NCBI GenBank assembly: GCA_030619905.1
Contig: JAUXAO010000003.1
Location: 54,119-118,118, forward strand
DNA length: 64,000 nucleotides
Origin: a bacterium
GTDB lineage: Bacteria > Patescibacteriota > Minisyncoccia > Minisyncoccales > CG1-02-41-26
Direction of reading: 5' to 3'
The translations under genes and the position numbers were made by a program. Under the pieces are notes generated by a model that saw nothing but the letters and a program-made list of their open reading frames with translations, ran no database searches and had not been told where the DNA came from. Position 1 is the stretch's first letter; every line of letters starts with the position of its first letter. This document shows positions 1 to 64,000 of this stretch, one piece after another.

Positions 1-76
1 CTATCCCCAATTTGTAATGGCAATAAATAGATATAAGGTATATAATATAAGGTATAAATGAATATACAGTATAATT

Positions 77-913
77 ATGCCAGCAAAAATTCAATTTAAG
101 ACAAATATAGTAGAAAAATATAAGAATGGAGAAAGCTCTCATAAAATAGGTAAAGACGAAGGATGTAGCTATAATACTGTCCTTAGGGAGTTAAAAAGGA
201 GAGGAATAGATACAGGAAGATTTTGGACAAAAGAGGAAATAGAAAAATTAAAAGAACTTTACCCTATTGCTTCTAGAGAGAAACTATTAAAAGAATTTCC
301 CAATAGGAAAAAAGAATCTATTTCGACTATGGCTGGGAAGATAGGAATCAGGAAGATAGAACGTGAAGAAACTTGTAGAATTTGTGGAGGGAAGTTCACT
401 ATAAGATTCAAGCAAGGAAGAGAAGTTTGTTCAAAATGTGTAAAGAGACAATGGGAGCATAAGTATCCAGAAAACGGTGGAAAGAGGAAAAAACAATGGC
501 TTCAAAAGAATCCAGAGTACTTAAAGCAATACTTAAGACGCCCAGAAGTTAGAAAACACATGAATAGGTATCAAAGACAATTAAGGAAGGAAAGCCCTAA
601 ATATCACCTTGATTGCAATATGGGAGTTGCTATTTATGGATCTTTAAAAAGCAAAAAGGCAGGTAGAAGATGGGAAACTTTGGTTAATTATATCCTTAAA
701 GATTTAATGAAGCATTTAGAAAGACAATTTGATAAAAATATGACTTGGGAAAACTATGGTAGTTATTGGCATGTGGACCATATTAAGCCGAGAAGTCTGT
801 TTATATATACTTTTCCGGAAGATCCTGAATTCAAAAAATGCTGGGCTCTAGAAAATTTACAGCCTTTAGAAAGAATTGCGAATTTTAAAAAGAGTAACAC
901 TTTTAGGTTATAA
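77..913 (+). CDS. HNH-family endonuclease with N-terminal HTH/Myb-like modules and a zinc ribbon
   Basis: 278-aa ORF. C-terminal HNH signature YWHVDHIKPRS...ENLQPLERIANFKKSN. Central CRICGGKF...CSKC. N-terminal HTH-like SSHKIGKDEGCSYNTVLRELKRRGI and WTKEEIEKLKELYP. Confidence 0.7.
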   Translation: MPAKIQFKTNIVEKYKNGESSHKIGKDEGCSYNTVLRELKRRGIDTGRFWTKEEIEKLKELYPIASREKLLKEFPNRKKESISTMAGKIGIRKIEREETCRICGGKFTIRFKQGREVCSKCVKRQWEHKYPENGGKRKKQWLQKNPEYLKQYLRRPEVRKHMNRYQRQLRKESPKYHLDCNMGVAIYGSLKSKKAGRRWETLVNYILKDLMKHLERQFDKNMTWENYGSYWHVDHIKPRSLFIYTFPEDPEFKKCWALENLQPLERIANFKKSNTFRL

Positions 914-966
914 CCGTCTTCATAATATAGGGGTATCTTTCTCTCAATATCGTATTTCACCTTATT

Positions 967-1632
967 ATGGAGGATTATCAAGTTATCCAAAAAATTAAAA
1001 AACTTCAGCAGATCAAACCCAGAAAGGACTGGGTTGTTTTTAGTAAAAATGAGATTTTAGGCCCTGAATTAAAGGAAAAAACACCTTTATTCTCCTGGTT
1101 TATTCCTTCTTTCAGAAAACCAGCCCTTGTTTTCAGCTCAATATTATTGATAGCTGTAGCTTTAACAGGGGTTTTCCTTTATTTAAATCCTCAAGATTCC
1201 CAGATAGTTTCTAATGACACTGAAGTTCTTGCTTCTCTTCAGGGCCTTGAGACAAGATTAAAAGAGATAAATTCATCTTTAGACAATTTAAAAAATATGA
1301 AAGACCAGAGTCAGGCTTTAGTAATGACGGAAATAGTAAAAGCAACAGCCAGAGAAGGAGAAAGAGTGGTAAATGACTTTAAAAAGTCTAAAAAACCTTT
1401 GTCAAACGAGGTTTTAGCCAGTTTGGACGGAGTCGAAGGCCTTTCCAAAGAATTAACTGAGACAAGCGGCATTTTGCAAAAAGAGATATTTGAAGATTAT
1501 CTGGAATTCTTAAAACAAAGAACTTTAAGCGAAGAAGACCAGAATCGTTTGCAAAAAGTAGAAGAATACTATAATGAAGGGAGGGAGGCTGACGCCTTGC
1601 TTCTAATAACGCTTATAGGAAAAACCAATTAG
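967..1632 (+). CDS. Single-pass membrane protein with extracytoplasmic coiled-coil region, function unknown
   Basis: 221-aa ORF. One hydrophobic helix (PALVFSSILLIAVALTGVFLYL) followed by heptad-like helical sequence. No catalytic motif recognised. Confidence 0.5.
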   Translation: MEDYQVIQKIKKLQQIKPRKDWVVFSKNEILGPELKEKTPLFSWFIPSFRKPALVFSSILLIAVALTGVFLYLNPQDSQIVSNDTEVLASLQGLETRLKEINSSLDNLKNMKDQSQALVMTEIVKATAREGERVVNDFKKSKKPLSNEVLASLDGVEGLSKELTETSGILQKEIFEDYLEFLKQRTLSEEDQNRLQKVEEYYNEGREADALLLITLIGKTN

Positions 1633-1722
1633 AAAAACGAATAGAGAAAAACGGCCGTTGCTTTCTTGTTTTGAAAGATTAATTAACAAAAAAAGAAAGG
1701 TCGACAACGGCAATTTGTAAGT

Positions 1723-1740
1723 CCGCAAAGCAATTTGCGG
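1723..1740 (+). promoter_or_regulatory. Hairpin with GNRA-type loop in the 5' leader of the surface-protein gene
   Basis: ccgcaaa-gcaa-tttgcgg is a perfect 7-bp stem. It is flanked by the direct 9-mers aaaggtcga at 1696-1704 and 1743-1751. Confidence 0.3.
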
Positions 1741-1783
1741 GTAAAGGTCGAAAAAAAATAAAGTAAGAAAAGAAAAGAAAAAA

Positions 1784-4700
1784 ATGACTAATTTAATGAA
1801 AAAAATTGTAGCAATTGCTACAGGATTGACTTTCGCAGCAATGCTTTTCCCGGTTGTACCGGTTCAAGCATTAACTGCTGAAGAACTTCAAGAACAGATT
1901 GAGGCTTTACAAGCAGATTTAGATGAACTACTCGCTCAATTAGCTGAACTTACAGGCGAAGAGGAAGAAGAGGAAGTTGAATGCTCCTGTACTTTCACCA
2001 GAAGTCTTTATCCTGGTGTATCAAGAGGCGATGATGTAAAATGTTTGCAGGAATATCTCAATGACTCAGGACATACCTTAGCTGAGTCAGGTGCTGGCTC
2101 TCCTGGTTCAGAAACCACTTATTTTGGTTCTTTAACCAGAGCAGCCGTTAAGGTCTGGCAAGATGCTAATGATGTAGAGTATGGTGATTGGTGGGGCTAT
2201 TTTGGTCCTATTTCTCAAGCCAAATATGATACAACTTGCGCAGTAGGCGAACAAGAAGAAGAAGAAGAAGAGGAAGAAGTTGGAGAAGGTCTGACAGTAG
2301 CTTTGGCTGATGACAATCCAGGCGCAACAACAATTGTTGCTGATTCAACTGGCACTGCAGATAGTGCTCAGTCAATGATTCCTTTCTTAAAAGTTAAACT
2401 CACTAACGGTGATGAATCTGAGGTTAAAATTACTCAGATTAACTTCAAGAGAAGTGGAATTTCCTCTGATTCTGATACTTCCCAGGCCTATCTTTACGAA
2501 GGCGACACTCTTTTAGCTGATTACAGTTCATATTCAGATGCTGTTTTGACTTTCTCAAAATCAGCTGGATTAGTTACTATTCCTGCTGGCGAGTCAAAAA
2601 CAGTTACTTTGAAATGTGACTTAGTCAATGATGCTAGCTCTGGAAAAACCATTCGCTTTAGTGTTGATTCAGCTGATGATGTTGTTTCTGACGCTTCATC
2701 TGTCAATGGCACTTTTACCTTAATGGGCAATTATATGTCAACAGCCGTGACAACTGATGTTGGTCAGTTGACTGTGGCTACCACCACAGCGGCTGGAGGA
2801 ACTGTTGATCCTCAGGATGGTCTTGAGATATATAATCTCAACCTGACTGGGTCTGACCAAAAGTTGGAAGTTCGGAAGATAAAATTCACTAACATTGGTT
2901 CAACCGCTGCTAGTGACTTACAGAACTTCAAACTTTATGATGGTGGAACCCAGATAGGAGACACTATTGAAGAGATGGAGGCTGATAAGACAGTAACCTT
3001 TGACTTAACTGACAGCCCGCTTGTTATTGATAAAGGTGTGACCAAGAATCTTCATCTTAAGGCAGATATTGTTTCAGGAACAGACAGAACATTCCAATTT
3101 AGTGTTCAAGAAATGACTGATATTTCAGTTTATGATACTGGATATGGAATTTATATTAAGCCGAACAAGGCAGATTCCTGGACAGTATTTAAGATGACTG
3201 CATCTACCATTAACACTGGTAAGTTGACTATGACTAGATCTGCTACTTCACCTTCAACAAATGTAGCCTTAGGTGCTACCAATGTTACTGTAGCTGAGTT
3301 TGATCTTAAAGCTACTGGTGAAGACACTAAGATTACAACAATGGTTGTTAGGGTATATGGAACTATTACTACGGATGACTTATATCAAGGTAAGATTTAT
3401 TTTGACGGATCTCAAAAATCTACTACTGATACTGAGTTTGACAGTAATGCTACGGATGTTAGTACTGATGAGAATAGCTTTACTTTCGGCAACACCTTTA
3501 TTGTTCCGGCTGACGGCACTGTTTACAGCTTAAAGATTATATCTGATATAAAGAAGGGAACGAGTCTAGCATCTGATGCTGGTGAAAACTTTACTATTAA
3601 GATTAGTTCAATCACTGCTGTAGGAAAAACTTCTTTAGCAACTGTAAGCGTTGGTACAGTTACTGGTCATCAATTGACTATTACTTCAGGTACTTTATCA
3701 GCTGCCAAGAACGAGGCCTATCCTAACTGGACATCTGCTAACTCAACTGGAGTAGCCGGAGCAACTGAAGCTTTAGTTGGTTCATTTGTAGTAACAGCTG
3801 GTGCTTCTGAAGGTGCTGACATCACTTCTCTTAAAATGAGATATAGCACTACTACCAATAGTACTCTTCAGAATATGAAGCTTTACAGTGGCACCAAAGA
3901 GTCAGGAACTCAGATTGGTTCAACCTTAGGCACATTTTCAGCTAGTGCAAGTGCAGGTACCAACGAGTACACTTTCTACCCATCACCTTATATTAGCTTA
4001 GCAGCTGGTACACAGTTTGTTTTGAATGTTTATGCTGATATTTTGACTGGTGCTCCATCAACTGATCAGGGAACTAGCACTTTATGTGAGGTTAATGGTG
4101 TTGGTAAGGTAACAGCAAGTTCTGTTAACTACCAGATTGACGCAGATGGCCAAACCATTTATATTGCTGGTGCTGGATCGATTGCTTTAACTGAAGATTC
4201 TTCTTCTCCAGTGAGCGATATAGTAATAATGGGAGGTACTGAACAAACTTTTGCTGTCTTCAAGTATTCAGCCAGTACTTCAGCTGAAAACATAAAGATT
4301 ACCAGTATTGTTGCTACAACTACTGCGACTTTGAATTCTGATATTAAAAATATCAAATTAGTAGGAAATGGGCTTGATGCAAGTATTGCTTCTTTGGATT
4401 CAAGTGGTGTTGCTACCTTTAATTTAGCGAGTAATCCTTGGATTATTACAGCTGGAATAGAAGAAAAAGTAACGATTAAAGCAGATATTGGAACTTATGG
4501 TTATGCTGCATCTGGAGATACCGTACTGTTTGCAATTGCAACAACTACTTATGAGGGAGCAATAAGCGGAGGTTCAACTAGTACTGTTGCTGCGGCCAAC
4601 TTGAAAGAAGCTGGCGGTACGATGACAATTTACAGGACTAGACCTACTGTTACTTTTGTTGGTCCTACAAGCGGTAGTTTGACTGATGGAACTAAAACCT

Positions 4701-5215
4701 TATTAGAGTTTAAGGTGACAGCTGATGCTGGACAGGATGTAAATATTTACAGTTTCAACTTTGGCATTACTCTTTCTGATATAGCTACAACTACTGGCAA
4801 CCTTCATATAGAGGATATTACTCTCTATGATAAAGCTCTTCCGAGCACGGCTATAAGTACCTATGTATCTACTTCTAGTGCCTCCGGAGCTTATGGTACC
4901 GGTGTTCTAACAGCTAATTCTGATTTCGGTAAGAACAAAACTGCCGTTTCACTCACAGGTGATATTGAGTTGTATGATGCTGCTGCTACCAGTACGCTTA
5001 CACTTATGGATGTTGTTTCAGTCGGTACAACTGTTACCTATGTAGTTAAAGCTGCGGTTTCTGGTTCTGCTTCAATAGGTGACTCTATTACTATGCGTTT
5101 GTCTGACTACGCTACTGATAATAACGCTTTGAGATGGGGTGACCAAACAAATACTGGTATTACCTCTGTTTATGTTAAGACAGTACCAACTGATTATTCT
5201 TCTCTAAGTAGGTAA
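1784..5215 (+). CDS. Large secreted cell-surface (S-layer-like) protein: signal peptide, coiled coil, PG_binding_1 domain, about six Thr/Ser-rich beta-type repeats
   Basis: 1143-aa ORF. N-terminal signal-like KKIVAIATGLTFAAMLFPVVPVQA. PG-binding-like CTFTRSLYPGVSRGDDVKCLQEYL...YFGSLTRAAVKVWQ bracketed by poly-Glu linkers. Recurrent motif every ~155 aa (I.I..I.F....L.N.KLYDG..IG), e.g. LEVRKIKFTNIGSTAASDLQNFKLYDGGTQIG and ADITSLKMRYSTTTNSTLQNMKLYSGTKESGTQIG. Confidence 0.75.
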   Translation: MTNLMKKIVAIATGLTFAAMLFPVVPVQALTAEELQEQIEALQADLDELLAQLAELTGEEEEEEVECSCTFTRSLYPGVSRGDDVKCLQEYLNDSGHTLAESGAGSPGSETTYFGSLTRAAVKVWQDANDVEYGDWWGYFGPISQAKYDTTCAVGEQEEEEEEEEVGEGLTVALADDNPGATTIVADSTGTADSAQSMIPFLKVKLTNGDESEVKITQINFKRSGISSDSDTSQAYLYEGDTLLADYSSYSDAVLTFSKSAGLVTIPAGESKTVTLKCDLVNDASSGKTIRFSVDSADDVVSDASSVNGTFTLMGNYMSTAVTTDVGQLTVATTTAAGGTVDPQDGLEIYNLNLTGSDQKLEVRKIKFTNIGSTAASDLQNFKLYDGGTQIGDTIEEMEADKTVTFDLTDSPLVIDKGVTKNLHLKADIVSGTDRTFQFSVQEMTDISVYDTGYGIYIKPNKADSWTVFKMTASTINTGKLTMTRSATSPSTNVALGATNVTVAEFDLKATGEDTKITTMVVRVYGTITTDDLYQGKIYFDGSQKSTTDTEFDSNATDVSTDENSFTFGNTFIVPADGTVYSLKIISDIKKGTSLASDAGENFTIKISSITAVGKTSLATVSVGTVTGHQLTITSGTLSAAKNEAYPNWTSANSTGVAGATEALVGSFVVTAGASEGADITSLKMRYSTTTNSTLQNMKLYSGTKESGTQIGSTLGTFSASASAGTNEYTFYPSPYISLAAGTQFVLNVYADILTGAPSTDQGTSTLCEVNGVGKVTASSVNYQIDADGQTIYIAGAGSIALTEDSSSPVSDIVIMGGTEQTFAVFKYSASTSAENIKITSIVATTTATLNSDIKNIKLVGNGLDASIASLDSSGVATFNLASNPWIITAGIEEKVTIKADIGTYGYAASGDTVLFAIATTTYEGAISGGSTSTVAAANLKEAGGTMTIYRTRPTVTFVGPTSGSLTDGTKTLLEFKVTADAGQDVNIYSFNFGITLSDIATTTGNLHIEDITLYDKALPSTAISTYVSTSSASGAYGTGVLTANSDFGKNKTAVSLTGDIELYDAAATSTLTLMDVVSVGTTVTYVVKAAVSGSASIGDSITMRLSDYATDNNALRWGDQTNTGITSVYVKTVPTDYSSLSR

Positions 5216-5265
5216 TTCTGAATAGACCTGCGTCTCTCCTTGCGTGGAGATTGAGCGGGAGTTTC

Positions 5266-5291
5266 AAAAACCGCCCTTCAAGGCGGTTTTT
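5266..5291 (+). terminator. Rho-independent terminator after the surface-protein gene
   Basis: aaaaaccgcc-cttcaa-ggcggttttt: a GC stem followed by a T-run, about 50 nt after the stop codon. Confidence 0.8.
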
Positions 5292-5333
5292 GGATTTTAT
5301 CTTTTAAAAATTTTATGCTAAAATAAAAAAATT

Positions 5334-7034
5334 ATGTCCAGCAAACTCAACAAAAAACTCATTTTGATTTCAGTCCTGATATTTTTCTTGTCTCCAGTTT
5401 TTGTTTTGGCTGATGCTGAGGACCAAGTGAAAACTTTTTTTGTTAATTCTTCCTTTGATTTAGGAGGAAAAGAACAAATTTCAGCTACTTTGGAAAAAGT
5501 TTCTCAAGATGCCTATTTCTATATAGAAAATGAGTGGTATCAAAATTTAAACAAAAATGAAAAAGAAACAATAGAACAGAGCTTAAAAATCTTGGCTCAG
5601 GAATTTGACCAAACAATTTATCCAATTTTAACTTCAACTCATGGACAAGAATGGAAACCTGGCATTGATGGCGACAAACATATTACTATTTTGTTTCACC
5701 AGATGAAAGAAGACGCCGGAGGGTATTTTAACAGCGGCGACGAATATCCAACTGTGCAAAGTCCAACGTCAAACCAGAGAGAAATGATTTATCTCAACGC
5801 TGCTCACTTAAAATACGAAGTTATTAAGAGTTATGTGGCTCATGAATTTGTTCATCTTATTACTTTTAATCAAAAAGAACGACTCAGGGGAGTTTCTGAA
5901 GAGATCTGGCTGAATGAAGCTAGGGCTGATTTCGCCCCGACCCTTCTCGGCTACGATGAGGAGTATCAGGGAAGCAATCTTCAGCAAAGAGTAAGGCAAT
6001 TTGTTGCAAGTCCAAATGATTCTTTAACTGAATGGCAGAATGAAAAAAAAGATTACGGAATGGTTAATATTTTTAGCCAATATTTAGTTGACCATTATGG
6101 AATTGAAATCTTAGCTGACTCTCTAAAGTCTTCAAAAATAGGAATTTTATCAATCAATGAAGCCTTAAAGAAAAATAACATTGAAAAAGATTTTTCCCAG
6201 ATTTTTACTGACTGGACGATATCTGTTTTTCTTAATGATTGTTCTTTAGGAGAAGAGTATTGCTACAAAAACCAAAATTTGAAAAATCTTAAAGTTACTC
6301 CTTCTTTAATATTTTTGCCCTCCACTCAAAAAACCAGTGTTTCTTTGGATTATTTTATTAAACAATGGTCAGGCAACTGGTATAGGATTATCGGAGGAGA
6401 AGGGGATTTTAAACTGGAGTTTGATGGAGAAAATAAGGTTCAGTTTGAAGTTCCTTATGTTCTCTGTCAGAATGCTCAAGATTGCTCAATTGATTTTTTA
6501 GATCTAAATGAAAAACAGGATGGAGAAATTTTTCTTGAGGATTTTGGCAGTAACTGGACCAGCTTAACCTTAATTTCCTCAATTCAATCAAAAACTTTTG
6601 GCTTTGACGGACGGGAAACTTCTTATTCTTTTTCCCTTTCTGTTTCAGTTGAGAATCAAGAAAAAGAAGAGAAATTAATAGAGGAACTTATGGCAAGAAT
6701 TACTGAACTTCAAGCCCAGATTGCTGAACTCAAGGCCAAAATTGCTGGTATTTTAGGAGAACAAGTCTCTTGCCAGAAATTTAATCAGAATCTTTATTTC
6801 GGAATGGAAAATGAACAAGTCAGATGTCTGCAGGAATTTTTAAAGGAGCAAGGAAAAGAAATCTACCCCCAAGGTTTAGTTACTGGTTATTTCGGTCCTT
6901 TAACTCAAGCCGCAGTTATTCGATTTCAAGAAAGATATGCTGAGGAAATTTTATATCCTCTGAGTTTGAATTCAGGCACTGGTTTTGTCGGTCCTTCCAC
7001 CAGGGATAAAATAAATCAAATGTTAAATCTATGA
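5334..7034 (+). CDS. Secreted putative zinc metalloprotease (HExxH) with C-terminal coiled coil and PG_binding_1 domain
   Basis: 566-aa ORF. Signal-like KKLILISVLIFFLSPVFVLADA. HEFVH at nt 5841-5855. C-terminus ITELQAQIAELKAKIAGILGEQVSCQKFNQNLYFGMENEQVRCLQEFL...YFGPLTQAAVIRFQ. Confidence 0.65.
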   Translation: MSSKLNKKLILISVLIFFLSPVFVLADAEDQVKTFFVNSSFDLGGKEQISATLEKVSQDAYFYIENEWYQNLNKNEKETIEQSLKILAQEFDQTIYPILTSTHGQEWKPGIDGDKHITILFHQMKEDAGGYFNSGDEYPTVQSPTSNQREMIYLNAAHLKYEVIKSYVAHEFVHLITFNQKERLRGVSEEIWLNEARADFAPTLLGYDEEYQGSNLQQRVRQFVASPNDSLTEWQNEKKDYGMVNIFSQYLVDHYGIEILADSLKSSKIGILSINEALKKNNIEKDFSQIFTDWTISVFLNDCSLGEEYCYKNQNLKNLKVTPSLIFLPSTQKTSVSLDYFIKQWSGNWYRIIGGEGDFKLEFDGENKVQFEVPYVLCQNAQDCSIDFLDLNEKQDGEIFLEDFGSNWTSLTLISSIQSKTFGFDGRETSYSFSLSVSVENQEKEEKLIEELMARITELQAQIAELKAKIAGILGEQVSCQKFNQNLYFGMENEQVRCLQEFLKEQGKEIYPQGLVTGYFGPLTQAAVIRFQERYAEEILYPLSLNSGTGFVGPSTRDKINQMLNL

Positions 7035-7729
7035 AAAACATCAAAGCAGTAATATTAGCCGGAGGGCTGGGAACGCGGCTTTATCCAATAACCTATGAGA
7101 TTCCCAAACCTCTCCTACGAATAAAGAAAAAACCAATTATAAATTATTTGGTAGATCTTTTTTTGAAAGCAGGCGTTAAAGAAATAGGTATTTTAATTAG
7201 TGAAAATTTTGAAGGAGATTTTATCTGGTGGAAGAAAAGATATTACCCTAAAAAGAAGATTAAGTTTTTTAAAGAGAAGAAACCATTAGGAACCTTAGGT
7301 GGTCTTCATTATTTAAAAAAATGGATTTCAAAAAACTCGTTTTTCTTTACCAATGGAGATGAATTAAAAAAGATTGATTTAAAGAAAATGAGAGATTTTC
7401 ATCGAAGGAAACAAGTCTTGGCAACTATTGCTCTGGTGAAAGTCAAAAATCCTCAAGATTATGGAGTGGTAATTTGTAAAAGTGGGATAGTCCAGAAATT
7501 CTTGGAAAAACCAAAGAATCCCCCATCAAAATATATTAATTCCGGCTTATATATTTTTTCGCCAAAGATTTTTGATTATCATCCAGGCCCTAAATTTTCC
7601 ATGATAGAAACTAATCTTTTCCCAAAGTTAGCTGAAGAAAACAAATTAGCCGGATTTAAGTTTAACGGTAAATGGACTGATTGCGGTACGTGGCAGCGCT
7701 ATGAGAAAGCCATAAAAAACTGGCGTTAA
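7031..7729 (+). CDS. Sugar-1-phosphate nucleotidylyltransferase (NTP_transferase family)
   Basis: N-terminal KAVILAGGLGTRLYPITYEIPKPLL motif. ATGA overlap with the upstream gene. Confidence 0.8.
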   Translation: MKNIKAVILAGGLGTRLYPITYEIPKPLLRIKKKPIINYLVDLFLKAGVKEIGILISENFEGDFIWWKKRYYPKKKIKFFKEKKPLGTLGGLHYLKKWISKNSFFFTNGDELKKIDLKKMRDFHRRKQVLATIALVKVKNPQDYGVVICKSGIVQKFLEKPKNPPSKYINSGLYIFSPKIFDYHPGPKFSMIETNLFPKLAEENKLAGFKFNGKWTDCGTWQRYEKAIKNWR

Positions 7730-7736
7730 TAAATAT

Positions 7737-8666
7737 ATGTCTAAAATATTAATAACCGGGGGAGCGGGTTTTATCGGTTCCCATCTTACCGACAAGTTAA
7801 TAGAACGAGGTCATCAAGTAGTAGTGGTTGATAATTTATCCAGCGGAAAAAAGGAAAATCTAAATCCCAAAGCCAAATTTTATGAGGTGGATATTTGTGA
7901 TTCCGAAATTTCTCAGATTTTCCAAGAGGAAAAACCAGAAATTGTTTTTCATTTTGCTGCTCAAATTGATGTTCGTAAGTCAGTAAAAGATCCTATTAAA
8001 GACGCAGAAATCAACATCCTTGGCTCCCTAAATCTAATTCAAAACTTTATCCAATTTCCAGCTTCAAATTCCCAAGACAAAAACTTTGTTTTTGCGTCAT
8101 CAGGCGGCGCTATCTATGGCGATACAGATGTTACCCCTACTCCAGAAACCCATCTGGAGAACCCGGAATCGCCTTATGGAATTACTAAATTAACTGTTGA
8201 AAAATATCTTTACTTTTATAGAAAAACCTTTCGTTTAAACTATACTGCCTTACGGCTTGCTAATATTTATGGTCCTCGCCAAAATTTCAAAGGAGAAGCA
8301 GGAGTAATAGCTGTTTTTTGCAATAAGATGCTGAAAGATGAACAGGCGATAATTAATGGTGAGGGTGAACAGACCAGAGATTTTGTTTATGTTGATGATG
8401 TGGTTGAGGCAGCTCTTTTAGCAATGGAAAAAGAAAAAAGCGGTATTTATAATATTGGGACTGCTAAAGAAACAAATATTAATGAAATCTTTAGGAAAAT
8501 TAAAGAACTAACCAATTCTAACTGTAAAAAAATTCACGGTCCAGCAAAACCAGGAGAACAGAAAAGAAGTTGTCTTGATTATTCCAAAGCAAAAGAAGAA
8601 CTTAACTGGCAGCCGAAATATAATTTGGAAGATGGGTTAAAAGAAACAATAGAATGGTTTAAGTAA
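7737..8666 (+). CDS. NAD-dependent NDP-sugar epimerase (GalE-like extended SDR)
   Basis: ILITGGAGFIGSHL Rossmann motif and the catalytic YGITK (YxxxK) motif. 309 aa. Confidence 0.75.
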   Translation: MSKILITGGAGFIGSHLTDKLIERGHQVVVVDNLSSGKKENLNPKAKFYEVDICDSEISQIFQEEKPEIVFHFAAQIDVRKSVKDPIKDAEINILGSLNLIQNFIQFPASNSQDKNFVFASSGGAIYGDTDVTPTPETHLENPESPYGITKLTVEKYLYFYRKTFRLNYTALRLANIYGPRQNFKGEAGVIAVFCNKMLKDEQAIINGEGEQTRDFVYVDDVVEAALLAMEKEKSGIYNIGTAKETNINEIFRKIKELTNSNCKKIHGPAKPGEQKRSCLDYSKAKEELNWQPKYNLEDGLKETIEWFK

Positions 8667-8667
8667 A

Positions 8668-10146
8668 ATGGATATTAAAAACACAATCAGAAATATTATT
8701 TCCGATCCGGGTGCTTTTTTTCTGAAAAACTTAGGAACTAAGCAAACCCTTGCCAAGAATACTTTTTGGCTGGCTGTAGCTGAAGGAGTAACTAGATTTT
8801 TAAAGCTGTTTTTGATCATTTATGTTGCCCGGATTTTGGGAGCTACTGAATACGGAAAATTCACTTTTGCTTTGGCTTTTGTAAGTTTATTCGCTATTTT
8901 TTCTGACTTTGGCATTTCTTCCATTGCTACCCGCGAAATTGCCAGGGAAAAAGAGAGAGAAAAGGATTTTCCGGCTCTTCTTTCCTTAAAACTTGTTTTA
9001 AGTATAGGAACCTTAATTTTAATTTGTCTTGGTTCCTTTTTTATTACTCTTGACCCAATAATCCGGGGAATGATCTGGATTTTAGGAATTTATATTATAG
9101 TAAGCGGTTTTTCAGGGATTATTTACGCTTTCTTCCAAGCCCGCCAGAAAATGGAATATCAGGCTTGGGCTAAGATTTTACAGGCAATAGCCGTAACTGG
9201 AGCGGGATTTTTTGTTCTTTTCAATTTTCCTTCGGTTAAGAATTTAAGTTTAAGTTATTTATTTGCCAGTTTAGTTGCTTTAATATTTATTTTGTTATTA
9301 TTTCACTTCAAGGTTTGTCAATTGAAAATATCTTTTAATAGTATTATTTGGCGGAATGTTTTATTAATGTCTTGGCCTTTAGCTTTAGGAGGGGCTATGG
9401 GCTCAATTTGCGCCAGCACTGATTCAATAATGATGGGCTATTGGGGACAAATTACTCAAACTGGTTGGTATAATGCTGCTCAGAGAATTGTGGCAGTTGC
9501 TTTTATTCCCACTAGTCTAATTGCCTCAAGTTTTTTTCCAGCCCTGAGTAAATTTTTTGGCCAGTCAAAAGAAAAATTCCAGAAAAGCTGGAATTATTTT
9601 ATGGAGGTAATGATTCTTCTGGCTGTTCCTTTGGTGATTGGCGGTATTGTTTTAGCCCCAAAGATTATTAACTTTGTTTACGATCCAAGCTATTTGTATG
9701 CTGTTCTGGCTTTTCAAATTTTGATAGTAACCGGCGGAGTTGCAATTCTAAGTGGTCCTTTTAGCCAGGCCTTAGTTGTTTCAAATCAGCAGAAAAAAAC
9801 TTTTTGGATCGTTCTTTTTGGAGCAGTTCTCAATGTAATTTTAAACTTGATTTTAATTCCTAAATATTCTCTCTATGGTGCTGCTTTGACTAGTTTGACA
9901 GCCAGTATTTTAATGTTGTTCTTGCTTTTTAAATTTACCTCAAAATTCACTCACATTCAGCCAATTAATTTAAGATTAATTTTCTTTTTTCTTATAGCTT
10001 TCATTTCTAGCATTATAATGTATTTAGTAATTTCCTTTCCTGATGTTTATAATCTTTATATTATTTATATTATTTTAATCGGTATTTTAGTTTATCTCCC
10101 CACTTTCTTTATATTAAAAAAGGTGTTAAAGTATTTTATTAAGTAA
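8668..10146 (+). CDS. wzx: Oligosaccharide/polysaccharide flippase, MOP superfamily (Wzx-like)
   Basis: 492 aa, about 12-14 hydrophobic helices, typical Wzx N-terminus ([31 protein letters not shown]). Located in the glycan locus. Confidence 0.8.
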
Positions 10147-10151
10147 TCTAT

Positions 10152-11240
10152 ATGAAAAAAGCACTTATAACTGGAATTACAGGACAGGATGGCTCATATT
10201 TAGCAGAGTTTTTGTTAAATAAAGGCTATGAAGTTCACGGAATTAAAAGACGAGCTTCTTCTTTTAACACAGAAAGGATTGACCATCTTTATCAGGATCC
10301 TCATAAAAAAGAGAGGAGGTTTGTTCTTCATTACGGCGATATGACTGATGCGACCAATTTAATGAGAATTGTTCAGAAAATCTGGCCAGACGAGATTTAT
10401 AATTTAGCTGCTATGTCCCATGTTAGAGTTTCTTATGAAATGCCGGAATATACGGCAGATGCAGATGGCTTGGGTTGTTTAAGATTATTGGAAGCAGTTA
10501 GGACCCTTGGCTTGGAGAAAAAAACAAAATTTTATCAGGCATCAACCAGTGAACTATTCTCTGGAAAACCCGGAGAGGCGCCCCAAAATGAAAATACTCC
10601 TTTTTATCCAAGAAGTCCTTATGGAGTAGCTAAACTATATGCCTATTGGATTACTGTTAATTATAGAGAGGCATATAATATCTTTGCCTGTAATGGCATT
10701 TTATTTAATCACGAGAGTCCGCGGCGGGGTGAAACCTTTGTGACCAGAAAAATTACCAGAGCAGCATCAAGAATTGAATTAGGTTTGCAGGACAAATTGT
10801 ATTTAGGAAATTTAAATGCCAAAAGGGATTGGGGACACAGTAAAGATAGTGTTGAAGCAATGTGGTTAATGTTACAACAGCCAGAACCAGATGATTATGT
10901 GATTGCCACAGGTAAACAACATTCAGTTAGAGAGTTTTGTCAACTCGCCTTTAAAGAACTGGGAATTGATTTAGAATGGCAGGGAGAAGGATTAAATGAA
11001 AAGGGGATAGACAAAAAAACAGGCAAAGTAATAGTAGAGGTTGATCCAAGATATTTTAGGCCAGCTGAAGTGGAGTCACTATTAGGCGATTCAACTAAAG
11101 CCAGGGAGAAACTCGGCTGGAGACCAAAAACAAGTTTTGAAGAGTTGATTAAAGAAATGGTTCAATCTGATTTAGAAGAAGCGAAGAAAGAACTTCATTT
11201 GAAAAACGGCGGTTTCGAAGTGAAAAACTATTTCGACTAA
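10152..11240 (+). CDS. gmd: GDP-mannose 4,6-dehydratase
   Basis: [44 protein letters not shown] and [17 protein letters not shown] are near-invariant Gmd motifs. Confidence 0.95.
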
Positions 11241-11242
11241 AT

Positions 11243-11443
11243 ATGATTGATTTAATTAAAAAGAAAATTTTAGTTACAGGAGCTCAGGGTTTTTTAGGGA
11301 GATATTTAGTAAAAAATTTGTTAGAGAAAAGACAAGTTTCCAGAGAAAATTTATTCTTGCCAACGTTTGAAGAATTGGATTTAAGAAAGGGGGGGGCATT
11401 GCCAAAAAAGAATTTGGCTTTGAAGCAAAAACAGATTTTATAG
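11243..11443 (+). pseudogene. Internally deleted remnant of GDP-L-fucose synthase (fcl)
   Basis: The first ~48 codons parallel the intact fcl at 12387, including a ~55-nt exact repeat (11334-11388 = 12478-12532). A G8 tract follows, then ~40 nt matching the fcl 3' end (11401-11440 vs 13240-13279) out of frame. Confidence 0.8.
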
Positions 11444-11467
11444 TTTTAGTTCGGAAAATTTTTAATT

Positions 11468-12268
11468 ATGAAGCATACCACGAAACACACATTGAAGCTT
11501 ATATTAATTAAATGCAGATTATTGTCATTCGTTCAACCAATCTATGAGGCATTGATTTCTCTTTTGCCAAATATTTGTCATCAACGGGAGAAAGAATATA
11601 GAGAGCGGCAGGAAAAAATGCTTAAGTTTTACTCTCAATTCATTAAAAAAGGCGATGCCGTTTTTGACATAGGAGCTCATCGGGGAAATAGAACTGAAAT
11701 ATTTCTCAGACTTGGAGCAAGGGTAGTTGCGGTGGAGCCACAGAAAAGATGCATTAAATATTTACAATCGAAATTTGGGAAAGAACCAAATTTTATATTG
11801 GTGAAAAAAGGTTTATCAGACAAGGAGGGAAAATTAACTATATTTGTTTGCGGAGAAGCTGATACCATTTCTACTTTTTCAGAAAAGTGGAAAACTGGCA
11901 GATTTTCTAATTACAAATGGAATAAGCAAGAAATTGTTCCTGTTACTACCTTGGATAATTTGATAAAAGAATTTGGAATACCATCTTTTTGTAAAATTGA
12001 TGTAGAGGGTTATGAATTAAAAGTTTTAAAAGGTCTTTCAAAGCCAATTCCTTATTTGAGCTTTGAGTTTACTAAAGAATTTTTTGAAGACGCAAAAGCC
12101 TGTTTAGATCATCTCATCTCTTTAGGTTATTGGCAATTTAATTTTTCTTTAAGTGGAAGCATGGAATTTTTCTTCCCTCGGTGGGAAAGTTCAAAAGAGA
12201 TTATTCAAAAAACCTCCTTAATTAAAGATAAACTTTTGTGGGGCGATATTTATGCTAAATTTTTTTAA
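11468..12268 (+). CDS. FkbM-family SAM-dependent methyltransferase
   Basis: VFDIGAHRGNRTEIFLRLGARVVAVEPQ and CKIDVEGYELKVLKGL are FkbM hallmarks. Confidence 0.85.
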   Translation: MKHTTKHTLKLILIKCRLLSFVQPIYEALISLLPNICHQREKEYRERQEKMLKFYSQFIKKGDAVFDIGAHRGNRTEIFLRLGARVVAVEPQKRCIKYLQSKFGKEPNFILVKKGLSDKEGKLTIFVCGEADTISTFSEKWKTGRFSNYKWNKQEIVPVTTLDNLIKEFGIPSFCKIDVEGYELKVLKGLSKPIPYLSFEFTKEFFEDAKACLDHLISLGYWQFNFSLSGSMEFFFPRWESSKEIIQKTSLIKDKLLWGDIYAKFF

Positions 12269-12383
12269 AAAAAATTTAGAAATAATTTATCAGTGGTTAA
12301 AACCAAAGATGAAATTTAAAGATTTAATTAAAATAATAGTTGATGCTGATTTAAAAGTTTGGGGAGTAAAAAAGTAAATTTAG

Positions 12384-13322
<939 letters not shown>

Positions 13323-13346
13323 AATATTTAATAAAAAAATAAAAAT

Positions 13347-14135
13347 ATGGAAACAAAAAATATTCCAGTCATTATGTTGTGTGGTGGCAAGGGAATGCGT
13401 TTGCTTGAAGAAACTGAATTTAAGCCAAAGCCGATGGTAGAAATAGGAGGAAAACCCATTTTGTGGCATATTATGAAAATATATGCTCATTACGGATATC
13501 GCGATTTTGTTCTTGCTCTCGGATATAAAGGCGATTATATAAAGGATTATTTCCTAAAGCAAAAATATTATGAGTCAGATTTTTGCTTGAATACAAAAGA
13601 TGGAGAAATTTCGAATGTTATTCCAAATAATAGTTTTGAAAAAGATGAATTTAATATAATTTTTACAGATACTGGTTTAGAAACGCCTCATGGTGAAAGA
13701 GTTTTAAAACTTAAAAAATATATTCCAGGGGATTTATTTATGGTAACCTATGGAGACGGTGTTGCGGATATTGATATTGATAAATTGATAGAATTTCATA
13801 AAAGCAAGGATGTGATAGCAACAATAACCGGTGTTCATCCTATTTCTCGTTGGGGTTTGGTAAACACTGATGAGAATAACATTATTACTCAATTTTCTCA
13901 AAAACCAATGCTTTATGATTATGTAAATGGAGGATTTATGGTGTTTAAAAAGGAATTTTTAGACATTCTAAAAGAAGGAGATATGATCGAAGATGCCCTT
14001 TCCAGATTACTTCCCCAAAAACAAGTAGCCTTATATAAACATGAAGGTTTTTGGTATGGAATGGATACTTATAAAGATTTTGTCTTCTTAAACAATCTTT
14101 GGGATGAAGATCCTAAATGGAAAGTTTGGGAATAA
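13347..14135 (+). CDS. rfbF: Glucose-1-phosphate cytidylyltransferase
   Basis: KPKPMVEIGGKPILWHIMKIYAHYG, VNGGFMVF and GFWYGMDTYKD match RfbF/DdhA closely. Confidence 0.9.
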   Translation: METKNIPVIMLCGGKGMRLLEETEFKPKPMVEIGGKPILWHIMKIYAHYGYRDFVLALGYKGDYIKDYFLKQKYYESDFCLNTKDGEISNVIPNNSFEKDEFNIIFTDTGLETPHGERVLKLKKYIPGDLFMVTYGDGVADIDIDKLIEFHKSKDVIATITGVHPISRWGLVNTDENNIITQFSQKPMLYDYVNGGFMVFKKEFLDILKEGDMIEDALSRLLPQKQVALYKHEGFWYGMDTYKDFVFLNNLWDEDPKWKVWE

Positions 14136-14138
14136 AAT

Positions 14139-15089
14139 ATGGAAAACTTTAAATCAATGAATATTTTAGTAACCGGAGGAGCTGGATTTATTGGTTCTTG
14201 TCTTGTAAATAAATTAGTGGAGCAAGGTCATAATGTTGTAGTGATTGATAATCTATCTAGTGGCAGAAAAGAAAATCTTAACCCCAAAGCCAAATTTTAT
14301 GAGATGGATGTTCGTGATTCTAAAATTTATCAGATTTTTCAAGATGAAAATCCAGAAACAGTTTTTCATTTAGCTGCCCAGCCAATTGTAGAAATCGCTT
14401 ATAAAAATCCCTTAGAAACAATGGAAACAAATATCATGGGCACAGCTAATATTCTTGAAGCATGCAGGTTGAAGGGGGATATAAAATCAATTGTAGTAAC
14501 TTCGTCTGACAAAGCTTATGGCAAAGCAGAAAAATTACCATATACTGAAACAGTTCCGTTAAAGGGGGATCATCCTTATGAGGTTTCTAAATCTTCTGCT
14601 GATTTGATTGCCAGGGCATATTTTAAAACTTATGGATTGCCAGTAACAATTACTCGTTTTGGTAATGTATTTGGCCCGGGTGATATTAATTTTGATCGGA
14701 TTATTCCCGGTATTTTTAAATCAATTCTCACAGATGCTGAATTTTTAGTTAGAAGTGATGGTAAAATGATTAGAGAATATATTTATGTGGATGACATAAC
14801 AAATGGATGTATAAAATTAGCACAAAACATAGAAAAAATTAAAGGAGAGGCTTTTAATTTTGGCAGCAAAAATATTTTTAGCGTAATGCAGGTGATTGAA
14901 AAGATAAAAGATATATTAAAAGTAAAAATAAATTATCAGATATTAAATACTGCTAAAAATGAAATACCAGAACAATATCTTGATTGGACTAAAATAAATA
15001 AAACATTAGGCTGGCAACCAGAAATGAGCTTTGAAGAAGGAATAAAAAAATCTTTTGACTGGTATAAAAACTTTTATTCTACTAAATAA
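14139..15089 (+). CDS. NDP-hexose 4,6-dehydratase-type SDR, likely the CDP-glucose 4,6-dehydratase role (RfbG/DdhB-like core)
   Basis: AAQPIVEIAY, TNIMGTANILE, SSDKAYG and PYEVSKSSADL resemble RfbG blocks. The N-terminal ~75 aa are nearly the same as the SDR at 7737. Confidence 0.6.
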   Translation: MENFKSMNILVTGGAGFIGSCLVNKLVEQGHNVVVIDNLSSGRKENLNPKAKFYEMDVRDSKIYQIFQDENPETVFHLAAQPIVEIAYKNPLETMETNIMGTANILEACRLKGDIKSIVVTSSDKAYGKAEKLPYTETVPLKGDHPYEVSKSSADLIARAYFKTYGLPVTITRFGNVFGPGDINFDRIIPGIFKSILTDAEFLVRSDGKMIREYIYVDDITNGCIKLAQNIEKIKGEAFNFGSKNIFSVMQVIEKIKDILKVKINYQILNTAKNEIPEQYLDWTKINKTLGWQPEMSFEEGIKKSFDWYKNFYSTK

Positions 15090-15092
15090 AAT

Positions 15093-16031
15093 ATGAAAAA
15101 GGTTTTAATTACAGGCGGAGCAGGATTTATTGCGTCTAATTTTGTCCGGAAATTTCTAAAGTTAGGTTATAAAATTTATATAATTGAAAAAAAAGGATCA
15201 AATTTTTGGCAACTTGAAGATATAAAAAATAAAATTAAGATTAATTATATTGATCTTAAAAATTTTCCTAAATTAGAATCTTTCATTATTAAAACTAAAC
15301 CTCAAATTATATTGCATTTTGCTGCCTATGGCACTTATCCTCGAAAACAACAAGATGTAAAAATGATGATAGATACTAATTTACTTGGGACAATAAATTT
15401 AGTAAATGCTTTGAGAAAAATAAGATTTGAATGCTTTATCAATACTGGTAGTTCTTCTGAATATGGAATAAAAAATAAACCAATGAGAGAAGCTGATTTG
15501 TTAAAACCAAATAATCTTTACGGCGTGACAAAAGCAGCGGCTACTATGTATTGTCAGTATATGGCGAAACAATATGATTTACCGATTGTATCTTCTCGAT
15601 TATTTGCTGTTTATGGTTATTTCGAGAATAGAGAGCGACTCGTTCCAACGATAATAAGCTCGTGTTTAAAAAATGAAAAACTGAAATTATCTTCACCGAG
15701 CTCAGTAAGAGATTTTATATTTATTGAGGACATAATAAATGCCTATTTGAAGATAATAGAAAATATTCAAAGAATTAAGGGAGAAGTTCTTAATCTTGGC
15801 ACAGGAAAACAAATTGATATTGCCCAGGTTGTAAGTTTGATTAAAAAAATTACTAATTCAAGAATAAAACCAGAATACAATCAAATAAAACCAGCCCAAA
15901 CAGAACCAAAAAATTGGGGAGCTGATATTTCAAAAATTAAAAGGTTATTAAATTGGCAACCGCAATACAGCTTGGAAGAAGGACTTAAAAAAGACATAAG
16001 GTGGTTTAGGAAAAACATCTCTGTGTATTAA
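15093..16031 (+). CDS. NAD(P)-dependent NDP-sugar reductase/epimerase (extended SDR)
   Basis: VLITGGAGFIASNF, SSSEYG, YGVTKAAA (YxxxK). Sits between the dehydratase and the ThDP enzyme. Confidence 0.65.
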   Translation: MKKVLITGGAGFIASNFVRKFLKLGYKIYIIEKKGSNFWQLEDIKNKIKINYIDLKNFPKLESFIIKTKPQIILHFAAYGTYPRKQQDVKMMIDTNLLGTINLVNALRKIRFECFINTGSSSEYGIKNKPMREADLLKPNNLYGVTKAAATMYCQYMAKQYDLPIVSSRLFAVYGYFENRERLVPTIISSCLKNEKLKLSSPSSVRDFIFIEDIINAYLKIIENIQRIKGEVLNLGTGKQIDIAQVVSLIKKITNSRIKPEYNQIKPAQTEPKNWGADISKIKRLLNWQPQYSLEEGLKKDIRWFRKNISVY

Positions 16032-16042
16032 AATTTAAAATT

Positions 16043-17806
16043 ATGAAATTGTCAAACTATATTATTGATTTTCTTGTAGCTAATAAAATAACACACATTT
16101 TTGAAGTTTGTGGGGGGGCTTTAGCTCATTTACTTGATTCTCTCTATAGAAGGAAAGATATTTTTACTGTATCTATGCATCATGAGATGGCTGCTGCGAT
16201 TGCTGCTGAGGGTTATGCGCGAGCTAGCGGAAATATAGGTGTAGCTATGGCAACAAGTGGACCAGGAGCAACGGGTTTGATAACCGGTATTGGGAGTTGT
16301 TTTTTTGATTCAATTCCGTGTCTTTTTATCACTGGTCAAGTAAATACTTATGAATTCAAGTTTGATAAACCTGTTAGACAAATTGGCTTTCAGGAAACAG
16401 ATATTGTAAATATAGTAAAACCTATTACTAAAGAGGCTGTAATTATTAAAGATGCTAATAGAATAAAATACCATCTTGAAAGACTGTTATATATGACAAA
16501 ATCTGGTCGTCCTGGTCCGGTACTGTTAGACACCCCATTAAATATTCAACGTGCAAATATTAATTCGGATAAGCTACAATCTTTTAAAAAGAATGATGCT
16601 GAGACTACTAAGAAAATAGATAGCAAGGTAATGGAAAAGGTAGTAACCCTGATAAGAACTTCTTCACGACCAGTTGTTTTGGCTGGTGGGGGTCTTAGAT
16701 TATCAGGTGCACAAGATGAACTTTTTAAATTTATAGAAAAGACCGAGATACCGGTTGTGACCTCTCTGATGGGATTAGACGTTTTTCCGCATGATAACTC
16801 ATCTTTCGTTGGAATGTTAGGTAGTTATGGAAATCGTTATGCCAATTTAACTGTTGCAAATGCTGATTTGCTTTTAGTTTTGGGGTCAAGGTTAGATACA
16901 AGACAAACTGGGACAAGGCCAGAGACTTTTGCGAGGGGAGCGAAGATTATCCATGTAGACATTGATTCTTATGAGTTAAATAACAAGATTAGAGCAGATA
17001 TTGCTATTAACTCGGATCTTAAATACTTTTTGGTTGGATTAAATAAAAACATTCGTAATTATGATAAGGATAAAATAGAATCTTGGAAGCGAATAATAAA
17101 AGGTTATAAAAATCAGTACCCATCTTATAAAGAATCCGCTGGCGATGAGATAGAACCTAATTTTTTTATAAATAAACTATCTAAGGTTATTCCAGAAAAC
17201 GCTGTAATATGTACAGATGTTGGCCAGATTCAAATGTGGGCTGCTCAATCTCTAGAGATAAAAAAATCTCAAAGGTTTTTAACTCAAGGGGGAATGGGGG
17301 CAATGGGTTCAGCTTTGCCTATGGCAATTGGTGCCTCTTTCGCTAAACCTGGCAAAATCATTGTTGTTATAACCGGTGATGGTGGTTTTCAATTGAATAT
17401 TCAAGAACTTCAAACAGTTTTTTATCATAAATTACCTATAAAAATAATACTTCTAAATAACAAATGTTATGGTATGGTAAGACAGTTTCAAGAACAATAT
17501 TTTGGTAGTAGATTTCAATCGACGGTTATTGGATATAGTGCGCCAGATTTTCAGAAAGTGGTATCTGCTTATGGGATACCGTCAATAAAAATTTCTACTA
17601 ATAGTGAAATAAAAAATGCTTTGCATAAACTTTTTAACGATAGAAAAACAAAATTCCTTGAAATTAGTATAGATTTAAAAACTCCGGTTTATCCAAAACT
17701 ATCTGTAAATAAGCCGATAGAGGATCAGGACCCACTGTTACCGCGAGATAAACTCAGATCAAATATGATTATTAAACCTTTAAAAGAAAATAAAAATGAA
17801 AAGTAA
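16043..17806 (+). CDS. Thiamine-diphosphate enzyme of the acetolactate-synthase large-subunit family; by context a YerE-like sugar branching enzyme
   Basis: 587 aa. ThDP motif GDGGFQLNIQELQT...NN, and N-terminal ATSGPGATGLITGIGSCFFDSIP. No ilvN/ilvC neighbours; embedded between CDP-sugar genes. Confidence 0.7.
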   Translation: MKLSNYIIDFLVANKITHIFEVCGGALAHLLDSLYRRKDIFTVSMHHEMAAAIAAEGYARASGNIGVAMATSGPGATGLITGIGSCFFDSIPCLFITGQVNTYEFKFDKPVRQIGFQETDIVNIVKPITKEAVIIKDANRIKYHLERLLYMTKSGRPGPVLLDTPLNIQRANINSDKLQSFKKNDAETTKKIDSKVMEKVVTLIRTSSRPVVLAGGGLRLSGAQDELFKFIEKTEIPVVTSLMGLDVFPHDNSSFVGMLGSYGNRYANLTVANADLLLVLGSRLDTRQTGTRPETFARGAKIIHVDIDSYELNNKIRADIAINSDLKYFLVGLNKNIRNYDKDKIESWKRIIKGYKNQYPSYKESAGDEIEPNFFINKLSKVIPENAVICTDVGQIQMWAAQSLEIKKSQRFLTQGGMGAMGSALPMAIGASFAKPGKIIVVITGDGGFQLNIQELQTVFYHKLPIKIILLNNKCYGMVRQFQEQYFGSRFQSTVIGYSAPDFQKVVSAYGIPSIKISTNSEIKNALHKLFNDRKTKFLEISIDLKTPVYPKLSVNKPIEDQDPLLPRDKLRSNMIIKPLKENKNEK

Positions 17807-17829
17807 AAAACAATTAAGAAAAGAAATTT

Positions 17830-19113
17830 TTGAGAGGGTTAAAAAAAATCTATAGATTAAAAAAAGAAAAAGAGAAATTTATTCTTGGTAAAACTAGAAT
17901 CAATTATGCAGGTCGGGTTTATGACGAAAAAGAAATGATAAATTTGGTTGATGCCTCTTTAGATTTTTGGTTAACTGCTGGAAGATATACGAAAGAATTT
18001 GAAAAGAAGTTTGCAGAACTTTTAGGTACAAAGTATTGCTTATTAGCAAATTCCGGTTCTTCAGCCAATCTTCTGGCTATTTCGGCTTTAACTTCTTCAA
18101 AATTAGGAAAACGGAGATTAAAACCCGGTGATGAGGTTATTACTACTGCTTGTGGATTTCCAACTACTTTAAATCCTATTTTACAGAATAATTTAATCCC
18201 TGTTTTCATAGATATTGATTTGGGTACTTACAATATCCAAGTAGATAAAATTGAAAAAGCAATTTCTAAAAAAACCAAAGCAATTTTTATCACTCACACT
18301 TTAGGTAATCCTGTAAACCTTGATAAAATCCTAAAAATAGTGAAGAAATATAATCTTTGGTTTATTGAAGACAGCTGTGATGCTTTAAGTTCAAAATACA
18401 AAGGAAAATATACTGGAACTTTTGGCCATATTGGAACTTTTAGTTTTTACCCGGCGCATCAAATAACAATGGGAGAAGGGGGAGCTGCAGTTACAAACAA
18501 TTTATTATTGAAAAAAATAATTGCTTCTTTCCGTGATTGGGGAAGAGATTGTTGGTGTGAACCAGGTCATGATAATACCTGCGGTAAAAGATTTAGTCAA
18601 CAGTTTGGGAAATTGCCATTTAGTTACGACCATAAATATGTTTATTCCCATATTGGCTATAATTTAAAGATTACCGACCTTCAAGCAGCAGTAGGGGTAG
18701 CTCAACTTAAAAAATTGCCTTCTTTTATCGAAACTAGAAGAAAAAATTTTGATTATCTTTATAAATTTTTCAAACAATGCGAAAAATACTTTTTCCTTCC
18801 TCAATCAGAAAAATATTCTCAACCTTGTTGGTTTGGTTTTCCTCTTTTAGTAAAAAAAGAAACTCCATTTACCAGGACTGAAATTGTGAATTATTTAGAA
18901 GCAAATGAAATTGCCACCAGAATGCTTTTTGGCGGAAATCTAACCAAACAACCAGCTTATCAAAATACAAAATATAGAATTTTCGGCACATTAGAAAATA
19001 CAGATTTAGTAATGAATAACCTTTTTTGGATAGGTGTCGGTCCCTTGATTAGTAAAGAGATGATTGAATATGTATCTGATACTTTCTTAAAGTTTTTTAA
19101 AAAATATGAATAA
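17830..19113 (+). CDS. rfbH: CDP-6-deoxy-4-hexulose 3-dehydrase (E1; RfbH/DdhC), PMP and [2Fe-2S] type. The 5' end is probably at 17796 with a frameshift in an A8 tract.
   Basis: Exact C-X57-C-X1-C-X7-C spacing (Cys183, 241, 243, 251; nt 18376-18582). FYPAHQITMGEGG has His in place of the aminotransferase Lys. GFPTT and SGSSANL blocks are present. Confidence 0.85.
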   Translation: MRGLKKIYRLKKEKEKFILGKTRINYAGRVYDEKEMINLVDASLDFWLTAGRYTKEFEKKFAELLGTKYCLLANSGSSANLLAISALTSSKLGKRRLKPGDEVITTACGFPTTLNPILQNNLIPVFIDIDLGTYNIQVDKIEKAISKKTKAIFITHTLGNPVNLDKILKIVKKYNLWFIEDSCDALSSKYKGKYTGTFGHIGTFSFYPAHQITMGEGGAAVTNNLLLKKIIASFRDWGRDCWCEPGHDNTCGKRFSQQFGKLPFSYDHKYVYSHIGYNLKITDLQAAVGVAQLKKLPSFIETRRKNFDYLYKFFKQCEKYFFLPQSEKYSQPCWFGFPLLVKKETPFTRTEIVNYLEANEIATRMLFGGNLTKQPAYQNTKYRIFGTLENTDLVMNNLFWIGVGPLISKEMIEYVSDTFLKFFKKYE

Positions 19114-19744
19114 TCTAATAAAAATAAAGAATTTTATAATTAAAGTACCGTTTTTATTTAATATACTGGTATATTTTGTCAGAATTAGAACTACTGGTAC
19201 TATTTTTGTTAAGTTGTTAACTCAGGAGGAAAAAGTAAAATTGTTGCTGGATTATGCAAAAAAGTTTGATTGTAAAATTTTTGTAGAAACTGGCACATAC
19301 AGAGGAGATACAATTTATAGTTGTAAAGATTTTTTTGACGAGTTGTTTTCAATTGAATTAAGTCACAAGTTGTTTGTAGATTGTAAAAATAGATTTCTAA
19401 ATTATAATAAAGTTCATGTTTTTGAAGGTAATAGTAGTATAATATTTCCTAAAATTGTTAAAGAAAAAAGTCAGTCAATACTTTTTTGGTTGGATGCCCA
19501 CTATTCTGGTGGTGAGACGGCACGGGGTGAACAGGATTCACCTATAATTAAAGAGTTAAATTTTATATTAAAAAATGTGCCTAAATTTTGTATTTTAATT
19601 GATGATGCTAGATGTTTTAATGGTAAAAATGGATATCCTACAATAGGCTTTTTGAAAAAGATGATAAATAATAATCAAAATAGTAAAAATTATATTTTGG
19701 AGTTGCAAGTAAAAAATGATATTATAAGAATTACTTGTACATAA
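19106..19744 (+). CDS. Putative methyltransferase-fold protein (uncertain)
   Basis: Gly-rich loop IFVETGTYRGDT, then FWLDAHYSGGE and ILIDDARCF. Resembles small SAM-MTase-like proteins of glycan loci, but no firm family call. Confidence 0.4.
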   Translation: MNNLIKIKNFIIKVPFLFNILVYFVRIRTTGTIFVKLLTQEEKVKLLLDYAKKFDCKIFVETGTYRGDTIYSCKDFFDELFSIELSHKLFVDCKNRFLNYNKVHVFEGNSSIIFPKIVKEKSQSILFWLDAHYSGGETARGEQDSPIIKELNFILKNVPKFCILIDDARCFNGKNGYPTIGFLKKMINNNQNSKNYILELQVKNDIIRITCT

Positions 19745-19785
19745 TATTTTTTACTTTCCTAATTTAGAAAGTATCAAAATATAGT

Positions 19786-20156
19786 ATGTTTAATTTAAAA
19801 GATTTTATTATAAATAATTTTTATCTTTATAAATTTTATATTAAGTCAAAATTATTTCTAGAATCAAAAAAATTATTTCTAAAAAGAAAATAGCTCAATA
19901 TATCAGAAAGAATTCTGTAATTATTGAAATCATCGGCGCCCATGTCGGCAGTGACATGGTAGAAAGGGCTGTATTATGGCCAAAAGGCCAAATCTATGCT
20001 TTTGAACCGATTCGAAATATTTTTGATAGATTGTGCTTTAAAACAAAAAAATTCAAAAATATTGAAATAATTCAAGCGGCGGTTACGGATAAAAACGACA
20101 AAGGAACGGAGGAAATTTTTTATAATAATGCTGTTAAATTATTTCTAATAGTATAA
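19786..20156 (+). pseudogene. Frameshifted and 3'-truncated FkbM-type methyltransferase remnant
   Basis: The frame with EIIGAHVGSDMVERAVLWPKGQIYAFEPIRNIFDRL...IIQAAVTDKNDKG matches the FkbM N-terminal half. It has no in-frame ATG (a possible start at 19786 is in another frame) and no DVEG C-terminal half. Confidence 0.6.
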
Positions 20157-20195
20157 AAACCAGAATAATTTAATTAATTTAGTAATATCAATCTT

Positions 20196-21473
20196 ATGAA
20201 TTTAAGCTACCCAGAACACCATTTTGTAAAAAATGGGCATATAAAAACCTGTCAGATTTGCAACTCTGACAAACTCCACACAATCCTTGATCTAGGTCAT
20301 CAACCGCTGTGTGATTCGTTGTTAACGGAAAGCATGTTAAATGAACCAGAGAAAAATTATCCGCTACGCATGGTATGGTGTGAAAATTGCACAAATGCTC
20401 AAATTGATTATTGCGTTGATGGCAAAGAAGTGTACTACCCCGACTATCCTTATAGAAGTGGTGTAACAAAAGAACTTGTAGAATATCAAGTAAAAATAAG
20501 CCATTCTCTTATAAGAAAGTATGGGCTGAAAACAAATGATTTAGTTGTAGACGTCGGATCTAATGATGGAATACTGCTGAGCGGTTTTAAAAATACAGGG
20601 ATTAAGACACTCGGAGTTGAACCAACAAATATTGCAAAAATTGCAAATGCAAATGGCATTGAAACAATTCAAGAATTTTTTGATATTAGAGTTTCAGAAG
20701 AAATAAAAAATAAATACGGATTGGCTTCCGTTATCGTGACAACAAATACTTTTGCGCATATGCAAACAATCGGTGAATTCATTGTGGGGGCATATAATTT
20801 ATTAAAAAACGGTGGAATATTTATTTCCGAAACACACTATCTTTTGGATGTAATAAAAGGAGGGCAATTTGACACAGTATATCACGAACATTTAAGAACT
20901 TATTCTCTTAAAGGTCTCGTAACTTTATTTAACCAATATGATTTTACCGTGACAGATGTTGAGAGGGGTGACAGATACGGAGGAAACATCCGAGTTCATG
21001 TAACCAAGGGAAGGAATAGAAAAGTTAGTCCGGAAGTTGACAAATTATTAAAAATTGAAGAAGAATTTGGGCTCGGAAAACTTGAAACTTTTGAAAAATT
21101 TGCCAAGCGGGTAAAAACCGCTCGTCTAGGGTTTATGGATTTTTTGATTGCAACAAATAAGGCCGGAAAACGTATAGTAGGGAATTCATGTCCAGGGCGA
21201 AGTTCTACTCTTTTGAATTATTATGGAGTAGATTCGGAATTGTTACCATACTTGGCTGAACAGCCAGCATCTCTCAAATTAGGAAAGTATTTGCCAGGTA
21301 AGCATATTCCCGTGGTAAATAATCAGCGGCTCATAGATGAGCAGCCGGATTATGTCGTTTTGTTGGCATGGCATTACGCCAAGCCGATAATGAAACAACT
21401 AAAGGCAAGGGGGTTGAAGTCTGATTTTGTGATTCCTTTGCCAGATTTTAAAATAGTAAAAAATTCAGAATAA
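20196..21473 (+). CDS. NDP-hexose C-methyltransferase (TylCIII/EvaC-like; zinc-finger N-terminus, SAM domain, C-MT C-terminal domain)
   Basis: CQICNSDKL...LGHQPLCDSL...VWCENCTNAQI zinc-binding N-terminus. VVDVGSNDGILL SAM motif. 425 aa, typical for the family. Confidence 0.8.
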   Translation: MNLSYPEHHFVKNGHIKTCQICNSDKLHTILDLGHQPLCDSLLTESMLNEPEKNYPLRMVWCENCTNAQIDYCVDGKEVYYPDYPYRSGVTKELVEYQVKISHSLIRKYGLKTNDLVVDVGSNDGILLSGFKNTGIKTLGVEPTNIAKIANANGIETIQEFFDIRVSEEIKNKYGLASVIVTTNTFAHMQTIGEFIVGAYNLLKNGGIFISETHYLLDVIKGGQFDTVYHEHLRTYSLKGLVTLFNQYDFTVTDVERGDRYGGNIRVHVTKGRNRKVSPEVDKLLKIEEEFGLGKLETFEKFAKRVKTARLGFMDFLIATNKAGKRIVGNSCPGRSSTLLNYYGVDSELLPYLAEQPASLKLGKYLPGKHIPVVNNQRLIDEQPDYVVLLAWHYAKPIMKQLKARGLKSDFVIPLPDFKIVKNSE

Positions 21474-21484
21474 GATTTACCTTT

Positions 21485-22492
21485 ATGTTAAAAATCGGGA
21501 TAATTGGATCTGGATTTGGCCTTTATGGCCTGTTGCCTGCGTTCAATTCTATAAAAAATTGCCAAGTGACCTGTATTTGCGGGGAAAAAACAGATCGTTT
21601 GGTGAAATATTGTCAAAGCATTAATCTTGAGAATATCTATTCTGATTGGAGAATTATGCTGGAAAACGAAAATTTAGACGCGATTGCCTTAGCAGTTCCA
21701 CCGAGTGTTCAATATGAAATCGCAAAAGTTGCAATCAAGAAAAAGATAAACGTATTTGCTGAAAAACCATTAGCCGCAAACTACAATCAAGCTAAAGAGC
21801 TTCTCTTTCTTGCTCAAAAAAAAAGAATAACTCATGCAGTTGATTTTATTTTTCCTGAAATAGAAGAATGGCAAAAAGTGAAACAAATTATAGACAAAAA
21901 AACCTATGGAAAGCTGAAGCATATTTCCGTTAATTGGAATTTTCTTAGCTACAATATAAAAAATAAAATTTCATCCTGGAAAACAAATCCTGAGAGGGGC
22001 GGTGGTGCACTGTCTTTTTATTTTTCTCATGCTTTGTATTATTTGGAATATTATGCAGGGGAAATTTTAAATTTAAAAAGTTTATTCTCTTATCCTAAGA
22101 AAAGCAAAAATGACGGAGAAGTTGGAGCAGACATAATTATCCGATTCAAAAGTGGCATTAATGGTAATGCTCACATTTATTCAAGCGACAAGGGTCTTAA
22201 TAGACACCAGCTGATATTCAGATTTGAAAAAGCCACAATTATATTAGAGAACAAAAACAATGTAACTAAAAATTTCACGATAAGTGCTTATGTCGGAAAA
22301 AAGACAAAAAAAATAACCGTTAAAAAGAACGATATTACAAGAAAAGGAGAAGACGAGCGGGTAAGGATTGTTAGAAAAATTGGTACCAGATTTATAAATG
22401 CATGCATTAGTAAAAACCCCACCCATCCCTCATTTGAAGAAGGATTTAGAGTTCAAGCATTAATAGACAAAATTCGGCGAAACGAAATATAA
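21485..22492 (+). CDS. Gfo/Idh/MocA-family NAD(P) oxidoreductase
   Basis: LKIGIIGSGFGLYGLLPAF Rossmann start and the VFAEKPLA motif. Confidence 0.85.
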   Translation: MLKIGIIGSGFGLYGLLPAFNSIKNCQVTCICGEKTDRLVKYCQSINLENIYSDWRIMLENENLDAIALAVPPSVQYEIAKVAIKKKINVFAEKPLAANYNQAKELLFLAQKKRITHAVDFIFPEIEEWQKVKQIIDKKTYGKLKHISVNWNFLSYNIKNKISSWKTNPERGGGALSFYFSHALYYLEYYAGEILNLKSLFSYPKKSKNDGEVGADIIIRFKSGINGNAHIYSSDKGLNRHQLIFRFEKATIILENKNNVTKNFTISAYVGKKTKKITVKKNDITRKGEDERVRIVRKIGTRFINACISKNPTHPSFEEGFRVQALIDKIRRNEI

Positions 22493-22517
22493 AACATAGA
22501 TATTAAATTTATTAGCC

Positions 22518-23432
22518 ATGGACAATAAGCCCCTACTTAGCATTTGTATTCCTACCTATAACAGAGTGTTGTGCCTGCAGCAATGCCTGGAAAGCATTAC
22601 GGAACAATTTAAAAATCCCCTTATATTGAAAAATGTTGAAGTGGTGATTTCCGATAATGCCAGTACGGATGATACTGAAAATTTAGTGAAAAAGTATCAA
22701 GAAAAATTTCCCAACATCTTATATCACAAGAACATTGAAAACATTGGAGTTGATCGAAATATTTTAACCGTAACGGAAAAAGCCAACGGTAACTATGTTT
22801 GGCTTTTAGGAGATGACGATGCGTTGTTCCCTGACGCTATAACCCATATATTGGAAAAGATAAAATTAAAAGAGTTTAAGTATTGCCTTGTCAATTGCCT
22901 TGGTTATGATAGTAATTTGATTAATCCGGCTTTACGATATCCGAATCTTAAGATTCAAGCCGACCAACATTTTGAAAAGTTGCTGGAGTGCGTAAAAAAA
23001 ACAAACAAAAAAGATTTAGTCGGTCTTTTTTGTGGACTATCGGGCCAAATTTTTGATAAAAAAATATGGGAATCTTGGCCGGAAAAGCAAAAATACATAG
23101 GTTCAAATGCTGTGCATTTATATGTTTTGCTTTCAGCTATGAAAAACCAAAAATTTATAATAATAGCAAAGCCGCTGGTCAAGGTAAGGGCTGCCAATAT
23201 TCGCTGGGAAACGTTTTCTGGGTTGGAAACTTTAGTAAAGAGAACTCAGTCCACTTCTAAAAGTTTAGTTTGGATACTTGAAACTTATGAGATACCTTAT
23301 TCCAAACTATCTCTAAAAATTGAGCAGGGTAAAAATATTTTATTTGGCTGGACAAATAATATTCTGAGAAATCATATTTTCAAAAACCAAAAATCTCGCG
23401 ATTTTATAAAAAGATTACTGGGAAGGCTTTAA
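22518..23432 (+). CDS. Glycosyltransferase family 2
   Basis: LLSICIPTYNR...VVISDNASTDDT...LLGDDD (DxD). Confidence 0.85.
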   Translation: MDNKPLLSICIPTYNRVLCLQQCLESITEQFKNPLILKNVEVVISDNASTDDTENLVKKYQEKFPNILYHKNIENIGVDRNILTVTEKANGNYVWLLGDDDALFPDAITHILEKIKLKEFKYCLVNCLGYDSNLINPALRYPNLKIQADQHFEKLLECVKKTNKKDLVGLFCGLSGQIFDKKIWESWPEKQKYIGSNAVHLYVLLSAMKNQKFIIIAKPLVKVRAANIRWETFSGLETLVKRTQSTSKSLVWILETYEIPYSKLSLKIEQGKNILFGWTNNILRNHIFKNQKSRDFIKRLLGRL

Positions 23433-23575
23433 AATAATGAAGATTTTTTGACATAAAGGTATGGATAATTTGCTTAAGATAAAAAAATAGAATATTATAC
23501 TGGTCGTTTGTTAGTTAGAATTTTTGGACTTAGAAAATTTTCTTATTCTAGCTTAAATGAAGATAATATCATCGA

Positions 23576-24032
23576 TTGGCTGACGGGGTACAAAAAAATG
23601 GTATCTATATAGATATTGGTGCAAATAATCCAGATGTTATAAATAACACAAAGTTATTTTATGAAAAGGGATGGCGAGGAATAAATATTGAACCATCAGA
23701 AAAAGAGTTTAGGATGTTACAAGAAAAAAGGCCGGTTTTTTACAAGGGAGAGAAAGATAATTCTGGAAACACTTTTAATAAAGAAGTAGCAAAAAAGGGG
23801 GGCTAGAAAAAGCCAACGTCTAATTCTAAAACCGTTGTCAAATATTTTTAAAGAAAATAATTTGGTTAGAGTAGATTTTATTTCGATTGACGTGGAAGGA
23901 TTTGAAATGGAAGTTTTAAAAAGCAACGACTGGATAAAATATAAGGCAGACGTTTTATGTATTGAAGGTTTTGGTTATGGACATCTCAAAAAGTTTGGTC
24001 ATAAATTTGTTTTTTTGGGATGGATTAAATAG
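23576..24032 (+). pseudogene. FkbM-type methyltransferase split by a frameshift at an A6G6 tract
   Basis: ORF 23576-23806 carries IYIDIGANNPDVINNTKLFYEKGWRGINIEPS. ORF 23835-24032 (frame open from ~23803) carries VRVDFISIDVEGFEMEVLKS. The frames differ by 1 nt around aaaaaagggggg (23791-23802). No ATG start. Confidence 0.7.
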
Positions 24033-24047
24033 TTACTATAAATTGTT

Positions 24048-24890
24048 ATGAGTAATATCACTTTTGTAATTTTTACATTCAATGAAGAAAAAAGAATTGA
24101 ATATGCTATTCGTAATTTTATAAATTATGGCGAAGTTTTAATAATGGATGGTGGTAGCACTGATAAAACAAAGGAAATAGCGGAAAAATTGGGGGCAAAA
24201 TTTTTTTCACGACCTTTGAGTAATAGACCGCAAGTAGAAACACAGGAAATTTTTGACTTTATCAAAGATAAAGTGAAAACGGATTGGATTTATTGGGGTT
24301 ACGTTGATAATTTCGCTCCGAAAACTTTACTAGATAAGTTTGTTGAAATTTCATCCCAAAATGTTTTTAAGGTGGTTGTAAATCCTCTTTATACTTACCT
24401 TTGGGGTAATACCAAAAATTTTGCACACAAAGGAGGCACGCAGGTTTTTTTTCACAAGAATTATATAAGCTTTGTTGATAATAATATGCACAACATGGGT
24501 AGATTTATCGGAAAAAAAGACGAATTATTAAGATTGCCAAACAGAAAAGAATTTGCCTTGATTCATTTCAGTACCTATAATATTGGTAAATTTGTGGCGG
24601 GTCACCTAAAATATGCTGAAGCAGAAGCTCTTGATAAGCAAAAGGATGGTAAAAAATTTAACACTACGAGAATGTTAGCTGCGATGATTTATTATTGTTT
24701 TATTTTTTGTAAAAACGGATATAAAAATGGTATTTTAGGTTTAATCGCTATGCTTAGTTATGCTTTTTCAAGATTTATGGTTTACGTAAAATTATACGAA
24801 TTAGAAAAAGGAATAACCATGGAATCAATAGAAAATAATTATAGCAAGATGAAGAAAGAAATGCTGAAAGAGTTTGAGGATATTAATTAA
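24048..24890 (+). CDS. Glycosyltransferase family 2 (short form)
   Basis: ITFVIFTFNEEKRIEYAIRN...IMDGGSTDKTKEIAEKLGAKFF. Confidence 0.75.
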   Translation: MSNITFVIFTFNEEKRIEYAIRNFINYGEVLIMDGGSTDKTKEIAEKLGAKFFSRPLSNRPQVETQEIFDFIKDKVKTDWIYWGYVDNFAPKTLLDKFVEISSQNVFKVVVNPLYTYLWGNTKNFAHKGGTQVFFHKNYISFVDNNMHNMGRFIGKKDELLRLPNRKEFALIHFSTYNIGKFVAGHLKYAEAEALDKQKDGKKFNTTRMLAAMIYYCFIFCKNGYKNGILGLIAMLSYAFSRFMVYVKLYELEKGITMESIENNYSKMKKEMLKEFEDIN

Positions 24891-24914
24891 TTTTTAATAT
24901 AAGTAGGGTTTAAC

Positions 24915-25850
24915 ATGAAAAGAAGAATAACCCATAGTATTGTTCAAAAAATTAGAAAAGCTACACCGTTGTCGTTACGATGGAAAATTGGTCCGCCAAT
25001 TGCCTATTTTGTATATTTGATTAATATTTATATCAGAAAAAACCGACCTACTCCTAAAGTTTTATCCCTCGATCAAACAATTGATAAAATTAATAAAGAA
25101 AAATTGTCAGTCATACGCTTTGGTGATGGAGAAATGTCGTTAATATGCGGAGACAGTTCGCTTTCCCAAAAGCAAAATCATAATTTAGCTATAAAACTTC
25201 GGTCAGTTTTACAAAAGAATATTGATGGATTATTAATTTGTATCCCAGGTATTTTCGAAAAATTAAACAATTTTACTAGGTTAGGTTACCGGTTTTACTT
25301 ACATCATTTATTTCGATACGGGTATATGTGGAATAATTTACTATCTTACGAGCAAATATATGGCGATACAAACGTAACTCGCCCTTATTTGGGCTTTAAA
25401 AATAAAGAAAACAGTGAAAATATTTTCAAAAAATTATTTTCTATTTGGGAAAACAAAGAAGTGGTCTTAATTGAAGGAGAAAAAACTCGTCTAGGGGTGG
25501 GAAACGATATTTTTAATAAAGTAAAATCGTTAGAAAGAATTCTATGCCCAGCTGAAAATGCTTTTCTCAAATATGAAGAAATAAAAAAGGAAGTGGAAAA
25601 AGTTAATAAAAATAAAATAATTTTGCTATCATTGGGTCCAACCGCTAAAATATTGGCTTATGATTTGTTCTTGCTCGGATATAGAATTATAGACATCGGT
25701 CATATCGATATGGAATATGAAATGTTCTTAAGAAAAGCCAGTGAACAAATTAAGGTAAAATACAAATATTTTAGTGAAATCAAAGAGAGGAATCCTGAAA
25801 ATTACAAAGACCCTGAATATTTAAGACAAATTATTGCGCACATTAGATAA
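24915..25850 (+). CDS. GT-D fold glycosyltransferase (DUF1792 / SP_1767 family)
   Basis: SVIRFGDGEMSLICGD near the N-terminus is the family hallmark. 311 aa. Confidence 0.7.
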   Translation: MKRRITHSIVQKIRKATPLSLRWKIGPPIAYFVYLINIYIRKNRPTPKVLSLDQTIDKINKEKLSVIRFGDGEMSLICGDSSLSQKQNHNLAIKLRSVLQKNIDGLLICIPGIFEKLNNFTRLGYRFYLHHLFRYGYMWNNLLSYEQIYGDTNVTRPYLGFKNKENSENIFKKLFSIWENKEVVLIEGEKTRLGVGNDIFNKVKSLERILCPAENAFLKYEEIKKEVEKVNKNKIILLSLGPTAKILAYDLFLLGYRIIDIGHIDMEYEMFLRKASEQIKVKYKYFSEIKERNPENYKDPEYLRQIIAHIR

Positions 25851-25864
25851 TTTCCTGTTAAATT

Positions 25865-26947
25865 ATGAAAAGAATACGCGTTAAATTCTGTGAATTTGGC
25901 AAAAAAGATGAAGAAAATAAAAACGCTTACGCTTATTTTCTAAATAAAATACTGCAAAAATATTATAAGGTAGAAATATCCGAAAAACCGGATTACTTAT
26001 TTTATGGTGGATCCTCTTTTGATTATCTTAAATATGATTGTATCAAAATATTTTATACCGGAGAAAATATCAGCCCTAATTTTAATTTGTGCGATTATGC
26101 TATCGGCTTTGATTATCTAACTTTCGAAGACAGATATTTCAGATTCCCTCTCTATTTAGCCACTGTATTTTATAATGAAGATGAATTATCTCTAGCTGGT
26201 GAAGACTATTTAAATAAGCAAGATGTGTTTACCAAAGAAGATCTAAAAAATAAAAAAGATTTTTGCAGTTTTGTTTATTCGAATTATTTATCTGATGATT
26301 CTCGCAGAATTTTTTTTGAAAAACTTAATAGGTATAAAAAAGTGAATTCCGGCGGTGCATATCTAAACAACATTGGATATCGTGTTGTAAATAAACTGGA
26401 ATTTGAATTAAAACATAAATTCTCTATAGCTTTTGAAAATACGTCTCGGTCTGGTTATACAACGGAAAAAATTGTTAGCTCCCTGGTAGCAAAAACAATA
26501 CCAATTTATTGGGGAAATCCAAAAATAAACAAAGAGTTTAACGAAAAACGATTTATTAATTGCCATAATTATGGTTCTTTTGATGACGTAGTGAAAAGAG
26601 TGATAGAAATTGACAAGAATGATAGTTTGTATGTTAAGATTATTAATAACCCCTTAAAAGCAGAAAATTATGATTTCGGAGAAGTGCGCAAGAATTTTGA
26701 AATATTTTTAAGAAACATAATTGATCAACCGCTGAAATCAGCCAAAAGAAGAACGGAAAATTCCGTAATAATATCAGGATTAGAAGAAAACGAAAAGTAT
26801 TTAGCAAAATTTAATGAAAAAAGAGCAAGGAAAAGAAAAATGCTTTCTAAGATATACCAACCTTTCAAAAAAATAAAATTTATAGAAAATTTAAAATATA
26901 AATATTTTAGAAAAAATATTAATAAAAATGCGCGTAATGAAACATAG
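25865..26947 (+). CDS. Alpha-1,3/4-fucosyltransferase (GT10)
   Basis: FSIAFENTSRSGYTTEKIVSSLVAKTIPIYWGNP matches the GT10 FENS..GY.TEK...IPIYWG motif. Basic C-terminal tail. Confidence 0.85.
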   Translation: MKRIRVKFCEFGKKDEENKNAYAYFLNKILQKYYKVEISEKPDYLFYGGSSFDYLKYDCIKIFYTGENISPNFNLCDYAIGFDYLTFEDRYFRFPLYLATVFYNEDELSLAGEDYLNKQDVFTKEDLKNKKDFCSFVYSNYLSDDSRRIFFEKLNRYKKVNSGGAYLNNIGYRVVNKLEFELKHKFSIAFENTSRSGYTTEKIVSSLVAKTIPIYWGNPKINKEFNEKRFINCHNYGSFDDVVKRVIEIDKNDSLYVKIINNPLKAENYDFGEVRKNFEIFLRNIIDQPLKSAKRRTENSVIISGLEENEKYLAKFNEKRARKRKMLSKIYQPFKKIKFIENLKYKYFRKNINKNARNET

Positions 26948-26955
26948 TTTAAAAA

Positions 26956-27987
26956 ATGTTGAATATAATTTCTAGGTCAATTGTAATGGGTGGAATAGGC
27001 GGACCGCAAAAAGTTGTCGGTAATTTAATAAGGGGTCTTGATATTTTAGGATACCCTTATTGCATAAATAAAGATCTAGGTGCCACATCTCAATTGTGGA
27101 TACAAGATGACGTCACAGCATTAAAAGAAGCATCCAAGAGAAAATTGAAAGCTATCGTTGGGCCAAACCTGTATGTGCTTCCCAGAAATATTCCGGAGAA
27201 TATAGATATGTCCAATTTCGTATATATTTTTCCGTCAAAACAAATAATTGATTTTTGGAAATATCTCGGTTTTGATAGATGTCCGCAAGATTTTTGGCCT
27301 GTAGGTATTGATACAATGGAATTTCCGGAAAGAAAAAAGCCGAAAAATGGCATTGTTTTGATATATTTCAAAGAAAGGTATGCCGAAGAGTTAGATCTTG
27401 TTAAGAAAAGATTGACGGAAAATCAAACAAAATACAAAACTATAATTTATAGAAAATACAACGAAAAAAATTATAGAGGTTTATTGGAAAAAACCAAATA
27501 TATAATCTGGATTGGCAAGGGGGAAAGCCAAGGAATAGCTTTGCAAGAGGCACTTTCAATGAATGTTCCCGTTTTGGTCTGGGATGTTGAAAAAATTGGA
27601 CATTGGGTGCCACCAACAAAAAAAGAAAAAGATATGCTCAATGAAAAGGAGTTAAACTACAAACTTGTTACTTCTGCATATTATTTTGATGACAGGTGCG
27701 GAATAAAAGCAAAAAACAAGAATGAGATAGAAGATTTCATATCCGATATGGAAAAAAGATGGGAAAGCTTTGAGCCGAGAAAATACATAATTGAAAATTT
27801 AAGTTTGGAAAAACAGGCCAGAAGGTTAATTGAACTATTTGACAAGCACCATGATATATCCTATGAAAACGGTAAAAAAGAATTTTTAATAACAAACAAA
27901 AAATGGAAAAATGATAAACTTTATTTTAAAGCTTTCATGCACGCAAAATTAAAAACTAAAAATTTTATAAAATCATTCGGAAAATAA
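26956..27987 (+). CDS. Putative GT-B fold glycosyltransferase
   Basis: C-terminal half IIWIGKGESQGIALQEALSMNVPVLVWD resembles the GT1/GT4 donor-binding region. The N-terminal half is unassigned. Confidence 0.5.
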   Translation: MLNIISRSIVMGGIGGPQKVVGNLIRGLDILGYPYCINKDLGATSQLWIQDDVTALKEASKRKLKAIVGPNLYVLPRNIPENIDMSNFVYIFPSKQIIDFWKYLGFDRCPQDFWPVGIDTMEFPERKKPKNGIVLIYFKERYAEELDLVKKRLTENQTKYKTIIYRKYNEKNYRGLLEKTKYIIWIGKGESQGIALQEALSMNVPVLVWDVEKIGHWVPPTKKEKDMLNEKELNYKLVTSAYYFDDRCGIKAKNKNEIEDFISDMEKRWESFEPRKYIIENLSLEKQARRLIELFDKHHDISYENGKKEFLITNKKWKNDKLYFKAFMHAKLKTKNFIKSFGK

Positions 27988-27997
27988 ATAGTTTAAT

Positions 27998-28999
27998 ATG
28001 AATTCATTTAAAAAAACAATTTTAATTACGGGAGGTTGTGGTTTTGTTGGTCATCATTGCGTCGAAGGAATATTAAAAAATACAAATTGGGAAATTGTAA
28101 TCTTGGATGCCTTAACCTATGCTGGTAATTTGAATCGCGTGACAGATAGTGAAGTTTTTGATCCAAAAAGAGTTAAATTTGTCTGGCACGACTTAAAAGC
28201 TCCGATTTCTGAAATGACCCATAAATTATTAGGGAAATTAGATTATTGCATTCATTTTGCTGCTGAGAGCCACATTGATAGGAGTTTGCAAGATAGTATT
28301 CCTTTTGTTATGTCAAACGTAGTAGGAACTGCAAATTTGCTAGAATACTTTAAGCACTATCAGCCAGAATGTAAAATTTTGATATTCTCAACTGATGAAG
28401 TATTTGGTCCGGCACCAGAAGGAATTTATTTTAAAGAAGATGATGGATTTAAACCCTCCAACCCCTATTCAGCCAGTAAAGCAGGGGAAGAGATGATCGC
28501 CTACTCTTTTGCCCATGCCTTTGGACTGCCAATTTCCATTGTTCGTTCAATGAACATTATAGGTGAGCGTCAGCATCCAGAAAAGTTTGTTCCAAAAACG
28601 ATTAAGGTAATTTTAAACAATGAAAAAGTTATTTTACACGGTAGAGGAAAAGAAGATCTGTCATCGCGATGCTGGATTCACGCCAGAAATGTTGCCGACG
28701 GTTTGCTTTTTTTATTAAAAAAAGCAGAAAGAGAAGAATTCTACCACATTGTCGGAGAAGAAAGAACGGTTTTAGAGATAGCGGACTGGATTTGCGAGGT
28801 AATTAAAGGAAGAAAATTAAAAGATGAAGAAATTCAATGGGTTGATTATCATACTGCCAGGCCGGGTCATGATAAAAGATATGCCCTCTCTGGTGAAAAA
28901 TTAGCCAGAATGGGATGGAAACCGCCTGTCGATTTAGAAACATCTCTTAAAAAAACCGTCAAATGGACTTTGGAACATAAAAAATGGCTAAATCTATAA
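27998..28999 (+). CDS. NDP-glucose 4,6-dehydratase (RfbB-like extended SDR)
   Basis: ILITGGCGFVGHH, FSTDEVFGP, YSASKAGEEMIAYSF, ARPGHDKRYAL. Confidence 0.8.
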   Translation: MNSFKKTILITGGCGFVGHHCVEGILKNTNWEIVILDALTYAGNLNRVTDSEVFDPKRVKFVWHDLKAPISEMTHKLLGKLDYCIHFAAESHIDRSLQDSIPFVMSNVVGTANLLEYFKHYQPECKILIFSTDEVFGPAPEGIYFKEDDGFKPSNPYSASKAGEEMIAYSFAHAFGLPISIVRSMNIIGERQHPEKFVPKTIKVILNNEKVILHGRGKEDLSSRCWIHARNVADGLLFLLKKAEREEFYHIVGEERTVLEIADWICEVIKGRKLKDEEIQWVDYHTARPGHDKRYALSGEKLARMGWKPPVDLETSLKKTVKWTLEHKKWLNL

Positions 29000-29400
29000 A
29001 ATATAAAGTTAAAGAATTAGAAATCCATTCGGATAAAAGAGGATGGTTGGTGGAAATGTTAAAACAAAACGAACTGAAAGAAAATATAAATCAAGTTTAT
29101 GTTGCGACAATTAAACCGAATTTTACAAGGGGAAACCATTATCATTTGAAACGAAAAGAGTGGTTTTTTATTGTTAATGGAAAGGCCAATGTTTATCTTC
29201 AAGATATAGAAACAAAAGAAAAAATTTGTTTGAAAATTTCTTCAAGAAAACCAAGAATGATAACCATTTTCCCAAAAGTAGCCCATGCAGTTAAAAATAC
29301 GGGAAAAGAAACGATTTATTTAATAAGTGCCCAAAATGATATTTACAACACCAAGAAACCCGAAACATTCACCCATCAACTGAACCAAAAAATATGTTAA
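28984..29400 (+). CDS. Cupin-fold NDP-sugar epimerase/ketoisomerase-like protein (RmlC/FdtA-like)
   Basis: 138 aa. HSDKRGWLVEMLK...RGNHYHLKRKEWFFIVNGKANVYLQD. Confidence 0.55.
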   Translation: MAKSIKYKVKELEIHSDKRGWLVEMLKQNELKENINQVYVATIKPNFTRGNHYHLKRKEWFFIVNGKANVYLQDIETKEKICLKISSRKPRMITIFPKVAHAVKNTGKETIYLISAQNDIYNTKKPETFTHQLNQKIC

Positions 29401-30149
29401 TTTTTTCCCGATTTTTTGATATCGTCAGAAAAAACGGTTTCCTTTTTTTGTTAAAAAAACTGCTTAAACGCTTTTTGGGAACTTTTTATCCTTTATTTTT
29501 GCCTTATTGGAAAATCAAAATAAAAAAATTCAAACCCGCTAGAATAAATGAACTGATCAGTTTTGTCTTTAATGAATTGGGTGGAATAATTCAGCCGATG
29601 CAAATCAGAGAAGAGATTTATCAATTATTAAAAATTCTAGCAGAAAAAAAACCAAAAATAATTCTGGAAATAGGAACTGCGAATGGGGGAACTTTATTTT
29701 TGTTTTCTCGGATGGCTTCCGGAAATTCCACCATAATCAGCGTTGATCTACCCGGCGGAATGTTTGGTGGGGGTTATCCAAAATGGAAAATTTCCTTGTA
29801 TAAGTCATTCTCCGGGAAAAACCAAAAAATTCATCTTGTTAGGGAAGGTTCTCACAAAAAAGACACTTTCACCAAAATTAAAAAAATCCTAAAAGATGAA
29901 AGAATTGATTTTTTGTTTATTGACGGAGACCACAGTTATGAGGGAGTTAAAAAAGACTTCCAAACCTATAAACCGCTTGTGAAAAAAGGAGGACTTGTCG
30001 CTTTTCACGACATTGCGCCTAATGGTTCATCGGAATTAGTCGGCGGAGTTCCTGTTTTTTGGGGCGAAATTAAAAGCCAATTTAAATTTTCTGAACATAT
30101 CGAAGAAATTAATCAAAATGGTTTTGGAATAGGGGTAATTTATTTATAA
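29394..30149 (+). CDS. Class I SAM-dependent methyltransferase (Methyltransf_24-like)
   Basis: ILEIGTANGGTLFLFSR and FLFIDGDHSYEGVKKDFQTYKPLVKKGGLVAFHDI. Confidence 0.75.
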   Translation: MLIFSRFFDIVRKNGFLFLLKKLLKRFLGTFYPLFLPYWKIKIKKFKPARINELISFVFNELGGIIQPMQIREEIYQLLKILAEKKPKIILEIGTANGGTLFLFSRMASGNSTIISVDLPGGMFGGGYPKWKISLYKSFSGKNQKIHLVREGSHKKDTFTKIKKILKDERIDFLFIDGDHSYEGVKKDFQTYKPLVKKGGLVAFHDIAPNGSSELVGGVPVFWGEIKSQFKFSEHIEEINQNGFGIGVIYL

Positions 30150-30153
30150 CTTT

Positions 30154-31077
30154 ATGAATCCAAAGGTTTCGGTTATTATTCCAACTTATAATCGGACAAA
30201 TTTACTGTCTCGGGCTATTAATAGTGTTTTAAGTCAAACTTTCCAAGATTTTGAATTAATTGTCGTTGACGATGCTTCTATTGACAACACAAAAGAGGTT
30301 GTGGAAAATTTTCAAAAAAAAGATAAACGAATTAGATACATTCAACGAAAAAATTCCGGGGAAGGACCCACAAAAGCTATAAACGCCGGCCTTAAGGTGG
30401 CCCAAGGAGAATATATCTCTTTCCTAGAAGACGATGATGAATGGTTGCCGGGAAAAACTGAAAAACAGCTGGAGCTTTTTCGAAAATCAAAGAAAAAAAA
30501 TTTGGGATTCGTAGGTTGTAACATATTAATAATTGATGAGAAATTAAAAACTACAAAAACCTATAATTTACCGAAATACAAGGATAATGTTTTTTTAAAA
30601 AAGCTCTTAGTCGGCAGTAAATTTTTCTTTAACTTCAGTATTCTTATGATTAAAAAAGAAGTCGTAAACAAGGTAGGGTTTCTTGATGAAAATTTAAAAA
30701 TTGCAGCCGACCAAGACATCTACCTAAGAATTGCCCAAAAATATAGTTTTGATTTTGTTCCTGTTCCTTTAATTAAATTCCACATTCACGGATCAAACCT
30801 TTCTAGAAAACCGAATTATAATAAGGAAATGTCAGAATGGTTATATATGCTTGAAAAATATCGTGATTTATACAAAAACAACCCTATGGCTAATAGTTGC
30901 AAGCAAAGACGCCTTGGTGTCTTATGTCTGTCTTTGGGCGATTATAAGCAAAGCAGAAAATATTTATTAAAATCCATTATCGCCCACCCCTTAAATTTCA
31001 AGGCCTATTTAAACCTGTTGTTCTGTTTGGGTAAGAAATTTTTTTTAAAAAACATTGGTAAAAAAATACATTTATAA
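30154..31077 (+). CDS. Glycosyltransferase family 2
   Basis: VSVIIPTYNRTNLLSRAINSVLSQTFQDFELIVVDDASIDNT...LEDDDEW. Confidence 0.85.
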   Translation: MNPKVSVIIPTYNRTNLLSRAINSVLSQTFQDFELIVVDDASIDNTKEVVENFQKKDKRIRYIQRKNSGEGPTKAINAGLKVAQGEYISFLEDDDEWLPGKTEKQLELFRKSKKKNLGFVGCNILIIDEKLKTTKTYNLPKYKDNVFLKKLLVGSKFFFNFSILMIKKEVVNKVGFLDENLKIAADQDIYLRIAQKYSFDFVPVPLIKFHIHGSNLSRKPNYNKEMSEWLYMLEKYRDLYKNNPMANSCKQRRLGVLCLSLGDYKQSRKYLLKSIIAHPLNFKAYLNLLFCLGKKFFLKNIGKKIHL

Positions 31078-31160
31078 AAATCCTTAAGAGATTTCCGTTT
31101 TTAATTAAGAAATAATTTAAAAATATATTAAATAAAGTTATAGAAACGCTTCTGGTTTTT

Positions 31161-31874
31161 ATGAAAAAAATTATTAAGAAAATCATCAGAATAATCCTGT
31201 CACCTTTTATTTTCTTTGATTATTTAAAATTTAAAAAAAATAACAACAGGTTCAGTATAAAAATATCTGATTTTTATCCCTGTATTAAAGACAGAACAAT
31301 TAAAACGAACTTTGATGCGCATTATGTGTATCATACTGCCTGGGCTGCCAGAAAAGTTAAAGAAATAAATCCGGAAAAACATATAGATATTTCTTCCAGT
31401 TTGTATTTTTGTGGAATGGTTTCAGCTTTTGTTCCTATAGATTTTTATGATTACCGGCCTGCAAAAATTAAACTATCAAATTTAAAGAGCGATTATGCGG
31501 ATTTAACAAAACTTCCGTTCAGCGATAAAAGCATAAGTTCTTTGTCTTGTATGCATACGGTTGAACATATAGGTCTTGGAAGATACGGCGATAAGATTGA
31601 CCCAAACGGAGATTTAAAGGCGATATCAGAATTAAAAAGAGTTTTATCAAAAGACGGCTCTCTTTTATTTGTCGTCCCTATAGGAAAGCCAAAAATAGAA
31701 TTTAACGCTCACAGAATATATTCTTACGAGCAAATTTCTGAGTATTTTAAGGACTTAACGCTGAAAGAGTTTTCTCTTATTACAGACAGTGGAGATTTTA
31801 TAGAAGATGCCGATGAAAATTTAGCAAAAAAACAAAAATACGGATGCGGGTGTTTTTGGTTTATAAAAAAATGA
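31161..31874 (+). CDS. DUF268-type SAM-dependent methyltransferase
   Basis: SLSCMHTVEHIGLGRYGDKIDPNGDLKAISELKRVLSKDGSLLFVVPIG. Confidence 0.7.
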   Translation: MKKIIKKIIRIILSPFIFFDYLKFKKNNNRFSIKISDFYPCIKDRTIKTNFDAHYVYHTAWAARKVKEINPEKHIDISSSLYFCGMVSAFVPIDFYDYRPAKIKLSNLKSDYADLTKLPFSDKSISSLSCMHTVEHIGLGRYGDKIDPNGDLKAISELKRVLSKDGSLLFVVPIGKPKIEFNAHRIYSYEQISEYFKDLTLKEFSLITDSGDFIEDADENLAKKQKYGCGCFWFIKK

Positions 31875-32656
31875 TTATTGTCAAACTAAAAGGAGGATTG
31901 GGAAATCAAATGTTCCAGTATGCCTATGGTAGGAAATTAGAACTTTCCGGCAAAAAGGTTGTTTTCGACACTTCTTTTTTCAAAGGAAATAAAGCGAAAA
32001 AAGATGCGGCCAGAGAATTTAAGCTTAATAAATTTAATCTTCAAACCCAAAGCAGTTTTTCCGATAAAAAACACTTATTTTCAGATATTTTTAATAAAAT
32101 TAAGAGAAATCTTGGCTTTAAAACTAAAGAATTTTACCAAGGCGAAAAATATTTTATTGCTGTTGGTGAATCAATCAGAAGGGAATTCACTTTGAAAAAA
32201 GAATTGTCGTTCAGGGCGCAAGAAATTTTGCAGGAAATAGAAAAAGACAATTCAATTTCTTTACATATCAGGCGCGGAGATTATGTGACTAACCTAAAAA
32301 CAAGCGCTTATCACGGGGTTTGCGGCTTAGATTATTATCGCGCGGCGATGAAACTTATCAAAGAAAAAATTCCCAATCCAATATTTTTTATTTTTTCCGA
32401 CGATATAAATTGGGCAAAAGAAAATTTTGCCGGGGAAGAATTTATTTTTGTTTCTTCTCCGGAAATTGAAGATGTTGAAGAAATGATTTTAACGAGCAAA
32501 TGCAGACATAATATTATTGCTAACAGCAGTTTTAGCTGGTGGGGAGCGTGGCTTAATAATAATCCGGAAAAAATTATTATTGCTCCGAAAAAGTGGTTTA
32601 ATGATAAAAAAGCCGACCAAAGCGAAATAATTCCAAATAGCTGGATAAAAATATAA
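31871..32656 (+). CDS. Alpha-1,2-fucosyltransferase (GT11)
   Basis: MIIVKLKGGLGNQMFQYAYG, HIRRGDY and ANSSFSWWGAWL are GT11 motifs. Start moved to the ATG at 31871 (ATGA overlap) rather than the ORF-track 31844. Confidence 0.85.
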   Translation: MIIVKLKGGLGNQMFQYAYGRKLELSGKKVVFDTSFFKGNKAKKDAAREFKLNKFNLQTQSSFSDKKHLFSDIFNKIKRNLGFKTKEFYQGEKYFIAVGESIRREFTLKKELSFRAQEILQEIEKDNSISLHIRRGDYVTNLKTSAYHGVCGLDYYRAAMKLIKEKIPNPIFFIFSDDINWAKENFAGEEFIFVSSPEIEDVEEMILTSKCRHNIIANSSFSWWGAWLNNNPEKIIIAPKKWFNDKKADQSEIIPNSWIKI

Positions 32657-32657
32657 T

Positions 32658-33422
32658 ATGCTTAAAGTATCCGTGCTTTTGCCGGTGCATAACGGCGAGA
32701 AATATTTGCCCAAAAGCATTCAAAGCGTTTTAAGCCAATCTTTTGCTGATTTGGAATTTTTAATTTTAAACGACGGTTCTACGGATAATTCCTTAAAAAT
32801 AATCAATCAATTCGCCGCGCTTGATAAGCGAATAAAAACTATTGATTTTAAAAAACATATCGGCTTAGTCAGAATTTTAAACGAAGGAATAAAAAGGGGG
32901 CAGGGCTTGTATTTGGCTAGGATTGACAGCGATGACGAATGGCCGGACGTTGATAAAATAAAGAAACAAGTTGAGTTTATGGAAAAAAATCCGGACTATG
33001 CCCTGGTTGGGACAAACGCTTTGGTTATAAACGAGAAAGGAGATATTGTCGGGAAAATCGCATATCCGGCAAAAGACGAGGTAATAAGGCGAAAGATTTT
33101 GATTAAAAATCAGTTTCTGCATTCCAGCGTAATGTTTCGGAAAAAAGCGGCGGAGAAATGCGGTTTATATAATCAAGAAGAAAAGTATGTTGAGGATTAT
33201 GGATTGTGGCTTAGAATCGGACAGTATTATAAATTTGCCAATTTGCCCCTTTACGGCTTGAAATATCGTTTGAATCCGCAAGGCGAAACAGCTACCAAAA
33301 ACAGGCAGCAAGTTATTAATAGTTTTAAATTGGCAAAAAAATTTAAGAATAAGTATCCGAACTTTATTTTGGCTTGCGTTAAATGGATTTTGCGTTATTT
33401 TAAAACATTTCTTAGAATATGA
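32658..33422 (+). CDS. Glycosyltransferase family 2
   Basis: VSVLLPVHNGEKYLPKSIQSVLSQSFADLEFLILNDGSTDNS...IDSDDEW. Confidence 0.85.
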   Translation: MLKVSVLLPVHNGEKYLPKSIQSVLSQSFADLEFLILNDGSTDNSLKIINQFAALDKRIKTIDFKKHIGLVRILNEGIKRGQGLYLARIDSDDEWPDVDKIKKQVEFMEKNPDYALVGTNALVINEKGDIVGKIAYPAKDEVIRRKILIKNQFLHSSVMFRKKAAEKCGLYNQEEKYVEDYGLWLRIGQYYKFANLPLYGLKYRLNPQGETATKNRQQVINSFKLAKKFKNKYPNFILACVKWILRYFKTFLRI

Positions 33423-34573
33423 GAGTATTATATATTACCACCAAGAGTGAAGCCGGCGGAGCCCAAACTCATATTTATCAATTGAGCAAGTATTTTATTG
33501 AAAGAGGAAATGAAGTAGCAATAATGAGTTATCCAGGAGGGTGGTTAGAGGAAGAGACAAAAAAATTGGGAATAAAATTTTATCCGAGTAAATATTTTTC
33601 AAATAGGCCAAATCCAATTAGTATTCTGAGAGCAGTGAAAGAAATTAGAAAAGTGATAGAGGATTTTGAGCCGGATTTGGTTAGTTGTCATAGCACAGCC
33701 GCAGGATTTTTTGGTCGGATAACAGTTAGGAATAAAATTCCAACTACTTTTACTGCTCATGGCTGGGCCTTTACTAAAGGAACTCCTTTTTTAAGAAAAT
33801 GTTTAGCGATTTTAATTGAAAAAATTGCTGGGAAATTTTGCTCAAAAATTATTTGTGTTTCAGATTTTGACAGAAATTTAGCTTTGGAATACAGAATTAT
33901 TTCGGAAGAAAAAATAATAGTTATTCATAATGGAGTTGAGATTCAACCCGATAAAAAAACATTAAACATCGAACATCCAACATCAAGCACTCAGATTGTC
34001 TTTGTCGGAAGGTTAGCTCAGCCAAAAGACCCTTTATTATTACTTAAATCATTTAATAGTTTACCTTCTGAATTAAAAGATAAAGCTCAAATTTCTATTA
34101 TTGGAGAGGGACCGAAAAGAAAAGGGCTGGATAAATTTATCGAAAAGAATAGATTGGAAGAAAAAGTAAAATTATTAGGGAGTATATCAAGAGAAAAAGT
34201 TTTTGAAGTCCTGAGAAAATCTGATATTTTTGTCTTGATTTCTAATTGGGAAGGTTTTCCTTATACTATTATTGAGGCAATGAGTTCTAGTTTGGCTATT
34301 ATTGCTTCGGAGGTTGGAGGAATTAAAGAGGCAATTGATAACTGTGGGATTCTAGTCAAAAGAGGGGATGAAGAGGGAATAAAAAATGCTTTGGAGAAAT
34401 TATTAAAAAACCCATCTTTAATTAAAGAGATGGGCGAGAGAGCAAAAGAAAAGGCAAAAAAAGAATTTTCTTTAGATAAAATGCTGGAGGAAACAGAGAG
34501 GATTTATAAATCAGTTACCCGAGCGACAGCGAGGGGCGAAGATGAACGGAGTTCATCGCCTATTCCCTTGTAA
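33419..34573 (+). CDS. Glycosyltransferase family 4 (GT-B, group 1)
   Basis: GGAQTHIYQLSKYF N-terminus and the NWEGFPYTIIEAMSSSLAIIASEVGGIKE (E-x7-E) region. Confidence 0.85.
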   Translation: MRVLYITTKSEAGGAQTHIYQLSKYFIERGNEVAIMSYPGGWLEEETKKLGIKFYPSKYFSNRPNPISILRAVKEIRKVIEDFEPDLVSCHSTAAGFFGRITVRNKIPTTFTAHGWAFTKGTPFLRKCLAILIEKIAGKFCSKIICVSDFDRNLALEYRIISEEKIIVIHNGVEIQPDKKTLNIEHPTSSTQIVFVGRLAQPKDPLLLLKSFNSLPSELKDKAQISIIGEGPKRKGLDKFIEKNRLEEKVKLLGSISREKVFEVLRKSDIFVLISNWEGFPYTIIEAMSSSLAIIASEVGGIKEAIDNCGILVKRGDEEGIKNALEKLLKNPSLIKEMGERAKEKAKKEFSLDKMLEETERIYKSVTRATARGEDERSSSPIPL

Positions 34574-35870
34574 AAAACAATTGAAAGGTCTTAAGTAATA
34601 TTCCCAGGTCCAGAAATAAGGACCTGTTTTTTATATAATAAAGGTCGTATTGAAACTTTTCATGGCTGTCTTCTACTGTTCTTCCGTATCTGAATTTTAT
34701 CTGAGCCCAACCAGTGAAACCCGGTCTGACAATATGACGGAGATGGTAGTGGGGGATTTGCCTTTCCAGTTTTTTAACAAATTCCGGTCTTTCCGGTCTC
34801 GGGCCTGATAAAGAGATATCTCCTTTCAATACATTAAGCATCTGAGGGAGTTCGTCTAAATGGATATTTCTTAAGAATCTGCCAATCTTTGTTATTCTTG
34901 GGTCGTCTTTTTCAGCCCATTTTGCTTTTCCTTTTTCTGCCCCCACTTTCATTGACCGGAACTTAGCCAACCAGAATTCCTTTCTGTCTTTACCCACTCT
35001 TTTTTGTCTATAGAAAACCGGTCCCTTATCTTCAAGCTTGATTAAAATTGCAAAAATCAGCCATAAAGGAGAGGTGATTATAATTATCAAAGAAACCAAA
35101 ATTATATCTACGAACCTTTTCAGTTTATCGTAAATTTTTTTCTCACCTTCGCTTAGATTTTCCAAAAACCAGGTTTGGGAGACAAAATCAATGGGAATTT
35201 TATGAAGAAGAATCTCATAGGCCAGAGCTAAATCCATGAAGTTTATTCTTAAAGGCAGGCATTTATAGAGCCCTTGGGTTAATTTTGAAGGACTTTTAAT
35301 ATTCTGGGCGAGAATTAGAGTTTCGATTTTTCCTCTTTTAACTTGGGAGAATATATTATTTTTTAGATTTAAGAATTTGACGAATTTATAGCCAAGTTGA
35401 GGCTGATTTTCAATTTCTCGAACTAATTTTTGAGCTAGAGGATTTTTTCCTAGGAAAGCCACATTTTGCAGATAGAAAGAAGAAAAAAGCTGATAAAACA
35501 ATCTTCGCCAGATTAAAAACAAAATTCCTAATATTGATATATTTATAACAAGGTTTGTTTTCGGACTAATTTCAAAAAGAGGAAGCAAATAAAAGAAACT
35601 TGTTCCCAGTAATAAACAAGCCAGAAAACATTGTCCAGCCCTGGCTAAAAATTCAAGTTTAGGCCTGATTAGATTAAGGTCATAAAGGCCAAAGATGTAG
35701 AATAAAATAAACCAGCAGAAGTAGAGGAGGGAAAAAGGAAAAAAGTGCTCTCGAAAAATTTCCCATCTAAAATTCCCCCAAAAACCGAAATAGCAGGTTA
35801 AAAGCAAAGCCAGATAAGCTAGAACTATATCTCCGGCAATTAAAACGGTTTGTCTTAATTCTCTTAGCAT
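34560..35870 (-). CDS. Polyprenyl-phosphate hexose-1-phosphate transferase (WbaP-like initiating sugar transferase)
   Basis: PVFYRQKRVGKDRKEFWLAKFRSM...DPRITKIGRFLRNIHLDELPQMLNVLKGDISLSGPRPERPEF, plus N-terminal TM helices. Confidence 0.9.
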   Translation of the reverse strand: MLRELRQTVLIAGDIVLAYLALLLTCYFGFWGNFRWEIFREHFFPFSLLYFCWFILFYIFGLYDLNLIRPKLEFLARAGQCFLACLLLGTSFFYLLPLFEISPKTNLVINISILGILFLIWRRLFYQLFSSFYLQNVAFLGKNPLAQKLVREIENQPQLGYKFVKFLNLKNNIFSQVKRGKIETLILAQNIKSPSKLTQGLYKCLPLRINFMDLALAYEILLHKIPIDFVSQTWFLENLSEGEKKIYDKLKRFVDIILVSLIIIITSPLWLIFAILIKLEDKGPVFYRQKRVGKDRKEFWLAKFRSMKVGAEKGKAKWAEKDDPRITKIGRFLRNIHLDELPQMLNVLKGDISLSGPRPERPEFVKKLERQIPHYHLRHIVRPGFTGWAQIKFRYGRTVEDSHEKFQYDLYYIKNRSLFLDLGILLKTFQLFFTRE

Positions 35871-35883
35871 TAGTCTATTTTAC

Positions 35884-37953
35884 TTGAAAAAAAAAGAAAA
35901 TCAAAGTAAAATAATCAATATGGGTAAAAAATCTAGATTAAAAAGAGAGAGAAAAGAACAAGGATTGGAAGAAGTTCCAGATGAACGGGATAAAGAGCCC
36001 GAGCCTTTTCTTTTAGAGATTATTCGGATTGGAACTTATTTAATTTTACTTACTCCTTTAATTTTACTAAGTAAGGCTTATTTTCCTTTTGTTGGTCCTA
36101 AGAGTTTGTATTTTATGGCAATTTGCCAGATTATATTTTTTATCTGGCTTTATTTAGTTATTAATTATAAAAGATACCGGCCCAAGCTTAATTCAATTTT
36201 ATTAGCCGTAACTTTATTTTTAATTGTTTTGATTTTAAGTTCAGTTCTAGGAATAGATTTTTCAAGATCCTTTTGGTCAAAATATGAAAGAATGACTGGA
36301 CTTTTAATGTGGCTCCATCTTTTTGCCTTCTTTTTAGTGACGTCGTCTACCTTTAAAAAGGCTGATTGGAAAAAAGTTTTTATTGTTTCTGTTTTTATTT
36401 CAATTTTGATAAGTTCAGCTGCTCTTTTAGAGAGAGCTGGTATTGAAACATTTAAGTTTTCCGACCGAAGCGGTTCAACTTTGGGAAATACCTCTTTTTT
36501 GGGAAGTTATCTTTTATTCAATGTCTTTTTAGGTTTATATCTTTTTTTTAAAGAAAGAAAATTGGCTATTTTAAAGAGTCTTTATTTGGGAGTTGTCATC
36601 TTAGGAATTTCGGCCATATATTTTCAAGGAGCTAGAGCCGCCTTTGTTTCAACGTTGAGCGGATTCGGTTTAATATTTTTACTTTGGCTTAGTTTTAAGG
36701 CAAAGTCAGGCAAAATAAAGGTTTTGGGTAAAGCCCTTTTAGTGATTTCAATTATCGCTGTTTTAGCAGCGATAGTCTTACTTTACTTGCCTGGCAATCC
36801 AATCCATCAAAAGTTTGGTGAGTTGTCTACCAAGAGTAGATTTGCCAACTGGGAAATGGCCCAAAGAGGATTTTTAGAAAAACCATTACTTGGTTGGGGT
36901 CCGGAAAATTATACCTTGGCTTTTACTAAATTTTTTAATCCTTCTCTTTTTACTCCAGAATATGGAAGTGAGATTTGGTTTGATAGAACTCATAATATTC
37001 TTCTTGATACTTTAGTTACAACAGGAATTCTTGGACTTTTAACTTACCTGGGTTTATTCTTCAGTTTATTTTCAGTTTTATGGAAGAAATATCTAAAAGA
37101 AAAGTTGGTTGATTTTTGGGATTTTTCAATATTTATTGCCTTGCCAGTTGCTTATTTCATTCAAAATCTGACTGTTTTCGATATGGTAGCCAGTTTAATG
37201 ATGTTTGTTCTAATCTTGGGTTTTGTATCCTTTTTGGCTAATTCAGGGAAAGAAAAGGAGAAAAGAGAAGGATTTATTTCCCAACATCAAAGAATGGGGA
37301 TAATCTTATTTCTTATTTTTCTTTTTACTTTCTCTAAATTTATTGTTCAACCTTTTAAGACAGATACTTTAGTTATAAAGGCCCTTACAGATCCTCAACA
37401 GAGAGTTGAATTTTATAGAAAGACATTAGAAGCTTCTCCAATGGGGAAATATCAGATAAGGGAATTTTTCGGTCAAAATTCAGAAAGTATTATTAGAGCG
37501 AATTTCAATAATATTCCCAAAGAACAAATTAAAGAAGAACTTGATTTTGTAATAGCAGAATTAGAAAAGACAAACAGAGAATCTCCTCTGGAGTTCAGGT
37601 CGGTTCTTAAATTAACTCATCTTTACAATATTTACATTTTAATTGATTCTCAAAAGATTGTTTTGGCTGAAAAATATGGAGAGATGGCTATTCAATTATC
37701 TCCTGACAATCAACAGGGTTATTGGGCTTTGGCTCAGACCAGAATTTACCAAGGAGATTTTGAAAAAGCTTTATCTTTAGCCCAAAAGGCAATAGAGCTT
37801 GAACCAAGATGGCTCCAATCTCATAAAATAGCCATTCAGATTAGCCAAATATTTGGAGAGTTAGAGTTAACTAAAGAGCTTGCAGAAAAAGCGATTGAGA
37901 TAAATCCTGATTGGCAGTTAGAATTCGAAAATATTTTAAAAGAAGAGGGTTGA
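35884..37953 (+). CDS. O-antigen ligase/polymerase-family (Wzy_C) membrane protein with C-terminal TPR domain
   Basis: Multi-pass membrane core with FDRTHNILLDTLVTTGILGL. C-terminal TPR-like AIQLSPDNQQGYWALAQTRIYQGDFEKALSLAQKAIELEP. An alternative ATG start lies at 35920. Confidence 0.8.
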   Translation: MKKKENQSKIINMGKKSRLKRERKEQGLEEVPDERDKEPEPFLLEIIRIGTYLILLTPLILLSKAYFPFVGPKSLYFMAICQIIFFIWLYLVINYKRYRPKLNSILLAVTLFLIVLILSSVLGIDFSRSFWSKYERMTGLLMWLHLFAFFLVTSSTFKKADWKKVFIVSVFISILISSAALLERAGIETFKFSDRSGSTLGNTSFLGSYLLFNVFLGLYLFFKERKLAILKSLYLGVVILGISAIYFQGARAAFVSTLSGFGLIFLLWLSFKAKSGKIKVLGKALLVISIIAVLAAIVLLYLPGNPIHQKFGELSTKSRFANWEMAQRGFLEKPLLGWGPENYTLAFTKFFNPSLFTPEYGSEIWFDRTHNILLDTLVTTGILGLLTYLGLFFSLFSVLWKKYLKEKLVDFWDFSIFIALPVAYFIQNLTVFDMVASLMMFVLILGFVSFLANSGKEKEKREGFISQHQRMGIILFLIFLFTFSKFIVQPFKTDTLVIKALTDPQQRVEFYRKTLEASPMGKYQIREFFGQNSESIIRANFNNIPKEQIKEELDFVIAELEKTNRESPLEFRSVLKLTHLYNIYILIDSQKIVLAEKYGEMAIQLSPDNQQGYWALAQTRIYQGDFEKALSLAQKAIELEPRWLQSHKIAIQISQIFGELELTKELAEKAIEINPDWQLEFENILKEEG

Positions 37954-37978
37954 CAAAAGAGTTTTAATTTGTTAATAT
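37950..37978 (+). promoter_or_regulatory. Sigma70-type promoter (TTGACA-17 nt-TAATAT)
   Basis: ttgaca at 37950-37955 overlaps the upstream stop codon. A 17-nt spacer is followed by taatat at 37973-37978. Confidence 0.45.
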
Positions 37979-37984
37979 GCAATT

Positions 37985-38072
37985 GTGGGTGTAGAATTTA
38001 CGAGTTTCTCGTAAATGCTCCATCTATGTTGGCAGAAGGCGTTAGGGATTTCTAACGCTTTTTGCTTTTTTT
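37985..38072 (+). ncRNA. Candidate ~85-nt small RNA or terminated leader upstream of murB
   Basis: Bounded by the promoter above and a terminator. Contains a perfect 9-bp hairpin atttacgag-ttt-ctcgtaaat (37996-38016). Confidence 0.3.
38039..38072 (+). terminator. Rho-independent terminator
   Basis: gcgttag-ggattt-ctaacgc followed by tttttgcttttttt. Confidence 0.6.
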
Positions 38073-38096
38073 ATTTCAATAACTTATAATTAAATT

Positions 38097-38158
38097 GGGT
38101 CGGGAGGAAGCACTCACAAAAGACATAGTTAGGAGTTAAGCTCTCCCGGCCCATTTTT
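38097..38158 (+). terminator. Second hairpin plus T-run, 18 nt upstream of the murB start (terminator/attenuator-like)
   Basis: gggtcgggag (38097-38106) pairs with ctcccggccc (38143-38152), with one G-U pair. It is followed by attttt. Confidence 0.4.
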
Positions 38159-38175
38159 GAAATTAAAAGTCCAAA

Positions 38176-39072
38176 ATGATTGATTTTTTTAAAAAAAACA
38201 TCTTGTTGAAAAACTACACTACTTTTAGGATTGGAGGTCCGGCAAAATATTTTTTTGAAGCTCAAACAAAAGAAGATTTGGTAAAAGCACTTAAAATGGC
38301 AAAAAAAATAAATTTGCCTTTTTTTATTTTAGGAGGAGGAAGTAATGTTTTGTTTTCAGATAAAGGTTTTAATGGAATAGTAATTAAAATTCAATGTCCA
38401 AATGTCAAATGTAAAATCAAATCCAAAACCCAAAATTCTAAAATTTATGCTGAGGCAGGTGTAAAATTATCTGATTTAGTAAAATTATCTTTGAAAAATA
38501 GTTTAACTGGTTTAGAATGGGCAACTGGGATTCCCGGAGCCACTCTGGGAGGAACAATCCATAACAATGCCGGTGCTTTCAAAATTTCCATAGCTGACAT
38601 TGTCAAAACTGTAGAGGTATTTGACACTGCTGATTCAAAAATCAAAAATCTTGATGTAAAACAATGCAATTTCGGTTACAAACAAACAATTTTCAAGCAG
38701 CAAAAAAACTTGATCATTCTTTCTTGCATTATTCAATTGAAAAAAAGCACCAAAGAGGCGGTTAAGAAACAGATAGATTATGTTTTAAACTATCGGGAAA
38801 AGAACCACCCCATGAATTTTTCTTCGGCAGGTTGTATTTTTGAAAACCCTTTAGAGATTAGGGCAGCCGAATTGATTGAAAAGTGTGGCTTGAAAGGAAA
38901 AAAAATCGGGGATGCTCAGATTTCTGAAAAGCACGCTAATTTTATTATCAATCTTGGCAATGCTTCTTCAGAAGATGTTTTAAAGTTAATAAACTTGACA
39001 AAAAGACAAGTAAAAAAGAAATTCGGGATTGAAATTAAAAAAGAAATTCAAATTTTAAATTTTAACTATTGA
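38176..39072 (+). CDS. murB: UDP-N-acetylenolpyruvoylglucosamine reductase
   Basis: NYTTFRIGGPAKYFFEA...FFILGGGSNVLFSDKGFNGIVIKI...GLEWATGIPGATLGGTIHNNAGAF...SAGCIFENP. Confidence 0.9.
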   Translation: MIDFFKKNILLKNYTTFRIGGPAKYFFEAQTKEDLVKALKMAKKINLPFFILGGGSNVLFSDKGFNGIVIKIQCPNVKCKIKSKTQNSKIYAEAGVKLSDLVKLSLKNSLTGLEWATGIPGATLGGTIHNNAGAFKISIADIVKTVEVFDTADSKIKNLDVKQCNFGYKQTIFKQQKNLIILSCIIQLKKSTKEAVKKQIDYVLNYREKNHPMNFSSAGCIFENPLEIRAAELIEKCGLKGKKIGDAQISEKHANFIINLGNASSEDVLKLINLTKRQVKKKFGIEIKKEIQILNFNY

Positions 39073-39263
39073 CAAACTTTTTTTAAGTGAAATAATGAAA
39101 TAATATAATAAGTTTTTTTTAAAATTTTTCCGGGGAATAATCAAGCAGATAGTTGTTGATTATCACAATAAGTGTGATTAAAAAGTCGGCTACTTGCTTA
39201 AAATGTTCGACTCTGTTGAAGGTTCTTTACCAAAGGCGAACAAATTAAAACTTTCTTAAAAAA

Positions 39264-39353
39264 ATGGTTAAGAGAAAAACTAAGAAAAAGAAAGTTGTGA
39301 AGAAAAGAAGAACTGTTAAGAAGAAAGCTACAAAGAAAAGAAAAAGAAGATAA
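39264..39353 (+). CDS. Candidate 29-aa polybasic mini-protein (MVKRKTKKKKVVKKRRTVKKKATKKRKRR)
   Basis: ATG-to-TAA ORF below the ORF-track cutoff. It has its own upstream TTGACA box (39069-39074) and a strong terminator immediately downstream. Confidence 0.35.
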   Translation: MVKRKTKKKKVVKKRRTVKKKATKKRKRR

Positions 39354-39373
39354 ACTTTCTTTCAGATATTAAG

Positions 39374-39410
39374 ATCCTCTATCCTAATTTGGATGGAGGA
39401 TTTTATTTTT
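39374..39410 (+). terminator. Rho-independent terminator
   Basis: atcctctatcc-taattt-ggatggaggat (11-bp stem with one G-U pair) followed by tttattttt. Confidence 0.75.
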
Positions 39411-39414
39411 ACGC

Positions 39415-39443
39415 TTGAAAGGAAGCTTTGGATATTGTATAAT
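39415..39443 (+). promoter_or_regulatory. Sigma70-type promoter with extended -10 (TTGAAA-17 nt-TGtTATAAT)
   Basis: ttgaaa at 39415-39420, tg at 39436-39437, tataat at 39438-39443. The ATG of hpf lies at 39451, only 7 nt after the -10 box. Confidence 0.55.
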
Positions 39444-39450
39444 TTCAATT

Positions 39451-39867
39451 ATGAAAATCATTATTAAAGGAACAAAGATAAAACTAACTCAGAATTTAAA
39501 AGATTTTATTGAAGAAAAAATTAGAGACCTTGAAAAGTTTTTTAAATTTAAAGTAAAAGAAGATTTTGAAGTTAAAGCATTTATGGAAATAGGCAAGTTA
39601 TCAAAACACCATAGGAAAGGGGATATATTTTATGCTGAATGTCAGATTCTCTTGCCAGGAAAAGGAGTGAGGTCGGTGGCGGAGAAAGAGGATTTAAAAT
39701 TAGCAATTTGCGAGGTAAAAGATGAACTTCAGAAACAGTTGAAAAAATACAAGAAGGCTCAAATGCAAAAAGTCGCTAGAGGCAAGAGAAGAATTAAAAA
39801 AGACCTTAAACTTTCAAAAGGAGCAAGATTTTATCGAAAAGGGAGAATATTAGAAGAAGGAATATGA
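39451..39867 (+). CDS. hpf: Ribosome hibernation promoting factor / RaiA family (S30AE)
   Basis: MKIIIKGTKIKLTQNLKDFIEEKIRDLEKFF...AECQILLPGKGVRSVAEKEDLKLAICEVKDELQKQLKK. Start moved to the ATG at 39451, because the ORF-track TTG at 39415 is the -35 box. Confidence 0.85.
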   Translation: MKIIIKGTKIKLTQNLKDFIEEKIRDLEKFFKFKVKEDFEVKAFMEIGKLSKHHRKGDIFYAECQILLPGKGVRSVAEKEDLKLAICEVKDELQKQLKKYKKAQMQKVARGKRRIKKDLKLSKGARFYRKGRILEEGI

Positions 39868-42344
39868 CTTTTTTATCTAAATTTTTTGGCGATCCAAACG
39901 AGCGCTATTTGAGAAAACTTCAGCCAATAATTCTTAAGATAAATGACCTCGAATCACAATTCGAGGATTTTTCAAATGAAAAACTTAAAGAAAAAACAAA
40001 TGAATTTAAAGAAAGATTGAGAAAAAATGAAACATTAGACGATGTTCTACCTGAGGCTTTTGCTTTGGTTCGAGAATCATCCAAGAGAACTTTGCACCAG
40101 CGTCATTTTGATGTTCAATTAATCGGTGGGATAGTTCTACACCAGGGTGAAATTGCTGAAATGGTGACTGGTGAAGGAAAAACTTTAGCCGCAACCCTGC
40201 CTGCCTATTTAAATGCTTTAGAGGAAAAAGGGGTCCATATTATTACAGTCAATGATTATTTAGCCAGGAGAGACACGATTTGGATGGGACAAATATATCG
40301 TCTCTTAGAAATCTCTGTTGGTTGTATAGTCCATGATAATGCTTATCTATATGATCCAGCCTATCAGATTAAGGAAACCCAAGTCTCAGACGATAAAAGA
40401 GATGAAGAAAGAGATTTAATTGGAGGTTTTAAGATTATCGAAAGTTATCTCAGGCCTGTATCCAGGAAAGAGGCATATTCAGCTGATATTACCTATGGGA
40501 CCAATAATGAATTCGGTTTTGATTATCTGAGGAATAATATGGCTCCTTCTCCTGAAAAGCAAGTGCAGAGAGATTTTAATTACGCCATCATTGATGAAGT
40601 TGATTCGATTTTAATTGATGAAGCCCGAACACCTTTGATTATTTCCCAGCCAGATGTAGAAAGCTCCAAATGGTATAGAGAATTTGCCGGAATTATTCCC
40701 CGTCTGAAAGAAAACATTGACTATAATATTGATGAAAAAATAAAAGCAGCTACATTAACTGAACAAGGGATAGGAAAAATTGAAAAAATATTAGGGCTTT
40801 CTAATATTTATGCTGAAAAGGGAATAAAATATCTGCATTATTTGGAACAAGCATTAAGGGCTCGGGTTTTTTTCCAGAAAGACAGAAATTATATCATTAA
40901 AGGCGGTAAAATTATTATTGTTGATGAATTTACTGGGAGATTAATGCCGGGCAGGAGATATTCAGGAGGACTACATCAGGCTATTGAGGCAAAAGAGGGA
41001 GTGGAAGTTCAGCCAGAGTCAAAAACTTTAGCCGCTATTACTTTTCAAAATTATTTTCGAATGTATAAGAAACTGGCCGGGATGACCGGAACAGCGGTTA
41101 CTTCGGCTGAGGAATTTGATAAAGTTTATCGGTTAGAAGTTATTGTTGTTCCCACTAACAAACCGATGCGAAGAAATAACTTACCAGATTGTGTTTACAA
41201 AACAGAAAAAGGAAAATTCAAAGCAATGGTTGAGGAAATCAAACAAAGACATCAAAAAGGCCAGCCCATTTTAGTGGGGACAACCTCAATTGAGAAAAAT
41301 GAATACTTGGGAAAACTTTTAGACAGAGAAGGAATCCCTTGCCAGATTTTAAATGCCAAACATCACGAAAAAGAGGGTCAGGTTATAGCTCAAGCTGGAA
41401 AATTAGGAACGGTTACAGTTGCTACTAATATGGCTGGTAGAGGAGTAGATATAGTTTTAGGAGGTAATCCAATGGATCCTGAAGAAGCAAAGAAGGTTAA
41501 AGAATTAGGTGGTTTGCATGTTATTGGCACAGAACGCCATGAAGCAAGGAGAATTGATAACCAATTAAGAGGAAGAGCGGGAAGACAAGGGGATTCTGGC
41601 TCCTCTCAATTTTTTGTTTCTTTGGAAGATGATTTAATGCGGGTTTTTGGCGGCGATAGAATGAAATCGCTAATGGAAATGTTAAAAATTCCTGAAGATC
41701 AACCGATTGAAGCAAAGGTTTTATCCAACAGTATAGAAAAAGCTCAAAGTAAGATCGAAGGAATGAATTTTGATTTAAGAAAACATATTCTAGAATATGA
41801 CGATGTAATCTCAAAACACAGGAACAAAATTTATTCCCAGCGAAAAGAAGTTTTAGAAAAGAATTATGAAGAGCTTCTGGATTTTATCCAAGAAATCATT
41901 AAAAAAGAAATTGAAAAAATAATTGCCTTTTATGCCAAAGAAGAGGGTCTTAATTTTGAAGAGATTCTTAATGAGGTCAAAACTATTTTTCCAGTTCCTG
42001 ACCAAATTCATTCTGAGATAGAAAAGATTTCTGACCAGACAGAACTGGTAAATTATTTGTTTGGTTTAAGTAAAATTATTTTTAAGAAAAAAGAAGAAAA
42101 AGAAGGTAAGGAAAATATGGAGAAAATTTTGAGATTTGCTTACTTGCGGGCAATTGATATTTTTTGGTCGGAACATTTAGATACCATGGATCATTTGAAA
42201 GATTCAGTGAGCTTGCGAGCTTACGGCGGCCGGGATTCTTTAGTTGAATACAAAACAGAAGGCCATAAGATTTTTCAGCAGGTCCAATCCGCTCTTAATT
42301 CTCAAGTTAGCCGAACCGTTTTCAAACTCTCCACTAAAACCTAA
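39864..42344 (+). CDS. secA: Preprotein translocase ATPase SecA
   Basis: MVTGEGKTLAATLPAYLNAL, IIDEVDSILIDEARTPLIIS, TNMAGRGVDIVLGGN, GTERHEARRIDNQLRGRAGRQGD. Confidence 0.97.
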   Translation: MTFLSKFFGDPNERYLRKLQPIILKINDLESQFEDFSNEKLKEKTNEFKERLRKNETLDDVLPEAFALVRESSKRTLHQRHFDVQLIGGIVLHQGEIAEMVTGEGKTLAATLPAYLNALEEKGVHIITVNDYLARRDTIWMGQIYRLLEISVGCIVHDNAYLYDPAYQIKETQVSDDKRDEERDLIGGFKIIESYLRPVSRKEAYSADITYGTNNEFGFDYLRNNMAPSPEKQVQRDFNYAIIDEVDSILIDEARTPLIISQPDVESSKWYREFAGIIPRLKENIDYNIDEKIKAATLTEQGIGKIEKILGLSNIYAEKGIKYLHYLEQALRARVFFQKDRNYIIKGGKIIIVDEFTGRLMPGRRYSGGLHQAIEAKEGVEVQPESKTLAAITFQNYFRMYKKLAGMTGTAVTSAEEFDKVYRLEVIVVPTNKPMRRNNLPDCVYKTEKGKFKAMVEEIKQRHQKGQPILVGTTSIEKNEYLGKLLDREGIPCQILNAKHHEKEGQVIAQAGKLGTVTVATNMAGRGVDIVLGGNPMDPEEAKKVKELGGLHVIGTERHEARRIDNQLRGRAGRQGDSGSSQFFVSLEDDLMRVFGGDRMKSLMEMLKIPEDQPIEAKVLSNSIEKAQSKIEGMNFDLRKHILEYDDVISKHRNKIYSQRKEVLEKNYEELLDFIQEIIKKEIEKIIAFYAKEEGLNFEEILNEVKTIFPVPDQIHSEIEKISDQTELVNYLFGLSKIIFKKKEEKEGKENMEKILRFAYLRAIDIFWSEHLDTMDHLKDSVSLRAYGGRDSLVEYKTEGHKIFQQVQSALNSQVSRTVFKLSTKT

Positions 42345-42409
42345 ATCTCTGAACTTGAAAAAATTGGAGATCTATTGTATGGTTAGAAAACGTGAAAAAT
42401 TAAAGAAAT

Positions 42410-43783
42410 ATGGCGAGAAAACAAACAGGTACCAATTTAATAGTGATTCTTATCCTGGCTTTCTTAGGTCTAAATTTTGTTTATCCAAAATATCTTAATC
42501 AAGGAATAGACTATTTCAATAATTTCGAGTTTTCTGTCTTGAATTATCAACTAAATTTACCTCATTTTCCTGAGGTTTCTTTTAAATTAGGATTAGATTT
42601 ACAGGGTGGAAGCCATTTGGTTTATGAGGCAGATTTATCAAAAATTGAACAGGAGGAAGAAAGTGAGGCCATGCAGGGTTTAAGAGATGTTATTGAGAGA
42701 AGGGTTAATCTTTTCGGGGTGGGAGAACCAATGGTCAGAATCCAAGAACAGGTTGGACACAAACGGCTTGTTGTGGAACTGCCAGGAGTTAAAAATACTG
42801 AAGAAGCTATTAATGCCATAGGGAAAACTCCATATCTTGAATTCAAAGAGGAGAGATCAGAACAAGAAATAAATGAAATTTTAGCTAGGTATGAAGAAAG
42901 TGGGGACGATATTCCTGAAGATACTTATTTTAAATCAACCAAATTAACAGGTAAGTATTTAAAAAAAGCTGAGATTGGATTCAACCAAACAACATTTGAA
43001 CCAGAAGTCCTCTTAGAATTTAATGAACAAGGGAAAGATATTTTTAAAGAACTTACTTCTCTTAATGTGGGCAAGCGTCTGGCCATCTATATTGATGAAA
43101 GTTTGATATCAGCTCCAATGGTCAAAGAAGCCATTCCTGACGGTAAAGCCCGAATTACGGGAAGATTTACCATTGATGAAGCAAAACTCTTAGTTCGCAA
43201 TTTAAACGCAGGAGCCTTGCCTGTTCCCATAACATTAATTTCCCAAAAAACAGTTGGACCTGTTTTAGGGAAAATTTCTTTGGAAAAGTCATTGAAAGCC
43301 GGAATGATCGGATTTTTAATGGTGATTATGTTTATGATAGGATTTTATCGGGGACCAGGTATTCTTGCTTCTTTGGCTTTAATGATTTATGCCGGGATTG
43401 TCTTAAGTTTGTTTAAGCTTATTCCAGTTACCTTAACTTTAGCTGGAATCGGAGGAGTTATTTTATCAGTGGGAATGGCCGTTGATGCCAATGTCTTGAT
43501 TTTTGAAAGAATGAAAGAAGAAAGAAAAGCTGGAAAAAGTTTTCAAAGAATGATTGAAATAGGTTTTTCCCGGGCCTGGCCTTCAATCAGAGACAGCAAC
43601 CTAACCACTTTAATAGTGGCCCTGATAATGTTTTTCTTTGGCACCAGTTTTATCAAGGGTTTTGCTTTGACTTTAAGTTTGGGAATCTTGGTCAGCATGT
43701 TTTCAGCAATATTTATTACTAGAACATTTTTAAGGAGTTTTATTGGAACAAGATTAGAAAAAGTAAAGTTTTTATGGAATTAA
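42410..43783 (+). CDS. secD: Protein translocase subunit SecD
   Basis: LGLDLQGGSHLVYEAD, VRNLNAGALPVPI, and a C-terminal 6-TM block with GMAVDANVLIFERMKEE. Confidence 0.92.
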   Translation: MARKQTGTNLIVILILAFLGLNFVYPKYLNQGIDYFNNFEFSVLNYQLNLPHFPEVSFKLGLDLQGGSHLVYEADLSKIEQEEESEAMQGLRDVIERRVNLFGVGEPMVRIQEQVGHKRLVVELPGVKNTEEAINAIGKTPYLEFKEERSEQEINEILARYEESGDDIPEDTYFKSTKLTGKYLKKAEIGFNQTTFEPEVLLEFNEQGKDIFKELTSLNVGKRLAIYIDESLISAPMVKEAIPDGKARITGRFTIDEAKLLVRNLNAGALPVPITLISQKTVGPVLGKISLEKSLKAGMIGFLMVIMFMIGFYRGPGILASLALMIYAGIVLSLFKLIPVTLTLAGIGGVILSVGMAVDANVLIFERMKEERKAGKSFQRMIEIGFSRAWPSIRDSNLTTLIVALIMFFFGTSFIKGFALTLSLGILVSMFSAIFITRTFLRSFIGTRLEKVKFLWN

Positions 43784-43787
43784 AAAC

Positions 43788-44693
43788 ATGAATATTCCTT
43801 TTATAAAATATCGCAAAGTTTTTTATACTATTTCAATAGTTTTGATTGGCTTATCCTTGGCCAGTATTCTTATGTTTGGATTGAAATTAGGCATTGATTT
43901 TACCGGTGGCAGTGTGCTTGAGGTTGAATACGAAGAAAAAAGGCCGTCAATTCAATCAATCCAAGAAAAACTTCTGGAGCTTGATTCAGAAGAAGTTATA
44001 GCTCAGCCAGTTGGTGAAAAAGGAGTGATTTTAAAGACAAAAAGTACTTCGGAAAATGCTTACTCCGAAATTGTGAAAAAGTTAGAGGAATTTGGAAAGC
44101 TTAAGGAGGGGTCATCTCAATTTGAAACAATAGGTCCGGTTATTGGAAAGGAGCTTAAAGACAAAACAAAGATTGTTGTTGTTTTATCTTTAATGGCTAT
44201 TGTTTTTTATATTGCTTTTGCCTTTAGGAGAATTTCCAGACCAATTAATTCTTTTGCTTACGGATTTGTAAGCTTAATTGCCCTTTCTCACGATGTCTTA
44301 ATTCCTCTCGGTGTTTTCTCAGTTTTGGGAGAGCTTTATGAAATTCAAATTACTATTCCTGTTATTACTGCTCTTTTAGCTGTTTTGGGTTATTCTATCA
44401 ATAATTCTGTGGTAGTTTTTGATCGAGCTAGAGAAAATCTTTTAAAACTCAGAGAACCGTCCTTTGATTTGGTAATAAATAAAAGCCTTAACGAAACCCT
44501 GACCCGTTCTATAAATACTTCATTAACGACTCTCTTTGTTCTTTTTGCTATTTTCTTTTTGGGAGGTGAAACCTTAAAATACTTTGCTTTGGCTTTAATA
44601 TTGGGAATCAGTTGCGGAACCTATTCTTCTATATTCTTAGTTACTCCTTTGTTAGTCAGTTATTTGAGATGGAGGGAAAGATCCTTGCATTAG
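43788..44693 (+). CDS. secF: Protein translocase subunit SecF
   Basis: GIDFTGGSVLEV, SHDVLIPLGVFS, GYSINNSVVVFDRAREN. Confidence 0.92.
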   Translation: MNIPFIKYRKVFYTISIVLIGLSLASILMFGLKLGIDFTGGSVLEVEYEEKRPSIQSIQEKLLELDSEEVIAQPVGEKGVILKTKSTSENAYSEIVKKLEEFGKLKEGSSQFETIGPVIGKELKDKTKIVVVLSLMAIVFYIAFAFRRISRPINSFAYGFVSLIALSHDVLIPLGVFSVLGELYEIQITIPVITALLAVLGYSINNSVVVFDRARENLLKLREPSFDLVINKSLNETLTRSINTSLTTLFVLFAIFFLGGETLKYFALALILGISCGTYSSIFLVTPLLVSYLRWRERSLH

Positions 44694-44748
44694 TATGATT
44701 TTTGTTGTATAGTAATTCAATTGGCAACAATTTAACTAAAAAAACAAT

Positions 44749-45735
44749 ATGTTACAATTCAATTATTCAAAAATTTGTCAGGATATTTTTAATCCTTTAG
44801 CTCCCCGGCAGAAAGAGGTTTTAGAAAGAAGATTTGGCCTTTCCACTGGCCAGAGAGAAACTTTGGATTCAATTGGTCAAAACCTTGGACTTACCAGGGA
44901 AAGAATCCGCCAAATTGAAAATGAAGCTTTCTCCAAGCTGGAAAAAGAAAAAGACAAAAAAGAATTGGAAAGGATTTTCATTCATTTTAAAAAATATTTC
45001 GAAAGATCTGGAGGATTTAGAAAAGAGGATATACTTTTGGAGGATTTAGGAGGTGAAGATTTTAACAGGCATGTTTATTTTTTACTTACTTTAGCTGATG
45101 ATTTTTGGAGAATTTCAGAAACTGATAAATTTTATACTTTTTGGACAATTGAAAAAGATTCTCAGGAAAAAGTTGAAACTCTTTTAGACTCTCTCTTTGA
45201 AAAATTTTACAAAGCTAACAAGCTTTTTTCAGAAGAAGAACTCTTTAGCAAACAAGAGAAAAAACCACAAAGTCTCCATACTTTGCTTGAAATTGCCAAA
45301 AAAATTGAACAAGGTCAACAGGGACAGTTTGGTCTAACTGACTGGCCGGAAATTAAACCAAGGGGAATAAAAGACAAGGCCTATCTTGTTTTTAAAGAAG
45401 AAGAAAAACCTTTGCACTTTACCAGGGTTGCTATTTTCATTGGAAAAGAAACCCATCCCCAGACAGTTCACAATGAGTTAATTCGGGATCCAAGATTTGT
45501 TTTGGTAGGCAGGGGAATTTATGCTTTAAAAGAATGGGGTTATGAAGCAGGAACTGTTCAAGATATTATTTTCAAAATTCTAAAAGAAGTGAAAAAACCA
45601 ATGCAAAAAGAAAAGCTTTTGAGAGAGGTTCAAAAGCAAAGGTTGGTCAAGGAAAATACAATTTTATTAAACCTTGCTAATGGGAAATATTTTTCAAGAG
45701 ATGAAAAAGGGAGATATATCTTGAAGAATCTCTAA
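44749..45735 (+). CDS. Sigma-70 region-4-like HTH protein with C-terminal HARE-HTH-like domain
   Basis: LAPRQKEVLERRFGLSTGQRETLDSIGQNLGLTRERIRQIENEAFSKL (region 4). C-terminal LHFTRVAIFI...VLVGRGIYALKEWGY. Confidence 0.6.
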   Translation: MLQFNYSKICQDIFNPLAPRQKEVLERRFGLSTGQRETLDSIGQNLGLTRERIRQIENEAFSKLEKEKDKKELERIFIHFKKYFERSGGFRKEDILLEDLGGEDFNRHVYFLLTLADDFWRISETDKFYTFWTIEKDSQEKVETLLDSLFEKFYKANKLFSEEELFSKQEKKPQSLHTLLEIAKKIEQGQQGQFGLTDWPEIKPRGIKDKAYLVFKEEEKPLHFTRVAIFIGKETHPQTVHNELIRDPRFVLVGRGIYALKEWGYEAGTVQDIIFKILKEVKKPMQKEKLLREVQKQRLVKENTILLNLANGKYFSRDEKGRYILKNL

Positions 45736-45750
45736 TTTAATCCTTATTTA

Positions 45751-47055
45751 ATGATTAATTTTTCGGATTTTTTAGACTTAGAATTAATAATTCCAATTTT
45801 AAATCCTTTTTGGGCTATCCTAAGAACTTGGTGGTGGGTATTTCCACCTTTTATTCTTTTTCCTTATCTTAAATTCCTTTATAAATGGTATATTGGGTCA
45901 AGATGGGATGCTACGATTAAAAAGATAATCCTTGAGGTTAAAATTCCCCAAGAAGTTCCTCGGCTTGTGCAGTCCATGGAATATGTTTTTGCTGGTTTCC
46001 ATGGCATGCATGATGTTTTCACCTGGAAACAAAAATGGATTGAAGGGCAATTTCAGCTACCGTTAAGTCTTGAGATTGTCAGCATTGGAGGAGAAATTCA
46101 TTTCTATATAAGAATACCTGAGGATTATCGAGATCTCATTGAGACAAACATCTATTCTCAATTTCCCGAGGCTGAAATTTCTCAGGTTGAGGACTATACC
46201 AAAAATGTTCCTCAGGATATTCCTAATAAAGAATGGAATCTTTTTGCTTGGGACATGATATTGAGCAACAAAAGTCCCTATCCTATTAGAACCTACAAAG
46301 ATTTTGGAGAAGCTCCTTCTACTCCGGAAGAAAAAAGAATTACCCCTCTGGCCGGTCTCCTTGAAGGAATGGCTGTCTTAAAACCAGGGGAGCAGATGTG
46401 GATTCAGATCTCAATTAGTCCGGTCAGGGAAGAAATTCCTTGGGCAAAAGACGGGAGAAAGATTGTGGCCGAAATTATCAAAAGACCTTTGCCCGTTAAA
46501 CCAAAATCAATAGTTGGGGAAGCAGCCGATGTTTTAATTACTGGAAAACCTCCTGGTGTGAAGGAAAAGCCAAAAGAAGAGATAATCCCTCCAGAAATGA
46601 AATTGACTCCTGGAGAGCGAGATATTGTTAAGGCGATTGAGGATAAAATTTCAAAAGTTGGCTATTACTCAAATATCCGCTGTATTTATCTTGGCAAAAG
46701 AGATGTTTTTTTTAAACCAAAAGCTCGCATTATTTTTGGTTTTTTCAAAGAAGTTTCTACTGAAAACGTTAATGGTTTAAAGCCCTGGATAAAGACATTT
46801 CCCAGAGTTGAATGGATATTTCCCCAAATGAGGACTTACTTAAGACTGACGAGGTTGTTCCGAAAATATATAAAGAGACTCCCTCCCTTATATCCCGTAG
46901 AACCTGCCTATCCCAAGGAGAACGGAAGATATGTTTTAAACATTGAAGAGTTAGCTACTCTCTATCATTTCCCGGGCAGAATGGCGGCTCCCGCTCCGGG
47001 AATTTCTCGAATTGGAGCCAAAAAAGGAGAACCACCAGCTATTCCTATGGAATAA
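45751..47055 (+). CDS. Membrane-anchored protein of unknown function, partner of the downstream VirD4/TraG-like ATPase
   Basis: 434 aa. N-terminal Trp-rich TM hairpin (FWAILRTWWWVFPPFILFPYLKFLY), then a soluble domain (LSLEIVSIGGEIHFYIRIPEDYRDLIETNIYSQFPEAEI). No catalytic motif recognised. Confidence 0.5.
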   Translation: MINFSDFLDLELIIPILNPFWAILRTWWWVFPPFILFPYLKFLYKWYIGSRWDATIKKIILEVKIPQEVPRLVQSMEYVFAGFHGMHDVFTWKQKWIEGQFQLPLSLEIVSIGGEIHFYIRIPEDYRDLIETNIYSQFPEAEISQVEDYTKNVPQDIPNKEWNLFAWDMILSNKSPYPIRTYKDFGEAPSTPEEKRITPLAGLLEGMAVLKPGEQMWIQISISPVREEIPWAKDGRKIVAEIIKRPLPVKPKSIVGEAADVLITGKPPGVKEKPKEEIIPPEMKLTPGERDIVKAIEDKISKVGYYSNIRCIYLGKRDVFFKPKARIIFGFFKEVSTENVNGLKPWIKTFPRVEWIFPQMRTYLRLTRLFRKYIKRLPPLYPVEPAYPKENGRYVLNIEELATLYHFPGRMAAPAPGISRIGAKKGEPPAIPME

Positions 47056-47123
47056 ATATAATACAAATCTACGTTAGATTCGCGGTTTCGTAAATTAGCA
47101 TAAGATTTTCATTATTCGTATTT

Positions 47124-48755
47124 ATGCCTGAAGTAAATTTTTTTGCTGAAACAACTTTTCGTAATCAAAGAAAGAAATTTGGCATTAAACTCGATGATCG
47201 TCGTCGGCATTTTTATGTTGTTGGAAAAACAGGAATGGGCAAAACAGAGCTTCTGAAAAACATGGCCATTCAAGATATTAGAGAAGGCAAAGGAGTTGGC
47301 TTTGTTGATCCCCACGGCGAAACAGCCGAAGAGCTTTTGGATTTTATTCCCAAAGAAAGAATTTCAGATGTTGTCTATTTCAACCCGGCCGACTTGAATT
47401 TTCCCATTGCCTTCAATGTAATGGAAAAAGTTGATCCTGAACATCGCCATTTAGTGGCTTCTGGCTTGATGGGGGTTTTCAAAAAAATCTGGCCCGATGT
47501 TTGGTCGGCAAGAATGGAGTACATTTTGTATAATTCACTTCTGGCCCTGCTTGAATATCCTGGTTCAACCATCTTGGGAGTTAACCGAATATTGGCTGAC
47601 TCTGATTATAGAAAAGATGTAGTTGAGAAAATAAAAGACCCGGTGGTTAAATCATTCTGGATTAATGAGTTTGCCAGATACACCCAACGTTATGAAGTTG
47701 AGGCAACTGCTGCCATTCAGAACAAAATTGGCCAATTTATTTCCGCTCCTTTAATTAGAAATATCGTTGGCCAGATAGAAACTTCCTTCAATATCAGAGA
47801 AGTAATGGATAATGAAAAAATACTAATTTTAAATTTATCAAAAGGCAAAATTGGGGAGGATGCTTCAAAGCTTTTGGGAGGACTTTTGATAACCAAGCTG
47901 CAGCTGGCGGCAATGGGCAGGGTGGATATTCCGGAAAAAAAGAGAAAAGATTTCTTTTTATATGTTGATGAATTCCAAAATTTTGCTACTGAAAGTTTTG
48001 TCAATATTTTGTCTGAAGCTAGAAAATATAGATTGAGTTTAATTTTGGCTCATCAATACATAGCTCAGATGGAAGAGACGGTTAGAGATGCTGTTTTTGG
48101 CAACATGGGAACTTTGGTTACTTTCCGGATCGGAGCCGAGGATGCTGAATATATAGAAAAAGAACTCTCTCCAGAATTTACTGCCCAAGACTTTGTTAAT
48201 CTGCCAAAATATCAGATTTATTTAAAATTAATGGTTGATGGGGTAGCGGGTCGTCCTTTTTCAGCTGAGACTTTAACTCCATTTGAAAAACCAAAGACAT
48301 CCGAGAAGGAAAAAATTATAGAGATGTCTCGGGATAAATACAGTACTTCGAGAGCGTTCGTTGAAGAACAAATTGCCAAATGGACCGGGGATTATATTAT
48401 ACAAAAAACTTCTGCTCCTCAGCTAATCCTTTATGATGCTAAATGCCAGAAATGTGGCAAAGAAATAAAGGTCCCGTTTAAGCCAGATGGAGTTCGTCCG
48501 GTTTATTGTAAATCCTGCTTGAAAAAAGATGAATCTTCCGAACCTCGGCCTGAAGAAAAAATTGAAGAGAAAGAAGGAATCAAAACTGTTTCCCTGGAAG
48601 ATCTTATTCCTAATAAAATTAAAAAACAGAAAAAACCTGTTTCAAAAGTTGATCTGAAGAAAGCCTTAGAAGAAGCATTGAAGGATAAAAAAGATAACTC
48701 CACAAAAAAGTCAAAAAAAGGTATAATAAAACCAGGAGAAATAATAAAGTTTTAA
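47124..48755 (+). CDS. VirD4/TraG/TraD-like (type IV coupling protein / HerA-FtsK superfamily) P-loop ATPase with C-terminal zinc ribbon and Lys/Glu-rich tail
   Basis: Walker A VVGKTGMGKTE. Walker B-like FFLYVDEFQNFATESF. ARKYRLSLILAHQYIAQM. Zn ribbon CQKCGKEIKVPFKPDGVRPVYCKSC at nt 48444-48518. No TM helices of its own. Confidence 0.7.
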   Translation: MPEVNFFAETTFRNQRKKFGIKLDDRRRHFYVVGKTGMGKTELLKNMAIQDIREGKGVGFVDPHGETAEELLDFIPKERISDVVYFNPADLNFPIAFNVMEKVDPEHRHLVASGLMGVFKKIWPDVWSARMEYILYNSLLALLEYPGSTILGVNRILADSDYRKDVVEKIKDPVVKSFWINEFARYTQRYEVEATAAIQNKIGQFISAPLIRNIVGQIETSFNIREVMDNEKILILNLSKGKIGEDASKLLGGLLITKLQLAAMGRVDIPEKKRKDFFLYVDEFQNFATESFVNILSEARKYRLSLILAHQYIAQMEETVRDAVFGNMGTLVTFRIGAEDAEYIEKELSPEFTAQDFVNLPKYQIYLKLMVDGVAGRPFSAETLTPFEKPKTSEKEKIIEMSRDKYSTSRAFVEEQIAKWTGDYIIQKTSAPQLILYDAKCQKCGKEIKVPFKPDGVRPVYCKSCLKKDESSEPRPEEKIEEKEGIKTVSLEDLIPNKIKKQKKPVSKVDLKKALEEALKDKKDNSTKKSKKGIIKPGEIIKF

Positions 48756-48761
48756 AAAAAT

Positions 48762-49919
48762 ATGAAAAGTCTTGCTGATTTCAATTTCAAAAATAAAAAG
48801 GTTATTGTTAGATGTGATTTTAATGTGTCGATAAAAGACGGCAAGGTTTTTGATGATTTTAGAATAAAAGAAGTCATTCCTACTATAAATCACTTAACCG
48901 AGAATGAGGCAAAGGTGATTTTAATAAGTCATTTCGGTCAGCCAAAAGAGAAAGATATTAAATATAGTTTAAAACCGATAGGTTTAAAGTTAGAAAAATT
49001 ATTAGATAGAAATGTTAAATTTTTGGATGATTGTAAAGGTGGTAAAATAGAGAAAGAAATAGAAAAAATGAAGGCCGGCCAGATTGTTCTTTTGGAGAAC
49101 TTAAGGTTTTATCCCGGCGAAAAAGAAAATGATTTGAAATTTGCCAAAGCTCTGGCTAAATTGGGAGATATCTATATTTCTGAGGCTTTTAGTGTTTGTC
49201 ATCGGAATCATGCCTCTATTGCTACTTTGCCCAAACTAATACCTTCTGGTATTGGATTTTTATTTGGCAGGGAGATTACGGCTCTGACAAAAGTTAAACA
49301 AAATCCAGCCAAGCCTTTAGTTGTTATCATTGGTGGGATAAAAATTTCTTCTAAGATAAAAGTCATTGAAAAATTTCTATCCAAAGCCGATCATCTACTT
49401 TTAGGTGGGAAAATAGCCAATATTATTTTGCGGGTAAAAGGAATTTGTCTTGGTAAACCCTGGCCAGAAGAAGACATTATTAAAATAATTGAAAAATTAA
49501 AACTCACGGATACTAAAATTCATCTTCCAGTAGATGTTGTGGTTTCACCAAATGAGAGTGGTGAAGTTTATATTAGAGAAACTGGTCCAGGAAGTGTCCG
49601 AAAGGAAGAAGGAATTTTTGATATTGGTCCGGAGACAATTGAAACCTTTAAGAAAATTATTGAAGAAGGAAAAACAATTATTTGGTCAGGAGCTTTAGGT
49701 CTGGCTGAAAATGAAAAATTTAGGCAAGGAACAAAATCCATAGCTGAAGCTATTGCCAGGAATCATAATGCTTTTAAAGTTGCTGGTGGAGGAGATACAA
49801 CAAAACTTTTAAAACAATTTGGTTTAAGTGAAGGATTTTCTTATATTTCTACTGGGGGAGGAGCAATGCTGAATTACCTGATCGGAGAGAAAATGCCGGG
49901 CATTGAGGCATTGAAATAA
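48762..49919 (+). CDS. pgk: Phosphoglycerate kinase
   Basis: VIVRCDFNV, ISHFGQPK, LLENLRFYPGEKEND, STGGGAMLNYL. Confidence 0.95.
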   Translation: MKSLADFNFKNKKVIVRCDFNVSIKDGKVFDDFRIKEVIPTINHLTENEAKVILISHFGQPKEKDIKYSLKPIGLKLEKLLDRNVKFLDDCKGGKIEKEIEKMKAGQIVLLENLRFYPGEKENDLKFAKALAKLGDIYISEAFSVCHRNHASIATLPKLIPSGIGFLFGREITALTKVKQNPAKPLVVIIGGIKISSKIKVIEKFLSKADHLLLGGKIANIILRVKGICLGKPWPEEDIIKIIEKLKLTDTKIHLPVDVVVSPNESGEVYIRETGPGSVRKEEGIFDIGPETIETFKKIIEEGKTIIWSGALGLAENEKFRQGTKSIAEAIARNHNAFKVAGGGDTTKLLKQFGLSEGFSYISTGGGAMLNYLIGEKMPGIEALK

Positions 49920-50002
49920 AATATATAGATAAAAAAGAATCAAGACGATGAAGATTAGGACATAGGGGTTCTTTTTTTATTTAGGATAGATTATAATTAT
50001 CT

Positions 50003-51166
50003 ATGGCATCAGAAATTAAAAATCTTAAAAAAGCGGCTCAACGGATTAAAAAAGCCATTGAAAAAAAAGAAAAAATCCTGCTATTTTCTGATTCAGATCT
50101 AGATGGTGTAACTTCACTTGTTATTTTGGAAGAGGCAATAAGGAGCTTAGGAGGAAGAATCCAGGCGATTTGTTTTTCCGAGAGAAGTTTAGAAGAAATG
50201 CATGGCTTTAATAAAGAAGCCATTGATTTTTTTAAAAAATATTCTCCAGCTTTATTAATTACTCTGGACTGCGGTATAACTAATTTCAAAGAAATAGGAT
50301 TAGCTGAGAAAATAGGGCTGGAAACGATAATTGTTGATCACCACCAAATTTTAGACAAGATACCAAAAGCTTCCATTGTTGTTGATCCAAAACAAAAAGG
50401 TGATAATTATCTTTTTAAAGAATTGGCAGCAGTTGGAATTTCATATCACTTGACTCAAGCTCTTTTAGGGAATAAAAAAACGCCAGCTCTTAAAAAAAGT
50501 TTTATTGAACTTACTGCCTTGGGAACTTTAGCTGATATGATGAAGGAATCCGAAGACAACGAAGTATTTATAAAAGAAGGAATTCCTTCTTTAAGAGAAA
50601 CTTCTCGGCCCGGGCTTCGGGCTCTTTTGAAAGTAGTTGCTGAATCTGAAGATTCTCCAAAAGAAATTGCCAGAAAAATTATTTCATTACTAAATATTAC
50701 TGAGGTTAAAAACCATTTGCCAAAAAGTTATTTACTTCTAGTTTCTTCTGATGAATTAAAAGCTGAAAAGATAGCCAGAGAAGTTTGTGAAAAAACTCAA
50801 GAGCGCAGATTAAAAATTAGAGAAGTGACCCAGGAAATTGAGGAAAAGTTTGACAGCCAAGACTCTGGATCTGTTATTTTTGAGGGTAGTGAGGACTGGC
50901 TTCTTGTTTTGACTGGAGCGGTGGCTTCGAGAATCTGTAATAAATTCAAGAAGCCGACTTTTATTTTCAAAAAAGGCAAACAAATTTCCAAAGGTTCAGT
51001 CAGAACACCAAAAGGGATAGACAGCGTTAAAGCTATGAGAAGATGTGGCCATTTGCTTGAAGTTTTTGGCGGTCATACTCAGGCTTCGGGATTTACTGTT
51101 AAAAACGAAAATCTTGATAAATTCAAGCGATGTTTAATAGATTATTTTGACAATCTTAAACTATGA
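50003..51166 (+). CDS. DHH-family phosphoesterase, RecJ-like (short form)
   Basis: ILLFSDSDLDGVTSLVIL (DHH motifs I/II), ITLDCGITN, IIVDHHQ, GGHTQASGF (DHHA1). Confidence 0.75.
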   Translation: MASEIKNLKKAAQRIKKAIEKKEKILLFSDSDLDGVTSLVILEEAIRSLGGRIQAICFSERSLEEMHGFNKEAIDFFKKYSPALLITLDCGITNFKEIGLAEKIGLETIIVDHHQILDKIPKASIVVDPKQKGDNYLFKELAAVGISYHLTQALLGNKKTPALKKSFIELTALGTLADMMKESEDNEVFIKEGIPSLRETSRPGLRALLKVVAESEDSPKEIARKIISLLNITEVKNHLPKSYLLLVSSDELKAEKIAREVCEKTQERRLKIREVTQEIEEKFDSQDSGSVIFEGSEDWLLVLTGAVASRICNKFKKPTFIFKKGKQISKGSVRTPKGIDSVKAMRRCGHLLEVFGGHTQASGFTVKNENLDKFKRCLIDYFDNLKL

Positions 51167-51615
51167 AAAAAGATATAGAGAAAATTGTTATTCATATTGA
51201 TGGGGGATCGCGGGGTAATCCTGGACCAGCCGGTTTTGGCATTTTAGTTTCTGATAGTAAGAGAAATGTTCTGAAGAAGTATTCTCAATATATTGGCGAG
51301 GCAACTAATAATGAGGCAGAATATCAAGCCTTAATTTTTGCTTTGAAAAAAACAAAATCCCTTTTTGGAAAAGAGAAGATTAAGAAGACAGTGGTAGAAT
51401 TAATGTCAGATTCAGAACTTTTAATAAAACAGATAAAAGGGGAGTATAAAATTTTAAATCCTAAAATCCAATCTCTTTTTTTAAAAGCTTGGAACTTGAA
51501 AATTGATTTCGGAAAGTTGAAGTTTTTTCTTATCCCTCGAGAAGAAAACCAAGAAGCTGACAGATTAGTTAATGAAGTTTTAGATGCTGAGGCTAAAACC
51601 CAAAAACTCTTGTAA
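51163..51615 (+). CDS. rnhA: Ribonuclease HI
   Basis: IHIDGGSRGNPGPAGFGILV...TNNEAEYQALIFALKK...QEADRLVNEVL. Confidence 0.85.
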   Translation: MKKDIEKIVIHIDGGSRGNPGPAGFGILVSDSKRNVLKKYSQYIGEATNNEAEYQALIFALKKTKSLFGKEKIKKTVVELMSDSELLIKQIKGEYKILNPKIQSLFLKAWNLKIDFGKLKFFLIPREENQEADRLVNEVLDAEAKTQKLL

Positions 51616-51623
51616 TCAAAAAT

Positions 51624-51968
51624 CCTAGTAAGTCGATAAGCCGAATTCTGTCGAGGGTAATCATTTATCTAGCCCCTTGATTACTCTTGGGGTCGAGCGA
51701 AGTACCTTTCTCCTTGGACAAATCCGGAGATTGGCCAAAGAGTTTCTTCTTGCACCGGATAAGGATTTAGCCGTTTCACCCCTCGATTACTCGAGGACTA
51801 CCCCATCGTTTGACGGGGTGCTCAGCCTTTCGGCCTTGCACGTCTCTGTTCGCACCTCTAACCTCACGGTCGACGGGCGTTACCCGCTATCTTCTTTGGT
51901 GTTCGGACTTTCCTCTATCAATTCTGTCCAAAAGGACAAAATTGACAGCGATTACCTAACTTACTAGG
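51624..51968 (-). ncRNA. rnpB: RNase P RNA (bacterial type A)
   Basis: The reverse complement carries GAGGAAAGUCCGAACACC (plus-strand 51898-51915) and ACAGAAUUCGGCUUAU (51636-51651). The P1 stem is cctagtaagt/acttactagg at the two ends. The region is locally GC-rich. Confidence 0.9.
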
Positions 51969-52033
51969 ATATTCTAATTTTACCAAATTTAAACATTCTT
52001 GTCAATTGATATCAATTTGCTTAAAATAAATCT

Positions 52034-53689
52034 ATGATTAGTCGATTTCTTAATTCCAAAACGAAAACTGTTACTTTTGCTGCAGTTGTTCTGGCTAGTG
52101 CTGGTCTTTTAAGCAGGGCATTCGGATTATTAAGAGATAATCTTTTAGCTAATCTTCTTCCTAAAGCACAGACTGATATTTATTTTGCCGCTTTTCGAAT
52201 TCCTGATTTTGTTTATGGGATTCTGATTACGGGAGGCATAGTGGCTGCTTTTTTGCCTGTTTTTTCAGCTGAATTTAAAAAAAGCAAACAAGATGCCCAG
52301 ACTCTTACCAATAATGTTCTAACGTTTTTTCTTATTGCTTTGATTGTGATTTGTTCAATTTTAGCAATATTTACTCCTTATCTCATTGAACTGCTTGTTC
52401 CTGGATTCAGCGCAGCTCAGAAAGCACAAACAATTGCCTTAACCAGGATAATGTTTTTAAGCCCCATTCTTTTGGGGATTTCTTCAATATTCTCCGGTAT
52501 TTTGCAATATTCCAGTTTGTTTTTTGCTTATTCTCTAACCCCAATTCTATATAATATCGGGATTATTTTTGGAATTGTATTTTTTCTGCCTTTGTTTGAC
52601 TTTGATCTTCGAGCATTGGCTTGCGGGGTTGTTCTGGGCGCTCTTTTACATTTGTTGATTCAGATTCCTCCGATTCTGAAATCTGGTTTCCGGCCCCGTT
52701 TTTCTTTTAATTTTCGTCATCTCGGCCTTCAAAGAATTTTTAAATTAATGATTCCAAGAACTTTGGGAGCCGGGGCTTTTCATCTAAATTTAATTGTTAT
52801 AACTGCAATTGCCTCAACTTTATCTCCAGGTTCAATTAGTATTTTTAATTTTTCCAATAATCTGCAGGGTATGCCTATTGGTTTGATTGGCATATCTTTT
52901 GCCACTGCTGCTTTTCCAGCTTTTTCCCGCCATTTTATTCAAAAAGAGAAAGAGAAGTTTTTAAAAAAGTTTTTCTCAATTTTTTCCCAAATTCTTTTCT
53001 TGATAATCCCGTTGAGTTTTTTAATATTTCTTTTAAGAGCTCAGATAGTTAGATTGATTTTAGGAACTTCGATTATAGGTGAAGGTCTTTTTGGATGGTG
53101 GCAGACCCGTTTAACAGCTGCTTGCCTTGGTATTTTTTGTATTGCTCTTTTTGCCAACTGCCTTATTCCTTTTTTGGCCAAGGTTTTTTATTCTTTTCAT
53201 GATACCAGAACACCGGTTAAGATTGCTATTTTTTCAGTGATTTTGAATGTAATCCTTTGTTATTCTTTTGTAGGTTTTTTAAGTTCTCCCAGTTTTCTCC
53301 AGGGGGAGATTGTTAATTTTTTAAAACTTAAAGGAGTTCAAGGTATTTCTGTTCTTGGTTTGCCCTTGGCTCTTTGCATATCGTCTATCTGCCAGCTCTT
53401 TCTGCTCGTTTCTTTTTTAAAAAGAAAGATCAAGATATTGGATTTCCGAAAAATCTATTTTTCTTTTCTCAAAGTTTTAGTTTCCGCAGTCTTAATGGCA
53501 ATTCTTGTTTATCTTACTTTGCAGATTTCTGCCATCTTTTTATCTACAAATAAGGTGTCGGGAATCTTTTTGCAGACGTTTTTCGCTGCAGTCGTTGGTA
53601 TTTTTAGTTACGGTCTTTTCTCTTTTCTCTTAAAATCCCAGGAACCAAGAATTATTTGGTCATCTATTTCAACTCAATTCAAAAAGTAA
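52034..53689 (+). CDS. murJ: Lipid II flippase MurJ (MviN)
   Basis: 551 aa, 14-TM type. LSRAFGLLRDNLLANLL...AFRIPDFVYGILITGG at the N-terminus. Confidence 0.9.
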   Translation: MISRFLNSKTKTVTFAAVVLASAGLLSRAFGLLRDNLLANLLPKAQTDIYFAAFRIPDFVYGILITGGIVAAFLPVFSAEFKKSKQDAQTLTNNVLTFFLIALIVICSILAIFTPYLIELLVPGFSAAQKAQTIALTRIMFLSPILLGISSIFSGILQYSSLFFAYSLTPILYNIGIIFGIVFFLPLFDFDLRALACGVVLGALLHLLIQIPPILKSGFRPRFSFNFRHLGLQRIFKLMIPRTLGAGAFHLNLIVITAIASTLSPGSISIFNFSNNLQGMPIGLIGISFATAAFPAFSRHFIQKEKEKFLKKFFSIFSQILFLIIPLSFLIFLLRAQIVRLILGTSIIGEGLFGWWQTRLTAACLGIFCIALFANCLIPFLAKVFYSFHDTRTPVKIAIFSVILNVILCYSFVGFLSSPSFLQGEIVNFLKLKGVQGISVLGLPLALCISSICQLFLLVSFLKRKIKILDFRKIYFSFLKVLVSAVLMAILVYLTLQISAIFLSTNKVSGIFLQTFFAAVVGIFSYGLFSFLLKSQEPRIIWSSISTQFKK

Positions 53690-55509
53690 TGGATTCATCT
53701 TACATTAAAAATTTTGTAATAATTTCACATGTGGATCACGGGAAGTCGACTTTGGCTGACCGTTTTTTGGAATTGACCAAAACAATTTCCAAGGAAAAAA
53801 TGCACTCCTGTTATCTTGATTCAATGGATCTGGAGAAGGAGAAAGGTATTACTATTAAACTTCATCCAGTCAGAATGGAGTTTGAGGTTTCAAATTCAAA
53901 ATATATTTTAAACCTAATAGACACTCCTGGTCATATTGATTTTTCTTACGAAACCTCCAGGGCTTTAGCAGCTGTTGAGGGAGCAATTTTACTGGTTGAT
54001 GCCAGTCAAGGGATTCAGGCTCAGACGCTTTTTAACTTAGAGCAAGCCAGGAAACAAAAATTAAAAATTATCGGAGCGGTTAATAAAATTGATTTAGTGA
54101 GTGCTCAGGTTTCTCAAACTAGAAAAGAGCTTGCCTCCATATTAAAAGTTAAAGAAAAAGAAATTTTTATTATTTCGGCGAAAAAGGGGACAAATGTACC
54201 TGAACTTTTAAAAGCAGTTGTTGAAAAAACTCCTTGTCCCTTAATTCAAAAAACAGTTCCGGATGGAATGTCAAAAGCCCTTATTTTTGATTCTAAATAT
54301 GATTCTTTTTCCGGAGTTACAGTTTTTGTCAGGGTATTTGAAGGGGAAATTCAAAAAGGAGACAAGATTTGTTTAATGGCAACAGAAACAGAGAGTGAAG
54401 TAAAGGAAGTAGGCTATTTTTCTCCTCAATTAGAACCTTGCTTGAGTTTAAAAGCTGGCGAGATTGGCTATATCAAAACAGGAATTAAAGAACCTTCAAA
54501 AGTAAAAGTTGGAGATACAATATTAAAAATAATAGATGCTAAATATCAAACATTAGGCATTAAACCTTTGTCGGGATATAAAGAACCCCAATTGGTTTTG
54601 TTTTTAAGCTTGTATCCTCAAGACAGCGATGAGTTTGAAAATCTGAAAGAGAGTTTGAATAAATTAAAATTAAATGACCCGACTTTAGATTTTCAGATAG
54701 AATCAAAAATGGATTTAGGCAGGGGATTCCGTTGCGGCTTTTTAGGTTCTTTGCATGCTGAAATTACAGCCAGACGCTTAAAGCAAGAATTTGATTTGGA
54801 TTTGATTTTAACTTCGCCTCAGGTAGTTTTTAAAATATTAACTAAAAATGGGGAGGAAATCTTTGTTTCTTCTCCAGCTTTATGGCCAGATTCTTCTCAA
54901 ATTCAGGAAATCCAAGAACCATGGGTTGAACTGGAGATAATAACTCCCAATTCGCATTTTAACTCTGTTTTTAAAATCCTGGAAAATTTTAACGCTTCTG
55001 TTGAAAAAACAGAATCTTTTACTTCCCATAAATCACTCTTATCCGCTCAAACCTCTTTAAGGGAGATAATCAGCGGCAATTTTTATGATAAATTGAAAAG
55101 CATTAGTCAGGGCTATGCTTCTTTCAGTTTTCGTCAGATCGGATTTAGAAAAAGTGACTTGGTTAAACTTAATATTTTGATTAATGGAGAACCAGAAGAA
55201 CCTTTTTCAAAAATTGTTTCTAGAGAAAAAGCATTTTCTGAAGGGAAAATGCTGGTTCGTAAGCTAAAAAAGGTTTTGCCGCCGCAGCAATTTGCTGTTT
55301 CCCTGCAAGCTGCTTTAGGAGGCAAGATTATTGCAAGAGAAACAATAAGAGCCAGGAGAAAAGATGTAACAGCTCCTTTATACGGAGGCGATGTAACCAG
55401 AAAGAAAAAATTGCTGGAAATTCAGAAAAAAGGCAAAAAGAAATTAAAAACAAAAGGTAAAATTAATATACCTCCCAATGTGTTCTTAGAAATGTTGAAA
55501 GAAGACTAA
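53689..55509 (+). CDS. lepA: Elongation factor 4 (LepA)
   Basis: IKNFVIISHVDHGKSTLADR, DTPGHIDFSYE, NKIDL, and the C-terminal LepA-specific region. Start moved to the ATG at 53689 (TAATG overlap with murJ). Confidence 0.95.
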   Translation: MDSSYIKNFVIISHVDHGKSTLADRFLELTKTISKEKMHSCYLDSMDLEKEKGITIKLHPVRMEFEVSNSKYILNLIDTPGHIDFSYETSRALAAVEGAILLVDASQGIQAQTLFNLEQARKQKLKIIGAVNKIDLVSAQVSQTRKELASILKVKEKEIFIISAKKGTNVPELLKAVVEKTPCPLIQKTVPDGMSKALIFDSKYDSFSGVTVFVRVFEGEIQKGDKICLMATETESEVKEVGYFSPQLEPCLSLKAGEIGYIKTGIKEPSKVKVGDTILKIIDAKYQTLGIKPLSGYKEPQLVLFLSLYPQDSDEFENLKESLNKLKLNDPTLDFQIESKMDLGRGFRCGFLGSLHAEITARRLKQEFDLDLILTSPQVVFKILTKNGEEIFVSSPALWPDSSQIQEIQEPWVELEIITPNSHFNSVFKILENFNASVEKTESFTSHKSLLSAQTSLREIISGNFYDKLKSISQGYASFSFRQIGFRKSDLVKLNILINGEPEEPFSKIVSREKAFSEGKMLVRKLKKVLPPQQFAVSLQAALGGKIIARETIRARRKDVTAPLYGGDVTRKKKLLEIQKKGKKKLKTKGKINIPPNVFLEMLKED

Positions 55510-55545
55510 TCTAAAATCTTGAAGCAATGAGAAACTTGTGGTAAA

Positions 55546-55650
55546 TTAGAAAAGAGGCCCGATTAAAAATCCAAGTAAACTCAAAATTATCATAGAAATT
55601 ATTATAATCCAGACTATTCTAAAGATAGATTTTGCTTTTATCTGTTTCAT
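55546..55650 (-). CDS. Candidate 34-aa single-TM mini-protein (MKQIKAKSIFRIVWIIIISMIILSLLGFLIGPLF)
   Basis: ATG-to-TAA ORF in an otherwise empty 147-nt spacer. Basic N-terminus plus one hydrophobic helix. No homology claim possible. Confidence 0.3.
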   Translation of the reverse strand: MKQIKAKSIFRIVWIIIISMIILSLLGFLIGPLF

Positions 55651-55656
55651 TATTTC

Positions 55657-56088
55657 ATGATAGCAAGATTTAAGAAAATTGAAAACTGGCAGAGGAAAAA
55701 AAGGAATTTCTTTTCAATAATAATTTTCCTATTTGTAGGAATAGGGGTTATCTTGATTACATCTTGGTTGGTTATCGGTAATTTGAAAATAAGTCAGAAA
55801 AGAAAAGAGCTTGATTTAAAAATTAGTTCCCTAAAAGAAGAGATCCAAAAACTTCAAGATATGGAAACAGTTCTTCAATCCCAAATTTTTCGGACAGAGG
55901 AAGAAGAAAAAGAGTATTTAGAAGAAGTGGCTCGAGATGATTTTGGTCTTAAACAAGAAGAAGAAGAGGCAGTTGCTATTATCTTTGAACCAGACAAAGA
56001 AGAACCTGATCAAAACGATGATGCTCTTTCAGAAAAAGAATCAATTTGGCAGAAAATCTTCCAGGGGATTAGAGACTTCTTTTATTAA
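55657..56088 (+). CDS. Septum formation initiator (FtsB/DivIC family)
   Basis: One N-terminal TM helix, a coiled coil (LDLKISSLKEEIQKLQDME), then YLEEVARDDFGLKQEEE, typical of the family. Confidence 0.7.
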   Translation: MIARFKKIENWQRKKRNFFSIIIFLFVGIGVILITSWLVIGNLKISQKRKELDLKISSLKEEIQKLQDMETVLQSQIFRTEEEEKEYLEEVARDDFGLKQEEEEAVAIIFEPDKEEPDQNDDALSEKESIWQKIFQGIRDFFY

Positions 56089-56099
56089 ATGATTTTGTT

Positions 56100-56170
56100 G
56101 CGAGTGTAGTATAATGGTATTATATAACCTTCCCAAGGTTCAGACGAGGGTTCGATTCCCTTCACTCGCT
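56100..56170 (+). tRNA. tRNA-Gly (anticodon CCC)
   Basis: Acceptor gcgagtg/cactcgc. Anticodon loop ttCCCaa. T arm gaggg-ttcgatt-ccctt. No encoded CCA. Confidence 0.85.
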
Positions 56171-56180
56171 TTATTCTTCT

Positions 56181-56252
56181 GCCAGTGTAGCTCAGTGGTA
56201 GAGCAGGGCTTTCGTAAAGCTCAGGTCGTCGGTTCAAGTCCGACCGCTGGCT
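56181..56252 (+). tRNA. tRNA-Thr (anticodon CGU)
   Basis: Acceptor gccagtg/cgctggc. D arm gctc-agtggta-gagc. Anticodon loop ttCGTaa. T arm gtcgg-ttcaagt-ccgac. Confidence 0.9.
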
Positions 56253-56261
56253 CTTCTATCT

Positions 56262-57365
56262 ATGAAAGAAATCCAGGAGAAAATTAAAGATTTAGAAATG
56301 CGATTTAAAGACTTAAATGCCCGATTCGACTTGGATGAAAAAATGAAAGAGATAGGAGATTTGAAAAAAAAGGCAGATAAGTCGGATTTTTGGCAGGATC
56401 AGAAAAAAGCATCTGAGATATCTCAGAAAATAGCTCTTTTGGAAAGTAATATTGAGAATCTAAGGAATCTGGGAAAAGAGATCGAAGATCTTAAAGAAAT
56501 ATCTAAACTTGTAAAAGAGGAAAGTGAAGAATTTAAGGAGTTAGAAAAGAATTACAAGGTTTTGGAGGAAAAGATTAAAAAAGGAGAAGAAAGAGTTTTT
56601 CTTTCTGGTCCTTACGATAAACTGTCAGCCATTATTACTATTCAGGCTGGGGCCGGAGGAAGAGACGCTGAAGATTGGGTAGCCATGCTTTTAAGAATGT
56701 ATCAGAAATACTGCGATATTCAGGGATTAAAAACAAAGATTTTATATCAGAATTTTGGCGAAGGAGGAGGACCAGAAGGCAGAATTGGCATCAAAGAAGT
56801 TTCAACGAAAATTAAAGGAAATTATGTATATGGTCTTTTAAAAAATGAACAAGGCATTCATCGACTAGTCCGCATATCGCCTTTTTCTGCTCAAGCACTT
56901 CGTCATACTTCTTTTGCTAAAGTAGAAGTTTTACCAGAAATTCCAGAGTCTGACATGTCGAAAATAGAAATCAAATCAGAGGATTTAAGGGTTGAAACAT
57001 TCCGGGCTTCAGGACCTGGCGGGCAACATGTAAACAAACGAGATTCAGCTGTCCGAATTATTCATTTGCCAACAGGTCTTAAAGCAAGTTCTCAGGAAGA
57101 AAGACTACAAGGATTAAACCGAAAAAAAGCAATGCAGGTTTTAATGACAAAGCTTCTCAGGCTTTCTCAACAGGAGAAAGAAAAAGAGATTAAAAAAGTT
57201 AAAGGGGAAAAGATTTCTGCCAGTTGGGGAAATCAACGCCGCTCCTATGTCTTACATCCATACAAACTTTGTAAAGATATTCAAACTGGAGTTGAAACCT
57301 CAAACGTTGAAGCAGTGCTTGATGGAGATTTGGATAAATTCATTCAGGCCGAAGTAAAAATATGA
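56262..57365 (+). CDS. prfB: Peptide chain release factor 2
   Basis: SPF tripeptide (RISPFSAQ) and GGQ (SGPGGQHVNK). A single uninterrupted ORF with no +1 frameshift site. Confidence 0.95.
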   Translation: MKEIQEKIKDLEMRFKDLNARFDLDEKMKEIGDLKKKADKSDFWQDQKKASEISQKIALLESNIENLRNLGKEIEDLKEISKLVKEESEEFKELEKNYKVLEEKIKKGEERVFLSGPYDKLSAIITIQAGAGGRDAEDWVAMLLRMYQKYCDIQGLKTKILYQNFGEGGGPEGRIGIKEVSTKIKGNYVYGLLKNEQGIHRLVRISPFSAQALRHTSFAKVEVLPEIPESDMSKIEIKSEDLRVETFRASGPGGQHVNKRDSAVRIIHLPTGLKASSQEERLQGLNRKKAMQVLMTKLLRLSQQEKEKEIKKVKGEKISASWGNQRRSYVLHPYKLCKDIQTGVETSNVEAVLDGDLDKFIQAEVKI

Positions 57366-58057
57366 TATCATTTCAAAATGTTAGTAAAATTTATTATTCC
57401 AGTGTAAATTCTTATCCTATAACTGCTCTAAAGGATGTTTCTTTTATTGTTGAGCCGAAAGAATTTGTTTCCATTGTTGGCAGGTCAGGAGCTGGCAAAA
57501 CAACTTTGGTAAAGCTGTTAATTGGTGAGGAAAGAATAACTGAGGGTGAGATTTTTTTCAGAAACAAAAATATTGCTAGGATAAAATCCAATGAACTTCA
57601 GAAAATTCGGAAAAAAATTGGAGTGGTTTATCAGGATTACCGGCTTTTGTTTTCCAAAACAGTTTATGAAAATGTAAGTTATATTCTTGAGGTAATGGGG
57701 TTTTCTGATCAAGATATTGCCCGAGATGTTTCTCGGATTTTAGGAATAGTCAGGCTTCGGGAGAGAGCAAAGAATTTTCCTGAGGAGCTTTCCGGAGGAG
57801 AACAGCAAAGGTTGGTAATAGCTCGAGCCCTGGTTCACCAGCCGGAAATTGTTATTGCCGATGAACCCACTGGAAATTTAGACCCTTATAATACATTTGA
57901 GATAATAAATCTTTTTAAAAAAATTAATGAATCTGGCACTACTGTTATTTTAGCCACTCATGACAAGAGGATTATTGATGGTCTGGCTAAAAGAGTTATC
58001 ACTTTAGAAGCAGGTCGGCTGATTCGCGACGAACAAGGAGGAAAATTTATATTATAA
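57362..58057 (+). CDS. ftsE: Cell division ATP-binding protein FtsE
   Basis: GRSGAGKTTL, LSGGEQQRLVIARAL, IVIADEPTGNLD. Confidence 0.95.
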   Translation: MISFQNVSKIYYSSVNSYPITALKDVSFIVEPKEFVSIVGRSGAGKTTLVKLLIGEERITEGEIFFRNKNIARIKSNELQKIRKKIGVVYQDYRLLFSKTVYENVSYILEVMGFSDQDIARDVSRILGIVRLRERAKNFPEELSGGEQQRLVIARALVHQPEIVIADEPTGNLDPYNTFEIINLFKKINESGTTVILATHDKRIIDGLAKRVITLEAGRLIRDEQGGKFIL

Positions 58058-58060
58058 CCT

Positions 58061-58972
58061 ATGTTTATATCTTTAAAACGTGTTTTCAAATTTGCTTGGC
58101 AGGGGTTTTTACGTAACAGGGTTCTTGGTCTGGAAGTAATGTTTATTATGGCCATAGCTGTTTTTCTAATTACCTCTCTTTTTCTTTTTCAAGGAATAAG
58201 TGATTTTTTAATCAAGGAAGTTCAGGAGAAAGTTGATGTTTCTGTTTATTTTAAAGAAACTGTTCGGGAAGAGGAGATTTTAAGCGTGGAAAGAAATCTT
58301 TACAAGTTTTCTAATGAAATAGAAAGCGTTGAATATATTTCTCGGGAAAAAGCTCTTGAAAACTTTATTGAAAAACACAAAGATGAGCCAATCTATCTTG
58401 AAGCTCTGCAAGAAATAGGATATAATCCTTTTCTGCCTTCCTTGAATATTAAAGCCCGTGATCCAAGTTATTATGCTCCGATTTCTAATTATCTGAATCA
58501 AGATTCTCTTCAGGGTATAATAGAAAGGGTTTCTTTTTTCCAGAATAAAAAAGTAATTGATAAACTTTCTTCAATAACTGCTAATGTTAAAACTGTTGTT
58601 ATCAGTTTAAGTTTAATTCTTGGGCTTTTGGCTGTTTTAATCACTTTTAACACTATTAAATTGACAATTTTCACTTCCAAAGAAGAGATTTCAACTATGC
58701 AGCTTGTGGGTGCGTCCAACTGGTTTATCAGAGGCCCTTTTGTTATTCAGGGAATTTTTTACGGAATTATTTCTGTTCTGGCTGTTAATTTATTGTTTTT
58801 AATTGCCTTTGCTTTCTTTAGCTATAGGCTGGAAACATTCTTTTTAGGCTTTAACCTGCTTAATTATTTCCAGATGAATTTTCTTTCCTTGTTATGGATT
58901 CAAATTGCGTTTGCTGGAATTCTTGCTATATTTTCCACCTTACTTGCTCTTCATAAATATTTGAAAGTGTAA
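58061..58972 (+). CDS. ftsX: Cell division permease FtsX
   Basis: 303 aa. TM1, a periplasmic domain, then 3 TM helices with EISTMQLVGASNWFIRGPFVIQG. Confidence 0.9.
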   Translation: MFISLKRVFKFAWQGFLRNRVLGLEVMFIMAIAVFLITSLFLFQGISDFLIKEVQEKVDVSVYFKETVREEEILSVERNLYKFSNEIESVEYISREKALENFIEKHKDEPIYLEALQEIGYNPFLPSLNIKARDPSYYAPISNYLNQDSLQGIIERVSFFQNKKVIDKLSSITANVKTVVISLSLILGLLAVLITFNTIKLTIFTSKEEISTMQLVGASNWFIRGPFVIQGIFYGIISVLAVNLLFLIAFAFFSYRLETFFLGFNLLNYFQMNFLSLLWIQIAFAGILAIFSTLLALHKYLKV

Positions 58973-58978
58973 TTATAT

Positions 58979-59052
58979 TGCCGGGTCATCTAACGGTAGG
59001 ATTGATGCCTCTGGAGCATCCCATCTTGGTTCGAATCCAAGCCCGGCAGCCA
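58979..59052 (+). tRNA. tRNA-Gln (anticodon CUG) with encoded CCA
   Basis: Acceptor tgccggg/cccggca (U1-A72). Anticodon arm gatgc-ctCTGga-gcatc. T arm cttgg-ttcgaat-ccaag. Discriminator g followed by cca. Confidence 0.85.
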
Positions 59053-59081
59053 TCACTGAGTGTAGTTTGATAGACCGAGAC

Positions 59082-59133
59082 GGGTTCGAGTCCTAGCATC
59101 GGAACAGGCTTGTGCTTGGTTCTGGCGACTGAG
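59082..59133 (+). repeat. Island repeat unit, copy A
   Basis: gggttcgagtcctagcatcggaacaggcttgtgcttggttctggcgactgag. The 18-nt core caggcttgtgcttggttc (59105-59122) is identical to 62278-62295. Preceded by gaccgaga (59073-59080) and followed by hairpin ttctggcgac-tga-gtcgcccagaa. Confidence 0.8.
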
Positions 59134-59264
59134 TCGCCCAGAACAATGATCTGGGTGATTTTATTTTGACAAACCACCCCAAAAATGCCAAAATCAAGGT
59201 AGTTTTCAGCTTTAAGGAAAAAACTTATATAACGACTTCCAAAATCTTAATTATTACTAAGTAA

Positions 59265-61106
59265 ATGCGGCTTTTAAGTTTCCAAATTAAAAATTATCGA
59301 TCAATTATCAACTCTGGTGTAGTAAAATTATCTGAAAAAGATAATGTTTCTGTCTTTGCCGGTCAGAACGAATCAGGGAAAAGTGCAATTCTTAGAGCAC
59401 TCTACGATTTTGAACGTGAGGAGTTCGAAGAAGATTCTTTACCTTTCTCTATTAGAGAAAGTCCAGATCAACCAAATCAAATCGTAAGTTGTACCTACAA
59501 AATTGGTCCTGACGAGGATATCGCTGAATTACTTTCAGAGATAACGATTGATGAACATGATATTAAGATTGAAGAAGGCCAAAATATACTTGATCCAAAT
59601 AAGATTAAGAAGATAAAAAAATTTACCATAACTCGGATCAATGGCAAAGAAAAAGTTCAGATAACTATTGATAATAATTCTTTTAAAATTTTTCAAGCAG
59701 CAATTCTTAATAAACCGCAACAATCAGATGAGGGAGGGAAAGACAAAGAAAAAGAAAAAGGTGAGGAAAAAGAAACCACTGATACGAAAGAAAAATACAT
59801 TTCTTTTTCGGATGATCAGAATGCAGATGTAGCACAAATTTTTTGGCTTATCACGCCAAATATTGTTTTTTTCGATGATTTTTGCGACCTGCTGCCGGAT
59901 AAAATATTTCTCTCCGCACTTAAAGAGAAAAAAACTGAGACAAAAGGATATCGTGCTGTTAAAAGTTTAGAAAAGATACTTAACACAGACTTTCTTAAAA
60001 AAGACTCGGAAACAGATCCCATCAGGAGAACAAAAGAAGATAAAGAAAATACTGAATTATCGATTAATTTTCAGCAAGATTGGGGGCAAAGAATACATGA
60101 CGAGAATGAAGTACTTGTAAAATATGATTTTCAAAAAAGAAACGGTGAGGGCGAAAATGGTTCATACATTAATTTTTATGTTGAAACAAGAGAAGGGGAA
60201 CCTCTGCCACCCAAACAACGTAGTAAAGGATTGATTTGGTTCTTATCATTATGGCTGGAACTAAAGGCGCAAGATATCAAAAACGAAGATTTAATTCTTT
60301 TATTAGATGAACCGGATCAGCATCTACACGTGAAGGCACAAAAAGACATATTAAAATTAATTAATAAACTAGCGAGCGAAGATGATCAGGTTATTTACGC
60401 CACTCATTCACCTTATTTAATAGAAGTCGATTATTTGAACAGGGTGAAACTTGTTTTAAACATTAAAGATGGTGGGACACAGATAGAAGATATCGTAACG
60501 AGTAAAATCGATACGGAATATAAGAAAGATGCGCTACAACCAATTGCAAATGCAATAGGTTTACATGTTAGCGAATTTTCTCCATTAGGCAATAAAAATA
60601 TTATCCTCGAAGGAATTTCGGATTATTACTATTTTTCCGCAATGAAAAAAATACTAAATCGAAAGGGAGATTACTATTTTGTTCCCGGAATTGGAGTCAG
60701 ACAAATTAATAATCTTATTTCTTTATCAATAGGTTATGGTTTAAATTGGATTTCAATTATCGATGACGATCCTGAGAAGGGAGGAAAAGATTCTAAGAGA
60801 AAATTCGATGAAATAAAAGATTACGTTTTCGATGGAGATGAAGCTAAAACTCAACAAAAAGTCTTTATTCTTAAGGGAATTACAGGTATTGAGAATATGT
60901 TTACTTACGATGACTTTAAACTTATTGACCCTAAAATTAATCGTAGCAGAGATAAGGTAGATGTAGTTGGACGGAAAAGAAAAGTACTTTTTTCAAAGTT
61001 GTTTTTTGAAAAAGTAAATAACAGAGAAATTACAGAGAGGAATATATCGAAAACTGCTAAAGATAATTTTAATAAAGCATTTGATTTCATCGGTCAAAAT
61101 TTTTGA
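59265..61106 (+). CDS. OLD-family nuclease: ABC/AAA_15-type ATPase fused to a Toprim domain
   Basis: N-terminal FQIKNYRSI...FAGQNESGKSAILRAL (Walker A). QRSKGLIWFLSLWL. LLLDEPDQHLH (Walker B). ATHSP. C-terminal Toprim-like IILEGISDYYYF and ISIIDDDPEKGG. Confidence 0.75.
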   Translation: MRLLSFQIKNYRSIINSGVVKLSEKDNVSVFAGQNESGKSAILRALYDFEREEFEEDSLPFSIRESPDQPNQIVSCTYKIGPDEDIAELLSEITIDEHDIKIEEGQNILDPNKIKKIKKFTITRINGKEKVQITIDNNSFKIFQAAILNKPQQSDEGGKDKEKEKGEEKETTDTKEKYISFSDDQNADVAQIFWLITPNIVFFDDFCDLLPDKIFLSALKEKKTETKGYRAVKSLEKILNTDFLKKDSETDPIRRTKEDKENTELSINFQQDWGQRIHDENEVLVKYDFQKRNGEGENGSYINFYVETREGEPLPPKQRSKGLIWFLSLWLELKAQDIKNEDLILLLDEPDQHLHVKAQKDILKLINKLASEDDQVIYATHSPYLIEVDYLNRVKLVLNIKDGGTQIEDIVTSKIDTEYKKDALQPIANAIGLHVSEFSPLGNKNIILEGISDYYYFSAMKKILNRKGDYYFVPGIGVRQINNLISLSIGYGLNWISIIDDDPEKGGKDSKRKFDEIKDYVFDGDEAKTQQKVFILKGITGIENMFTYDDFKLIDPKINRSRDKVDVVGRKRKVLFSKLFFEKVNNREITERNISKTAKDNFNKAFDFIGQNF

Positions 61107-61151
61107 ACGGGAGCTAGAGAAGGTTTTAATAGTATACAAAATATATACCGC

Positions 61152-61193
61152 GCCCGCTTCGCGGGCTTAAAATAACCCCGACCGAGAGGGGTT
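61152..61193 (+). other. Two GC-rich hairpins after the OLD gene
   Basis: gcccgc-ttc-gcgggc (61152-61166) and aacccc-gaccgaga-ggggtt (61174-61193). The loop of the second is the island 8-mer gaccgaga. Confidence 0.5.
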
Positions 61194-61246
61194 AAATTCG
61201 CCCCAGAAAAGTGTCCAAGAGACCCTTATAGGACTTGATTCTTAAA

Positions 61247-61274
61247 GGTTCCAGACCGACTAGGGGAGCAGGCT
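61247..61274 (+). repeat. Island repeat unit, copy C (3'-truncated)
   Basis: ggttccagaccgactaggggagcaggct differs at 2 of 28 nt from copy B (62256-62283). Upstream similarity gagacccttata.../...cttaaa also parallels copy B. Confidence 0.75.
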
Positions 61275-61341
61275 ATTATTAGGTATAGAGAGACTGAAAC
61301 GTATAAATTATTTTAAAAAATATTTTTCTCGTAAGTAAACC

Positions 61342-62160
61342 ATGAATATAGATTACAATAATTTTAAACAATGGTGCATCCTAAAAGAACCAAAGTTGGG
61401 TCATTATGTTAATAATGATCGCATTTCGTATAGCATCTTATTTATATGGATCGGCTCATTTATTCTTTCTGCCTTAGTTTTTAAAAATGTAATAATTGAA
61501 TTATTACAGAATGAGAAAATTGTAGAAAATCTTAGCACTTTGTTTGGTTTTATTTTTTCAATGTTTGTAGTAATTATTTTTTCTAAAGTATTTCGATTAC
61601 CAATGAACAAAACCGAATTCCTTTCTTGTTTGTTAAATAAAATTTCTAAAGAAATAGAATTGTATCAAAGTGAAAAGGATAGAAAAGAATTAATGAAGGA
61701 TTTAAAAATATTTAAGCGATATTCGAAATTTGATTATAAATTTACACATACAAATTTATTCAAAAAGGAAAACAAAATACAAAAGAGTTTTTTTAATCTT
61801 CTCAATAGTCTTTCCGATAGGATTTACTACAAAATAAATGAAAACAAGAAAGATGAAATAAACTTAGAAGATATTCAAAAATTAGCCTTTAGTATTTATA
61901 TAGATGGTGATGAAAAAACTCAAATTCTCAATAAAATAGTTAAAGATATCCCAGATATTAACGAAATAGAATTTAAACTATTTTTTCCTTTAAAAAAATT
62001 ATATAAAGACAACTTATTTAAAATTATAACAATAACTGTGTCACTCGCATTGATTTTCTATTTTTTTGCATATAGGTTTTTAGGCATCGACAAAAATTAT
62101 ACATTTATGGGATTTATTACCCTAATCGGCGTAGTTGCTTATATAATATTTAAAAAATAA
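61342..62160 (+). CDS. Four-TM membrane protein with a central Lys/Glu-rich helical domain, function unknown
   Basis: 272 aa. TM pairs at both ends (ILFIWIGSFILSALVF, LFGFIFSMFVVIIF ... IITITVSLALIFYFFAY, FMGFITLIGVVAYIIF). No recognised motif. Confidence 0.5.
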   Translation: MNIDYNNFKQWCILKEPKLGHYVNNDRISYSILFIWIGSFILSALVFKNVIIELLQNEKIVENLSTLFGFIFSMFVVIIFSKVFRLPMNKTEFLSCLLNKISKEIELYQSEKDRKELMKDLKIFKRYSKFDYKFTHTNLFKKENKIQKSFFNLLNSLSDRIYYKINENKKDEINLEDIQKLAFSIYIDGDEKTQILNKIVKDIPDINEIEFKLFFPLKKLYKDNLFKIITITVSLALIFYFFAYRFLGIDKNYTFMGFITLIGVVAYIIFKK

Positions 62161-62254
62161 TTTCTTTTTAATTTTTTATTTTTAGTTAAAATACTTTTGA
62201 CCGAGATGCATGGATGAGACACCCTTAAAAGCCCTCAATTTCCCCTTAAAACCC

Positions 62255-62306
62255 GGGTTCGAGACCGACTAGGGAAGCAGGCTTGTGCTTGGTTCAAGCG
62301 ACCGAG
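62255..62306 (+). repeat. Island repeat unit, copy B
   Basis: gggttcgagaccgactagggaagcaggcttgtgcttggttcaagcgaccgag. Flanked by gaccgaga at 62199-62206 and 62300-62307. Followed by hairpin agcgac...gtcgct, which covaries with copy A (ggcgac/gtcgcc). Confidence 0.8.
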
Positions 62307-62479
62307 AGGCATTAAAAGTCGCTAAGAAGGCGGTTTTTGGTTGCTCTGAGCAAAGCGAAGAGGTAGAATAAAAAATCAGAGTTGACGCCATTTTTCTTAC
62401 AAAAAAGTTTTAACAAAACCACGAAGACAAGTTGAGTAGATGATTTTAATATAAAAATTTTAGTTGGCTCAATACTACA

Positions 62480-63346
62480 ATGGATTTCTTTTTCGACTTA
62501 TTTACCACTAGAGAACAGGCGATTATTATTTGGATCGGCATTTTCTTAGTTTGGGTGTTGTTTCAAAAGAATATACGAACGGCAATTTTCGGTTTGTTTA
62601 GGGCATTTTTTCAAAAGCAAATTGCCGTAGCGTTCGCGGCAATGTTTTTGTATGTAGCCTTGATAGTTTTTTTGTTCTCCAAAATTCAATTGTGAGATAT
62701 TTCTTTATTAAAAAACACAATCTTTTGGCTTCTCGGTACGGCATTTGTGTTATTTATGAACTTAAATAGAGCACACGAAGATGACCACTATTTCAGAAAA
62801 ATAGTATCAGATAACTTGAAATTAGTTTTAGTCCTCGTTTTCATTATCAATTTCTATACCTTACACCTACTAGCCGAACTAATTTTGGTGCCAGTACTTT
62901 TTATGATTGTCGCTATGAGTGCGGTTGCCGAAATGAAAGAAGGATACGCGCCGGTGAAGAAATTGGTAGATTTCATTCTGGGAGCTTGGGGTATTTTCCT
63001 TGTTGTTTTTACTCTTTCAAGCGTATTAAATGACTACCAAAATCTGCTGACGATGGACAATCTCCGTACTTTTCTACTGCCGCTATATTTAACACTTGCT
63101 TTTTTACCATTTTTGTACAGCTTCGCAATTTTCATGGCGTATGAGAATATTTTTGTTCGTCTGAATATTTCGATAGGTAAAAGAGATGAAGAGCTTTTGA
63201 GAATTGCGAAGCGTAAGATGTTTTGTGCTTTTGGTTTCAATTTAGGGAAATTGAATAAATTTTCAAAAGAAAACACAGTCAAACTCTGGAGTTTGAAGAA
63301 CGAGGAAGAATTGAGAGAGATTATTGATCAATTTGAGAAAAACTAA
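62480..63346 (+). pseudogene. Multi-pass membrane protein interrupted by one in-frame TGA (62693-62695): pseudogene or read-through
   Basis: ORFs 62480-62695 and 62747-63346 are in the same frame. The sequence between them (DISLLKNTIFWLLGTAFVLF) is open and hydrophobic like its flanks. Confidence 0.55.
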
Positions 63347-63487
63347 TTTTAAAGAAAGTAAGGACGTTTCTGACTTTTTTAAAAACCAAGCAATTTTAGC
63401 CCATCGTCAAGGCGGAGCAGGTAAAGATAAAAAAATCGCCAAAAAGGCAGTTTTTTGTTATAATAGAATAATTAATAATTCACATTT

Positions 63488-64000
63488 ATGAAAATTTTAA
63501 TTAGTTCATTAACGTATCCTCTACGCAATGGCGTTACTGTTTCCATAGACGCAACTGTTGACGGTCTTATCGCAAAGGGAGATAAGGTTCTTGTTGTAGC
63601 TCCAAGGTATAAGAAAATCAAACATAGGCCTGAACATCGTCCGGTGCCTTCCTCAGCTGTAGCCCGAGCTATTGGCTCTTTGATCGGTAAAGAAGAAAGA
63701 ACCTTTGGAATTACAGCTTCTTACTATATAGAGAAAATTGCAAAAGAATTTAAACCAGATATTTACTGGCTTCATACTTTAACTTGGGGTCCGAATGCTT
63801 TTGAATTACATATGCTTAGATCAGATAAGCCAAAAGTGCTTACTTATCACACTTTAGTTGAAGAGTATGGCAGAATGTATGGGGGAAAAATTGGAGCTGC
63901 ATTAATGCGCAGACGTTCTAAATCAGTTGCTAATAAAATGGATGTAATTATTACCCCTAGTAAGGTGATTGGAGAAAAATTACGCAAATATGGGGTAACA
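63488..64000 (+). CDS. GT4-type glycosyltransferase, 5' part (runs off the window)
   Basis: ATG at 63488, open to the end of the window (171 codons). MKILISSLTYPLRNGVTVSIDATVDGLIAKGDKVLVVAP is a GT-B N-terminal pattern. An extended -10, tgttataat, lies upstream at ~63455. Confidence 0.65.
   Translation, partial: MKILISSLTYPLRNGVTVSIDATVDGLIAKGDKVLVVAPRYKKIKHRPEHRPVPSSAVARAIGSLIGKEERTFGITASYYIEKIAKEFKPDIYWLHTLTWGPNAFELHMLRSDKPKVLTYHTLVEEYGRMYGGKIGAALMRRRSKSVANKMDVIITPSKVIGEKLRKYGVT

Follow-up and report, generated by a model that had tools for sequence, protein, structure and literature searches.

In Yersinia aleksiciae, the yersiniose genes ddhD-ddhA-ddhB-ddhC-yerE-yerF lie in one block that matches the published scheme (PMC9306805). 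The YerE proteins PpYerE and YpYerE are characterized ketone-accepting carboligases (PMC12247030). YerE-like enzymes vary widely, and ErwE, MyGE, and JanthE use longer or functionalized 2-oxo acids as donors (PMC9306805, PMC12247030). SpnQ provides a precedent for general reductases as the electron source of an E1-type enzyme, and CDP-glucose 4,6-dehydratases are distinguished by an Asp-Lys acid/base pair (PMC8987622). The biosynthesis of CDP-cereose is also a known pathway.

The genes examined here lie in a 64-kb window (the whole stretch of DNA analyzed, part of a 119.6-kb contig), where eight closely packed ORFs run on the + strand from 13347 to 22492. The original prediction had assigned them to a complete-looking yersiniose-like pathway in a CPR-type genome. 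All eight ORFs were present, with families broadly as proposed, and the central reading, a CDP-glucose-derived, E1-dependent, ThDP-branched 3,6-dideoxyhexose pathway of the yersiniose type, held at the sequence level. The host assignment was supported by SecA, whose relatives are from Nealsonbacteria, Patescibacteria, Gribaldobacteria, and Pacebacteria. The CDP-sugar genes are the sugar-nucleotide core of an ∼31-kb Wzx/Wzy-type surface-glycan locus on this Patescibacteria (CPR) chromosome (7031 to 37953, unstranded; Pfam scans and sequence motifs). The locus also encodes an NDP-sugar pyrophosphorylase, an epimerase, a Wzx flippase, GMD and Fcl (GDP-fucose), an FkbM methyltransferase, five GT2 proteins, GT-D, GT10 and GT11 fucosyltransferases, one GT4 protein, an RmlB-type dehydratase with a cupin and a methyltransferase, a Wzy_C/TPR protein, and, on the minus strand, the initiating Bac_transf protein. 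Immediately 3' of the sugar-nucleotide genes is a GT2 glycosyltransferase gene (22518 to 23432, + strand; Pfam Glycos_transf_2), a candidate transferase for one CDP-sugar; a GT2 gene is also found 3' of the E1 or Gfo gene in loci L001, L052, and L141 and on a Legionella plasmid.

The first ORF (13347 to 14135, + strand; 262 aa) encodes a glucose-1-phosphate cytidylyltransferase of the RfbF/DdhA type. TIGR02623 was its best model and matched over the full length (E 4.7e-73), with a score of 245.8 bits, below the 300.25 cutoff; identity with Y. aleksiciae DdhA was 38%, and one of the 34 members of its 90%-identity cluster is named glucose-1-phosphate cytidylyltransferase at the source. The second ORF (14139 to 15089, + strand) encodes a short extended SDR of 316 aa, previously called an RfbG-like 4,6-dehydratase. 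Its best NCBIfam model was TIGR02622 (CDP-glucose 4,6-dehydratase; 202 bits, below the 278 cutoff), and its top solved relative was GalE (4ZRM, 200 bits), with CDP-glucose dehydratase 1WVG at 128 bits. The motifs TSSDKAYG and YEVSK aligned to TTDKCY and YSNSK of Yersinia DdhB, and [ST]DKxY was kept in 22 of 22 relatives with at least 38% identity. Thus, the Asp-Lys pair marks a dehydratase, but the protein is short and divergent, and we predict from its sequence a divergent functional equivalent of RfbG/DdhB. RfbF would supply CDP-glucose to both branches proposed below, and the short SDR would dehydrate it to CDP-4-keto-6-deoxy-D-glucose.

The ThDP-dependent enzyme (16043 to 17806, + strand; 587 aa, three TPP domains) was compared with YerE and acetolactate synthases (AHAS). 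An ordinary acetolactate synthase serving branched-chain amino acid synthesis, placed beside sugar genes by chance, might be suggested by a TIGR00118 score of 518 bits, little under the 538 cutoff, by ∼38% identity with plant AHAS, and by the JGI label of acetolactate synthase on its relatives. However, the protein scored below every AHAS equivalog cutoff, and its best solved relative was the Pseudomonas protegens YerE homologue 5AHK (393.6 bits), although its identity with YerE was only ∼39%. In neighbor-joining trees, the only kind built, the cassette clade and eight proteobacterial YerE proteins (Yersinia and Pseudomonas YerE included; JanthE, ErwE, and the mycobacterial enzymes left out) separated from eight AHAS, among them the five most similar to the query, and Gcl in 100% of 500 bootstraps. 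The protein shares with YerE the signatures GQVNTYEFKFDKPVRQIGFQE (6-aa insert), RLDTRQTGT (+1 aa), MVRQFQ, in which the specificity Trp is replaced by Phe, and SMHHE. Pfam scans found no ilvN, ilvC, or ilvD in the glycan locus, whereas each of five control AHAS genes adjoins ilvN or an ACT-domain gene and three of the five are also beside ilvC; linkage of the ThDP gene to E1 is moreover conserved across phyla and domains. Acetolactate synthase identity was rejected on sequence and context (tree, indels, and neighbors), and such a role is almost certainly wrong. The YerE versus IlvB/IlvI phylogeny, set beforehand as a check, thus placed the protein with YerE, and judged by its sequence it is not an acetolactate synthase. 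It is predicted to be a carboligase that adds an acyl branch derived from a 2-oxo acid at C4 of CDP-4-keto-3,6-dideoxyglucose.

Directly upstream, the third ORF (15093 to 16031, + strand) encodes a second extended SDR (312 aa; Pfam Epimerase and GDP_Man_Dehyd; GSSSEYG and YGVTK motifs). In 25 of 43 loci, the gene immediately 5' of the ThDP gene encodes an SDR of the same type, as judged by a simple motif test. From this gene position, the protein is predicted to reduce the product of the ThDP enzyme as an NAD(P)H ketoreductase, but it could instead be an epimerase or a 4-reductase. It is not an orthologue of YerF, to which BLAST detected no similarity.

The main body of E1, the CDP-4-keto-6-deoxyglucose 3-dehydrase (RfbH/DdhC/AscC), occupies 17830 to 19113 on the + strand (427 open codons). 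Its earlier description as a firm call was justified: it scored 695 bits against the RfbH model NF011936 (cutoff, 423) and has the exact spacing C183-X57-C241-X-C243-X7-C251, with His210 in FYPAHQITMGEGG replacing Lys. Its score against 3BCX, the solved E1 of Y. pseudotuberculosis, was 539 bits (E 7e-161), its identity with Yersinia DdhC was 54%, and the Fe-S cysteines and His were kept in 38 of 39 cassette homologues. The true start is the ATG at 17796, giving an 11-nt overlap with the ThDP stop codon; the intact E1 genes of relatives have the same overlap and a conserved N terminus, M(K/R)TEKEIREEIF..V. The frameshift noted earlier is real in the window sequence and consists of one extra A. 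DNA alignments with L140, L052, L054, and L002 placed it in an A8 homopolymer (17841 to 17848, + strand); the tract is A7 in relatives that have a GTY codon. The extra base shifts the frame after codon 17 and closes the ATG frame at 17855, leaving a detached 5' end (17796 to 17855, + strand; translation MKSKKQLRKEIFERVKK...) and cutting off the conserved N terminus. Deletion of one A in silico restored MKSKKQLRKEIFERVKKIYRLKKEK....

As originally claimed, no E3 is present in the window: tblastn with Yersinia DdhD, a motif scan with a positive control, and Pfam scans with results for 50 of the 54 window ORFs of at least 100 aa all gave none (the Pfam scans left out 47124 to 48755, 62747 to 63346, and the antisense ORF 12989 to 13291, and ORF 26956 to 27987 gave no match). 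The pathway is consequently less complete than the original prediction held, because E3 is missing and the assembly has a frameshift in E1. A linked E3 was likewise absent, by DdhD tblastn and motif scan, from every ThDP-E1 cassette surveyed. The ThDP protein had a full-length match at 44 genome loci, and 36 of them also carry E1 with at least 50% identity. The ThDP-E1 pair occurs in ∼36 genomes, among them genomes of Saccharibacteria, Paceibacterota, Omnitrophota, many methanogens, and Paenibacillaceae. E1 lies directly downstream of the ThDP gene in 23 of these 36 loci, RfbF is alongside in 26, and a separate SDR is alongside in 24; the short Asp-Lys dehydratase is another frequent companion. 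One cultured bacterium with the full set of five genes is Paenibacillus oryzisoli 1ZS3-15 (L042). A ThDP-E1 cassette without E3 is thus widespread in other CPR bacteria and methane-producing archaea. Rare-sugar chemistry of this sort had been called unexpected in a reduced genome; with close relatives of this ThDP-E1 cassette in Saccharibacteria and Paceibacterota MAGs, it is unexceptional for CPR. Because no cassette lineage carries a linked E3, a general ferredoxin or flavodoxin system would have to supply the two electrons for E1, as shown for SpnQ.

The frameshift and the missing E3 could instead mean that the dideoxyhexose branch is dead here, with the ThDP and SDR genes as decaying passengers and the glycan fed only by the C-methyl branch, fucose, and other pathways. 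The extra A does remove the conserved E1 N terminus, the leftover ORF starts with TTG and has no obvious ribosome-binding site, and the FkbM gene remnant described below suggests that the locus tolerates gene decay. However, the remaining 427 codons form an open frame that keeps every catalytic residue and has 61 to 83% identity with cassette relatives, the ThDP, SDR, RfbF, and RfbG genes are intact, and the absence of E3 is the rule across the clade rather than a local loss. A one-base homopolymer difference would also result from an error in the assembly, from slipped-strand variation, or from slippage during transcription of A8. We regard a dead branch as quite unlikely, and E1 may be expressed despite the extra A.

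Downstream of E1 is a TylC3/TcaB9/KijD1-type NDP-hexose C-methyltransferase (C-MT) that carries a zinc domain at its N terminus (20196 to 21473, + strand; Pfam Methyltransf_13, Methyltransf_23, and Methyltransf_14). Its solved relatives are the D-mycarose 3-C-methyltransferase 4RV9 (246 bits), 5T64, and TcaB9 (3NDI). It shares a 90%-identity cluster with a protein from a 7,863-base JGI contig. The adjacent Gfo/Idh/MocA oxidoreductase (21485 to 22492, + strand; Pfam GFO_IDH_MocA plus C-terminal domains) has only weak solved relatives, such as sugar 3-ketoreductase 3RBV (39 bits), and is predicted to be the ketoreductase of the methylated 4-keto sugar. The order C-MT-Gfo recurs in at least 19 metagenome loci and, with rfbF and rfbG, on a plasmid of Legionella adelaidensis. 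In L062, L063, L065, L073, and this plasmid, the pair is accompanied by RfbF and RfbG but not by ThDP or E1, and the window therefore appears to fuse two CDP-sugar branches; the suggestion that C-MT marks an alternative branch gains support from this arrangement. Locus L054 has the same fusion (RfbG-SDR-ThDP-E1-C-MT-Gfo).

The halves are separated by one more ORF and a gene remnant. The first (19106 to 19744, + strand) had no Pfam or NCBIfam match and belongs to a family of 6650 cluster representatives at E ≤ 0.001, with members elsewhere fused to FkbM, GT10, DUF268, and hexapeptide transferase domains. Its AF2 model (41-sequence alignment; pLDDT 89) resembled cation-dependent class I O-methyltransferases (3NTV, 4OA5, and COMT; TM 0.5 to 0.62). 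The model therefore upholds the description of a methyltransferase-like protein and suggests a class I COMT-like SAM enzyme, probably a sugar O-methyltransferase. L054, the closest syntenic relative, has no counterpart between E1 and C-MT, indicating an insertion in the window. The second (19899 to 20156, + strand) is the N-terminal third of an FkbM-type methyltransferase gene (Methyltransf_21 positions 2 to 61 of 173, E 0.0018). At this site, L054 has different noncoding or remnant sequence, and the ∼95 nt immediately 5' of the C-MT start are near-identical in the two. The remnant looks like a recombination scar between two modules.

TylC3/TcaB9-type enzymes methylate the carbon adjoining a 4-keto group. 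CDP-4-keto-3,6-dideoxyglucose also offers such a carbon, and the genes adjoin one another and run in one direction in both the window and L054, so all eight enzymes might act in series on one sugar to give a product with two branches, such as a C-methylated 4-C-(1-hydroxyethyl)-3,6-dideoxyhexose, then O-methylated by the enzyme of ORF 19106. Against this, only L027 among at least 36 genome loci with ThDP and E1 had a C-MT match, a distant one (33%), the C-MT/Gfo pair occurs with RfbF and RfbG alone, the remnant and the inserted gene separate the halves, and C-MT retains its own conserved upstream region. A serial pathway is thus very unlikely, and the locus probably encodes two CDP-glucose-derived branches that have their first two enzymes in common, one yersiniose type (ThDP/E1) and one C-methyl (C-MT/Gfo).

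In the first of these branches (SDR, ThDP, and E1), a cassette that would have moved between lineages, E1 (PMP and [2Fe-2S]) would strip the C3 hydroxyl to give CDP-4-keto-3,6-dideoxyglucose. The YerE-like enzyme would then decarboxylate a 2-oxo acid and add the acyl anion to C4, and the adjacent SDR would reduce the side-chain ketone, yielding a yersiniose-type 4-C-(1-hydroxyalkyl)-3,6-dideoxyhexose. A longer or functionalized 2-oxo acid would give an erwiniose- or caryophyllose-like sugar instead of the two-carbon yersiniose branch. Donor preference varies widely among characterized YerE-like enzymes (PMC9306805, PMC12247030), and the cassette clade is sister to the pyruvate-using YerE clade and outside it in the neighbor-joining tree. 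However, Pfam scans found no erwI/erwJ-like aldolase or aldehyde dehydrogenase genes in the locus. The lack of such genes for longer donors makes pyruvate the likeliest donor, and a longer branch is unlikely. Longer donors could still derive from central metabolism. In the second branch, C-MT would methylate next to the 4-keto group, and ketoreduction by the Gfo/Idh/MocA protein would follow, giving a CDP-C-methyl-6-deoxyhexose of the cereose/vinelose kind.

Compared with the Yersinia block, in which ddhD (E3) is linked, the window cassette has no linked E3, and its SDR, unrelated to the YerE partner YerF by BLAST, would be an analogue of YerF rather than an orthologue. The C-MT/Gfo pair found elsewhere with RfbF and RfbG alone resembles the cereose-type arrangement, seen as an rfbF-rfbG-C-MT-reductase operon on a Bacillus mycoides plasmid.

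Eight consecutive ORFs, all on the + strand, were confirmed where the original prediction had placed them. They encode a glucose-1-P cytidylyltransferase-like protein (RfbF; 13347-14135), two extended SDRs recognized by Pfam/NCBIfam models (ORF 14139, 14139-15089; ORF 15093, 15093-16031), a three-domain ThDP enzyme (16043-17806), the 3-dehydrase RfbH/E1 (17830-19113), a COMT-like methyltransferase (19106-19744), a zinc-domain C-methyltransferase (C-MT; 20196-21473), and a Gfo/Idh/MocA oxidoreductase assigned by Pfam (Gfo; 21485-22492). Spacing between the genes is 3 to 26 nt, except for a 450-nt gap 5' of C-MT. A promoter and terminator scan of 11000-24500 gave no more matches than shuffled expectation in this AT-rich DNA. 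Rfam matches in the window (RNase P RNA and three tRNAs) were set aside as irrelevant to the sugar cluster. At the ≥90% identity level, RfbF belongs to a cluster of 34 members and C-MT to one of 3, on many other contigs, while the ThDP, SDR, and Gfo proteins each form a cluster of one; these unequal cluster sizes may reflect separate recent histories for different parts of the cluster.

The identity of the ThDP enzyme, either a YerE-like carboligase or an acetolactate synthase (AHAS), was examined. Its Pfam domains are TPP_enzyme_N, TPP_enzyme_M, and TPP_enzyme_C, and raw similarity is nearly equal for the two alternatives (about 39% identity to YerE versus 38% to plant AHAS), so the assignment rests on the tree, indels, and genomic context. 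The best solved relative (393.6 bits, ahead of plant AHAS at 363) is 5AHK, deposited under the title "acetolactate synthase II," which we take to be the Pseudomonas protegens YerE homologue PpYerE. PMC12247030 cites the structure paper for PpYerE but gives no PDB code. The AHAS model TIGR00118 matched at 518.3 bits (cutoff 538.35), and every other AHAS model fell far short of its own cutoff.

Eight YerE references, including those of Yersinia aleksiciae and Y. canariae, were placed in a tree from which YpYerE itself, ErwE, and JanthE were left out. The comparison group comprised E. coli IlvB, IlvI, and Gcl, Arabidopsis AHAS, and five plasmid-borne ilvB genes drawn from the top 15 tblastn matches in a plasmid collection (8 AHAS plus Gcl). 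With neighbor joining as the sole tree method, the window enzyme and its relatives (the cassette clade) together with YerE were split from the 8 AHAS and Gcl in 100% of 500 bootstraps; support was 100% for the YerE clade and 85% for the cassette clade. A 6-residue insertion after GQV is common to the window ThDP enzyme, all cassette relatives, and YerE and occurs in no AHAS. The same distribution, cassette ThDP enzymes and YerE and no AHAS, was found for a 1-residue insertion after RxDxRQTG, for the motif SMHHE, and for the replacement of the AHAS specificity Trp (Arabidopsis W574) by Phe. Where AHAS has RFDDRxTG, the window enzyme reads RLDTRQTGT.

Genomic context also distinguishes the alternatives. 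The neighbors of the five plasmid ilvB controls include ilvN or an ACT-domain gene in all five cases, ilvC in three, and ilvD nearby in two; unlike these loci, the window contains no ilvN, ilvC, or ilvD. Grouping with true AHAS in a branched-chain amino acid setting, the outcome that would have counted against a yersiniose-like pathway, was thus contradicted by both the tree and the neighborhood. In the literature, the BGC criterion for YerE-like enzymes is that they are encoded with genes making the deoxy-keto sugar acceptor (PMC12247030, PMC9306805). The window ThDP gene adjoins those for E1, RfbF, and RfbG, and its homologues occur with E1 in 36 of 44 genome loci. The AHAS reading was rejected on sequence and context, and the YerE-like enzyme is predicted to take CDP-4-keto-3,6-dideoxyglucose as its ketone acceptor.

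The genes expected to supply this acceptor were analyzed individually. For RfbF, TIGR02623 was by far the best model, matching over the full length at 245.8 bits, below the cutoff of 300.25. The short predicted dehydratase encoded by ORF 14139 scored 202.4 bits against the RfbG model TIGR02622, under the cutoff of 278.45 and nearly tied with the dTDP-glucose dehydratase model (197 bits); its best solved relative is a Thermotoga GalE. In an alignment with Yersinia DdhB, its TSSDKAYG and YEVSK motifs correspond to TTDKCY and YSNSK. The Asp-Lys acid/base couple has been described as a mark specific to CDP-glucose 4,6-dehydratases (PMC8987622), and this motif is kept in 22 of 22 close relatives of ORF 14139.

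The second SDR, ORF 15093, carries GSSSEYG and YGVTK motifs. In 25 of 43 loci an SDR of this kind lies directly 5' of the ThDP gene, and in several other loci a different SDR-like gene adjoins it. This position beside the ThDP gene fits a partner reductase in the YerF role. Both ORF 15093 and YerF match Pfam Epimerase. As a YerF orthologue ORF 15093 was rejected, since comparison with Y. aleksiciae YerF gave no tblastn match at E ≤ 1e-3 and no BLASTP match at E ≤ 10. ORF 15093 would therefore work like YerF without being a member of the YerF family.

E1 scored 695.4 bits against the curated equivalog NF011936 (cutoff 423) and matched the solved Yersinia E1, 3BCX, at 539 bits (E 7e-161). The [2Fe-2S] cysteines C183, C241, C243, and C251 have exactly the predicted C-X57-C-X1-C-X7-C spacing, and H210, in FYPAHQITMGEGG, replaces the aminotransferase Lys. 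The Cys motif and the His-for-Lys replacement are described E1 features (PMC8987622), and the Fe-S cysteines and His are kept in 38 of 39 cassette homologues.

The start of the E1 gene is disrupted. The true start is the ATG at 17796, which gives an 11-nt overlap with the ThDP stop codon, as in intact relatives. From this start the frame is lost after 17 codons through an extra A in an A8 tract at 17841-17848, 45 nt from the gene start. There, GTT precedes A8 in the window, whereas relatives, including the loci L140 and L052, have GTY followed by A7 or an interrupted tract. Removal of one A brings back the conserved E1 N-terminus; the other 427 codons are open, and every catalytic residue is present. 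An intact full-length E1 frame is not found in this sequence. An assembly error, a fresh mutation, or a slippage-prone site could each account for the extra A, and transcriptional slippage on the A8 tract could restore the frame.

The usual E1 partner, the flavin Fe-S reductase E3 (DdhD/AscD), was noted at the outset to be missing from the window, and this absence was borne out by every search. Neither the window nor any of 55 related loci gave a tblastn match to Yersinia DdhD at E ≤ 1e-3. When the cassette loci were scanned for motifs, the Yersinia positive control was recovered and no equivalent elsewhere, and Pfam scans of the window ORFs found no DdhD/AscD-type protein combining Fer2, FAD_binding_6, and NAD_binding_1. 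Because the cysteines and His are kept in 38 of 39 homologues even though no E3 is linked, the E1 Fe-S cluster of these cassettes probably works, with electrons from an unlinked donor. The precedent, and the model for an E3-less cassette, is SpnQ, a PMP/[2Fe-2S] 3-dehydrase that uses general pairs of ferredoxin and ferredoxin reductase or of flavodoxin and flavodoxin reductase (PMC8987622).

The distribution of the cassette was assessed by scanning one genome per species, which returned 51 loci; many contigs are incomplete, and the counts are lower bounds. A full-length ThDP match was present in 44 loci, and 36 of these also encode E1 at ≥50% identity. E1 lies directly 3' of the ThDP gene in 23 loci, and the ThDP-E1 pair is accompanied by RfbF in 26 and by a separate SDR in 24. 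Carriers include two Saccharibacteria, one Paceibacterota MAG, six Omnitrophota, one Chloroflexi, one Actinomycetota, several cultured Paenibacillus and Cohnella strains, and about thirty methanogen MAGs (among them Methanoregula, Methanothrix, Methanosarcinales, and Methanobacterium). Of the cultured carriers, Paenibacillus oryzisoli 1ZS3-15 (L042) encodes all five genes. In a protein database, at least 8000 ThDP homologues were found at E ≤ 1e-50, and the best 120 clusters were all ≥66% identical. Bootstrap support is 100% for a group of the window ThDP enzyme with those of the related loci L052, L001 (Saccharibacteria), and L054; archaeal sequences fall immediately outside. CPR and archaeal sequences interleave in the tree, which suggests that organisms sharing habitats have exchanged surface-glycan genes across domains.

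Several relatives carry additions to the cassette. In the methanogen loci (L005, L007, L009-L027, and others; e.g., L007 5680-13080 and L012 6299-13539) the ThDP-E1 cassette is common, often with a Dpm1-like GT2 gene between dehydratase and SDR, and with the ThDP and E1 genes separated by one for a GtrA-like membrane protein. These GT2 and GtrA genes suggest sugar transfer via a polyprenyl-phosphate sugar, as in the Y. aleksiciae locus. The close relatives L052 and L141 differ in their additions: in L052 a B12-binding radical SAM enzyme (13064-14332) is encoded directly 3' of E1 and a split transketolase further on, and in L141 (990-7516) the upstream additions are a second ThDP enzyme, three radical SAM/SPASM proteins, and a HAD phosphatase. 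In the Cohnella loci L031, L032, L033, and L036, a related ThDP gene lies directly 3' of an RfbF-like gene. Since neither E1 nor a dehydratase was detected within 10 kb in these four loci, the acceptor sugar of the Cohnella enzyme may differ.

Downstream of E1, C-MT comprises PF08421 (N-terminal zinc), PF13489 (SAM), and PF08484 (C-terminal) domains and resembles MtmC, KijD1, and TcaB9; its solved relatives are 4RV9 (246 bits), 5T64 (200 bits), and 3NDI (174 bits). In a metagenome scan, Gfo followed C-MT in at least 19 loci, and this pair commonly adjoins RfbF and RfbG without ThDP or E1, e.g., in L062, L063, L065, and L073. A Legionella adelaidensis plasmid has the order C-MT (53% identical), Gfo, GT2, methyltransferase, GtrA, rfbF, rfbG. 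A Bacillus mycoides plasmid has the cereose-type layout rfbF-rfbG-C-MT-oxidoreductase, with a reductase of a family different from Gfo. Among the loci examined, the two modules are combined only in the window and L054, which are nearly identical over the ~95 nt 5' of C-MT. Between the modules the window contains the inserted COMT-like methyltransferase gene (19106-19744) and an FkbM remnant (19899-20156). We read the arrangement as two modules fused at their common RfbF/RfbG steps.

The inserted gene and the remnant were characterized further. The 212-aa product of ORF 19106 belongs to a family of 6650 cluster representatives (E ≤ 0.001) with no Pfam-A or NCBIfam match; a model built from the family alignment predicts a class I methyltransferase fold resembling that of COMT. 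The motifs VETGTYxGDT, WLDAHYSGG, and LIDDAR are invariant in the family, and elsewhere its members are fused to FkbM, GT10, DUF268, and hexapeptide transferase domains. The remnant just 5' of C-MT corresponds to the first third only of an FkbM-type methyltransferase; an intact FkbM gene lies at 11468-12268.

The cluster is embedded in a glycan locus (7031-37953) that encodes a Wzx flippase, GMD and Fcl, GT10 and GT11 fucosyltransferases, several GT2s, GT-D, GT4, a Bac_transf initiating transferase, and a Wzy_C/TPR protein. The GDP-fucose genes (GMD, Fcl) and the GT10/GT11 genes lie at 10152-13322, 25865-26947, and 31844-32656, indicative of a fucosylated glycan in a CPR bacterium. A second deoxysugar route at 27998-30149 comprises an RmlB-type 4,6-dehydratase (STDEVFG), a small cupin (Polysacc_synt_C/FdtA/RmlC-like), and a CmcI/Methyltransf_24 methyltransferase, with a possible partner nucleotidyltransferase at 7031-7729. 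Just upstream of the glycan locus (1784-7034) lie genes for two large proteins, of 1143 and 566 aa, with a peptidoglycan-binding domain as their sole Pfam match. At 59265-61106, beside a tRNA gene and followed by an ORF without a Pfam match, a 613-aa AAA_15/AAA_21 ATPase is encoded; these families include AbiEii/OLD-like defence ATPases, and it is possibly a defence gene. Housekeeping genes flank the locus (MurB, SecA, SecDF, PGK, MurJ, LepA, a release factor, FtsEX, and RNase P RNA), and the GC content is ~0.33. The named relatives of SecA, a single marker, are 66 to 76% identical and all from CPR bacteria (Nealsonbacteria, Patescibacteria group, Gribaldobacteria, Pacebacteria), which supports a CPR/Patescibacteria host.

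Taken together, the observation in the window is real, and its yersiniose-type interpretation is supported at the sequence level. Most known branched 3,6-dideoxyhexoses come from Gram-negative lipopolysaccharides and mycobacterial glycolipids, and we know of no report of 3,6-dideoxy or YerE-type branched sugars from CPR bacteria or methanogenic archaea. A search of the available literature for CDP-glucose and Patescibacteria found nothing. CPR bacteria are usually described as a reduced-genome group; the genome analyzed here spends about 30 kb on an elaborate glycan with predicted fucose, C-branched, and O-methylated sugars, which fits a surface for host attachment or phage avoidance. The results indicate that a distinct cassette for branched 3,6-dideoxy sugars is common in uncultivated anaerobes (with thousands of close metagenome homologues), including ultrasmall CPR bacteria and many methanogens. 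The cassette clade is an untapped pool of predicted ketone-accepting ThDP carboligases and a natural test of E1 reduction without E3. Carboligases of this type are sought for tertiary alcohol synthesis (PMC12247030).

The products, the electron and acyl donors, and the expression of E1 are inferred. A more novel reading, which we regard as improbable, is that an E3-independent branched 3,6-dideoxyhexose pathway forms a mobile cassette, spread between CPR bacteria, Omnitrophota, and methanogenic archaea and run on general low-potential ferredoxin or flavodoxin. In the window this pathway would be wired to a C-methylating branch at CDP-4-keto-6-deoxyglucose. The E1 A tract would then be a slippage-prone switch toggling the surface glycan between yersiniose-type and cereose-type, or the branches would combine into a so far unknown doubly branched sugar.

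The cluster is a member of the known YerE-type branched-sugar systems; PMC12247030 gives more than 200 predicted BGCs of this kind. It is a distinct variant of these systems, marked by the lack of a linked E3, a non-YerF-orthologous reductase, a short dehydratase, cross-domain spread, and, here, fusion to a C-methyl branch. The Y. aleksiciae locus has the order ddhD(E3)-ddhA-ddhB-ddhC-yerE-yerF, followed by GtrA and GT2. Searched with tblastn, the Yersinia proteins matched the window at 38% (DdhA), 28 to 29% (DdhB), 54% (DdhC), and about 38 to 39% (YerE) identity; YerF had no match in the window, nor did DdhD. The predicted steps up to the branch are equal in the two systems (CDP-glucose synthase, Asp-Lys 4,6-dehydratase, PMP/[2Fe-2S] 3-dehydrase), the E1 Cys motif and His are identical, and in both a YerE-superclade carboligase and an NAD(P)-type SDR adjoin E1. 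In contrast to Yersinia, the window cassette and its relatives have no linked E3, and the window SDR shows no relation to YerF by BLAST and is encoded before the ThDP gene, whereas yerF comes after yerE. The window dehydratase is short (316 aa) relative to DdhB, and the ThDP enzyme belongs to a sister clade of YerE. Gene order differs (FG-SDR-ThDP-E1 versus D-A-B-C-E-F), as do the hosts, which are CPR bacteria, archaea, and other anaerobes for the cassette and Proteobacteria for the Yersinia system.

Characterised YerE-like carboligases include PpYerE, ErwE, MyGE, and JanthE. With PpYerE (5AHK), the window ThDP enzyme shares the 6-residue and 1-residue insertions, Phe for Trp, SMHHE, and GDGG; identity is ~40%. 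JanthE (8RPH) scores below AHAS against the window enzyme, so the label "YerE-like" covers very divergent lineages. The CDP-cereose/cillose operon of the Bacillus cereus group, as Li et al. reportedly described in JBC in 2017, consists of four genes: rfbF and rfbG, then those for a C-methyltransferase and a 4-reductase. CDP-cereose is listed among the pathways that start from glucose-1-P. All four functions are present in the window, with RfbF, RfbG, and a TylC3-type C-MT followed by an oxidoreductase. However, the window C-MT is only ~32% identical, and the window reductase is Gfo/Idh/MocA rather than the 303-aa "NAD(P)-dependent oxidoreductase" of the Bacillus-type operon; the L. adelaidensis plasmid carries the closest annotated C-MT/Gfo pair. 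Like the window E1, SpnQ from the forosamine pathway of spinosyn is an E1-type 3-dehydrase with no E3 dedicated to it. Its substrate is a dTDP-2,6-dideoxy compound of an antibiotic pathway in an actinomycete, whereas the window E1 is close to the CDP-specific Yersinia enzyme.

Follow-up and report, generated by a model that had tools for sequence, protein, structure and literature searches.

Downstream of a tRNA-Gln gene in a bacterial DNA stretch of 64 kb (the whole stretch analysed, hereafter the window), a short sequence occurs in three direct copies, raising the question of what these repeats are. An original prediction, made from the sequence alone, had offered three readings: att-type scars of serial integration next to the tRNA, recombination sites of a cassette system whose recombinase is encoded elsewhere, or an ncRNA or cis-regulatory element. 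The first is the best supported, because the island starts at the last base of tRNA-Gln and its units end in mimics of a tRNA 3' end, and because strain breakpoints fall at the unit end, which serine recombinase genes abut in relatives. We thus regard it as fairly likely that the repeats represent junction modules belonging to a hot spot of site-specific integration, which lies at the tRNA-Gln 3' end of a Patescibacteria-type genome, where gene cassettes were probably spliced next to the tRNA by large serine recombinases (LSRs) like those found in related uncultured bacteria.

A strain-variable island at the tRNA-Gln 3' end

Synteny was compared with four close relatives (FtsX 90–96% identical). 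It stopped at nt 59049 against L007/L008 and at nt 59050 against L009/L010, i.e., at the discriminator base (or +1) of tRNA-Gln, and picked up again at nt 63448 against L007/L008, on which the resumption was judged, L009 and L010 ending before that position. Gene content after tRNA-Gln differed among all three distinct relatives (L007/L008, which have the same genes and were counted as one, L009 and L010), and in L007 and L009 a terminator sits directly after the tRNA. The region therefore behaves as a tRNA-targeted island, starting at the tRNA 3' end and having strain-variable content with alternative states in relatives. Its features are:

58979–59052, +: tRNA-Gln(CTG) (ARAGORN, Rfam)
59028–59050, +: genuine left half, the last 23 nt of tRNA-Gln, GGTTCGAATCCAAGCCCGGCAGC
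59050/59051: junction J0, at the tRNA-Gln end
59051–63447: strain-variable island, beginning at the tRNA-Gln 3' end
59051–59080, +: right-half linker CATCACTGAGTGTAGTTTGATA, then a GACCGAGA box; same order after tRNA-Gln in L040 (CAACACATGCTAAGTCAGGTGACTGAGA)
59081–59105, +: type 3 (short) pseudo-tRNA 3' end CGGGTTCGAGTCCTAGCATCGGAAC, the left part of copy A (repeat family D1/D2)
59105/59106: junction J1
59106–59134, +: right half AGGCTTGTGCTTGGTTCTGGC with degenerate box GACTGAGT, holding most of the 18-mer
59131–59171, +: intrinsic-terminator-like hairpin with CCCAGA/TCTGGG core, then a T run (terminator scan, minimum-free-energy fold, L084 homologue)
59265–61106, +: cargo 1, 613-aa OLD/AriA/GajA-like ABC ATPase (Pfam AAA_15, AAA_21; PADLOC AriA, Old, GajA)
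61167–61269, +: unit C, full copy with an insertion, TTAAAATAACCCC-GACCGAGA-...-GGTTCCAGACCGACTAGGGGAGC (nhmmer family profile, E = 4e-9; alignment)
61269/61270: junction J2
61270–61300, +: AT-degenerate right half AGGCTATTATTAGGTATAGAGAGACTGAAAC (read from the sequence and compared with other right halves)
61342–62160, +: cargo 2, 272-aa predicted membrane protein (ORF list; weak Pfam match to DUF6707, no PADLOC match)
62186–62278, +: unit B, full type 1 copy, TTAAAATACTTTT-GACCGAGA-...-GGTTCGAGACCGACTAGGGAAGC (nhmmer family profile, E = 1.5e-18; alignment)
62278/62279: junction J3
62279–62312, +: right half AGGCTTGTGCTTGGTTCAAGC, GACCGAGA and GGCAT, the first bases of a unit
62318–62345, +: terminator-like GTCGCTAAGAAGGCGGTTTTT, homologous to the terminator directly after tRNA-Gln in L007 and L009
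62480–63346, +: cargo 3, two ORFs (71 aa and 199 aa) that share a reading frame and are split by a single TGA (ORF list, sequence; no match in Pfam or PADLOC)
63397–63456, +: putative degenerate fourth junction, ...CAAGGCGGAGC/AGG at 63418/63419, with a terminator at 63431–63456

The fourth junction is a possible, weak assignment, detectable homologues being confined to its terminator part. Homologues of cargo 1 (68–72% identity) are carried by islands that also encode a recombinase, at tRNA-Gln in L116 and at tRNA-Ala in L111. Cassette content downstream of tRNA-Gln is mostly of accessory or defence type, the family cargo including OLD/AriA-like, ThsB-TIR, LexA-methylase fusion, HEPN and Fic proteins.

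The repeat module and its mimicry of the tRNA end

The three direct copies were recovered at nt 59081–59133 (A), 61247–61274 (C) and 62254–62306 (B), with 79% identity between A and B over 53 nt, 26 of 28 nt matching between C and B, and an exact 18-mer present twice in the window against an expectation of 0.03. The repeat unit is thus real and longer than first described, B extending over nt 62186–62278 and C over nt 61167–61269, both beginning TTAAAATA....GACCGAGA. Copy C had been considered truncated; instead, after AGGCT it runs on as an AT-degenerate copy of the right half. B and C are full copies of a module of ~90 nt, which recurs in at least 57 metagenome loci, and A is its short form, with GACCGAGA joined directly to the tRNA-like end.

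The order within the module is GACCGAGA, ~55 nt, GGTTCSAGACCGA and 10 nt ending in AGC, and it closes with a 23-nt segment resembling a tRNA 3' end in the same register as tRNA-Gln. The left half closes with a T-loop-like GGTTCNAGNCC and a further 12 nt whose last bases are A(G/A)C, a 23-nt register (T-loop plus 12 nt) kept in all left halves; in full units ~65 conserved bases, from GACCGAGA on, precede the tRNA mimic. The right half consists of ~21 nt and then a further GACCGAGA box. Every junction shows this left|right composition, the right half being common to A and B and the left half to B and C. The 18-mer originally highlighted lies within the right half, and also follows genuine tRNA-Gln ends elsewhere.

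As for the recurrent GACCGA motif, exact GACCGAGA was confirmed at nt 59073, 61180, 62199 and 62300, while only near-variants occur at nt 59127, 61254 and 62263; two further places were found in the 64 kb (expectation for the whole window, 0.56). The boxes are direct repeats. Those bracketing B had been likened to a target-site duplication, an idea we discarded: one is the invariant start of the unit, and the other belongs to a junction right half conserved in many loci, hence no duplication is involved.

As to the relation to tRNA-Gln, the last 12 nt of copy A differ from a genuine tRNA-Gln end at 3 positions, and types 1 and 2 differ from genuine ends at 5–6 of the last 12 positions, a divergence that counts against the integration reading. 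The right half comes directly after a genuine tRNA-Gln in L078 and L040, and the arrangement of linker and GACCGAGA is also found after unit ends in L040 and L098, as are homologues of the right half at nt 59106–59134 in L059, L079, L084, L097, L100 and L104. In L090, the 23-nt tRNA-Gln end of L092 recurs exactly as an orphan fragment, with a right half and then a terminator behind it; no such exact fragment is present in the window. Seven of the eight co-oriented tRNAs upstream of units in the profile-search sources are tRNA-Gln. Terminators of the GTCGCTAAGAAGGCGGTTTTT type follow many units, with one further example in the window.

A pattern scan of metagenome contigs retrieved 84 matches in 80 loci, ~57–60 of these loci being true homologues, with an identical 70-nt span in 50 of the 84 matches; a profile search gave 76 matches in 64 sources, including the window, where all matches fall in the island. 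Conservation of the family stops at AGC, and the ~65-nt upstream part contains the invariant elements GACCGAGA, AAAA and CCCTTAAA. LSRs normally require only ~40–50 bp; the strong conservation of this upstream part is therefore unaccounted for, which counts against the integration reading.

Strain breakpoints and serine recombinases at the unit end

Breakpoints between strains coincide exactly with the unit end, just after AGC. In the one occupied/empty pair found, L048 and L100 are 99.7% identical as far as GGGGAGC and then diverge, with a recombinase gene in L048 and a right half in L100. Moreover, L064 and the first unit of L071 have only the upstream flank in common, and L057 and the second unit of L071 only the downstream flank. 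No circular junction or excision product was seen. A candidate imperfect dyad, ACCGA-N20-TCGGT, surrounds AGC|AGG in L100-type sites and is missing at sites with CATCAC-type right halves.

An LSR gene is placed at the AGC point, or at a tRNA-like end of the same form, in four related loci. In L048, L105 and L104, recombinase genes of 505–508 aa (one cut by the contig end) terminate within a unit end or tRNA-like end or immediately next to it, the gene in L104 adjoining a type 3 module like that of copy A; this abutment concerns only three of ~57 unit-bearing loci, and in L040 the recombinase is near, not abutting, the unit. The gene of a relative likewise ends inside or against a tRNA-like end in L106 and L109, and others overlap genuine tRNA-Gln (L116) and tRNA-Ala (L111). 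Resolvase, Recombinase and Zn_ribbon_recom domains were identified by Pfam in the L104 and L040 proteins. The C-terminal tails after NWL are the translation of the reverse complement of the target, DSNP corresponding to the T-loop, and the tails of P0123 and P0149 agree with the L109 and L106 junctions. The islands of other lineages, with the LSR gene at a tRNA-like end (L106–L110), at tRNA-Gln (L116) or at tRNA-Ala (L111), have tRNA or tRNA-like ends without the full unit. Among the ORFs screened next to the ~57 unit-bearing loci, the serine type was the sole recurring recombinase family, and these genes sit in larger elements with primase or Rep genes.

As is typical of LSR sites, the crossover is short and long direct repeats are missing from the element ends: a search for att-type direct repeats in L106, L108 and L109 was negative, and L116 and L111 have no second copy of the tRNA end. 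A recombinase gene beside the site was found in relatives only. Recombinases are encoded within the related islands L040, L111 and L116, whereas tblastn detected no serine recombinase in the window, and Pfam and PADLOC no recombinase domain in the island ORFs (outside the island, Pfam covered 10 other ORFs of the window). This absence, the small number of unit-bearing loci with an abutting recombinase and the lack of full units in the other lineages all weigh against the integration reading.

From these comparisons, DNA exchange would occur between left and right halves at AGC|, with LSRs as the likely agents, which would catalyse it at these particular sites. In this recombinase family, the final codons of the gene (..N-W-L..) would extend past the crossover and into the tRNA or its mimic. 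Insertion after insertion may then have built up the co-oriented array tRNA-Gln | mini-module A | OLD-type ATPase | C | membrane protein | B | further ORF | terminator, from which the recombinase gene would since have been lost.

Alternative readings and known systems

The junctions might instead be the functional sites, rather than mere scars, of a dedicated integron-like cassette platform, at which single-gene cassettes would be taken up, cut out and rearranged downstream of tRNA-Gln by a recombinase working in trans. The full site would then be the unit plus the right half, ~110–130 bp with three direct GACCGA boxes, similar to res or attC. The cassette system with a remote recombinase originally proposed is compatible with the lack of a serine recombinase in the window and with co-oriented arrays of 2–4 units, separated by cassettes of one to three genes, in ten sources including the window. 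Left and right halves assort independently, as in A/B and B/C and in the locus pairs having one flank in common, and the equal make-up of all junctions would render the sites equivalent; conservation also far exceeds a minimal serine-recombinase site. Nevertheless, neither a circular cassette nor a cassette recurring in two arrays was found, no linked recombinase gene holds a fixed position beside the arrays, and many units occur singly. The recombinases seen are, moreover, of the large serine integrase type, lying in larger elements, and such integrases normally act on unlike attP and attB sites. We therefore consider the platform unlikely. Equally doubtful is its broader implication, that Patescibacteria have a previously undescribed integron-like gene-capture system using a serine recombinase supplied in trans and a universal site of ~110–130 bp; if true, one site type, made of the tRNA-Gln-end mimic, three GACCGA boxes and the right half, would allow single-gene defence cassettes to be acquired, accumulated and reordered downstream of tRNA-Gln.

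Integrons (IntI, attI, attC) do resemble the arrays in their co-oriented, mostly single-gene cassettes split by a repeated site, some arrays having no nearby recombinase. Unlike attC, however, the unit is no imperfect palindrome and does not fold as a single strand on either strand; no IntI-type tyrosine recombinase was seen among the ORFs screened, and the anchor is a tRNA gene instead of attI. Likeness to the res sites of Tn3/gamma-delta serine resolvases lies in the length of ~110–130 bp, the crossover near one end and the recognition boxes on one side. In res sites the boxes are dimer-binding inverted repeats, whereas the candidate boxes here are direct repeats and the enzymes found belong to the large serine integrase type.

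Less probable still is a structured or processed RNA element, such as a tRNA-like 3' module (for RNase P, RNase Z or the CCA-adding enzyme) or an intergenic cis-regulator, whose role as a recombinase target would be secondary, like that of tRNA genes. Primary sequence is strongly conserved across ~57–60 loci from many samples, the nearest upstream ORF is co-oriented with the unit in 47 of 49 cases, the unit lies a median of 69 nt past its stop codon with a terminator often next, and the L100/L048 pair places the unit on the target side of the insertion. Type 2 units form a T-arm-like stem, CTCGG/CCGAG, in which C/U wobble variants occur. Against this stands the near absence of structure. Rfam gave no family match to the unit even at E up to 5–10, and ARAGORN predicted no tRNA or tmRNA in the units. 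RNAalifold found no pairs with all sequences on the plus strand and otherwise one to three short stems (0 to −5.5 kcal/mol), three within type 1, neither strand giving a hairpin across the unit. Hand-proposed helices pair in only 49–77% of cells, with covariation no better than slid controls, and the folds of units B and C are no more stable than those of shuffled sequence (z = +1.15 and −0.78, respectively).

The covarying hairpin first reported for A and B did not hold either, its stems being absent from the minimum-free-energy folds of both. Its 3' arm in A is part of the CCCAGA/TCTGGG terminator, also present in L084, and in B part of another terminator, GTCGCTAAGAAGGCGG, matched in L073, L076 and L104; the two arms thus belong to different terminators, and the G:C to A:U 'compensation' compares non-homologous arms. 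Similarly, the stem around GACCGAGA described in C is paired in only 49% of cells over 60 family members. A known structured RNA was accordingly rejected as an identification.

That the unit takes no part in recombination, being either a dispersed repeat of the REP or MITE kind, selfish or neutral, or a shared terminator module, is very improbable: copies can be several per contig, intergenic, after unrelated genes and at times beside housekeeping-type ones (MltG in L059, radical SAM and flavodoxin in L074, which also speak against the integration reading), but they cluster downstream of tRNA-Gln, are absent from the other 59 kb of the window and from the close relatives L007–L009, have no terminal inverted repeats, palindrome or target-site duplication, the GACCGAGA boxes being parts of the unit, and end where synteny breaks and recombinase genes lie.

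Returning to integration at the tRNA-Gln end, two known systems are close to it. SCC and SCCmec of staphylococci are composite islands built by LSRs (CcrAB) at the 3' end of rlmH (orfX). Shared aspects are serine recombinase insertion at the 3' end of a conserved gene (here suggested by the related loci), elements bounded by short repeated attachment sequences, accessory cargo and tandem accretion into arrays with some members lacking a recombinase. The SCC target is a protein-coding gene, whereas here it is a tRNA gene or tRNA-end mimic; in addition, the module, at ~90–130 nt, is much longer and recurs in conserved form in many genomes, the reading frame of the recombinase spans the crossover, a cassette often consists of one gene, and the hosts are Patescibacteria. 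Classical tRNA-targeted islands and integrative elements, including islands of the tycheposon type in Prochlorococcus, rely in most cases on tyrosine integrases and carry direct repeats that reproduce the tRNA end exactly, while the enzyme associated here is an LSR and the repeats are diverged mimics inside a longer conserved module. Common to both are an island start at the tRNA 3' end, strain-variable content, defence-type cargo and, probably, tRNA-3'-like repeats at internal and distal boundaries, the orphan fragment of L090 being an exact one.

A hypervariable island at the 3' end of tRNA-Gln

The gene order prfB-ftsE-ftsX-tRNA-Gln (CTG, 58979–59052) is followed by a group of island genes and then by a glycosyltransferase gene. 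In the relatives L007/L008, L009 and L010, whose FtsX is 90–96% identical, synteny with the window extends to 59049/59050, that is, the end of tRNA-Gln, and is regained from 63448 in L007/L008, the contigs L009 and L010 stopping before that point. Between these positions gene content differs in each distinct relative, thus defining 59051–63447 as a hypervariable island attached at the last base of tRNA-Gln. The cargo genes are as follows.

Cargo genes of the island
First gene after tRNA-Gln: 613-aa ATPase, OLD/AriA/GajA-like
Second gene after tRNA-Gln: 272-aa membrane protein
62480–63346: ORFs of 71 aa and 199 aa in the same frame, with one TGA between them (62693–62695)

The genome encodes RF2 (56262–57365), so that the TGA at 62693–62695 should act as a stop codon; the interrupted frame is likely a pseudogene or a sequencing error. 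The different island of L007 ends (12325–12445) in two tRNA-end-like segments, GGTTCTAACG...GGAGC and GGTTCTAACG...CCCAGC, followed by a terminator, indicating that ends of this kind are left by the hot spot in L007 as well.

Other features of the region were recorded. The window tRNA-Gln has an encoded CCA (59050–59052), lying on the island side of the junction, and a G at position 37 (59013), while tRNA-Gln of L007 (10919–10991) and L008 is without an encoded CCA and carries an A at position 37. In the relative L011 (FtsX 89% identical; 2509–3540), ≈970 nt split tRNA-Gln after the D-arm and contain a 296-aa LAGLIDADG-type ORF; this interruption resembles an intron that carries a homing endonuclease. 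A LAGLIDADG_3 ORF also stops 3 nt short of tRNA-Gln in L040 (2006–2862). Between tRNA-Gly and tRNA-Thr, L007 (7527–8201) has ≈640 bases more than the window (56170–56261), including a 151-aa ORF, thus pointing to a second tRNA-proximal variable spot. In the window from 1 to 58000 nearly all genes lie on the plus strand, the exceptions being RNase P RNA (51621–51967) and a sugar transferase gene (34560–35870), and many encode glycosyltransferases or other functions of cell-envelope polysaccharides.

A repeat unit ending in a tRNA-Gln mimic

The three direct copies of the original prediction (A, B and C) are confirmed, with 79% identity between A and B across 53 nt and 26 of 28 nt matching between C and B. 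The exact 18-mer occurs twice in the window (0.03 expected), and GACCGAGA is in true excess: 0.56 exact sites would be expected in the entire 64 kb and six are present, four of which fall within this 3.3-kb stretch. The extents first described were too short, as B spans 62186–62278 and C 61167–61269, the two being alignable from TTAAAATA....GACCGAGA, across ≈55 nt, to GGTTCSAGACCGACTAGGGRAGC. Copy A is a short form, in which GACCGAGA is joined directly to GGGTTCGAGTCC.... The right half, which follows the junction, is common to A and B and the left half, which ends in the tRNA-like segment, to B and C, a pattern expected if exchange occurs between halves.

The island contains the following junctions. 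At J0 (59050/51) tRNA-Gln meets a right half. At J1 (59105/06) the short mimic A is joined to a right half, with a terminator and the OLD-type gene beyond it. At J2 (61269/70) unit C abuts a degenerate right half and then the 272-aa gene. At J3 (62278/79) unit B adjoins a right half, after which come a terminator and the interrupted ORF. A possible J4 (63418/19) would link a degenerate end to a terminator.

A single pattern scan of metagenome contigs, in which exact boxes were required, returned at least 80 loci, with ≈57–60 clear homologues among those listed; an identical 70-nt span between two boxes was found in 50 of the 84 matches listed. Two main unit types, GGTTCGAGACCGACTAGGGGAGC and GGTTCCAGACCGAGGTTGCCAGC, were distinguished. 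Conservation of the family ends at AGC, after which the sequence varies, being either an intrinsic terminator, or a right half (≈21 nt plus GACCGAGA, with the 18-mer), or unrelated. A profile search retrieved 76 copies, distributed over the window and 63 loci (64 sources in all); those of the window are confined to the island, and none was found in L007–L009, while L010 has one unit copy, 3' of its first island gene. Neither the strict unit pattern in viral contigs nor BLAST of unit B against phage and plasmid records gave a match. Exact 18-mers in species-representative genomes (5) and viral contigs (1) were discarded as chance matches, all in unrelated contexts. A loose three-box pattern gave 14 matches in viral contigs, none related to the unit and mostly lying in coding sequence of GC-rich contigs. 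Many metagenome copies have upstream an inverted repeat, AAATGAGACAC / GTGTCTCATTT (spacer 7–20 nt), and after it GTCTCATTT in one to four tandem copies (for example L059 13790–13846, L104 520–580 and L071 3790–3890), a module that the window copies do not have.

In 47 of 49 cases the unit and the ORF upstream of it point the same way, and co-oriented groups of two to four units occur in ten sources, window included. The arrangement of L078 (ftsX-tRNA-Gln, 5.6 kb of island genes, unit, one gene, unit) is like that of the window, and L040 combines tRNA-Gln with four units, two ThsB-TIR genes, a LexA-methylase fusion and a recombinase. Products of the cassettes that lie between units include HEPN and Fic proteins, membrane proteins of unknown function, MltG, and a set of radical-SAM and flavodoxin proteins.

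Every unit closes with 23 nt that keep the register of the tRNA-Gln end (GGTTCGAATCC + AAGCCCGGCAGC); over the last 12 positions, copy A has three mismatches to the genuine end and types 1 and 2 have five to six. Among co-oriented tRNAs upstream of units, seven of eight are tRNA-Gln. Moreover, the right half lies directly 3' of genuine tRNA-Gln in L078 and L040, and in L090 a right half and terminator come after an orphan fragment of 23 nt that matches the tRNA-Gln end of L092 exactly.

Serine recombinases and the AGC breakpoint

Clustering of all neighbour ORFs yielded one recombinase family. It numbers over 500 members at E < 1e-40, and records naming it come from Nealsonbacteria and Pacebacteria; the proteins of L104 and L040 have the Pfam domains Resolvase, Recombinase and Zn_ribbon_recom. 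The recombinase genes lie on the strand opposite to the unit, and their stop codon is contained in the unit end (L048, L105) or in an A-type end (L104). As far as GGGGAGC, identity between loci L048 and L100 is 99.7%; beyond it the former continues with the recombinase gene and the latter with the right half, making the two an occupied/empty pair. Two more locus pairs have one flank in common, upstream only or downstream only, and break at AGC.

At the recombinase C-termini, ..NWL precedes a tail that is the translated reverse complement of the target (DSNP corresponding to the T-loop). These tails vary with the target, are often QDSNP or ESNP, the reverse translation of the tRNA T-loop, and in two cases match their own junctions exactly. 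The attachment crossover hence falls at AGC|CA, as in the window, and the reading frames of the family run across it into tRNA ends (P0121–P0240; L104 2600–2660; L106 11497–11530; L109 6022–6050). Direct repeats were sought at the ends of the recombinase elements and none was found. Homologues of the window OLD-like protein (68–72% identity) are cargo of such islands at genuine tRNA-Gln in L116 and at tRNA-Ala in L111, each of which has a recombinase gene that overlaps its tRNA.

The best-supported explanation is that serine recombinases would insert serially at tRNA-Gln or at its mimics, the recombinase gene being lost from the island after the insertions. Serial insertion does not explain why ≈65 nt of the upstream portion, invariant boxes included, are conserved, a length beyond what such recombinases require. 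This excess would fit a dedicated cassette site, a reading we consider unlikely, and it leaves room for a role of the upstream portion as unstructured RNA or in protein binding. While tRNA-linked islands and serine-recombinase arrays (SCC-type) are already known, the long conserved junction module, the combination of tRNA-end mimicry with a recombinase frame crossing the site, and the spread of the module in Patescibacteria are new; our literature search found no paper describing them. Patescibacterial genomes are tiny, and few mobile elements have been recognised in them; the module, combined with the large family of recombinases, would account for the turnover of their defence and accessory genes. 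The motif GACCGAGA...GGTTCSAGACCGA...AGC| would serve as a simple marker for variable islands in fragmented metagenome assemblies, and recombinases with natural target sites known to the base would be of use in tool development.

RNA readings of the unit

As far as can be tested, the unit is not an RNA. No Rfam family was retrieved at the gathering threshold, nor at E up to 5–10, and ARAGORN detected neither tRNA nor tmRNA in the units. RNAalifold on 60 sequences gave no pairs and, after splitting by type and strand, at most three short stems; the sole signal of a mutual-information scan came from columns separating the two types. Every helix proposed by hand paired in 49–77% of cells, with covariation not above slid controls. 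The covarying hairpins proposed originally are missing from minimum-free-energy folds, and their 3' arms are non-homologous, being parts of two different terminators.

A tmRNA or permuted tmRNA had been prompted by TTAGCTTAA upstream of many copies (Leu-Ala-stop) and by the T-arm-like unit end, and was ruled out by ARAGORN and Rfam, which found none, and by a 3' end unable to pair with a GGGG 5' end. Also rejected were an acceptor/T-arm minihelix and a tRNA whose variable arm is long, the candidate stems pairing in just 49–77% of cells, and a TnpB/IscB guide-RNA scaffold was dismissed because the upstream genes are mutually unrelated. The case illustrates that conservation, GC richness and a tRNA-like motif in an intergenic repeat do not by themselves imply an RNA.

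LOOT RNA (RF03000) was rejected as the identity of the unit, from which it differs in sequence. It does occur inside serine-recombinase elements (L106 6016–6139, L108 3045–3160, L109 1075–1188), and in L108 and L109 it has AAA_25 and primase-like (Zn_ribbon_DnaG) genes close by, suggesting a role in replication of these elements.
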